Positions 1 through 64,000 of a DNA stretch of 64,000 nucleotides are shown one piece after another. The stretch comes from Amoebidium appalachense (taxonomy: Eukaryota; Protista; Ichthyosporea). Below the pieces are notes generated by a model. It was not told the origin of the DNA and did not search any database. It worked only from the letters and a program-made list of their open reading frames with translations. The stretch is from NCBI GenBank assembly GCA_963693365.1, contig CAVNZM010000005.1, forward strand, positions 10,315,728 to 10,379,727. The letters are read 5' to 3'. The translations under genes were made by a program, and so were the position numbers. Position 1 is the first letter of the stretch. Each line of letters opens with the position of its first letter.

Positions 1-83
1 AAAGCAGCATGATACACAGATACTTGGTTTATTTCGTGCATGAACTTCTCCCGGAAGCACATCAAACAACTTCCAAGCCCTCC

Positions 84-190
84 CATGCTAACACCATCCC
101 ATCAAACCAACCCCCATCTAGCTCATGCTAACACCATCCCATCAAACCAACCCCCATCTAGCTCATGCTAACACCACCCCATCAACCCCC
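84..190 (+). repeat. 40-bp tandem repeat, about 2.6 copies
   Basis: CATGCTAACACCATCCCATCAAACCAACCCCCATCTAGCT starts at 84, 124 and 164 (third copy partial). Confidence 0.9.
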
Positions 191-337
191 CCCCCCCCCC
201 TCAGCCCTCACTCAAGCTCCGCAACAACCTTCATCACCCAATCATACCCCTCCCGCAGGCGCTGCTCAATCATCTCCATGTCCTGAACAAAATAGTGGTT
301 GCCCTCATCCCACCAAACGGGAACCTCCACCGCCCAC

Positions 338-1066
338 TCATCGATCGATGCCGCAAGAGCAGAGTCTCTCTCCTCCGCCCCCCACACATCGTCCGAGTCG
401 ATACGTTTCCCGGGAGGGTACTTCGGATCCCTCTGCACTCAACAGAAATATCTCGCACTGCCGGAGCACGTTGCCACTTGCAAGCTCCCCGGGTGTGAGT
501 GCAAAGGGGACGAGGTTTGGACGGGGAGAACCGGGGGGGCGGGGAACGTAGGCGAACTGGCCGGGCCCCTCCCCGCCCTGGCGGCGGTGGACACGTTCGG
601 CAATCCGATGGCGCAGCGCTTGCTTGTTGCGCTCCACAGCATCCTCCGCCGACCAAAAACCCACATACCCGCCCTTAACCGCCCGAGCCGCCTCTGCCAT
701 GTCGTGGAGCGCCTGCGCCACCGCCCGTGCTTTAGCCGCGCCCACGACGTTGCGCCCAGGCTGCTGCAGGTACTGGCGCAGACCCGGCACGACGGACTGT
801 GCAGCCACGGCGCACCCCCCGAACTCCGTGACCAACGGACGCACCTTGTCGCGCGCGGGCCCGACGGCGTTCTCTGCGGCGACGAGGGCAAGGATGGCGT
901 CCTGGCAGTGGTTTAATTCCCTGCACACCTTCACATGCGAGGGGATCTGGTCGCTGTGCATGTCAGCGACACAAGCGCGGCACTTGACCATGTATTTGTC
1001 CTTGGTGTTCTTAGTGAAAAGGTGATCGGTCAGCCATTTGTAGCTGCGCTTGCCTACTTGTTCCAT
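338..1066 (-). CDS. Hypothetical protein with N-terminal zinc-finger-like motif; C-terminus may continue in the 208-438 frame
   Basis: ATG at 1066 (MEQVGKRSYKWLTDHLF...VKCRAC...SHVKVC). CxxC...HxxxC spacing is BED/C2HC-like. Confidence 0.55.
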   Translation of the reverse strand: MEQVGKRSYKWLTDHLFTKNTKDKYMVKCRACVADMHSDQIPSHVKVCRELNHCQDAILALVAAENAVGPARDKVRPLVTEFGGCAVAAQSVVPGLRQYLQQPGRNVVGAAKARAVAQALHDMAEAARAVKGGYVGFWSAEDAVERNKQALRHRIAERVHRRQGGEGPGQFAYVPRPPGSPRPNLVPFALTPGELASGNVLRQCEIFLLSAEGSEVPSRETYRLGRCVGGGGERLCSCGIDR

Positions 1067-1690
1067 GGTGTGTGTGTGTAGAAATGGGGGTGCAAAGCGA
1101 AAAATCAGTAAAAGGCGACCTAACAAGCGACTTCAAAGCCTTTGATGTTGACACTACAGAAGGTGTGTGAAAGTGACACCCTATCAGCTGTGCCGTGCCC
1201 TTAGAAGCCAATTCCCAACTGATGCTGACGAAATGATATCCAGTCACGCGTTTGATTGGGAGAATGCTTTCAGATCCAGATCACCAAACTGCACGATTGG
1301 CTGCTGGGGATTGGATCACACCCAATTCAAGATCCAATCAGATCCTGCGAAGAGCAGGCAATGCCAGTGCTTCAAGATTTTTCAATGACAGCTGATGCCT
1401 TTTTCTCTTCTATCCCTTAGAACCAAACATAAGAATAAAATCAAACGTTTTATACCCAATTTCATATTCAAGATAGTTTTATAAACAATTTGGTCACATT
1501 TCAAACAGAAATCACGAAGAAATAGTCCTATCAACGATTACAAACAGATTCTGAAACCTTGGTCAGGATCTTGAACGCTTTCGACCAATCAGATCGAATA
1601 GCGGGGTAGCCAACTGCGCGCTGCTTTGGCCGTTTATTGGCACACCTGGCGCTGCTTTGGAACGAAGTTGTGGTTCCGGGTTGCCTGTTC

Positions 1691-1780
1691 CGGGGCCTGG
1701 GGGGGGCGCCTGTGGCACACAGACCCGTGAGACCACTGTGCCTTCCGTGCCTCGCGTGCCCCTCATGCCCCCAGGCCCCG
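1691..1780 (+). repeat. Intergenic hairpin element, copy 1
   Basis: CGGGGCCTGGGGG...CCCCCAGGCCCCG arms around a GTGCCT-repeat core, similar to the copies at about 3887 and 4876. Confidence 0.75.
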
Positions 1781-2042
1781 CTCCTAGGAAAAAGCAATCG
1801 GCGAACAGGGTCCACCCCCGGCACCTGTTCTCCAAGGATCCGGGAGACATGGTTGGGGATGCCATGGTGTTCTCTTGGGTTCCGGGAGACATGGGGGGGA
1901 CCGGCGATGCTGTTCTCTAGCAAAATGCGGGCCAAACGTTCATGGGCACTGCCGTGTTCTCTCTGGTTTGTGGAGAAATCGGTGGACTGGGTAGGGGGGC
2001 AGGAGAACAGGGTGGTGAACGCGCAGGTGGATATGGGCCGGG

Positions 2043-2909
2043 TTGTTGCCGTGTGACGTAAAGGTCGATTTTGATAGTTTGTGGTACTTTATCTGTCGGT
2101 TCAACACCGTGATGTCTCAACTCAGCGAAGGGGCGGTTGTGCGCTGCCTCCACCTGGTGCGCACGTTTTTGGATAACGATAAGAGCAGCGCTTTGTTCAT
2201 GCAGGGATACACAACGCACCACCTAGTGTTATACATCAAGCACCTGATGGAATTGGAAATAAACGAAAAGGTCCCAGTCGAACACATTGAGAGGCTGATC
2301 TCCTGCCCCGATGAAATGTCCGAACACACGCGCTCATCGAAGAAACTGAAAAACGTCGTTATAGCAGTTCGCGAGCTGTTCCCCACACCGTGGGTTTGGA
2401 AGGGGATTGATCCAGGCACGTTTACGGTGGAGCTCGCTAGGGAGGTCCATCGCAAGGTCATGGACGGGCTGCTCGATAGCGCTGGACGGTATCGGGTGCG
2501 CTTTGCGCTTCCCGCAGGCTGCAGTCATCAGTACCTTGCACCGTTCAAGATCGAAGAGGCTCTCAAGCGCCTGTTCGAAAGGACACGCATTGAACTCCAA
2601 GGCTGCAATGACGTTCTCGGTGCCATACAGGTCACTGCCCGTTTCCTCGGGGAGTACCTCTACATCCACCCGTTCAGCAACGGCAACGGGCGCGTCGCCC
2701 GTCTGTTGGTCAGCGTGCTGCTCTCGCCCTATATTGCCGTTCCTCTCTCGTTGTACACAGACCGCAGCTCCCGCGAGCGCTACCACTCGCTGCTGCTGGC
2801 CGCGCAGAGCCAGCCGCCCCCCCACGACTACTCCGAGCTGGCGGCCTTCGTGCTGGACTGCGCAAGGGCAAACCTGGTCTCGGTGTGCAACGCCCTGGAT
2901 TTGGAATGA
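2043..2909 (+). CDS. Fic/Doc domain protein (putative AMPylase)
   Basis: Canonical motif YIHPFSNGNGRVARLL (HPFxxGNGRxxR) with upstream HRKVM...AGRYR. First in-frame ATG is 2112; the true start may lie further 5' across a frameshift at about 2040. Confidence 0.92.
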   Translation: MLPCDVKVDFDSLWYFICRFNTVMSQLSEGAVVRCLHLVRTFLDNDKSSALFMQGYTTHHLVLYIKHLMELEINEKVPVEHIERLISCPDEMSEHTRSSKKLKNVVIAVRELFPTPWVWKGIDPGTFTVELAREVHRKVMDGLLDSAGRYRVRFALPAGCSHQYLAPFKIEEALKRLFERTRIELQGCNDVLGAIQVTARFLGEYLYIHPFSNGNGRVARLLVSVLLSPYIAVPLSLYTDRSSRERYHSLLLAAQSQPPPHDYSELAAFVLDCARANLVSVCNALDLE

Positions 2910-2940
2910 AGCGTCAGCTCTTATCGCGCCCTACATCAAC

Positions 2941-3816
2941 ATGGACACACCCTCCCAAGCCAGGACACGTGTGCGGATCCTGCTGCCCGGGGGCGGCGTC
3001 AAGGGCTGCTTCCAAGTCGGGTTCATGCAGGGGATGCTCGCGTCGGGGCTGTACCAGGTCGACAGGGTGTACGGCACGTCCGTCGGCGCGCTGGTGGCGC
3101 CGTTCGTGGTTGCCGACCGCCTGGACGACCTGGCGCGCGAGCTGGGGACGCTGAAGTGCGTGGAGGACATTGTGGAACCGTGGGGCGGCGCAATGGCGCT
3201 GCTTCCGAAAAGCTGGAGGACGGTTGTGGGGTCATTGCTGTACGGGGCGGCGTACAGCCGCTTCACCCTGCAGGAGCGTGCGGCGGCGCTTCTGGAGGGC
3301 ATCGACGCGGACATCTACACGCGCTGCCACTGCGTCGCCTGGGACTTCCTCAACAAGAAGGAGCGGTGGTTCACAGGGCCCGAGTACCAGGTCGGCATGC
3401 GCGCGTCTTCGGCCCTTCCACTCGCGGTCCCCCCCGTCGAGTACGGCGGCACCGTGTTTCTGGACGGCGGGGTCTCTGAGCTGGTGCCCCTCACCAAGGC
3501 ACTCGAGGATGCCGCAGATGGGTTCGACGGCATCTACGTCACGGTGCTGTGCGACTCGCTGGCGCACTGCCCCGCAGAATCCGTGCCAAAAACGGGCATG
3601 GAGCTCTGCTATGCTCTGCAGCGTGACTCGGGCACCGAGCTGGCGGCCACCGAGTTCGCCAACCTCCGCACCCGCCTCGGAGACCGCCTCGTGGTGGTCG
3701 CTCCGGAGCGGAGGCTGTTTGGTTCGCCCATGGACGTCGACCCCGGGAAGGTCGCGCGGGCGCTTGCGGATGGCCGCACGGCGTTTGCTGCCTGGGCCGC
3801 CGCCGCACGTCAATAA
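2941..3816 (+). CDS. Patatin-like phospholipase
   Basis: LPGGGVKG oxyanion loop, YGTSVGA nucleophile elbow (GxSxG), ASSALP, and FLDGG catalytic Asp. ATG at 2941. Confidence 0.93.
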   Translation: MDTPSQARTRVRILLPGGGVKGCFQVGFMQGMLASGLYQVDRVYGTSVGALVAPFVVADRLDDLARELGTLKCVEDIVEPWGGAMALLPKSWRTVVGSLLYGAAYSRFTLQERAAALLEGIDADIYTRCHCVAWDFLNKKERWFTGPEYQVGMRASSALPLAVPPVEYGGTVFLDGGVSELVPLTKALEDAADGFDGIYVTVLCDSLAHCPAESVPKTGMELCYALQRDSGTELAATEFANLRTRLGDRLVVVAPERRLFGSPMDVDPGKVARALADGRTAFAAWAAAARQ

Positions 3817-3886
3817 ACCCGGGTCCAGTCCATATCTGCCACCCATCCGGGCCTGGGGGGCTGGGGGGGGCTGGGGGGGGGCTGGA

Positions 3887-3979
3887 GGGGGCTGGGAGGG
3901 GCTCCTGTGGCGCACGTGCCACGCGTGCCTCCTGTGCCTCGCGTGCCTCGCGTGCCTCACGCGCCCCCTCCCAGCCCCC
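3887..3979 (+). repeat. Intergenic hairpin element, copy 2
   Basis: GGGGCTGGGAGGGG...CCCCTCCCAGCCCC arms; core GCCACGCGTGCCTCCTGTGCCTCGCGTGCCTC. Confidence 0.8.
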
Positions 3980-4124
3980 CAAGCCCCGCGCAGTGTCTAT
4001 GCAAGTTGTTTGAGACATATTGCAAGACCTGCTTGCTCACTGGCGCCAGGTTTATTGGGTGATGGTCCAATGCACCTTTGCCCCAATGGTGGGGTGGTGG
4101 GGTGGTGGGGGCCTGGGGGCGCTC

Positions 4125-4811
4125 CTAATCCTGAAAGATCCTTGAAGCCCACAGGTAGTAGCAGTCTGACTTGCCACTGGCACCTGTTGGTGGGTGCAGT
4201 GGCCATTTGCAAACTCTAGGTTCGAGCGTGCATTTTGTGTGTCCAAGAATTTTTGTAATGGCCATCCCGAATGCCCGAGTGCTTGGCATAGGAGTTTGGG
4301 CAGCGTTGACGTTGTGCCATTCCTGAAAAAGCTGATACAGCCCGGTTGATGTCACGGCACAACCGTTGTGGATGAATGTGAAATTTTCACACCCGTTTCT
4401 GTGTGACAACAGATCCCTTAGGAATTGCATCTCATTGTTAGCTGATGTGCAGACTGCCACTGGCTTTTCGGCCTCCACATCCAGCGCTGGAAGTGGGCTC
4501 CAAATGAGCTGCAAGGTGTCTGGTTCGATCGTGGCTCTGATGCCCAGGAGCGCCATCGTTTCGATCGCCACTTTCAAGCAATCTAGGGACGCAATATCGA
4601 ACAGATGTACCCGAGGTCGATGGTTCGGACAGTAGGCTTGATAGCACAGGACCTGCCCAACGGCGGATTTCCATTTAGAAGCGCGCTTGACTTCGATGAC
4701 TTCCGTGGCCGTCAGCAGGTCGATCCGTCCTGCGGGCGTGCGTACCTCAATGGTTCCACCTTCGAGCTTGGCCAGCCTATCCCTGACATATGACTCGTCG
4801 TAGGTAGCCAT
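4125..4811 (-). CDS. PD-(D/E)xK-like nuclease domain fused to a D5-type C-terminal winged-helix domain
   Basis: EVRTPAGRIDLLTATEVIEVKRASKWKSAVGQVLCY (D...ExK, GQxxxY). C-terminus FLRDLLSHRNGCENF...LYQLFQEW...STRAFGMAITKILG aligns with the helicase C-terminus. Confidence 0.78.
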   Translation of the reverse strand: MATYDESYVRDRLAKLEGGTIEVRTPAGRIDLLTATEVIEVKRASKWKSAVGQVLCYQAYCPNHRPRVHLFDIASLDCLKVAIETMALLGIRATIEPDTLQLIWSPLPALDVEAEKPVAVCTSANNEMQFLRDLLSHRNGCENFTFIHNGCAVTSTGLYQLFQEWHNVNAAQTPMPSTRAFGMAITKILGHTKCTLEPRVCKWPLHPPTGASGKSDCYYLWASRIFQD

Positions 4812-4875
4812 CACTTACAACACAAGAAAATAAAAATCACCCGCAGTCGATTGTTGGTTGCCAGTGGGTGGCTGG

Positions 4876-4968
4876 GGGTGGCTGGGAGGGGCCTGTGTGC
4901 ACCGGTGCCCCGTCAGCCACGCGTGCCTCCTGTGCCTCGCGTGCCTCACGCGCCCCTCCCAGCCACCC
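4876..4968 (+). repeat. Intergenic hairpin element, copy 3
   Basis: GGGTGGCTGGGAGGGG...CCCCTCCCAGCCACCC arms; same core as copy 2. Confidence 0.8.
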
Positions 4969-4971
4969 GGG

Positions 4972-5268
4972 CTAGTTTCGGGTCCGATTCGGGCTCCCCG
5001 GTTCTTTGGTGTGCTGCTGCATGTGCCGCTTGAGGCTCAAGGCATACCGAAACTGACGCCCGCACCCCGCATGCGCGCACACGTGCCGCAGAATCCCCGC
5101 ATGCCTGTCGCTGTGCGCCGCAAAGTTGCTGTTGCGGGTGGTGGAGTAGCCGCAACCGTCGACTGTGCACCGATACACCTTGTACTCCTTGACCATGACT
5201 GGGCCTAGCTCAGACCTGCACGTGCATGGAAACATTATGTTACTGAAGGAACGGAAAATATTTTCCAT
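4972..5268 (-). CDS. Small protein with two C2H2 zinc fingers
   Basis: YRCTVDGCGYSTTRNSNFAAHSDRH and HVCAHAGCGRQFRYALSLKRHMQQH. ATG at 5268. Confidence 0.85.
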   Translation of the reverse strand: MENIFRSFSNIMFPCTCRSELGPVMVKEYKVYRCTVDGCGYSTTRNSNFAAHSDRHAGILRHVCAHAGCGRQFRYALSLKRHMQQHTKEPGSPNRTRN

Positions 5269-5361
5269 GGTCACGGACTCTGTCACTGCAGGTCGCTGCT
5301 GATTTGCCTGAGGGGCTGATGGTGGGTGACCTGTCTCCCTTGCTCCGCAGGCCCGCACGCA

Positions 5362-5373
5362 GGTATATAAGCA
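5362..5373. promoter_or_regulatory. TATA box in the divergent C2H2/helicase intergenic region
   Basis: GGTATATAAGC lies about 95 bp from each divergent ATG. Confidence 0.45.
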
Positions 5374-5460
5374 CGCACCCGACCGGTTCCGGTCACAGTC
5401 TTGATCTTTGCTTCGAGTGTGACAGGCGACGACGAGAAAATATTTTCTATACAACCTGTA

Positions 5461-6894
5461 ATGCTGGCGACACCTACCTCTAAGCGGCAGCGCGGGGACG
5501 CCGAAGCCATGGTCGCCCGCCGCCTATTCCTGGCTACTAACGACGGACAACCACGCTTTGTGTCTTCAAGTTGCATTGGTCGCTGGGCTGACTTGAACCA
5601 CATTATGCAGTTCCTACAGTCAAAGGTGGCAAGTGTGGTACATGCAAGCAACACGTACATCGTCAAGCTCAGCAGCGGCAGCAAGTCAGTTTTTGAGATC
5701 ATGGGGAAGGACGCAGTCGCTACCAAGTTGGCCTCGATGCAGTTTCTGTACATCACAACAGACAAGAAGGGAAACCCAGTGGAGAATTGGTACAAGGGTG
5801 AGAACTACCTGCGCGAGCCTGTGTGCACGTGGTTTGAGCGTATTGTTTTTGACCCCTCCGATCCCAACTGCACCTCCGAGGACAACCTGTACAACTTCAA
5901 CACGTACAAGGGCATGACCTTTGACCCCATTGACGGGTTCAGAGTGGAGATCGACCGGGTGAGACCAATGCTTTGGCATTTGGAGAGGGTGATGGCAGCT
6001 GACAACCCCGTAATGGGAGATTTCCTCACTACCTGGTGTGCCCACATCATCCAACACCCAGGGACCAAGCCCGACAGTTGTTGTCTGTTTATTTCCAAAC
6101 AGGGAACAGGCAAAGGTGTCTTCTGGACCATATTTTCCAAGCTGCTCGGCGAGCGCCTCGTGGTCACCGTGAACAGCAAGCATCGCTTGGTCGGAAACTT
6201 CAACAACCACTTGGCAGACAGGCTGTTGGTGCTGGTGGATGAAGTCATGTTTGGTGGTGAACATGCAGTCAACAACCAGCTCAAGAACATGATAACCGAT
6301 ACCACCATGGTAATCGAGCGTAAGGGTATTGACTCAATGACCCGCCGGTCTTGCGAACGTTACGTCTTCATGTCAAACGAAGAGTGGCCGCTGCGCGTTG
6401 AGGCAAGCGACCGAAGAAGCGCCTGTTTCGAAGTGTCACCTATGAAAGTCGGTGATTCCGAATACTTCAGCAACCTCAGGGCCCACTTTGACGACAAAAC
6501 TAACCTTGAGCACCTTTTTCATTTCTTCTACCAGCATCGCCCAAACGGAAATCCCGTGGCTTTGTTCCTTCCACCACCCGATTCCACACTCAAGGACGAG
6601 CTAAAAGCCATGTGCCGCGACGACTACGTTACCTTCCTGAAAGATCTTGTGGCCTGTCGGAATGGATGCGAACACATGGGTGTCTCTGATGGAACAGTCA
6701 CCGACTCAGCGAATATGCTGAATTTGTTCAAGGAGTGGTGCGAGAAAAACGGCAAGGACCCCAAAAGAGCAAGCTTGACCATAATGGGCAGAACACTCAA
6801 AAGGGTGTTTGGCGAAAGGGTTTCAGTTCACGTCCCCAACTCCACCCCCACCAAAGGCTACCGGGTAGCTTTTGCCAAGGTCGTAGAACATTAA
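5461..6894 (+). CDS. D5-like / DUF5906 superfamily 3 helicase with C-terminal winged helix and no primase domain
   Basis: Walker A SKQGTGKG, Walker B LVLVDE, LKNMITD...IERKGID, motif C YVFMSN, Arg finger SDRR; upstream FDP...FNTYKG; C-terminal LFKEWCEKNG...MGRTLKRVFG. Confidence 0.92.
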   Translation: MLATPTSKRQRGDAEAMVARRLFLATNDGQPRFVSSSCIGRWADLNHIMQFLQSKVASVVHASNTYIVKLSSGSKSVFEIMGKDAVATKLASMQFLYITTDKKGNPVENWYKGENYLREPVCTWFERIVFDPSDPNCTSEDNLYNFNTYKGMTFDPIDGFRVEIDRVRPMLWHLERVMAADNPVMGDFLTTWCAHIIQHPGTKPDSCCLFISKQGTGKGVFWTIFSKLLGERLVVTVNSKHRLVGNFNNHLADRLLVLVDEVMFGGEHAVNNQLKNMITDTTMVIERKGIDSMTRRSCERYVFMSNEEWPLRVEASDRRSACFEVSPMKVGDSEYFSNLRAHFDDKTNLEHLFHFFYQHRPNGNPVALFLPPPDSTLKDELKAMCRDDYVTFLKDLVACRNGCEHMGVSDGTVTDSANMLNLFKEWCEKNGKDPKRASLTIMGRTLKRVFGERVSVHVPNSTPTKGYRVAFAKVVEH

Positions 6895-6911
6895 ACACCA
6901 TGACGGTGCTA

Positions 6912-7175
6912 ATAGACACATAGACAGCTAGACACTTGACCCCGTACCTGTGGTAGGATGCCCCATGGACACCATTTGTATAGTAGGAATCGGATATTTT
7001 TACTCTTCCCCCCCGACCGCCAATCCTGCTGTCTATGTGTCTATCTGTCTATGAACTCCTTATTTCATATATGTATTAACTATATTTATATATAAAAATG
7101 TATAGACACATACTAGTCACAAGCATTCCTCTAGACAGATCCGCTAGACAGGTCCATAGACACCTTCTAGACACC
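6912..7175. promoter_or_regulatory. Origin-like iteron module A (TAGACA)
   Basis: TAGACA at 6913, 6921, 6929; inverted TGTCTA at 7030, 7038, 7046; AT-rich 7060-7102; TAGACA at 7103, 7132, 7145, 7157, 7168. Confidence 0.7.
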
Positions 7176-7275
7176 ATCGAAAAATGTCAACCGGGCAACC
7201 AACTCGTGTGAAGTCCGCCTGGTGCGGCCCAGGAATAAAAATTACAAACTTACCCCCCCCCCCACCCCCCCCCCC

Positions 7276-7530
7276 CTACCACCTGTACACCAGCACGCCG
7301 GCCAGCAGCACGAGCAGCACCATGCATGCAAGCGCTATGCCCCTCCACATCGAAGCGCTCTTGAGCTGTGCATCATGGTCGTCCAATGAAGTGCCCATGT
7401 AGAGCATGAAGCGCGTGTTGTTGTCGATGGTCAGGTGGTACTCGTGCGGGTCGGCGGCAATGTCATCCCTGCGCACCCACGAGTTACTCGGGTTGTCAAA
7501 TCTCAGGTTTGCAATGTTCGGAGAAGTCAT
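7276..7530 (-). CDS. Small protein with a C-terminal transmembrane helix
   Basis: MTSPNIANLRFDNP...WRGIALACMVLLVLLAGVLVYRW. Confidence 0.65.
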   Translation of the reverse strand: MTSPNIANLRFDNPSNSWVRRDDIAADPHEYHLTIDNNTRFMLYMGTSLDDHDAQLKSASMWRGIALACMVLLVLLAGVLVYRW

Positions 7531-7664
7531 ACCTTCCGAAGAGATAGTTTGGAGCGCCCCCTCCCCAGCAACTCGGGGAGCACACACAGAGATTATGCAT
7601 CGCAGTGCTAATGGAACCTAAAAACCGCTGGGACGTAGGGCGCGCCAAGACGGAGGACGCACTG

Positions 7665-8375
7665 CTACAATGATCTTTGGCAACCTTGTTTTTCTTTGTC
7701 ATATATATGGTCAATTTGATAGCTGTTCGATCTTGTGTCCAGAGCGGTGGTTGTAAAAGGCAACAACAACAACCCACTGCAAGTGTCACAAAGGGCACGC
7801 TGTGGGTGCATTAACACAAACAACAAGACCCCCCCCCCCCCCCTGAGCGCCAGCACGCGGCAAGCAGCACGAGCAGCACCATGCATGCAAGCGCTACGGT
7901 CCACAACACAGGTGTGGAAGAGGAAGTGGCAATTTTTATTTACTCCTCGTGTCCAGCACGGCCGCGCTTCTCGGTGGGCGCCGAAGTGTCCTCGGGCGAC
8001 CGCGCGCGCTTCTTCTCGGGGGGGCTTCTTGTCGAGGCGCTCCTCCTCGGAGCTCAAGATGCAAATGGGGCGCTCCTCGGCGGGGTACTCCTCGGCGGAG
8101 GACTCCTCGGGGTCGCTGAGGTTCTTCAGGGTCCTCCATGTCATACGGTACAGGCTCACGCTGGCCTTGAGGTGCAGATACTTCTTGCGCAGCACCTTGT
8201 ACTTGCGCCGCAGCTCCAGCTCGCTGGCGCGCGCACGGTCGAGGTCACGCTTTGCCTCCTCGTACAGGTACTGCTGCCATTCGGGAGGCCACGCGGCAAA
8301 TGACCCTGGGGGCCGTGGACTGGCAGGCTGCTCGGCTGGGTCAGGGCCGGCCTTTGGAGATGGTGGACCGGACAT
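7665..8375 (-). CDS. Coiled-coil hypothetical protein (true end probably about 7936 after a homopolymer frameshift)
   Basis: WPPEWQQYLYEEAKRDLDRARASELELRRKYKVLRKKYLHLK. The frame after the G7 run at about 8018 gives RRSARGRPRTLRRPPRSAAVLDTRSK* followed by AATAAA. Confidence 0.6.
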   Translation of the reverse strand: MSGPPSPKAGPDPAEQPASPRPPGSFAAWPPEWQQYLYEEAKRDLDRARASELELRRKYKVLRKKYLHLKASVSLYRMTWRTLKNLSDPEESSAEEYPAEERPICILSSEEERLDKKPPREEARAVARGHFGAHREARPCWTRGVNKNCHFLFHTCVVDRSACMHGAARAACRVLALRGGGGVLLFVLMHPQRALCDTCSGLLLLPFTTTALDTRSNSYQIDHIYDKEKQGCQRSL

Positions 8376-8735
8376 TGTCGGTGAAGAGAAACAGGAAGAG
8401 TGAAAAGTGTCAGCATAGCGCTGAGTCGCGGCTTTAATTGCCTGCCAGGCTGACAGCTATCGCGTTTTGATTGGATGGACATGATATATCTGATCGAGTC
8501 AAAATTGACCAATTACAAGAGACGATCGGAATTTATATGTACTATCCAATCGCGACTGACCATTCAGCGCGTGAGACGTAATCTATCAATAAGATGATCT
8601 CCAATCTGATCGCGCCGTGGGCATGCCATACCAGTGCTTTACTGACCGGAGAGCCACATATAAAAGCGCTAGGTCGAGGCTGATCCCTGTCACTTTCACT
8701 ATCCTCTCATTCGGGCGCGCGCTCTCACTACAGAA

Positions 8736-10106
8736 ATGTTCCACACAAGTTTTCGTCCACGCACTGGAATTGACAATCCAGTTAAACGGTGCGGGCTTTT
8801 ACCATTCGCCGTCCGCCTCCATTACTCGGATGCCAAGGATCAGTATGACGCCATTGTCTATGCGCTGAACGACAAATTTCAGCTCGAAAAGACCGTTGTC
8901 AGGGCCCACATGCTGGACATTGGAAGAGACGGCGACCTCCGCATCTTCGACACAAAGGAGCTCTTTGATGGTTTCCGTTCAGCCTTTGAGAATGAGATGT
9001 CCTTTGTGCCGACACGGTTGCAAACCCTCCTGGGGCAGGAGGGGCTTGAGGAGGCTGCGCGACACCTCCTGCTTAAGCATAGGCACTCTCTCGCATTCCC
9101 GTTCTACACCGCCTTCCAGCGCTACGTCCTAGGGGCGGCGGACTATGACGCGTTTTATGAGGGCAAAATCTGCGACGGGGTTGGCAGCTTTTTCCTGCTG
9201 ACGGTGAGGGCGCTGTGCAAGCGGTCCGGTCTGACAGCCCGTCCCATCGCATACTTCAGCCAACAGCCAGTCGATTCCCCCTTGGGTGTGTTTACATCCA
9301 GCGTTGGGGAAGATGCCATGGACGACGTTGTGTTCTGTGAATTGGCTGAACGTGCCATCCAGCACTTTGTGGACAAGTTACCGTCCACGTCGTGTCTCGC
9401 CAAGGAGCCCCCTACCCACCCCCCCGAGCCGATAGATTCTTTGTCCAAACACCAGATCGTCGTCCACACCTTCGATGCCCACTTGCATTTGCAATCGGAC
9501 CCCGTCTGCGACCTGATGCTGAAAGTTCTCCACGACAGAGACCTCCGTGTCTTTTCCAACAGGGAGCGCTACATGAAATGGGACGCGGTCCTGGCGGAGG
9601 AGGTGCGTATTATAGTTGAACGGACACAGAGGGGGGACCCAACGGTGACGAGGGCCGACCGCAATAAGGCTGTGTACTTCACGGGGGTCAGGCACTTCGC
9701 GGTCTTCCAGCGCTACGTGGTGCGGGAGCCGGACTACACTGCCGCGCACGCAGGCAACCTCAGCAGGGGAGCCGAAACCGTCATGAAGATGGCGATGCGG
9801 GTACTGTGCGAGTCTGCCGGCCTCACCCCATGCACCATGGACGAAATGGCTCGGCGGCGTGCGAGGATGGCAAGCCCTAACTATTGGCTCGCGCTGGACA
9901 TCGAGCAACTGTGTCTGATTGACTGGTGCAACCGGGCCATCAAGGACTTCGTCGATCAGCTGCCGTCGTCGGTGTGTCTGGCCTGCGGCGCTACCCGTTG
10001 CACCAAGAAGTGCTCAGCCTGCAGGCGCGCATACTACTGCAATGAGGCCTGCCAGATTACGCATTGGCATGAGCACAGGGAGGAATGCCAGAGTCAGGAC
10101 CATTAG
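8736..10106 (+). CDS. MYND zinc-finger protein with an internally duplicated domain of about 210 aa
   Basis: C-terminal CLACG...KKCSACRRAYYCNEACQITHWHEHREEC. Repeats FQRYVL..DY...RALCKRSGLT...RAIQHFVDKLPSTSCLA and FQRYVV..DY...RVLCESAGLT...RAIKDFVDQLPSSVCLA. TATA CATATAAAAG at about 8658. Confidence 0.9.
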   Translation: MFHTSFRPRTGIDNPVKRCGLLPFAVRLHYSDAKDQYDAIVYALNDKFQLEKTVVRAHMLDIGRDGDLRIFDTKELFDGFRSAFENEMSFVPTRLQTLLGQEGLEEAARHLLLKHRHSLAFPFYTAFQRYVLGAADYDAFYEGKICDGVGSFFLLTVRALCKRSGLTARPIAYFSQQPVDSPLGVFTSSVGEDAMDDVVFCELAERAIQHFVDKLPSTSCLAKEPPTHPPEPIDSLSKHQIVVHTFDAHLHLQSDPVCDLMLKVLHDRDLRVFSNRERYMKWDAVLAEEVRIIVERTQRGDPTVTRADRNKAVYFTGVRHFAVFQRYVVREPDYTAAHAGNLSRGAETVMKMAMRVLCESAGLTPCTMDEMARRRARMASPNYWLALDIEQLCLIDWCNRAIKDFVDQLPSSVCLACGATRCTKKCSACRRAYYCNEACQITHWHEHREECQSQDH

Positions 10107-10207
10107 AGAATAGAAAACTCATGGGTTGGACTCGTACATTGGTGTGATCTCGCAGGACCATTAGAGGATAGAAAACTCATGGGTTGGACTCGTACATTGG
10201 TGTGATC
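10095..10207 (+). repeat. 58-bp tandem duplication covering the MYND stop codon and 3' UTR
   Basis: CAGGACCATTAGAG(A/G)ATAGAAAACTCATGGGTTGGACTCGTACATTGGTGTGATC at 10095 and 10153. Confidence 0.9.
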
Positions 10208-10892
10208 CTGGGTTTTGTTATGCACATTGTTTTGTATTAAAAAACTTCTATGATAAAATGTGGGGATTTTTGACATCAGGCAAAATAAAATGTGGGGATT
10301 TTTCACATCAGAAAAATAAACATAAACATCAGTGCACCTTGTGGCGCTTTACTCGCACGCTCTGTCGGAGCACCAGTCTCCGGTATTTCGGCATGAACTC
10401 ATCGGCATACACGTACTTTTTTATACGCCTCTGACCTCTCTTTTTCGACCGACCTCTTCGGTGTGACATGCCCCTCCCCCGGAAAATGTCCGCATCCGAC
10501 TCCAAAAGCACCCTGTCTAGTGAAACCACTTTCTCCGCTTGCACCCAGCCGCGCACAGGTTGCTGGTCCACGCACCCTCCTCGAGCTCGAGGGACACCTT
10601 GCGCCACCCGGATTCTGCGCGCTTGATCTCGCACGCCACCACAATGTCTCCCGGTCGCACACCTGCGGTCCACATGCTTGTGCAACAGCGCACGCTCAGC
10701 ACCTCACACACCGTGTCGGGCCCACGTACACACACGCCGAAACACGCAAGCGCGCACTCGTGGTCATGCAGCGCCTCGAGAACTGGCACCTTGCGAATGA
10801 GTGTGCGCCGACGCAGGCGGGGACTCTGGAGGGTATAAAAGCGTGTGTCTGACACGGGGAGCTGCCAGTCTGAATCTGCACCAGAACCGACC

Positions 10893-11411
10893 ATGGCTTT
10901 TGAGCAGGACCTGAAGCTATTTGTCAATCGGCTGTCGCTGCTTGTATCCAGCATGACGTTCGACTCGAACGGCGCCGGCAGGGTGGCGAGACGGCCGCTA
11001 CAGCTCCACGCAAGACTCGGCAAGGGCGACACGATGCTGTCGGACACGATGCTGCCGCTGCAGTCGGTGGAAACGTCGAACAGGACTGGACTCAACCACC
11101 TGGTGTTTTCGACGTGTCCACTGGAGGGGGCCGGGGATGCGGTGACCATCGACCTGGATTGGGGCAAGTCGTTTCGGCTGACCTGGGAGCGCTGGGACAC
11201 CACGCTGTCGCTGCTGCCACCGAGGGATCCGACGGAGGAGGAGGGCATGAGCGAGGGACGAGCTGTCCCCATGGAGGCAAAGAGAAAACGAACAACCCTT
11301 CTGCGAATCGACTTTTTGAAGGACTTCCTTTGGCATGACATGGGGTGCGACATTCTGTCGCTGCAGTTATATGAATCAGTACAGAAAAATAGGCGGCAGT
11401 GTAGAGAATAA
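10893..11411 (+). CDS. Hypothetical protein
   Basis: ATG in ACCATGG context 60 bp after GGTATAAAAG; 172-aa ORF with GC3 bias; no recognised motif. Confidence 0.6.
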   Translation: MAFEQDLKLFVNRLSLLVSSMTFDSNGAGRVARRPLQLHARLGKGDTMLSDTMLPLQSVETSNRTGLNHLVFSTCPLEGAGDAVTIDLDWGKSFRLTWERWDTTLSLLPPRDPTEEEGMSEGRAVPMEAKRKRTTLLRIDFLKDFLWHDMGCDILSLQLYESVQKNRRQCRE

Positions 11412-11613
11412 TGCAGGTATCTCGCAGTGCGTGTGTGTGTGCGACTGCGCCCCGGATGGTGCAGCACGCGTATATAAGCAGGGCCACACCCAACGTGTCG
11501 TCCGAGCGCATGCTTGTGTGTGCGCACACAAATTTGTAAAAAAGCCAACGTTTTCCTTTGCCCTGAATTCAAGTTACTCTGAGCATAAAATTAATGGTTT
11601 TTTATTTGTTTCA

Positions 11614-11878
11614 TGAGTAACAATATCTTACTCAGGGTACTCATTCTGAGTAACACAGACAAGTTTCCCCCACTAGATGTTACTCACCCAAATATGGTAA
11701 AGGTTTCCTTTTTAGGTATAAAAATATGCAATTGTCATATAGTGAGTAGGATGAGTAGAATGAGTACGTACTCATCTACTGTGGGCTACGGGTATACCTA
11801 AATCTCAATCCAAAAGGAAATTGGAACACCCGGGGGGAGACCAGATGAGTAGGTACTCAAGCTACTCATCCTACTCAC
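11614..11878. promoter_or_regulatory. Origin-like iteron module B (TGAGTA)
   Basis: Scattered TGAGTA/TACTCA at 11614-11686, AT-rich 11705-11740, then an inverted repeat of about 35 bp (11742-11776 vs 11844-11878), each arm holding three 9-bp-period iterons plus one inverted copy. Confidence 0.7.
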
Positions 11879-11887
11879 CCCATCACT

Positions 11888-12031
11888 GCCTATAGGCATG
11901 CCCCGTGTGCAGGGCACTGATTTCTGCCCTCTTCTGGTTGGTGCCAAGAGGCAGTGCCCTACACATGTGGTGTCTAAACAGCCTATAGGCATGCTCTGTG
12001 TGCAGGGCACTGATTTCTACCCTCTTCTGGT
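11888..12031 (-). repeat. About 1.5 inverted copies of the 92-bp palindromic unit
   Basis: Reverse complement of the 16824-17706 array unit, with a few substitutions. Confidence 0.92.
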
Positions 12032-12081
12032 ATTCTGAAATCACTCGCAAGTGTTATCCCTCATGATTGTATCAATCCGTT

Positions 12082-12426
12082 TCATGGAGTCTTAGCGGAC
12101 TGGCCCAGCCGTATGAGACAGGCCCGTAGAAAGTCCTTTTGCTTCTTCAGCTTGTCGTTTTCCAGCTGCAGCTCTTGGTTCTCCACCACCAAATTCTTGT
12201 TCTCTTCGCACACCTTGTTGCGCTCCTCTTGCAGGCCCTTGATCACCTCCCGCTGGTTCTTGTTCATTGTGCGCAGCGCGTCGTTGTCCTTGTCCATGTC
12301 GTTGTTCAACTCCCTCAGCTGCTGGATCAGCCCGTGCAGCCCCTCGTTGGCCTCCTTCAGCATCTTGTTGGTCTCTTGCAGCTGCTTGGTGTGTGCATCT
12401 TGGCGCTGTGTATCTGTTTCATCCAT
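12082..12426 (-). CDS. Small, almost entirely coiled-coil protein
   Basis: 114 aa with heptad pattern LQETNKMLKEANEGL...ENKNLVVENQELQLENDKLKKQKDFL. Confidence 0.75.
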   Translation of the reverse strand: MDETDTQRQDAHTKQLQETNKMLKEANEGLHGLIQQLRELNNDMDKDNDALRTMNKNQREVIKGLQEERNKVCEENKNLVVENQELQLENDKLKKQKDFLRACLIRLGQSAKTP

Positions 12427-12481
12427 TGTGTCGTTTGCAGCCGGTTGGGCAGGAGGTGTTTAGTTTTTCTATCTTTCTATC

Positions 12482-12700
12482 CACGAAGCAAAGCAGTGTG
12501 AACAAAAAAAAACGTCCCTCTTATTTTTACGAAGCAAAAGTGTGACCCAAAAAAACCGTCCCTCTTACACAGTGCAAAATAAAGCAAAATCCTATGATGC
12601 GCAAACACACCGTGAACTAAAAAAACTCGCCACTGATTATTTACACGAAGTAAAGCAGTGTGAACAAAAAAAAGCGCCCCTTACACAATGCAAAATAAAA
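12482..12700 (+). repeat. Three imperfect repeats of about 45 bp upstream of the coiled-coil gene
   Basis: ACGAAG(C/T)AAAGCAGTGTGAACAAAAAAAA..CG(T/C)CCC(T)CTTA at about 12482, 12529 and 12644. Confidence 0.7.
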
Positions 12701-13321
12701 CACACACACACACACACACACACCAAGCCATTTGTATCCAGCTCGGACCCCTTTTTGTGCGCACACTTCTGGTTGGTGTATAAGTATTGGATCCACGTGA
12801 GCGCGAGTTTCCTAAGTGCTGCTCAAAAAGTGACATATGTGATTGTGTACTTTTCCTGACCAATTTTTGTATCCCTGATAGACAGAATAATGCTCGTAAT
12901 TGTTGGGAAGCATATTCGTGTTTTTTTAGGAGTTGCTACATCAAAATACATTGTGTTCAAACACTGATGGCCAAGTTGCAAAGATCGGATTACAATCCAA
13001 TCTGTCAAAATGACAATTCTCAAGTCAAAACATGCTCTTGTTGATCCAATCAGAATTCATCAATCAGTCAGCAGATTTGGTTGAGCCCCAACTTATCGGA
13101 TACACCAAGATGCCTAAATGACAATTAGCCAATCAGATGTTCACGCGATCTCTAGATCCAATCAAGCGTCGCGGCTGGGGTATATCCAACCAATCTAATG
13201 CAATAAAGCATCTGATGCCAAAGCCGGGCACGGCATATAAAAGCCCATACTCTCTTCAATCCACACACCTTTTCCATGTTAGCTAGCTTCTCCCTTGGCA
13301 CACAACGTACATCCAACTGTC

Positions 13322-14056
13322 ATGAAAATGAGTTCTAAAGACATCAAAGATCTAGAAAGGCGCGCTGAAAAAATAGAGACAAGACTCAAGACTTTGGAGG
13401 AGGATGCAAAGGCCCTGCGGGACACCCAGGCCCGTTTCGCGCGCGCCCTTGCTAGGCACGCCCGCATGGCTTTAAGCAAGCGCACCACTACAGCAGCAAC
13501 CGTGGCACCCCCAGCGCTGACCGTGGCACCCCCAGCGCTGACCGTGGCACCCCCTGTCCTGGCAGCGGCACCTGCACTTCGTGCTGGCGAGCATGGCAGC
13601 TCCTATCCCGTGGACTTGGCCCCCCAGCCCCTGCAGCGCTCACGTTTGCACATCACACAGGGGTCCAAGACACGGGAGAAACCACGAAGACAGCAGAAGA
13701 GGACACGAGAGGAAGTCAGAAGCTCTGGGTCGGAGGAGGAGCACCATTCTCCAGTGCCTCCTTGGTTCAACTGGAAGACCTTCACACAGGGGTCCAAGAC
13801 ACGGGAGAAACCACGAAGACAGCAGAAGAGGACACGAGAGGAAGTCAAAAGCTCTGGGTCGGAGGTACAGGAGGAAGTGCCTCCTTGGTTCAAGACCTTG
13901 CTATGGGGACCTGAGGAGTACTCGTCTTCTGAGGAGCACTCGTCTTCCGAGTCCAAGACCTTGACACGGGGACAGCAGAAAAGGGCACGAGCCAGTGAAG
14001 CCAGCAGCTCTGGGGCGTCTTCCGAGTCTTCAGACGGAGATATCAACTGGCCTTGA
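13322..14056 (+). CDS. Coiled-coil plus repetitive basic/Ser-rich hypothetical protein
   Basis: N-terminal coiled coil, TVAPPAL x3, and a duplicated 43-aa block TQGSKTREKPRRQQKRTREEV.SSGSE...VPPWF. TATA GGCATATAAAAGC at about 13232. Confidence 0.75.
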   Translation: MKMSSKDIKDLERRAEKIETRLKTLEEDAKALRDTQARFARALARHARMALSKRTTTAATVAPPALTVAPPALTVAPPVLAAAPALRAGEHGSSYPVDLAPQPLQRSRLHITQGSKTREKPRRQQKRTREEVRSSGSEEEHHSPVPPWFNWKTFTQGSKTREKPRRQQKRTREEVKSSGSEVQEEVPPWFKTLLWGPEEYSSSEEHSSSESKTLTRGQQKRARASEASSSGASSESSDGDINWP

Positions 14057-14114
14057 CACGGTGAAAAAAGGGGCCGCTATTAGAGAGTAGCCTCAGGCTA
14101 TTCTAGTGCTTGTG

Positions 14115-14925
14115 TGCAGGTGTACTTAACATTGAGTGTACTTAGGGTGGGGCTGTGCAGACGTGTACTTAAAGGGTGGGGCTGTGCAGACGTGTACTTA
14201 GGATGGTGCAGACGTGTACTTAAAGGGTGGGGCTGTGCAGACGTGTACTTAAAGGGTGGGGCTGTGCAGACGTGTACTTAGGGCTGTGCAGAGGTGTACT
14301 TAGGGTGGTGCAGAGGTGTACTTAGGGTGGTGCAGAGGTGTACTTAGGGTGGTGCAGACGTGTACTTAGGGTGGTGCAGAGGTGTACTTAGGGTGGTGCA
14401 GAGGTGTACTTAGGGCTGTGCAGAGGTGTACTTAGGGTGGTGCAGAGGTGTACTTAGGGTGGTGCAGAGGTGTACTTAGGGTGGTGCAGACGTGTACTTA
14501 GGGTGGTGCAGAGGTGTACTTAGGGTGGTGCAGACGTGTACTTAGGGTGGGGCTGTGCACCACAGTGTACTTAGGGTGGTGCAGACGTGTACTTAGGGTG
14601 GGGCTGTGCACCACAGTGTACTTAGGGTGGTGCAGACGTGTACTTAGGGTGGTGCAGAGTGTACTTAGGGTGGTGCAGAGGTGTACTTAGGGCTGTGCAG
14701 AGGTGTACTTAGGGTGGTGCAGAGGTGTACTTAGGGTGGTGCAGAGGTGTACTTAGGGTGGTGCAGACGTGTACTTAGGGTGGTGCAGAGGTGTACTTAG
14801 GGTGGTGCAGACGTGTACTTAGGGTGGGGCTGTGCACCACAGTGTACTTAGGGTGGTGCAGACGTGTACTTAGGGTGGGGCTGTGCACCACAGTGTACTT
14901 AGGGTGGTGCAGACGTGTACTTAGG
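14115..14925 (+). repeat. 22-bp G-rich minisatellite containing TTAGGG
   Basis: Unit GTGTACTTAGGGTGGTGCAGA(G/C), with variants GTGTACTTAGGGCTGTGCAGAG and GTGTACTTAGGGTGGGGCTGTGCACCACA; more than 30 units. Confidence 0.95.
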
Positions 14926-15330
14926 TGGGTGTCTTGTGGTGAAAGTAAAGTTTATGGCATACAGGCAGATGTGTGCTTTAAGCCTTAGGGAACTGTGGGC
15001 AGACATGTCAACACTTGGGCCTATGGGTAGACGTGTACACACTTAGTGTATTTGTTTGTGTCTCTCATGGTTATTTTATAGCATGAAGCACTGCAAAAAA
15101 TGGTGTATGTTTCCGTGGTCCACGTACACAGAATCCTTTAATATGAACACAAGTGATTGTATAGAAAAAGAGTACGTACGTACATGATAGTCTAGTCAGA
15201 TTACAAAGAACAAATCAACTTGGACCGAGTATATTCAAATACAAACTAAAAGAGAAAAGAAACAAATAAATCAAGACCGATCAATTCAAATACAAATCAA
15301 AAGAGAATGCCACTTAGTCGACCAATCAAA

Positions 15331-16530
15331 TCAGTACATCTCATGCTCATACTGGTCAAACTCTTCCTGGTCAAGATCAATGAGGGGAATTTCTTCAGTT
15401 TGTTTATGTTTGGGTTCAGGTTTGCGGTCATACACGACCGACTCACGATCAGACGCAGATTCGTCATCTGTCATATCATCGAGTACCTGATTTGCCCGTC
15501 GTTTGAGCCGCTTGGGGTTGAATGCTTCATCTGAGTCCCAATCACATTGATCATGGACGCGTTTGGCGGGTGAGGCAGGTGAAGAGACAGACTCATTACC
15601 ACCTGTGTATGCCTTCAAGTTCTTCTCCCGTCGCAGAATCTTCCTTCGGATGCTTTTTATGGTGTTTTGGGCTGCACACACAGCAGCAATGGCCAGGCCC
15701 TCCGCCATTTCATCTTCAGCCGCCTTTGCCTCTTTGACACGCTCTCGAGCATTCTGGAGCTCCCCCCTCACACTAGTTAGCTGTGCATCGAGGTCCATCG
15801 TATGGTCATGCAACGAAGTCTCAGGTGTTTTGGTGTGCTTGGGCCTGGGCTTAGCGGCAGGGGTGGTCTTGGCAGGAGTGGTCTTGGTGGTAGGGGTGGT
15901 CTTGGCAGGAGTGGTCTTGGTGGTAGGGGTGGTCTTGGCAGGAGTGGTCTTGGTGGTAGGGGTGGTCTTGGCAGGAGTGGTCTTGGCGGCAGGGGTGGGG
16001 GCAGTCACAGGGGCGGTCTTTGCGACAGGGGTGGGGGCAGTCACAGGGGCGGTCTTTGCGACAGGGGTGGGGGCAGTCACAGGGGCGGTCTTTGCGACAG
16101 GGGTGGGGGCAGTCACAGGGGTGGTCTTTGCGGCAGGGGGGGGGGCAGTCACAGTGGTGGTGTTGGCGGCAGGGGTGGGGTCAGCAGTCACAGTGGTGGT
16201 GTTGGCGGCAATGGTAGTCTTGCGAGGGCCACTGAAAATGTAGTTTTCATAGGCCACCTGGCCATCCCGACGGGGTGCTGCAGCCCGTTGCAGGCTGGCA
16301 AGCTCGGCCTGCAGGGTCTTGATCTGCTCTTCGGCTGCCCTCAGTCGTGCCTCTACATCAGAGGGCTGGGGTTGGGGGGGTCGGGGGGTACGCGCAGCAT
16401 TCTCATTGGTCACTTGACTGCGGAGGCTGATGAGGTCGGTGTGCAGGGCCGTTAAGCGAGACGAATGGTCCGTGTACAGAAAATCAAAGCGCTTCTGCAG
16501 CTGTTGAAGCTCCTCTTTCAAAGAATCCAT
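15331..16530 (-). CDS. Coiled coil / Thr-Pro-Ala repeat / coiled-coil hypothetical protein
   Basis: 399-aa ORF with KTAPVTAPTPVA and KTTPAKTTPTT repeats and an acidic C-terminus. TATA GGCATATAAAAGC on the minus strand at about 16625-16637. Confidence 0.8.
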   Translation of the reverse strand: MDSLKEELQQLQKRFDFLYTDHSSRLTALHTDLISLRSQVTNENAARTPRPPQPQPSDVEARLRAAEEQIKTLQAELASLQRAAAPRRDGQVAYENYIFSGPRKTTIAANTTTVTADPTPAANTTTVTAPPPAAKTTPVTAPTPVAKTAPVTAPTPVAKTAPVTAPTPVAKTAPVTAPTPAAKTTPAKTTPTTKTTPAKTTPTTKTTPAKTTPTTKTTPAKTTPAAKPRPKHTKTPETSLHDHTMDLDAQLTSVRGELQNARERVKEAKAAEDEMAEGLAIAAVCAAQNTIKSIRRKILRREKNLKAYTGGNESVSSPASPAKRVHDQCDWDSDEAFNPKRLKRRANQVLDDMTDDESASDRESVVYDRKPEPKHKQTEEIPLIDLDQEEFDQYEHEMY

Positions 16531-16823
16531 GTTTCGTGTGAGTGTTTGAAAAACAAGTTTGTTGTGTGTCGCCTTTTACTATTGAGTGTCAGTGTTGAAA
16601 TGAGTGAATGTGACCGTGTGTGCTGCTTTTATATGCCACGGTACAAAGCAGCTTACAGCAATGGTGCCAAGGCTCAATGGGATAGATCTGACCAATCAAC
16701 GGTCATTGTCACTCAAACGGCTTTGATGATTGGCAAAGTATCACGTCTAAGCTTGATGAAAACAAACCCGTGGCTGCTAACCATTGGCTGTGTATAGATC
16801 TAACCAAAAAAGGAAGGCACAAC

Positions 16824-17706
16824 AAATTAGTGCCCTGCACACGGAGCATGACTATAGGCTGTTTAGACACCACACGTGTAGGGCACTGCCTCTTGGCACC
16901 AACCAGAAGAGGGTAGAAATTGTGCCCTGCACACGGAGCATGCCTATAGGCTGTTTAGACACCACACGTGTAGGGCACTGCCTCTTGGCACCAACCAGAA
17001 GAGGGTAGAAATTGTGCCCTGCACACGGAGCATGACTATAGGCTGTTTAGACACCACACGTGTAGGGCACTGCCTCTTGGCACCAACCAGAAGAGGGTAG
17101 AAATTGTGCCCTGCACACGGAGCATGCCTATAGGCTGTTTAGACACCACACGTGTAGGGCACTGCCTCTTGGCACCAACCAGAAGAGGGTAGAAATTGTG
17201 CCCTGCACACGGAGCATGCCTATAGGCTGTTTAGACACCACACGTGTAGGGCACTGCCTCTTGGCACCAACCAGAAGAGGGTAGAAATTGTGCCCTGCAC
17301 ACGGAGCATGCCTATAGGCTGTTTAGACACCACACGTGTAGGGCACTGCCTCTTGGCACCAACCAGAAGAGGGTAGAAATTGTGCCCTGCACACGGAGCA
17401 TGCCTATAGGCTGTTTAGACACCACACGTGTAGGGCACTGCCTCTTGGCACCAACCAGAAGAGGGTAGAAATTGTGCCCTGCACACGGAGCATGCCTATA
17501 GGCTGTTTAGACACCACACGTGTAGGGCACTGCCTCTTGGCACCAACCAGAAGAGGGTAGAAATTGTGCCCTGCACACGGAGCATGCCTATAGGCTGTTT
17601 AGACACCACACGTGTAGGGCACTGCCTCTTGGCACCAACCAGAAGAGGGTAGAAATTGTGCCCTGCACACGGAGCATGCCTATAGGCTGTTTAGACACCA
17701 CACGTG
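16824..17706 (+). repeat. 92-bp tandem array, about 9.5 nearly identical palindromic units
   Basis: Units start at about 16830, 16921, 17013, 17105 ... 17657. TGTGCCCTGCACACGGAGCATGCCTATAGGCTGTTTAGACACCACACGTGTAGGGCACTGCCTCTTGGCACCAACCAGAAGAGGGTAGAAAT. Confidence 0.97.
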
Positions 17707-17771
17707 TTGTGGCTTCTGCCTTTATCACCCACACACCCCCACGTGCCAACATACACTATCCTCCCCGTGAG

Positions 17772-18235
17772 TGGCATGCCAGTCCCCCCTGCCTCCCCTG
17801 CTCCCCAGTCCCCCCAGTCCCCCCAGCCCCCCTGCCCCCCAGTCCCCCCTGCCCCCCTGCCCCCCTGCCCCCCTGCCTGCCGGAACCAGGCCCCCCAGTG
17901 GTGGCATTCCAACACGTGCATGCTAGAAGATCGTGCTACATGAACAAATGGTCTTAACTCAGCCATACATGGGGGATAGATAGTATCACACAACCATGGT
18001 TCCCCCACTCTCCCCAGCCTCCTGTGCACGTGTGCCTCCCCTGCCCCCCTGCCCCCCTGCCCCCCCTGCTGCCGGAACCACGGCCCCCAGTGGTGGCAGT
18101 GAGTGTCCCCCCTGCCTCCCCTGCACGTGTGCCCCCCCTGCCTCCCCTGCACGTGTGCCCCCCCTGCCTCCCCTGCACGTGTGCCCCCCCTGCCTCCCCT
18201 GCCTCCCGGAACCACGCCCCGGCGCAGTGGCAGCT
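17772..18235 (+). repeat. C-rich composite repeats
   Basis: CCCCCTGCCTCCCCTGCACGTGTG units and three CCGGAACCA...CAGTGG motifs (about 17881, 18072, 18207). Confidence 0.8.
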
Positions 18236-18256
18236 ATTTTTAGATATAGAGATTCC

Positions 18257-18360
18257 ATGGCCACATGGCCAGATGGCCAGATCATTTTGCTCACCGTTTT
18301 ATCCCGTTTTATCCACCTTTTTCCACACACTGAATTTGACCTGGCCATCTGGCCATCTGG
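18257..18360. promoter_or_regulatory. Iteron / inverted-repeat module C (TGGCCA)
   Basis: TGGCCA at 18258, 18266, 18274 (8-bp period); 20-bp inverted repeat 18261-18280 vs 18341-18360 with 1 mismatch; short AT-rich tract to the left. Confidence 0.6.
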
Positions 18361-18619
18361 GTAGAGACCGTTTTCTGTTCTAATATTGGAGAACTGTCTG
18401 ATGGTGATAGCAAATGTCATTCGAAGAACAATCGGGAAACCCCGTGGTGTGACAACCAATCAGAATGAAGCAATCTAAAAATGCAAACCACCCGGGTATA
18501 TAAATGCCGATGCAGTCCATACCTTCATCAGTCAGTCGAAGCACACAACAACACAACCAAAAACCAAGTACACCTCCCAGCAAGCGCGCATTTACGCAAA
18601 AGCACAAAAACCCTCAAAA

Positions 18620-19240
18620 ATGGCCGCCAAAATGCTTCTTTCAGCCCTCTCTGTCGCCACCGCCGCCACGCTCGCAGCCGCCCACGGCCAGCCGCCCGAT
18701 TACTGCACCATCAACAGCATCGGCATGCTTCAATACGTCGACTTATCCGTGCAAAATCCCGTAATGAAAAACACGGAGACCCTGCGAGTTTACCCAACGA
18801 CAGTTGGAGATAACTATATGGCGCGGGCGACTATCAATGCTCCCCACAACACAAACGTCACCGCCAGCTACGTTTTCACCCTTACTGACTTGGTGCCCCC
18901 CCACAACGGTTCTGTCCCCTCGTTTTCAGATACCGTTGGCTGGTTGGGCCACAAATATTCGGTTTACAGCATGGGGTTTTGTCTTATGCAGCAAGACTTT
19001 AATACTCTTCTCCCCACTGGAACGGAGTCTTACGAAGATGAACAGCGCCCAAATCCATACACCCTCGCCACGTACACTGTAAAGGATTCTGCACTTAACC
19101 TGAGTGGGTTTGTTTTGTCTATAAACTGGTTTGACCCCATCGAGTTTCCCAACGCCTGTGGCTCTGCTGCCACACATGGCTCTGCCCCTCTTACGCAGTG
19201 CATTGTTCCTGATATGATACTGCCTGCTGAAGACAATTGA
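18620..19240 (+). CDS. Secreted hypothetical protein, intronless
   Basis: Signal peptide MAAKMLLSALSVATAATLAAAHG, 4 Cys, several NxS/T sites; CCAAT (about 18456) and TATATAAA (about 18497) upstream. Confidence 0.85.
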   Translation: MAAKMLLSALSVATAATLAAAHGQPPDYCTINSIGMLQYVDLSVQNPVMKNTETLRVYPTTVGDNYMARATINAPHNTNVTASYVFTLTDLVPPHNGSVPSFSDTVGWLGHKYSVYSMGFCLMQQDFNTLLPTGTESYEDEQRPNPYTLATYTVKDSALNLSGFVLSINWFDPIEFPNACGSAATHGSAPLTQCIVPDMILPAEDN

Positions 19241-19612
19241 GTAACTTGCTGTGTAATACTATGCGGTGGATCCGGAAGGAATTTGAATGTCATCTTTATA
19301 TATATAACTAGATTTTACTCATGATTCAATACTAATTGTTACTGCCATGTGGCATACTGTATTTATGTTGGTCTGTGATCAATTTAGAGATAGAAAACAC
19401 CCTTGTTTATAAATTTACTGTAGTTAATTTACGTAGTTCCCCCCGGCCCCCCCACCCCCCCCAACCACCCACCTGGCTTCCCGCGATATGCACACCACTA
19501 TCCCCCCCCCCCCCCCCCCCCCCCCCCCCGCCGCCGCCCCTCAAAAAAAAGGGGCACTCGTGCGTGCCCTCGGTTGCGAGCATGCACACACACACACAAA
19601 CACAGTCACACA

Positions 19613-19687
<75 letters not shown>

Positions 19688-20270
19688 CACACAACCGGAT
19701 GCCCATACATGTTAAAATCTCATATATCATACCCTCCCGATACGGTATACAGTGTAGACAATAACAACACAGTGGAAATTCCCAGATATATGTATGTGTA
19801 AATGGAATTGTACCACTTTTCAAAACACTCACACAGCCTGAGACACACAACCATGTGCGCACACATCGTCGAGCACACGTGCAAGCGTGGCCCACCTTGA
19901 ATAGATGCACTTGCAATTGGACGGGGCTTTTGGATGTGCAGGAGGGATGGTAAGGGAAAGGAGGGGCAAGTTGGTAGTGGGGTGACGGCGTGAATGCGGC
20001 TTTGGTGGTGGTGGTGGTTGGGGGTGGTGTGTGTGTGGGGGTGGGGGGGGGGGGGGGGGGGGGGGGGAGACGCCGAGTAGGAAGGCGAGGGCAGGGAACG
20101 GACGCCTCACGGGTGGAGGGAGGACGGGGGTCCGTGTTCCGACATTTTTATTTGTATTCATTTTGCTTCCTAGGCAACGGCAAAGCTGAGCCAAATGTCT
20201 GCATGTTGACAAATCTTTATGTAGGAAAATCAAAATATCACTTCATAGCAAGAGACTTATGCCATGATGA

Positions 20271-20456
20271 TGAGTTTTAATATTGACCAATATGTCGGAA
20301 AGTTTTCTCAGTCAAAAACAAAGTCTAATATTGAGTTTTAATATTGACCAAAATGTCGGAACGTTTTCTCAGTCAAAAACAAAGTCTAATATTGAGTTTT
20401 AATATTGACCAAAATGTCGGAAAGTTTTCTCAGTCAAAATTAAAGTCTAATATTGA
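20271..20456 (+). repeat. 61-bp tandem repeat x3
   Basis: TGAGTTTTAATATTGACCAAAATGTCGGAAAGTTTTCTCAGTCAAAAACAAAGTCTAATAT at 20271, 20332 and 20393. Confidence 0.92.
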
Positions 20457-20551
20457 CTCACTTCTAATGTTGATTCAAAGGTTCTAATATTTACCGTGTG
20501 AGCAATTTAAGCAAAATAAAAACGGTTTTAGTGCGTTCTGCAAATAGACAT

Positions 20552-20977
20552 CTACGCCCAGTTCAAGAAAACAGCAGTGCTTGTAACTATCCAACCGGAA
20601 ATCGGCTGCCTTATCACACTACCAGTGCTTGGTTTTTTTGCTCCACCACTCATATCACTGGTAGTGGTGGTGGTGGTGGCAAGAATATCAGTGGTGGTGG
20701 ACATAGGAGGGGTGGGTGTGCTTGTTGTGGGCGAACCGGCGTGTGTGAAGGCGGTAGTGCTATCATCGTGTGAGGGGGTGGTGGTGGCAGGGGAGAGAGA
20801 TATGGAATTGGTGGTTGTTGTGGTGGTAGTGGTGGTTGTGGTAGTGGTGGTTGCTGGCATAGACACCTGGAGGCAACAAGCACGATGAGTTTGACTATGA
20901 TTGATCCGCGCGTAACTACATTGAATAGTTGCTTTGTGAAAAACTAGTCAATTTTTCTCTTCATGGGGTCTGCCAGT

Positions 20978-21071
<94 letters not shown>

Positions 21072-22817
21072 CTGTGTACATGTGTGTGTGGACGGGGGAA
21101 ACGGGGGGCGGGGGGAGGGTGCAGGGAAGGGTAGGAGAAGGATATGGCAATTTCAAACGGTTTTCAAAATTGGTAGGCTCTGTTGGAGAACAGGCAAATA
21201 TCCAGTCTGATCAGTGCCCCCCCCCCCCCCTCCCCCCCCTCCCCCCCCCGGAGGGGGGGGGGGGGGGGCCAGGAGAGCGCACTGGAGCAGAGGCAAAGGT
21301 AAGAAGAAGGGGTGATTGGGGGGGGGGGGAGGGGGGGGGGGGGGGGGGGGGAGGAGGGGGAGTGGGACGGATAAAGGCGGGGAAAAGTGAAAAGGGGGTC
21401 ATAGGAACATGGTTGGGTGGGTAAGTAGCAGTGCTAGTGCACACATTCACACGGCTCATGGGAGAGTGATATGCACCTTCTCAGTTATTCCCTTGGGTGA
21501 CGTCCACACACATGTCTCTGAAGGGCACGCGTTTTCAGTGCACCAATCATCTGTAAGCTCCAGGTATTTGCTCTTGCACACGCGCGAGGACGGTAGCGGA
21601 GTTTTAACGACTGATTGTATCCAATCAAAATGGGCGGATACTTTGTAGAAGACACTGGGGATTTTGGGGTCGGCACACTCGATTCCTGCAAAGTTTACTA
21701 TCCCAATCTGTGGGGAAACGTAAAAAGTCAATTAATGGTAGATTTTTATGAGTATCACGATTATAGGGGACTTGAGATTTAGGCCTAAAAATAGCGTAGT
21801 CTGACCCCCCCCCCCCCCCCCCCCCTCCAAATTGGGGGGGGGGGGGGGGGCAAGGATGAAGCTTTTGCATTGCGTTAACATACTGTATGATCACCTGCTA
21901 CTATGATAGTACCTAATTAGATGCCTATGATCCAACCGGAGGCTTTGAATGATAGAAGTTGAATAAAGACTAGATGGCTATGATCCAACCGGGGGGTTTG
22001 AGTGATAGAGTTGAATTTTCATTCATGTTATGGGCACCCAACATAAGTAAATCACACAAAGTCCTCTTATCAACCCGTGCTACTAATTCTGTAACCGGGG
22101 AGGGGAGAGAGAGGGGGTGCCAGTGATGCTAGGGGATGACGGATGAGGCGGGGTTTGGGAGAGAGAAGAAGGACCCAGAAAAAGAAATTCTATAGTACCT
22201 GCACGTCGTATGTCCCAGGGAGCACCAAAGGTCCACCGCTGTCACCAACACAGTCACCCTGCTTGGGTGTGCGCATGCAAGTTTGATTTTCGAAGATGGA
22301 TACTTTGAAGTAGTATTCTCCATTGTCTAGCATTCTAAACTCGTCGGTGCATTCTCTGTTGAAAGAGAACCTCAGTTAGGTTACAAGTCACATTGCCAGT
22401 GATCTTGAAAACCTCAGTTAGGTTACAAGTCACATTGCCAGTGATCTTGAACCATGTATGTAATAGAACCGGAATAATTTTTTTTAACGATACCTCGACA
22501 TGGGGTTTTAAATTGTTAAACGAAAAAATGGGGCGGGGAGGAAGGGTGGGGAGGTGGGGGGTCATGTTCGTGTGCGTGTGTGTGTGTGTGTGTGTGTGCA
22601 CGTGTGCACATGTGCGTGTGTGTATGTGTGCGCGCGGGTCTACGTAGTTACGTGTGTTTGTGTGGGTGCGTGGGTGAATGCGTGCGTGTGTGTGGGTGCG
22701 TGAGTGGATGTGTAGGCTACCACGGTGTGTGTGTGTATTATTCTGTGTCCCATGTTATGCCGTGACAGAATCTTGTGCCACGAGATTGGGGGGGGGGGGG
22801 GGGGGGGCCAGGGGGCA

Positions 22818-22849
<32 letters not shown>

Positions 22850-24548
22850 AGGTTAATTATTCATTCAATTTCCAATCAAGAGAGCAGCAGCGGCAAAGGA
22901 TGTAATATGTCGGTTTGAACTTACTCCTGCGTGACTTGTGTCATGTTGAGTTCCTTCAATCTCATTGGCCAGGCCGTTTGGCTGTCGATGCTCGTAGTGC
23001 CCCAGCCAAGCACGGTGAATTTTTTGTCTACACCCTCATATCCATCCCCCCACCTACTCAGGGCCATAAACTCCTGAGAGGTGGAGCTTCGTGCAAGACG
23101 TAGAAGGCACAGGTCAGGATAGGACCGTCTGGATGTGTCGTCATCATCGTAGGTTTCTCTTACGGGCGGACAGACGATTTCCTTGATCTGTTGAATGACG
23201 ATTAAAAGGTGTCAGCAATATTATACAGTAAGAAGGAATTACCAAGCTTGGCAGGGTTCACGCGGTGCCACACACTGCAACAAATATTAGAGCCGGTGTA
23301 CACCTTAACAATGTGCGGTTGTATAATCAAGCTGATGTAAGAATATATTGCCCAAGGCCTTGAATATTAATTGCAATTGTGCATGCACCTGCCCCCTTCG
23401 TATTTCGAAGGTTCTGCCATGTCTGCCTAACGGGCTCAGTTTAGAACGTATACGGTATGTAGGTCCCATGGGGCTGGTACCCACCACTATTCAGCGGTAC
23501 TGAATAAGACCTCAAATCAAAAAGGCTCAAACCTTCATATTTCCTGGATCAGCCCGCCTGCCCTGCCCACCAGCCCACCCACCCATCTACCAGCTCACGC
23601 TCAATATACCCCCCCCCCCCCCCCCCCCCCCCCCCACGCATTTCTTCGAGATTTAAAAAATGCCTAAAAGAATTCGGAGGAAGAGTGGAAAATAAGCTGG
23701 TAGAAAGCCTGTCACAGGGAAAACATGAAAGGTTAAACCGATAGCATGAACCGATGCATATCACTAAGTGGAAGTGGGAGTTTACGAAAACAATAACGAA
23801 AAACGAAAGGTTAAACCGATAGCATGAACCGATGCATATCACTAAGTGGAAGTGGGAGTTTACGAAACCAATAACGAAAAACTGTCACCAGAAACTTTAG
23901 GGATCATCGCGTAGACGTACCGGAATAATATCGTATTCGTCTTGGTTGTTGAAAAGATTTCCACCAATGTAGGCCCACAGATACACAGGGGACTTGCTGC
24001 CACGCGGTGAGGTCCTGTTCACGCCAATCGGCTGCCTGTTTTCATCGTACAGCTGCTGAAGATTTGTTCTGCTGTCGACACAGTGGCGCGCAGTCAACAC
24101 CCAGTCAGGCGCAATCAGACTGGCACCCTGTAGCGAGCAAAAATTAATACATTTTTACATGCACGGCAGAATGGTGAAGAATGAAGCATCTGTGATTGTG
24201 ATGTTAGTTAGAGGCACCACATCACCATGCACATACACAGTCATGTCCACGATGTGCGTACGTGTGCACGCACATATAGCCATGGCTCGGACGTGGGCAA
24301 CATATTGATGCATGTTCAAACAAACACAGACTTACACAATGATGCCATGTGTAGTTGACGTGGGGCAGGCTGGTTTCATTCCACGCCTGCTTCAATGCCA
24401 CCATCCATGGAAATGTTGCATTTGTCTCCCTGCCGCCCACAATGCGCCGCTCACGATGGAACACTCTTTCAGGCTCTTCGGCCAGCGTCGGTGCCCCGGC
24501 AGCTGAGGCCAAAAGGACCGAAAAGGCAAATACTGACGAAAACACCAT
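20552..24548 (-). CDS. Secreted S1 (chymotrypsin-fold) serine protease with Cys-rich module, Thr-rich stalk and possible GPI tail; 6 exons
   Basis: Exons 24548-24336, 24127-23921, 23187-22925, 22334-22199, 21707-21477 and 20866-20552, all GT-AG. RR|[32 protein letters not shown]. Confidence 0.93.
22368..22451 (+). repeat. 42-bp tandem duplication (intronic)
   Basis: AACCTCAGTTAGGTTACAAGTCACATTGCCAGTGATCTTGAA x2. Confidence 0.85.
23727..23882 (+). repeat. 78-bp tandem duplication (intronic)
   Basis: GAAAGGTTAAACCGATAGCATGAACCGATGCATATCACTAAGTGGAAGTGGGAGTTTACGAAA.CAATAACGAAAAAC x2. Confidence 0.85.
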
Positions 24549-26108
24549 TTTATGTCTTTTATGCTCCTAAAATTTGAAAATATAAAACAAAAAAAAGTAG
24601 GAATATGGGGCCGTGCACCGTTGCCATATGGCGTGTATGGCAGTGCCGTGCCAAACCGAACTCTTGATGTGTAATGCTTCGAAACAGGTGAAACTTCCGG
24701 AGCGGATGTTTATATACCATCTGGAAGCGGGCTCAAAAATGCAAGCATTGTTACCTAACCAATAGGAGGCATGGTGCACGGGGTCTGAAAGTAAATGTGC
24801 ACCAACGTCAGTAATGTGATAATGCTTATACTAGAGAAATAACATATTGACCCAGTTTCTTTGTTACTTAAAGCTAAATAATTTAAATGTACTTCTAATT
24901 GGCTGATTATATGCTCAAAAGTATCAGGGAATGGTCGTGAAAGCCTATTTAGTGTTGAATGGGGAGTTCGAGCCCGTATTCATTTCCAGCCAGGTCATCA
25001 AAGTTGCTATTGGCCAGATAGCTCATCCAATAAGAACCGGGCATAGATCACCAAATTGAATAACTGAAAACGAACTTGGTTTACGGAACCCAGAAAAAAG
25101 AATACGTAGAGATAGGTCAAAAAACAAGCATGCATGTATTTTTGTATGTGAATATGTATGAGAAAAAACAAGACGACTAGGTTCTGAAATAAATGGAGAC
25201 AGAAACACCCGCATTCCGGGTGTACACCGGGAGTACATGCGCATTCCGGGTGCGTGCCGTGCTAATGAACCAGCGTTTATCGTTAGAACACATGATTGGT
25301 TGACAACAATCCAATACATAGTTGCGTTTTGGGGAAGTAGAACAATAAAAAGGAACACGCCAAAAATATAATACATGACTCAAAGAAAAAATTTAATGTG
25401 TGTCTGCCAATTTTTATTAATAAATAAACATTACCACAAAAACCAGCGTGAGACGTTCACGAGCCTATGATAGATCAGTCACCAGTGTTGTGTCAGTTGT
25501 CCAACAACATCAATATGATTGGTTACCTAATCACAGGGCCGTAGCTCTACATGATGTTTGATCAATAGAAGAGCAGCACCCAGTCATTCATCCCTGATTC
25601 ATCCTCAGCCACGATTCACCTTACAGTCAAAGTGACTTGTCAACACAACGTTGTTGGGAGTTCGGTGTTAGGTAATGTGCTAAACGATGTTCCGTAGTGG
25701 GCGTTGATACTTCAGCACAAAGCACTGTTGTTGTTTTTGTAAGATATGCTGGCAACTGTGCACACTTCTTTGAGGATTAAAAGGTTTGGCAGGGCAAAGA
25801 AGGCTCGCTCAACCGAAAACCTCTGATAGTCTCCCGTGGTAGGTTATACGCAGGGCTACTATACAGTAAGGCTACCGACCGTTTTTTGAGGCCCTGCTTA
25901 CGCCGAAGAACACGTGCATGTTATTTGAGTGATACGCACGCATAAAGTTACACTCTCTTAGGACAGTGAAACCCTGGTTCAAGGGCGGGGTTCTATATAA
26001 ACTGTAGAGTAGGTGGTTCAAAACGGAGGCCTACTCTCTCATGCAACCTCTGTGATTTAACTTGACAATTAGTAGGAGGTCTATGCTTGAAAAACATAGG
26101 TTTTAAAG

Positions 26109-40073
<13,965 letters not shown>

Positions 40074-41444
40074 AGTGGAACGCTGCGCTCCACTTGTGGA
40101 ATGCTGCGCTCCGGCGCATGTGCATGCAGGATGAATGCTCCTTGCGTGCACATGTACAGGCTTGGAGCAAGAACCACACAGGAAAATTTGCCGCATTTTA
40201 AGCTCCCGTATGTACTCACACACACTGATCTACGCACACGAACACACACACACACACACACATACGGACATACACACGTAACACATCCATAGCACACGCC
40301 TGTGACAACGCCCAGATACATACATACATACATACATACGCACACAAACACAAACGCACATGGACCACATTACACCGTTGGTTGAAGAACACACAATTAT
40401 ACACGTACTCGCCCATCAAGCATACACACACGTTGGTAGTTTGAGATAAGTTTTGAAATTTTCGATATCTGCAGATAGGTTTGTTGATTAAGCAATACCG
40501 TCATTGTGTATGTGAGCAATAACGTCATTGTGTATGTCGAAGAGGTGAAAGTAATACCGTGAAATGTTTTTCGCGAATGGTAGTTTCTGAGGCATACAAT
40601 TGATGATCATGCTCTCGAGAAAGATTGTTACACGTACATAAAACTGCATTCCAGTGTTATAAATTTCAGGTTTTCATGTGAACACAAACACAAGCACAAA
40701 TAGGTGTATGGAGAGATACAGCAAGATTCAAAGTTTATCAAAGAAAGCGCATTATCTTTACACGGCAGATTGCACAATTAACGGTATATTACTAGGTTTT
40801 GCAGAGTTCGTGTAGTCTTTCATGTACAAAATGCTTTTCGTGTAAGGAAGTTCGTGTATAATAGCGTGTACTTACTAGATAAAACCCTTTTTGTGCCCAC
40901 GTATGAAAAGCATGACATGTGGCATCTATATGATCAGAACTCCCGTTTTACTGATACCGCTTTAAAGGTTTAGTCTCACAAATCACATCTGTGCTGTGCA
41001 CAGAACTTAAAAGAAACGTGTGAAGGTGGTTTCAGAACCTACTTGCACTGAGGCATGGCAAAATATTTCTTCCATCCACATTAATTGGTCTAGTTACATT
41101 AATTGGTCTAGTTATTCTGGCCAGGGTCGACACCCGTGCATCCCCCCCCCCCCCCCCCCCCCCTTCTTCCCATGCACACAGCTCCCCCACCCCCCTCCCT
41201 CCCCCCCCCCCCTCCCCCCCCCCCTTCTTCCCATGCACACAGCTCCCCCCCCCCCCCCCCCCCCCCCCCCCCTCGGAATGGGCTCTGCTTATCTCTCTGC
41301 TAACAGCTGTGGTTTGCACTCTGCATCGTGTTGTCCGTTTATGTGTACTTTCAATATAGCACATTCAACCCCCCCCCCCCCCCCCCCCCCCCCGGAGCCC
41401 CCCCCTCACAACCACACACACACACACGCACACACACACACGCG

Positions 41445-41492
<48 letters not shown>

Positions 41493-42801
41493 GGCGTCAT
41501 CCTAATTGCAACCTGCCTCACCCTGCTCGGGGCATTCACCACTCCAATTGAAAACGGGTTTCTACAGTTTCCTTATTTGTAGTGCATAGTACATCGTGCA
41601 CATGTACATTCTCATGATCACGTGTATTCACCCATATCCAGTCCACACACACATGATCATGACTCACGTGCCCGTTCTAATACTTCAGCATAATATTATC
41701 AATGCTATTCACACGTGTACGCGTGCTTTAAATTCTCTTGCACACATTCCGAAGTGTACAATGGCAAATGCTCAGTAACCGTGAGGGCGTCACACGTACG
41801 GTGGCCCTTAGACGTCGACAGAGGCACGCATGTAGACACACACAGTCACTATCATATCCATTTGTTTTACTAATAGCTATAGACAGCTGAAGAAGATTTG
41901 TGTGTAGCAAACAAAGGTGCTCGGAGATATGTGCGTGGCTGGAGTGTAGGAGAAGGCATGGGGAACCACGTGCACCGGTATCACCATCTATCTACACTGC
42001 ACACATGTACTGTCCCATGAGCCCTTTGTGCTAACGTCGGTGAACCGGCGTGCTTGCGCCCTTGTGCCGCCTATTTACAGGTTTCTCCCCATGAGATCGA
42101 CTTGCCGTGGCGGGGTATAACCCGGAGTATAACCATCGCATGCATGCATGTGCGCATGCATAAACACGTACATATGCATGCAACACTGGCAGAATCTACA
42201 CATGCGCACATTTACACATATTCCTCCATATCCCAGACCAGATTTTCGATCTTCTTCGGGCTATGTATGGTTATATACATACTGATACTCATGCATTATG
42301 ACACATGCAAAGCGGGCCCTACAAATCAGAAGACAGCAACAATACATGTACACGTGCCTATAACCGAGCAACACACACACACACACGCAAGCACATACAC
42401 TATGACACTCACGCAAAATTCACTCAGTTGCTACTGTTTCACAGACACGTACAGAGAATTCATCGATTCTGCACATTTCATTCAGTAGTATGCTTTATGA
42501 TTGCGGCCATCACGGATGAACCAATCAGGTTTAACTTTATTTTTTAGCTGGTACAACATTCGATCACACTGTCTTTAGGAAATCGCAAGTACACACCACT
42601 CCCACTTGACAGCACTATGGATATTCCCCCCCCCCACCCACCCACCCCACCAAAGGCGCTATGTCCAGGAGTCTCTTATAAGGAACATATGTGTGTTTTC
42701 GAGCAATCACCAATATTCCGGTAACTGCAAGCTACAGTAGGGCGCCCATCCCTGCCCATAATCATTTTGCATCTACAAAACTAAGCAACCCCCCCCCCCT
42801 C

Positions 42802-42841
<40 letters not shown>

Positions 42842-42989
42842 GCGCCCGTCCACACACACACACACACAAAAAAGAAAGAAAGAAAGAAAGAAAGAAAAGG
42901 AAAGGAAAAGGAAGAAAAAAGAAGAGAAAAAAAAGGGAAAGAAAACGAGCGAGGGAGGGGGAAAAGAATAGAAGGCTAAAACCAAACAT

Positions 42990-50542
<7,553 letters not shown>

Positions 50543-51246
50543 GTTCGCTGATTTTTTGGCACAAACTTGCACACCAACTATATAGTAGCTCTAGCTTAAT
50601 CTGTTATTCAAAAAACCAAGATGCGTGGACGCCATAAAAGGACCGTCCAGCTATGAAATACTGAAAGAGACTGTGTGAAACACCCCACCCATGCAACGCA
50701 AATCTCTACACTGCAGTGCTAAGATGACGTCTTGGTGCCGTGTGAACATCACCAAGTCAACCCTGGTGTGCAAGTCACTCTAAATATCAAAGAGCCTCTC
50801 TCCAAATCGTCAGAGATTCGCCCTTGAATGAAATAAAAAATGGCATGCAAAACATGACCATAGACACGCAAACCCTCGGTGATACGACTGAAACTTGGAT
50901 TTGCGGATCGCGAAAGGTGAGTGAGCCGATAGTCTAAAACTGCATACTTATGCCAACCACATGCCCATAAACATACTAGGATTAATGACGTCATGGTAGA
51001 GCCTACCTTTTTGGCGGGAAATTTTTTGAAAGGCTTTTTGACTGCATGCATGCATGCGCAACAAAACAAGCGCAGTAGTCAAATTAACCTTTCACAATCC
51101 TTCACCTTTACTCCTTTATTATATATATCATACTGTGGTTGTGGCCTACAGGAATCCCCCATTTCCTTGTCCGGATAGGCCAGAATCGTTTTCATTGGTG
51201 GTGAACATGGTTTAGCCACCTGGCCGGGAACTAGAAAAACCTAAAA

Positions 51247-58824
<7,578 letters not shown>

Positions 58825-58866
58825 GTGTGTGTGTGTGTAGGGGGGTGGGGGTGGGGGTGTGTGTGT

Positions 58867-58915
<49 letters not shown>

Positions 58916-59113
58916 GAGGGGGGGGAGGCTCACATAGATTAACGATTTTCGTGGTGTGTACAGACATGTGGCAGGTGAAGGTGGGCAGGCGCACTGTAGG
59001 GCACATATAGTGATACAAAAACACGAACATGCACACACACACACATGTATGCATGCTCACGATGACAAGTACACGAACACATGTGTGCTTGTGTGTGCGC
59101 ACACACGCACGTG

Positions 59114-59150
<37 letters not shown>

Positions 59151-59220
59151 ACACACACACATCACACATACACACGTGCAAGATACTATGCATGGTTTTT
59201 TTTTTGTTTTTTTTTTGTGT

Positions 59221-59279
<59 letters not shown>

Positions 59280-59718
59280 TCGGGATGTCTATCTAGCCGG
59301 CCATGTGCGTAAAGCCTGTGTAGAGGCAATAATTATGCAACGGGGAATTTTTTAACTGGTGTTTGATATTGCTATTATTCTGCTACTATTCTGCTAAGTT
59401 GCTATTATTCACCCCACGAGTTGGGTTAAGACAGTATGATAGTATTTTGACTGAAAGCACACTCTCTTTTGGGTGTACATATATATGTCTGCCTATATGT
59501 GGGACTTCGAAAGCACAGTGTGTGTAATTGTCTTGAAGTTCATATACGCCAGAATGGCAAGACACTCTTTATACGTACATGTAGCTCTAGATATATGCGG
59601 TGTGAAAATGCGTAGTTGTGTACTCGTTCTTCGGAAACAAAGATAATGAGACAGATTGCAATTTCCGGAACAAGGCCTACTTACGTTCATTTTAGTGTGT
59701 GCCTCCCCCTCCAGCCCC

Positions 59719-59749
<31 letters not shown>

Positions 59750-60689
59750 AAAAAAAAAAAAGAAAAACACACACACACACACACCACTAGTACCACCACG
59801 GGACCCCCCTCCACACACGCACATGTACAGGCACACACACAAGTACAGAGCTCTTGTAGCTACTCCACCGGTATTCCACCCACCCACACCATATATAGTT
59901 ACACCCCTTTGCCCCCACATGTAGACCTCGAGCACCCAAGCCCAACTCCTCGTAGCTCCCCCAGCCCCTCCTCCTCTACAACCCCCCCCCCCCCCCCCCC
60001 CCCCCTTTTTCTCACGGCTCCTTCCGACCCTCGCGGCCAGCCTCTCATCGTACCTAAAATCATCCAACAGGTACACACGTGCAGTGCATACACAAAAACA
60101 CCACGTATTATGTGACGTACATTAATTATATTTTATAAAGCTACGCCGCAAACTGCAACACAATTAAAACAGATACACGTGTGCGAGACCACATACGACA
60201 TGCATGATATACAGGGGTCGAAAAGTCAATAAAATTATCAGACACTGTCATCTTTAATGTTGTTACTTCATAGCAGCTGTACTTAGACTCGTTTAACATT
60301 TATTATATAATACTGTAAGGTACGGTGTAATTTCAGCGGATCAATCATTCGTTGAAAGGTGCACTACCCCCCCCCCCCCCCCCTCCCCCCCCCCCCCCCC
60401 CTCCCCCGCCCGGCCCCCCTCCCCCCCCCCGCCCCCCGTCAATAGAAAAGAGCCACGAACCGTTAGCAGGAAGCAAGTTACAACGACTAAAAACGAGTTA
60501 ATATGCTTATAATTACTGGACTAGCTTGACCTATATTCTAGGAATGCGTATTGCATTATGATACACACCTTTCGGTCAATAAATGCCATACAAAACTGCA
60601 CAGAGCCAGCAAGAGAGACTTGTTAATTGGGACTAATGAGATAAGAAAAGCACGACGTCTTATCGCGCACACACATTTTTCATGTTTCA

Positions 60690-60874
60690 ATGCCAGAACC
60701 GTTTAGTGGTTTGCCAGCGCGCGAATAATTTGTACCGTGTGCTGCTTACTCCGTGTTTAGATTTTCAGTGTTTTTTAGCTTCCATGCCAGAACCGTTAAG
60801 TGGTTTGTCAGCGCGCGAATAATTTGTACCGTGTGCTGCTTACTCCGTGTTTAGATTTTCAGTGTTTTTTAGCT
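60690..60874 (+). repeat. Tandem duplication of about 94 bp
   Basis: ATGCCAGAACCGTT.AGTGGTTTG.CAGCGCGCGAATAATTTGTACCGTGTGCTGCTTACTCCGTGTTTAGATTTTCAGTGTTTTTTAGCT x2. Confidence 0.9.
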
Positions 60875-61119
60875 ATGTTTCCACACACGTGCAAGCATGC
60901 TCGTGTGTGTCCTGTCTGTGTGTATATCGAGCATCTATGTAGATACAGCAGCGGCAACACCTACGAATATATCTGCACGCTCTAGAACGTGCGCAGATAG
61001 TTTGTATTTCTCTTGCTGGTGTGTATATGCTCGAAGGAGAGTTTTATAGGTGAGTGTGTTTTCTGTATCGTTCATCATACAAAGTCCCTTTCGGAACAGC
61101 CTCATGCTGAATGCATTTT

Positions 61120-61605
61120 CTAATGCTGTGTGCAATCCCCACATGGCTTCCCTCTGCCTCTGTCCTGTGCCGCCAACACCCAGTCGATCCACGAAGAACT
61201 TTGACCACAGAGCGGACACGCACACCCCGTTGAACATTCAATCACTTGCACTTGCACGGTCACAACGGTAGTTTTAGCTGATTTCTTGAACGTGTTACGC
61301 ACATGTGTATACTCTCCAGCCGTACAATCACACCCATGTTCTTGTTTCCGACTTCCTTTTCCCCCCTCTTCCCTCATCTCTTCCCTCATCGCATCCAACT
61401 TCCACGTCCCTGCTCTCAAGTCCCTTTCCTCATCTGCCCCTGGAACTTCCGTAACGACCACATTTTCAGCAAAACGAAGCACCTTGTTTGATGGACTTCT
61501 GGTAATTTCAGACGCGGGACAGTCACCAAGATTCATTCTCAAAGGAAAACTCGGGTCAGGAAAGCTGGCTGCAAGCATAACCAGCGCTGAACCATTAGGT
61601 GGCAT
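61120..61605 (-). CDS. Candidate PP1 regulatory protein with a GADD34/DP71L-like motif (gene ends uncertain)
   Basis: KVLRFAENVVVTEVPGADEERDLRAGTWKLDAMR: RVxF-like motif, hydrophobic pair, then RxGxW. Confidence 0.5.
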   Translation of the reverse strand: MPPNGSALVMLAASFPDPSFPLRMNLGDCPASEITRSPSNKVLRFAENVVVTEVPGADEERDLRAGTWKLDAMREEMREEGGKGSRKQEHGCDCTAGEYTHVRNTFKKSAKTTVVTVQVQVIECSTGCACPLCGQSSSWIDWVLAAQDRGRGKPCGDCTQH

Positions 61606-64000
61606 GTTTTGACTCGAGCCCTAGAAGAAGGGTCTTTTTGCCGCCTGCTGAAAACTAGTTTTTGGCCCCTCGTTCGGCGAGTTGTGCAGCCCTTATTCCT
61701 TCTGCCCGCGCTATAGGAAAAGAAATTCCAGCTATCAATATCAGTTGGATATAGAACAACAAAAAAGTAGGAATATATCAGAAATAGAGTCAAAAAGTGA
61801 GGTGAGCTTGTCACCTGTGACCAACGGGATAAACCGTGTTCGAAGTTTGTGTGCTTGTGTGTCTATGCAGGGCACACTGCAACGTAAAACTGTGATGCTC
61901 AGTCTGTGGGAAAAGAAGGCACTTCCTCAAATTGTAAGTAGATACAAACACCATTATGCGTAGTTTTTGTTATACCCTTTAAATATGCTATTATGTTATC
62001 CAAATTCTGGATCGGATGTTAAAGTAGTTCTTTTACTTTTGAAAAGCGGATGAAGTAATGAGCATGACTCAGTGTGTGGACAGATGGATTCAACCTCGTT
62101 GTTTTGGGTCCAGCATAAGGGCTGTAAAATGGAATATATAAACACCGGAATAAATGAATAATGTAAGCTTTTCTGTAGAAGTAAAATAGAAAAAAGAAAA
62201 TAAAAAACTGTTTTATTGGCTTTTGAGGAGGAACATTTGTAGCCATGTAGAATGAGCAGCAATAAGCGGTGATCTAAACATTTTCCGCATTTAGCTATAC
62301 AATCAACGCCATGATTGGCGATCGACTGCCAGTGGATACCGATGCTCTGAGATCTCATTGTGGAATGTCCCAGTTGCTGTCCTATTGATATTGTAACAGA
62401 CCAATAGTTTTTTTTAATATATTATGCACTGCCCTCTAAATTAACAACAAAACAATTAACTTTTAGTGCTATGTTTTTTAATACTAGATCACAGCTTTGT
62501 AACAGGCTCCAAGAGCCACATGTTGGCGAATCACGTTAGTTCATTACGTGTTCCGAAAAGGCTTCTTTGTTCCGCCCCGAGTTCCGCCAGCACCCTCGAG
62601 GCTCACAAGGCCCAAACAAACACTGGCACGTACTGACGGTGCCTGGGCTGCTATGAACTTGCCGTTCGCCTCACACCCATCTATTTTTCCTTACACTCTC
62701 ACGACCGCGTGCATGCTTTCTCTCGCGGCGGGCTCTACGGTCCCGAGAGTCCAGTGTTCGCTGTGTGTGTAAGGAAATATACGAGTCACCTCAAGAGGTG
62801 ACAGAAACAAACAACACAAACACAGACATCGAAAGAGAAGAGTATGAATATTCTTACTTTTTTTATTGTTATATAATAACTTTTTTTTTTTGGCGCGCAA
62901 AAACTTTATTGCTTTTTATAACGTAAATAAACTCTACCAAGCACACGTCAGCATGCGTCAACCTATGCATTTCGACATTCAATTAATTTGGGCTTATCTT
63001 GTGTCGACCCTTAACTTCAGTGAAGAGAATGGCTTCTTTCATGATCGAGCACGCATGCCGGTGGGCCTAAGGCTCTTCGTACACACAAAAAATCTGTGAA
63101 AACACACAAGCGCATGAATAATCAGTACCAGCACAACATGTACAGTGCACGTGTGTGACCGCACACACGTGCATGCACATGCACAAAAGCTTTGCAAATT
63201 TGGCAACAGTGCCTCAGAATGTTGGCCCAGGGGCTCATAGATTAGGGGTGGGTGCTGGGAGGGGAGGGGGGGGGGGGGGGGGGTCCGGACATCTCGGAAC
63301 ACTAACATGCATGAAATGCACCACACAGTGGCACAAAGGGACGTGATTGCAAGACGTGAAAAGTGCAGGCTTCAAGTAATTTTATTGTTCGAAATATGCA
63401 TTGATAAAAAGGCTATGTCGCATACCGAGAATATATTTATGAAGCTTGGAGAGTATCCACTTTCTCTTCACAAACTGAATCTAATGGAAAACACAGCCAG
63501 GCCACGATTCTGTACATGTGGGCTATGATCCTGCATGCAATTGCAAGCGGAGGCCACAGCCGCATCTTTGTGTCAATGTACTGAGGTAGCTCATACTGCT
63601 ACAGTAAACCCCACATCAACATCTGAAATCAGGCCACACCTGTAACAGAGGCCTCTTAAGAGAAAATCGCAGTAACCGTAACACGCGTAAGTTAAACCTA
63701 GACCCTTCAATATCACTAATAAAACCTATTGTCATTGCTCCCTAGTGGATGGAAAACGTATTGTCATGGATCTATACTAATTATTTGATTTATCATAACC
63801 ATGTAAATCAAGCAAAAGACGGAAGGCCTCGAGAGCAGAAGTAGCAAGCAGGTGCAACTACCTACAGTCGTTTCCCACATAATTTTTACTAGCACCTGCC
63901 CACCCCCCTCCCCGCACCCCCCACCCCCAGACACACACACACACACACACACACATATATCAATGCACGGAAACAAGAGAATATAAACATCTAAATTAGC

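What the first reader, a model, noticed from the sequence alone, without database searches (positions are those of the whole stretch)
4125..7175. Satellite-like replication module: SF3 helicase-wHTH followed directly by an iteron origin
Seen: 19 bp after the helicase stop come three TAGACA at 8-bp period, a 95-bp spacer, three inverted TGTCTA at 8-bp period, a 40-bp AT-rich tract, then five more TAGACA. Established: phage P4 alpha and SaPI Rep are D5/SF3-like helicases whose origins are direct and inverted short iterons around an AT-rich patch; P4 alpha binds them through a C-terminal winged helix, and the SaPI ori lies just downstream of rep. Inference: this is a rep-ori pair of P4/SaPI-like design in a eukaryotic genome, the core of a possibly undescribed replicating or helper-dependent element.
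Basis: partly seen in the sequence, partly recalled or inferred. Interest (0 to 1): 0.9.

Follow-up and report, generated by a model that had tools for sequence, protein, structure and literature searches.

The report
Helicase gene with its own origin
A virus-derived helicase gene in a eukaryotic genome is followed by a patterned array of short inverted repeats, a layout that recurs after many related helicases with different repeat sequences and is likely the replication origin the helicase binds and opens, a design so far described mainly in bacterial and archaeal mobile elements.

Summary
Observation confirmed: 11 exact TAGACA copies lie in 6913-7173 (3 forward, 95 bp, 3 inverted, AT tract, 5 forward). 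They follow an intact 477-aa DUF5906 (NrS-1-type) SF3 helicase with a predicted C-terminal winged helix; 0 of 2000 shuffles come close.

Of 118 homologous helicase loci, 63 carry a two-orientation hexamer array right after the stop, against 4 of 369 control windows (16 of 46 clusters against 0 of 144). The hexamer changes between families, and Polinton-like/virophage-like contigs are included (7 of 23 clusters). The window also holds a second array (TGAGTA, 11614-11877) with the same layout, and one contig in a public run links it to a paralogous helicase core.

Best reading: a self-loading helicase plus its cognate iteron origin, of SaPI/P4 design. It is not a SaPI or P4 member: no primase, polymerase, integrase or capsid gene was detected. 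Binding, origin activity, circles and helper dependence are untested. TAGACA arrays also occur away from helicases in some viruses. Nine literature searches found no iteron origin described for such eukaryotic elements.

The parts
5461..6894 (+). Stand-alone SF3 helicase of the DUF5906/NrS-1 family, 477 aa. Walker A, Walker B, motif C and arginine finger are intact; predicted C-terminal winged helix; no primase domain detected
   Evidence: Pfam DUF5906 E 3.6e-22; closest solved structure NrS-1 helicase 6K9C; G215, G217, K218, E261, K288, N306, R318, R319 invariant in 22 relatives
6913..6934 (+). Three TAGACA copies at 8-bp period (likely iterons, set 1)
6935..7029 (.). 95-bp spacer between the facing triplets
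7030..7051 (-). Three inverted TAGACA copies at 8-bp period (likely iterons, set 2)
   Evidence: 17-nt perfect inverted repeat 6912-6928/7028-7044
7052..7102 (.). AT-rich tract (84% AT; core 7061-7102 is 90%), candidate DNA-unwinding element
7103..7173 (+). Five further TAGACA copies (spacing 29, 13, 12, 11 bp), plus a one-mismatch copy at 7114
4125..4811 (-). 228-aa chimera: N-terminal nuclease-like domain (PD-(D/E)XK assignment from recalled motif, not confirmed by a profile) fused to a C-terminal domain taken from a helicase of the same clade
   Evidence: N part 58% identical to P0014 and P0015; C part 51% over 105 aa to the C-terminus of helicase P0019, E 1e-33, 29% to the neighbouring helicase; no Pfam or PHROG hit
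4972..5268 (-). Two-finger C2H2 zinc-finger gene, divergent from the helicase
   Evidence: Pfam zf-C2H2 E 2.3e-08
5364..5371 (+). TATA-like box about 90 bp upstream of the helicase ATG; an AATAAA lies at 7234, beyond the array
   Evidence: sequence
11614..11877 (-). Second, orphan array: 13 TGAGTA copies (7 on the minus strand, 6 on the plus). Same layout read on the minus strand: TGA at 11885-11883, triplet at 9-bp period, spacer, inverted triplet, 75%-AT tract, more copies
   Evidence: 0 of 2000 shuffles reach 13; contig joint 6413/11885 in run X18
2112..3816 (+). Context: intronless Fic-domain gene (2112-2909) and patatin gene (about 2941-3816), at much higher contig depth than the helicase
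8736..10106 (+). Context: intronless 456-aa MYND-finger gene at the same low depth as the helicase; no homologue found

Best explanation
The locus is an intact SF3 helicase gene followed by an ordered array of eleven TAGACA repeats around an AT-rich tract, and the array is likely the helicase's own replication origin: its predicted C-terminal winged helix would bind the repeats, hexamers would load on facing repeat sets, and the AT tract would be opened. Shown: the gene, the array, and the family-wide coupling of such arrays to the 3' end of DUF5906 helicase genes, with a hexamer that changes between lineages. Inferred from SaPI Rep and P4 alpha: binding, self-loading and melting. Inferred further: with no primase or polymerase nearby, priming would come in trans, from the host nucleus (as for papillomavirus E1 or SV40 T antigen, recalled) or from a partner element. 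The module most likely derives from a Polinton-like, virophage or giant-virus replicase that lost its primase. It now sits in a cluster of intronless, repeated genes. Whether this copy is active is unknown.
For: Array far beyond chance. 63 of 118 homologous loci, against 4 of 369 windows after other ORFs of the same loci, have 6 or more copies of one hexamer in both orientations within -30..+400 of the stop; by 60%-identity cluster, 16 of 46 against 0 of 144, Fisher p 1e-11. Other same-size windows along those loci are positive in 0-4 of 37-46. L241 (GTGGAG), L258 (GAGGGT) and L252 (ATGGGG) show the same forward set, ~100-bp spacer, inverted set, AT tract layout. The hexamer is shared by 20 of 26 near-identical helicase pairs and 0 of 317 of the most distant pairs. 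A second array with another hexamer starts right after a TGA codon, and one contig joins it to a helicase-core-like stretch. Exact TAGACA triplets in IMG/VR: 37 of 80 have 2 or more inverted copies and 18 of 80 follow a primase-helicase-type gene; for the control hexamer ATCAGA both are 0 of 58. SaPI ori is described as iterons in opposite directions around an AT-rich region, immediately downstream of rep (passages of PMC9371898).
Against: No binding or replication data. DNA around the closest relatives (P0001-P0006, P0016-P0025) could not be obtained, so the family test rests on relatives about 22-31% identical. 55 of 118 loci and 25 of 46 clusters show no array by the strict score; among eukaryotic-virus-like clusters 16 of 23 are negative, including the virophage-capsid locus L263. 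62 of 80 TAGACA-triplet loci have no helicase stop within 1 kb. Some virus contigs carry the arrays after several non-helicase genes, others beside terminase or early genes. The covariation check could not separate winged-helix identity from overall kinship. The paralogue link rests on one contig in one run laid at 80% likeness, with the letters between not shown.
Confidence: 0.72

Rival explanations
1. The repeats are protein-binding sites for transcription control or termination (autoregulation by the winged helix or by the neighbouring nuclease-winged-helix or C2H2 protein, or a 3'-end hairpin), not an origin.
For: In several eukaryotic-virus-like contigs TAGACA/TGTCTA triplets sit between many genes, shortly before start codons (L028, L030, L031, L044, L075, L094, L096). 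The RNA of 6895-7200 folds better than all 100 shuffles, z -2.8. The array lies before the AATAAA at 7234, so probably inside the 3' UTR.
Against: Windows after other genes of the same helicase loci are almost never positive (4 of 369). The stem closes a 99-nt loop, and five further copies plus the AT tract add nothing to a hairpin. The same layout recurs in phages and bacterial prophages with other hexamers.
Confidence: 0.1
2. It is an origin, but recognised as a large stem-loop or cruciform, as proposed for plasmid pRN1, rather than through iteron sequence.
For: pRN1 needs a ~100-nt stem-loop (21-nt stem, 58-nt loop) just downstream of its primase-SF3-winged-helix gene (passages of PMC4234260). 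Here 17-nt perfect arms enclose 99 nt.
Against: The dinucleotides between copies vary while the hexamer is kept, and unpaired extra copies follow the AT tract. Many relatives have 5-7 copies per side at mixed spacing.
Confidence: 0.08
3. The array is a recombination, transposition-end or packaging site (integrase, terminase or nuclease binding) that merely lies next to the helicase.
For: In 14 prophage-type loci the TAGACA array lies between the helicase and a Walker-A gene read as a probable terminase (no Pfam or PHROG hit for it). In the L020-L022, L042, L064, L067 group it lies near terminase-like or early genes, far from the helicase. Repeats beside Polinton-like-virus replicases have been proposed as recombination substrates (PMC11296320 passages).
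Against: No recombinase, terminase or capsid gene among the window ORFs scanned. Contigs of three runs read through the array into both flanks, and no joint at it was listed for them (further rows not shown). The constant neighbour across families is the helicase, not a packaging gene.
Confidence: 0.07

Closest known systems
SaPI Rep1/PriRep5 with the SaPI origin (passages of PMC9371898 and 10.64898/2026.10.17.759575)
   Same: SF3 helicase with a C-terminal winged helix; 6-12 penta- or hexanucleotide iterons immediately downstream of the gene, in opposite directions around an AT-rich region, about 300 bp in all.
   Different: Not an orthologue (SaPI5 PriRep is only a weak Foldseek match, E 0.02). 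No primase gene or domain, no integrase detected; eukaryotic genome with TATA and AATAAA signals.
Phage P4 alpha protein and ori1 (as summarised in PMC4234260, passages)
   Same: A winged-helix domain binds origin repeats, followed by unwinding.
   Different: P4 alpha has a TOPRIM primase. P4's origin is not directly downstream of alpha and needs crr (recalled, not checked).
NrS-1 polymerase helicase / Pfam DUF5906
   Same: Closest solved structure (6K9C; E 2.6e-27 over profile positions 176-469); Pfam hit well above cut-off.
   Different: [quoted passage not shown] PMC9371898 states that ori recognition by the NrS-1 C-terminal domain had not been addressed.
TVpol-S3H and AEP-SF3 replicases of Polinton-like viruses and virophages (PMC3671162, PMC11296320, 10.64898/2026.10.13.758929)
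   Same: Same helicase family. Helicase-only forms are known in mavirus-type virophages. Mobile replicase modules near endonucleases, and inverted repeats as possible origins, have been proposed.
   Different: In the passages read, those proposals concern terminal or ~300-bp inverted repeats, not hexamer iteron arrays after the gene ('iteron' 0 times in PMC11296320 and in the 2026 preprint). No capsid, A32 ATPase or integrase was detected in this window.
Archaeal plasmid pRN1 ORF904 and its downstream stem-loop origin (PMC4234260)
   Same: SF3 plus winged helix; essential inverted-repeat element about 50-150 bp downstream of the gene.
   Different: pRN1 has a primase domain and, by that paper, no iteron structure.

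Membership tests
SaPI-type rep-ori module | SF3 (or MCM-like) helicase with C-terminal winged helix | tested here: met
   DUF5906 and catalytic motifs; winged helix predicted only
SaPI-type rep-ori module | 6-12 penta/hexanucleotide iterons immediately downstream of rep, at least two on each side of an AT-rich region in opposite directions | tested here: met
   11 copies; 3 inverted before and 5 forward after the 84-90% AT tract
SaPI-type rep-ori module | Primase gene upstream of, or fused to, rep | tested here: not met
   No primase family among the ORFs scanned; the upstream neighbours are C2H2 and nuclease-winged-helix genes
SaPI-type rep-ori module | Winged helix binds the iterons and the origin is melted | not testable with these tools
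   needs EMSA, footprinting or a melting assay
SaPI / P4 satellites | Integrase, att sites, helper-induced excision and packaging | tested here: inconclusive
   No integrase hit in 76 ORFs from 1-27 kb and 59-64 kb; the cluster runs off the left edge; no circular joint among the joints listed for 1-12000 (contigs only, 23 rows not shown)
P4 alpha | N-terminal TOPRIM primase | tested here: not met
   only about 200 aa precede the ATPase
DUF5906 / NrS-1-type SF3 helicases | Pfam DUF5906 above gathering score; structural match to NrS-1 | tested here: met
   79.6 bits against a cut-off of 27.6
Polinton-like viruses / virophages | Double jelly-roll capsid, A32-like ATPase, integrase or recombinase, terminal inverted repeats | tested here: inconclusive
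   None detected by Pfam in the window, but divergent capsids often escape Pfam, and the element's left end is outside the window
pRN1-type stem-loop origin | Structure needed, sequence free | tested here: inconclusive
   A stem can form, but the hexamer is repeated outside the stem

The most novel reading that the evidence does not exclude
A capsid-less, primase-less family of eukaryotic nuclear replicons. A stand-alone self-loading SF3 helicase fires a bacterial-style iteron origin using host primase and amplifies clusters of cargo genes. Paralogues in one genome use different iterons (TAGACA, TGAGTA), like plasmid incompatibility groups, and a nuclease fused to a captured winged helix cuts or resolves such origins.
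Probability: 0.2. Interest if true: 0.88.

Novelty: new variant of a known kind. Interest (0 to 1): 0.68.

Why it matters
How Polinton-like viruses, virophages and related elements without a protein-primed polymerase start replication is open. The literature read here only proposes terminal repeats as origins. This finding gives an explicit, testable cis element: the ~300 bp after the DUF5906 helicase stop, with a lineage-specific hexamer that can be read straight from sequence. It also gives a natural specificity pair in one genome (TAGACA against TGAGTA). If the stand-alone helicase works with host primase, it would parallel papillomavirus E1 and SV40 T antigen with a different origin-binding domain, and would be a compact orthogonal replicon for eukaryotic cells.

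Tried and rejected
Chance or microsatellite origin of the array: rejected. Assembly artefact: rejected.

DNA around the closest helicase relatives was not obtained. The single protein found nothing in viral contigs; alignments A1 and A2 gave only distant loci or none; alignments A3 and A4 had no usable conserved stretch. No whole genome is held, so copy number and element ends could not be mapped. Depths are summed contig depths and not copy numbers.

My first count of helicase-adjacent TAGACA loci (23 of 80) was wrong: one seed (L043) was not a helicase. Redone without it, the count is 18 of 80, and these fall in only three families.

Strict hexamer scoring missed arrays that look real by eye (L001, L002, L004, L005, L240); they were counted as negative. 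L270 and L310 were dropped from the covariation check as possible coding repeats but kept in the counts. Covariation of hexamer with winged helix was inconclusive, confounded by kinship.

Searches of five TAGACA-array phage records for phrog_35358, PF05272 and phrog_1156 found nothing. A motif scan of four fetched records showed a long P-loop ATPase read by eye as a primase-helicase in G013 and G018 and a DUF5906-like one in G020, none adjacent to the array; G024 (20 of 24 kb) showed none.

The structure prediction of the 228-aa protein failed (pLDDT 38), and the Atlas hit was a weak lead only (NucS_C 0.79). The VIA-align search was not obtained. No RNA holder was listed. The MYND protein had no homologues. 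No earlier scan findings. The host was not identified beyond 'eukaryote' (UCH gene).
Full report
1. Observation. The ORF at 5461-6894 (+) encodes 477 aa. Eleven exact TAGACA copies lie in 6913-7173: three forward at 8-bp period, a 95-bp spacer, three inverted at 8-bp period, a 51-bp gap that is 84% AT (core 42 bp, 90%), then five forward. None of 2000 dinucleotide shuffles of 6865-7294 gives more than 6 copies of any hexamer in both orientations. Contigs from 3 of 4 public runs laid on 1-12000 span the gene end and array with 0-1 differences. The description is accurate.

2. The protein. Pfam gives DUF5906 (E 3.6e-22) and a weak Pox_D5 match at 410-452 (E 0.013, below cut-off). The nearest solved structure is the NrS-1 polymerase helicase, by sequence and by Foldseek; ASFV PrimPol, poxvirus D5/E5 and SaPI5 PriRep follow at E 0.004-0.05. 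The AlphaFold2 model is mediocre overall (pLDDT 66, ATPase core poor) but shows helices and a beta-hairpin at 416-476, compatible with a winged helix. Walker A, Walker B, motif C and arginine-finger residues are invariant across 22 relatives. Six relatives are 44-60% identical and 469-479 aa long. In a FastTree of 94 sequences the protein falls in a clade of 16 (support 0.998), of which 13 of the 15 others are 460-503 aa; deeper nodes are weak. So this is a clade of primase-less helicases within a family whose other members are mostly fused to primase or polymerase domains in phages, virophages, Polinton-like and giant viruses.

3. The family test. I scored the stretch from -30 to +400 around the helicase stop in loci from metagenomes, IMG/VR and bacterial genomes. 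The score is the largest number of copies of one hexamer (at least 2 G/C) present at least twice on each strand. Of 118 loci with a full window, 63 score 6 or more, against 4 of 369 windows after other ORFs of the same loci. Taking the first locus of each 60%-identity cluster, it is 16 of 46 against 0 of 144 (Fisher p 1e-11). Other windows tiled along the same loci are positive in 0-4 of 37-46, the highest being those that overlap the downstream region. Splitting by my own assignment (tree position, plus Pox_A32 in L004, L005, L235, L266, MCP_V20 in L263, AEP_C962R in L240), eukaryotic-virus-like loci are positive in 18 of 50 (7 of 23 clusters) and phage/bacterial loci in 45 of 68 (14 of 23). 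The hexamer differs by lineage (GTATAG, GTGGAG, GAGGGT, TGGAGG, GTTACG, TGTGCA and others). L241, L252 and L258 repeat the window's layout almost exactly. About half of the loci are negative, so the feature is common but not universal, and the closest relatives could not be tested. Hexamer identity tracks helicase kinship; I could not show a specific link to the winged helix.

4. The hexamer itself. An exact TAGACA triplet at 8-bp period occurs in 98 IMG/VR stretches. Of the 80 with flanks, 37 have at least two inverted copies within 200 bp and 18 follow a primase-helicase-type gene within 1 kb; a control triplet of the same composition gives 0 and 0 of 58. The 18 fall in three families: 14 prophage-type loci (phrog_21086/35358), L033 and L091 (phrog_1156), and L069 and L073 (DUF5906, triplet 30 bp after the stop, no inverted set). 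Against a simple reading, the contigs behind L033 and L091 also carry such arrays after several other genes, and a phage group has them near terminase-like and early genes, far from its helicase. So these arrays can act at a distance from the gene or serve other ends.

5. A second array in the window. At 11614-11877 there are 13 TGAGTA copies. Read on the minus strand they start just after a TGA at 11885-11883 and show a triplet at 9-bp period, a spacer, an inverted triplet, a 75%-AT tract and more copies (0 of 2000 shuffles). No helicase gene precedes it here; a 92-bp repeat begins instead. In run X18 one contig at depth 203 (this helicase: 25) joins a stretch matching the helicase up to 6413 to position 11885 on the opposite strand (table 5). 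The bin depth of 31.3 at 6401-6800 matches an aligned part ending at 6413, and the matched part is estimated as residues 254-318, Walker B to arginine finger. I infer a paralogous, more abundant helicase gene that ends at that TGA and owns the TGAGTA array. This rests on one contig, laid at 80% likeness, with the intervening letters unseen.

6. Context. Positions 1 to about 12 kb are a dense cluster of intronless genes with TATA and CCAAT motifs and few microsatellites, unlike the intron- and microsatellite-rich host genes beyond 20 kb. The host is a eukaryote, not identified further. The genes are Fic, patatin, a nuclease-like/winged-helix chimera, C2H2, the helicase, MYND and orphans. No primase, polymerase, integrase, A32 ATPase or capsid family was hit in the 13 and 76 ORFs scanned. 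Contig depth over helicase and array is 237-411 in X4 and 62-105 in X7, against 1434-13981 and 230-1798 over 1-5200. This suggests that most neighbours are repeated families and this helicase a rare module; depth is not a copy number. A second, diverged helicase copy (38 differences over 5460-5763) is seen in X4 and X7. The 228-aa protein's C-terminal 105 aa are 51% identical to the C-terminus of clade member P0019, so a helicase winged helix has been captured by a nuclease-like domain.

7. Mechanism. Shown: gene, array, family-wide coupling and lineage-specific hexamers. Inferred from SaPI Reps (passages of PMC9371898; 10.64898/2026.10.17.759575) and P4 alpha (as summarised in PMC4234260): winged-helix binding, probably through the wing, self-loading of two hexamers and melting of the AT tract. 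Inferred further: priming in trans, since no primase is encoded. Rivals are regulatory or terminator sites, a pRN1-like stem-loop origin, and a recombination or packaging site.

8. Known or new. The design is known from SaPIs, P4 and pRN1. For Polinton-like viruses, PMC11296320 (passages and section 5) proposes inverted repeats near primase-helicases as origins. 10.64898/2026.10.13.758929 (passages and section 13) describes mobile replicases bracketed by repeats and labels 'small repeat arrays' in a figure I could not see; its supplements were not available and may bear on novelty. PMC3671162 (passages) notes helicase-only virophage forms. PMC11244446 (passages) describes methylated clusters of intron-poor genes in one protist; that is a resemblance in kind only, untested. 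Nine searches returned no paper describing iteron origins after DUF5906 helicases in eukaryotic viruses or genomes; the library lacks most subscription papers. Verdict: a real feature, a new variant of a known kind. It probably works like a SaPI rep-ori pair but is not a member of that family. Interest 0.68.

Noticed in passing
window 11888-17707: A 92-bp unit occurs about 1.5 times at 11888-12030 and, inverted, 9.6 times at 16824-17707, enclosing three orphan ORFs and a 22/29-bp tandem array (14136-14929). It looks like an inserted element with repeat-built inverted ends, at very high contig depth, and it appears to have displaced the gene upstream of the TGAGTA array.
   Followed up: partly
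window 4125-4811: Nuclease-like domain fused to a winged helix captured from a related helicase (51% to P0019); candidate origin-targeted nuclease or resolvase.
   Followed up: partly
window 1692-1780, 3849-3986, 4865-4970: A G/C-rich palindromic repeat with 9-bp CGTGCCTCG-type units recurs between genes of the cluster, often after stop codons.
   Followed up: no
run X20 laid on window 1-12000: Differences are almost all C>T (398) and G>A (302), with CG kept in several loose ends. It looks like a cytosine-converted library and hints at CpG methylation of this gene cluster.
   Followed up: no
L017, L024, L026, L029, L041, L048, L049, L057, L060, L061, L068, L082: Prophage family with a symmetric 12-copy TAGACA array between a ~620-aa P-loop protein with no Pfam hit (phrog_21086/35358) and a probable terminase.
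   Followed up: partly
L028, L030, L031, L033, L044, L075, L090, L091, L094, L096: Eukaryotic-virus-like contigs of about 17-29 kb carry TGTCTA/TAGACA triplets with AT tracts in many intergenic regions, not only after the helicase.
   Followed up: partly
L020-L022, L042, L056, L064, L066, L067, L081, L104: Phage group with the TAGACA array near terminase-like and early genes, no helicase within 3 kb.
   Followed up: partly
P0022 residues 1-200: The only long member of the stand-alone clade has an N-terminal extension with motifs that by eye recall a HUH endonuclease; no Pfam hit.
   Followed up: partly
L117 6278-6700: Giant-virus-bin helicase followed by a tandemly duplicated ~170-bp unit containing inverted G-rich repeats and AT tracts.
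   Followed up: no
window 51235-58824: Host ubiquitin C-terminal hydrolase gene (Peptidase_C12) with a very long acidic/lysine-rich final exon.
   Followed up: no

What the first reader, a model, noticed from the sequence alone, without database searches (positions are those of the whole stretch)
4125..6894. Nuclease and helicase share a paralogous C-terminal winged-helix domain
Seen: nuclease ORF FLRDLLSHRNGCENF...TSTGLYQLFQEWHNVN...PSTRAFGMAITKILG vs helicase FLKDLVACRNGCEHM...DSANMLNLFKEWCEKN...ASLTIMGRTLKRVFG, including the rare RNGCE. Inference: the origin-binding domain was copied onto a PD-(D/E)xK nuclease, giving an iteron-guided nuclease that could nick or resolve its own origin, aid integration, or cut a competing element. 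The putative recognition helix differs, so its target may be another hexamer such as module B or C.
Basis: partly seen in the sequence, partly recalled or inferred. Interest (0 to 1): 0.85.

Follow-up and report, generated by a model that had tools for sequence, protein, structure and literature searches.

The report
Nuclease with borrowed origin-binding domain
A virus-like element lodged in a eukaryote's genome encodes a predicted DNA-cutting enzyme joined to a DNA-binding domain taken from a different helicase lineage than its neighbour's, so it likely cuts the replication origins of rival elements, a trick so far described only in a bacterial virus.

Summary
The two C-termini are homologous (29% over 66 aa; alignment score 92, reached by 0 of 5000 shuffles; profile probability 99%). 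Both model as D5-type winged helices, and the N-terminal domain models as a NucS-like PD-(D/E)xK fold with E-D-ExK intact.

The domain was not copied from the neighbouring helicase. It is 50% identical to the C-terminus of another SF3 helicase (P0022) and shares its long wing, against 23-29% for the neighbour; sisterhood with the neighbour is rejected (p=5e-5). Eight other proteins have the fusion, two in reverse order. Their nuclease domains cluster, but their winged helices do not form one clade (p=3e-4): one is 46% identical to a third helicase. One nuclease lineage therefore seems to have captured helicase DNA-binding domains repeatedly.

The neighbouring helicase is followed by a SaPI-like origin (11 TAGACA repeats around an AT-rich core). 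Best reading (about 50%): an independently evolved origin-directed nuclease, working like phage ICP1 Odn, that cuts rival replicons. Cleavage, target site and expression are untested, and no contig of any relative could be read.

The parts
4125..4811 (-). Nuclease-winged-helix fusion gene, 228 aa from ATG; AATAAA about 80 nt past the stop (read from the sequence near 4040-4046)
4500..4811 (-). PD-(D/E)xK (restriction-like, NucS-like) domain, aa 1-104; E6, D31, E40, K42, Q53, Y57 conserved
   Evidence: (2vld Z 9.7, rmsd 2.6, 90 aligned)
4128..4439 (-). D5-type winged-helix domain with long wing (W-x-x-H-P), aa 125-228; 50% identical to the C-terminus of helicase P0022
4516..4553 (-). Point at the end of the nuclease domain where a second gene version in three runs departs from the window sequence
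   Evidence: tables 3, 7, 8
5461..6894 (+). SF3 (DUF5906) helicase without a primase domain, 477 aa; Walker A, Walker B and motif C intact
6619..6891 (+). Helicase C-terminal winged helix, short wing
   Evidence: (Pox_D5 E 0.014, below cut-off)
6913..7173 (.). Module A, origin-like: 11 TAGACA hexamers (3 forward at 8-bp period, 3 reverse at 8-bp period, 5 forward) around a 14%-GC stretch at 7050-7100, starting 19 bp after the helicase stop
   Evidence: largest cluster in 30 shuffles: 4-5
11614..11877 (.). Module B: 13 TGAGTA hexamers in both orientations around an AT-rich stretch; no helicase beside it
18258..18355 (.). Module C: 5 TGGCCA at 8-bp period in two groups; at the level of the shuffle maximum, so weak on its own
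3876..3980 (+). GC-rich hairpin repeat with 9-bp-period GTGCC(T/A) units, left of the nuclease gene
4866..4968 (+). Second copy of the hairpin repeat (76% identical, 32-base exact core), right of the nuclease gene; third copy at 1692-1772
4972..5268 (-). C2H2 zinc-finger gene between nuclease and helicase

Best explanation
The gene encodes a predicted restriction-like nuclease fused to a winged-helix domain of the kind that ends this family's SF3 helicases, and it likely works as an origin-directed nuclease that binds the iteron repeats of a rival element's replication origin and cuts there. Shown from sequence and models: the two-domain anatomy, intact catalytic motif, closer kinship of the winged helix to another helicase lineage than to the neighbour, repeated capture of the domain in the family, and an iteron array behind the neighbouring helicase. 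Inferred: that these winged helices read iterons through the wing (by analogy to SaPI Reps); that several nuclease molecules load on the repeats and cut both strands; that the target is the origin of a long-wing (P0022-type) element in the same cell; and that the element's own origin A is spared because its helicase has a different wing. A cut next to the rival's helicase gene would stop that element replicating, and could also be repaired from the nuclease-bearing element, spreading it as a homing endonuclease does.
For: Fold and motif: NucS 2vld Z 9.7, rmsd 2.6, 90 aligned; most of the top 12 rows are restriction-like nucleases. E-D-E-K-Q-Y is present in all 7 fusions examined and D, E, K in 150-151 of 151 domains. 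Conserved architecture: 8 of the 150 listed hits carry the winged helix (P0018, 19, 20, 21, 23, 24, 41, 97). Non-self kinship: 50% to P0022 vs 23% to the neighbour over the full alignment, while the ATPases of P0022 and the neighbour are only 36% alike; AU p=5e-5. Repeated capture: nuclease domains cluster (8 rows, SH-like 92; 0 of 500 label shuffles as clustered), winged helices do not (AU p=3e-4); P0170's is 46% identical to helicase P0007 and has the short wing. A second gene version departs at codons 87-100, the end of the nuclease domain. Differences in run X19: 6 non-synonymous, 8 synonymous, pN/pS 0.25, p=0.01, none in catalytic residues. Origin-like array behind the helicase matches the SaPI layout (PMC9371898). 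Precedent: ICP1 Odn, whose binding domain is 42% identical to the RepA_N of its target (PMC8263062).
Against: No binding, cleavage or expression data. No contig of any fusion or close helicase relative could be read, so the target origin and the linkage pattern are unknown. P0020 (fusion) and P0022 (helicase) both list a 7,624-base Logan contig and may be neighbours; both are long-wing, P0022 is P0020's best helicase match, and their sisterhood is not rejected (p=0.057), though they are only 31% identical. That would be a nuclease with a domain of its own element's type. The domain tree is short (106 columns) with no starred branch, and the long-wing group has weak support (43/36) apart from the shared insert. 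The nuclease domain is elsewhere fused to KilA-N, Bro-N and Rha domains, for which no origin targeting is known to me. Rep1 of SaPI1 discriminated poorly between origins in vitro, so such winged helices are not always specific. The element itself carries modules B and C, which could be self targets.
Confidence: 0.5

Rival explanations
1. The nuclease is self-directed. It binds a repeat array of its own element (module B, module C, or the GTGCC units in the hairpins flanking its own gene) and cuts there to excise, linearise or resolve the element, or to shuffle the nuclease cassette.
For: Modules B and C have no helicase beside them. The gene is bracketed by direct-repeat hairpins, and contigs show joints 3951->4949 (X7) and 4972->3988 (X16) that would delete or duplicate it. 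XisH, an excision factor, is a fold neighbour (Z 6.7; Atlas 0.84, lead only). P0020 and P0022 may share a contig.
Against: Repeated replacement of the binding domain from different helicase lineages suits a moving target better than a fixed self site. Joints at repeats with a 32-base exact core can arise from host recombination or from assembly, and each rests on one contig.
Confidence: 0.2
2. It is an ordinary viral accessory protein: a weak or structure-specific nuclease or regulator in which the winged helix is a general DNA anchor, interchangeable with the KilA-N, Bro-N and helix-turn-helix partners of the same nuclease domain in giant viruses and cyanobacteria.
For: 1,548 representatives match the query, nearly all of the 150 listed through the nuclease domain alone. 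Partners among 76 scanned include KilA-N, Bro-N, Rha and HTH families. The best viral structure matches include KilA-N proteins of mimiviruses. The top solved match, NucS, is a structure- and mismatch-specific enzyme (recalled).
Against: A general anchor would not need to be swapped among helicase lineages, and the captured domain keeps lineage-specific wing sequence. The helicase sits on an iteron array, which points to sequence-specific binding by this domain family.
Confidence: 0.22
3. A recent local duplication of the neighbouring helicase's C-terminus made a fusion that acts on origin A or is a functionless accident.
For: The genes are about 650 bases apart and the domains are homologous.
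Against: No DNA similarity; AU p=5e-5 and 0.001; different wing type; the fusion recurs in 8 other proteins; differences lean synonymous.
Confidence: 0.04

Closest known systems
Odn (Gp88), origin-directed nuclease of vibriophage ICP1 (PMC8263062; abstract, outline and 12 of 28 passages seen)
   Same: [quoted passage not shown] In that system targets escape by swapping origin and binding domain together.
   Different: Odn has a T5orf172/GIY-YIG nuclease and a RepA_N domain, and acts between a phage and its satellite in bacteria. Here the nuclease is PD-(D/E)xK, the domain is the C-terminal winged helix of an SF3 helicase, the host is a eukaryote, both domain orders occur, and the donor lineage differs between family members. 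Odn's activity is shown; this one's is not.
SaPI Rep1 / PriRep5 self-loading SF3 helicases with iteron origins (PMC9371898, 8 passages; bioRxiv 10.64898/2026.10.17.759575, 12 of 14 passages)
   Same: SF3 ATPase plus C-terminal winged helix; 6-12 short iterons directly downstream of the gene, in opposite orientations around an AT-rich core. Module A has 11.
   Different: Eukaryotic host; no primase fused or found in the window; two further iteron-like arrays without a helicase. I saw no nuclease bearing the Rep winged helix in those passages.
NucS/EndoMS and other PD-(D/E)xK domains; the unnamed domain fused to KilA-N in giant viruses and to HTH, Rha and Bro-N domains in cyanobacteria
   Same: Core fold and E-D-ExK-Q-Y motif.
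   Different: Not NucS (10.9 bits against a cut-off of 216). No Pfam family. The partner is a helicase winged helix.
Endonucleases beside replicases in polinton-like viruses, proposed to move them by collaborative homing (bioRxiv 10.64898/2026.10.13.758929; 11 passages and section 13 read)
   Same: An endonuclease next to an SF3 helicase in a mosaic, repeat-bracketed module of a eukaryotic element.
   Different: That proposal names no targeting domain shared with the helicase. No capsid, packaging ATPase or polymerase gene was found in this window.

Membership tests
Odn (ICP1 origin-directed nuclease) | T5orf172 / GIY-YIG nuclease domain | tested here: not met
   The domain is positively assigned to another fold, PD-(D/E)xK (Z 9.7; motif)
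Odn (ICP1 origin-directed nuclease) | Binding domain is RepA_N of a PLE initiator | tested here: not met
   The domain belongs with SF3 helicase C-termini (99.2%, Pox_D5)
Odn-like mode of action | Binding domain closely similar to the origin-binding domain of another replicon's initiator | tested here: met
   50% to helicase P0022 vs 23-29% to the neighbour; origin binding by P0022 itself is inferred
Odn-like mode of action | Iteron-dependent cleavage of that origin | not testable with these tools
   needs biochemistry
Odn-like mode of action | Nuclease and target origin lie on different, competing elements | tested here: inconclusive
   No P0022-type helicase in the window; relatives' contigs not found; P0020 and P0022 may share a contig
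PD-(D/E)xK superfamily | Alpha-beta-beta-beta-alpha-beta core | tested here: met
PD-(D/E)xK superfamily | Catalytic D ... (D/E)xK with an upstream helix acid | tested here: met
   E6, D31, E40, K42
NucS/EndoMS | Curated family score | tested here: not met
   10.9 bits vs cut-off 216
SaPI-type Rep-origin module (helicase + module A) | SF3 ATPase with C-terminal winged helix | tested here: met
SaPI-type Rep-origin module (helicase + module A) | 6-12 short iterons right after the gene, opposed, around an AT-rich core | tested here: met
   definition
SaPI-type Rep-origin module (helicase + module A) | Winged helix binds the iterons and the origin replicates | not testable with these tools
   needs EMSA and a replication assay
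Polinton-like virus / virophage | Double jelly-roll capsid, packaging ATPase, terminal repeats | tested here: inconclusive
   None among the element ORFs scanned, but the element runs off the window's left end and no genome is held

The most novel reading that the evidence does not exclude
Eukaryotic endogenous DNA elements of this family wage origin warfare. One restriction-like nuclease lineage is re-aimed again and again by capturing the origin-binding winged helix of rival SF3 helicases, in either domain order and still swapping its 3' half within one host genome. The nuclease travels as a hairpin-bounded cassette, and helicase-origin modules diversify to escape it.
Probability: 0.4. Interest if true: 0.88.

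Novelty: new variant of a known kind. Interest (0 to 1): 0.72.

Why it matters
If right, origin-directed nucleases evolved at least twice from unrelated parts and operate among eukaryotic viral elements. This would give a concrete cause for the replicase mosaicism reported in small eukaryotic DNA viruses and a role for some of their many unexplained nucleases. It makes a direct test possible, because each nuclease should cut the repeat array that lies behind the helicase its winged helix most resembles. It also suggests SaPI-style self-loading helicase origins in a eukaryotic element, and a compact (228 aa) nuclease whose target could be reset by domain exchange.

Tried and rejected
No genome is held for the window. 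Context searches found no close relative: viral contigs with the helicase, its alignment, P0022, the nuclease and its alignment, metagenome contigs and prokaryote genomes. The 81 loci fetched hold only distant helicases (22-31%) or the nuclease domain with other partners; the winged-helix profile found no fusion in their 7,744 six-frame segments, the best hit being a weak one (E 0.012) at the end of an 808-residue frame in L005. The C-terminal alignment was too variable for a DNA-pattern scan, and a word search with it returned only 4 known proteins. Foldseek against PDB gave no match at E<=0.001 for either model, and the profile search of PDB sequences gave nothing. No D5/Pox or SaPI winged helix appeared in the top 50 VIA rows, which does not exclude them. 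No RNA holder was listed. Contig depth was lower over the helicase than over the nuclease, Fic and patatin genes; the tool rules out ranking genes by it, so it is not used. Earlier scan findings: nothing in three look-ups. Literature: no paper on this fusion turned up in searches; all 5 listed papers with 'origin-directed nuclease' concern ICP1/PLE or Vibrio defence (listing only, except PMC8263062). The library lacks most subscription papers. PMC11071308 had none of the five terms sought. Supplements were not consulted; the supplementary figures of the two bioRxiv papers (iteron layouts, genome maps) could bear on the comparison. Rows dropped: P0023 was replaced by its longer cluster mate P0170, and P0168 and P0169 were left out as near-copies in the trees; P0041 lacks most of the nuclease domain and was not among the fusions tested in that tree; P0097 was found later and is not in the winged-helix tree.

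Full report
Setting. No genome is held. Beyond about 19.4 kb the window looks like eukaryotic host DNA, rich in simple repeats, with part of a ubiquitin hydrolase gene at 51247. Bases 1 to about 19.4 kb hold compact ORFs: Fic, patatin, the nuclease, a C2H2 finger, an SF3 helicase and a MYND protein. Contigs of four DNA runs show many variant copies of this stretch, including a second helicase copy with 38 differences over 5460-5763. I read it as one copy of a multi-copy endogenous virus-like element whose left end lies outside the window. Its class is open: no capsid or polymerase gene was seen. The host is not identified.

Observation. The similarity is real and well above chance: E 2e-8, 0 of 5000 shuffles, profile probability 99.2%. 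The nuclease model (mean pLDDT 89.5) has two domains, 1-104 and 121-228, joined by a low-confidence linker. The first matches NucS (Z 9.7, rmsd 2.6, 90 aligned), AF1548, CdiA nucleases and Can2/Card1. E6, D31, E40, K42, Q53 and Y57 are conserved in 145-151 of 151 domains and in all 7 fusions checked. The second domain, and the separately folded helicase C-terminus (pLDDT 91), match winged helices at modest Z, and the Atlas links the nuclease's to Pox_D5.

A conserved architecture. A search of 1.84 billion representatives gave 1,548 hits, of which 150 were listed. Eight of those carry the same winged helix: P0018, P0020, P0021, P0023, P0024 and the partial P0041 behind the nuclease, and P0019 and P0097 in front of it. 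P0097 was first noticed because its nuclease domain grouped with the seven named fusions; it then proved to carry the domain (E 3e-7 among the stored proteins). Other listed hits join the nuclease domain to KilA-N, Bro-N, Rha or HTH domains (76 of the 150 scanned), as do giant-virus proteins. The nuclease is thus a module that takes on DNA-binding domains. A cluster mate of P0018 lies on a 183-kb contig of an NCBI assembly labelled Daphnia sinensis; whether it belongs to that animal or to a co-sequenced organism is unknown.

Where the domain came from. The same search returned P0022, another SF3 helicase, through its C-terminus alone. The window nuclease's winged helix is 50% identical to it over 103 columns and 23% to the neighbour's over 91, although the ATPase cores of the two helicases are only 36% alike. 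Both have a 27-28-residue wing with W-x-x-H-P; the neighbour and its six relatives have 15-16 residues. AU tests reject sisterhood with the neighbour (p=5e-5) and with its clade (p=0.001). They also reject a single clade of nuclease winged helices (p=3e-4), chiefly because P0170's is short-winged and 46% identical to helicase P0007. The nuclease domains, by contrast, group together (SH-like 92, not starred; 0 of 500 shuffles). The simplest reading is one nuclease lineage that took its binding domain from at least two helicase lineages. The overall direction, helicase to nuclease, follows from the wide presence of this domain on D5-like helicases; single exchanges, P0022's included, could have gone the other way.

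Signs of continuing exchange and selection. In runs X4, X1 and X7 a second contig matches 4516-4580 with 11 differences, and in X4 and X1 it then goes on unlike the window for at least 255 letters. Its first 30 loose letters, read by hand, give LQTVWAPLP where the window has LQLIWSPLP. This suggests a version with the same 5' half and a deeply diverged 3' half, joined at the end of the nuclease domain. Only 27 letters lie on the shared side, under the tool's 31-letter bar for a bridge, and the rest of that version was not seen, so this is a strong hint only. Run X19 differs at 14 sites, 8 synonymous (pN/pS 0.25, p=0.01); these rest on two low-depth contigs, and one site (4553) differs from the window in all four runs.

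The origin. Nineteen bases after the helicase stop begins an array of 11 TAGACA in both orientations around a 14%-GC stretch; shuffles give at most 4-5. SaPI origins have this layout, and their SF3 Reps bind the iterons with the C-terminal winged helix (PMC9371898, passages), the wing reading the major groove (bioRxiv 10.64898/2026.10.17.759575, passages). By analogy module A is the neighbour's origin, and the nuclease's different wing points to a different repeat. Module B (13 TGAGTA) is as striking but has no helicase; module C is weak. No long-wing helicase is in the window.

Mechanism. The closest known system is ICP1 Odn, a nuclease fused to a domain 42% identical to the RepA_N of the satellite whose origin it cuts, with iterons required and origin swapping as escape (PMC8263062; abstract, outline, 12 of 28 passages). 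The present protein is not an Odn family member, since both of its domains are of other families, but it has the same logic. I give about 50% to cutting of a rival origin, with or without homing-like spread of the kind proposed for endonucleases beside replicases of polinton-like viruses (bioRxiv 10.64898/2026.10.13.758929, section 13). I give 20% to a self-directed role: the gene is bracketed by direct-repeat hairpins, single contigs join across them, and modules B and C need an explanation. I give 22% to a general accessory nuclease and 4% to a recent local copy.

Against the best reading. The domain tree has no starred branch. No relative's contig was read, and activity, target and expression are untested.

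Verdict. Observation confirmed; interpretation partly supported and sharpened; a new variant of a known kind. Searches found no description of this fusion. Interest 0.72.

Noticed in passing
window:1692-1772, 3876-3980, 4866-4968: Three GC-rich hairpin repeats (about 76% alike, DNA fold z about -3 against base shuffles) with 9-bp-period GTGCC units bracket the Fic-patatin pair and the nuclease gene like cassette borders; single contigs join 2046->3849, 3951->4949 and 4972->3988.
   Followed up: partly
window:11614-11877 and 18258-18355: Two more origin-like repeat arrays (TGAGTA x13, TGGCCA x5) with no helicase beside them.
   Followed up: partly
window:5460-5763 and 6735-7157: Contigs of a second, diverged helicase copy (38 differences in 304 bases, different upstream DNA) and of a diverged C-terminus plus origin region, in runs X4 and X7; its iteron sequence was not seen.
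   Followed up: no
window:4651-4740: Several further contigs match only the conserved nuclease core at about 82-90%, so the host carries more diverged members of this nuclease family.
   Followed up: no
window:4553: All four runs laid read T where the window has C (Ala87 vs Thr): a private change or an assembly error.
   Followed up: yes
window:14130-14925 and 16825-17705: Two tandem arrays inside the element, of about 22-bp and 92-bp units; a related 92-bp-type sequence lies on the other strand at about 11890-12030.
   Followed up: no
window:10893-11411, 18620-19240, 7665-8375: Element ORFs of 172, 206 (hydrophobic N-terminus) and 236 aa with no Pfam match.
   Followed up: no
window:8736-10106: MYND-finger protein with an internal duplicated segment (DNA repeat 9104-9145 / 9695-9736).
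   Followed up: no
L026-L081: The same unnamed nuclease domain is widespread in cyanobacterial genomes and plasmids and has no Pfam family.
   Followed up: no
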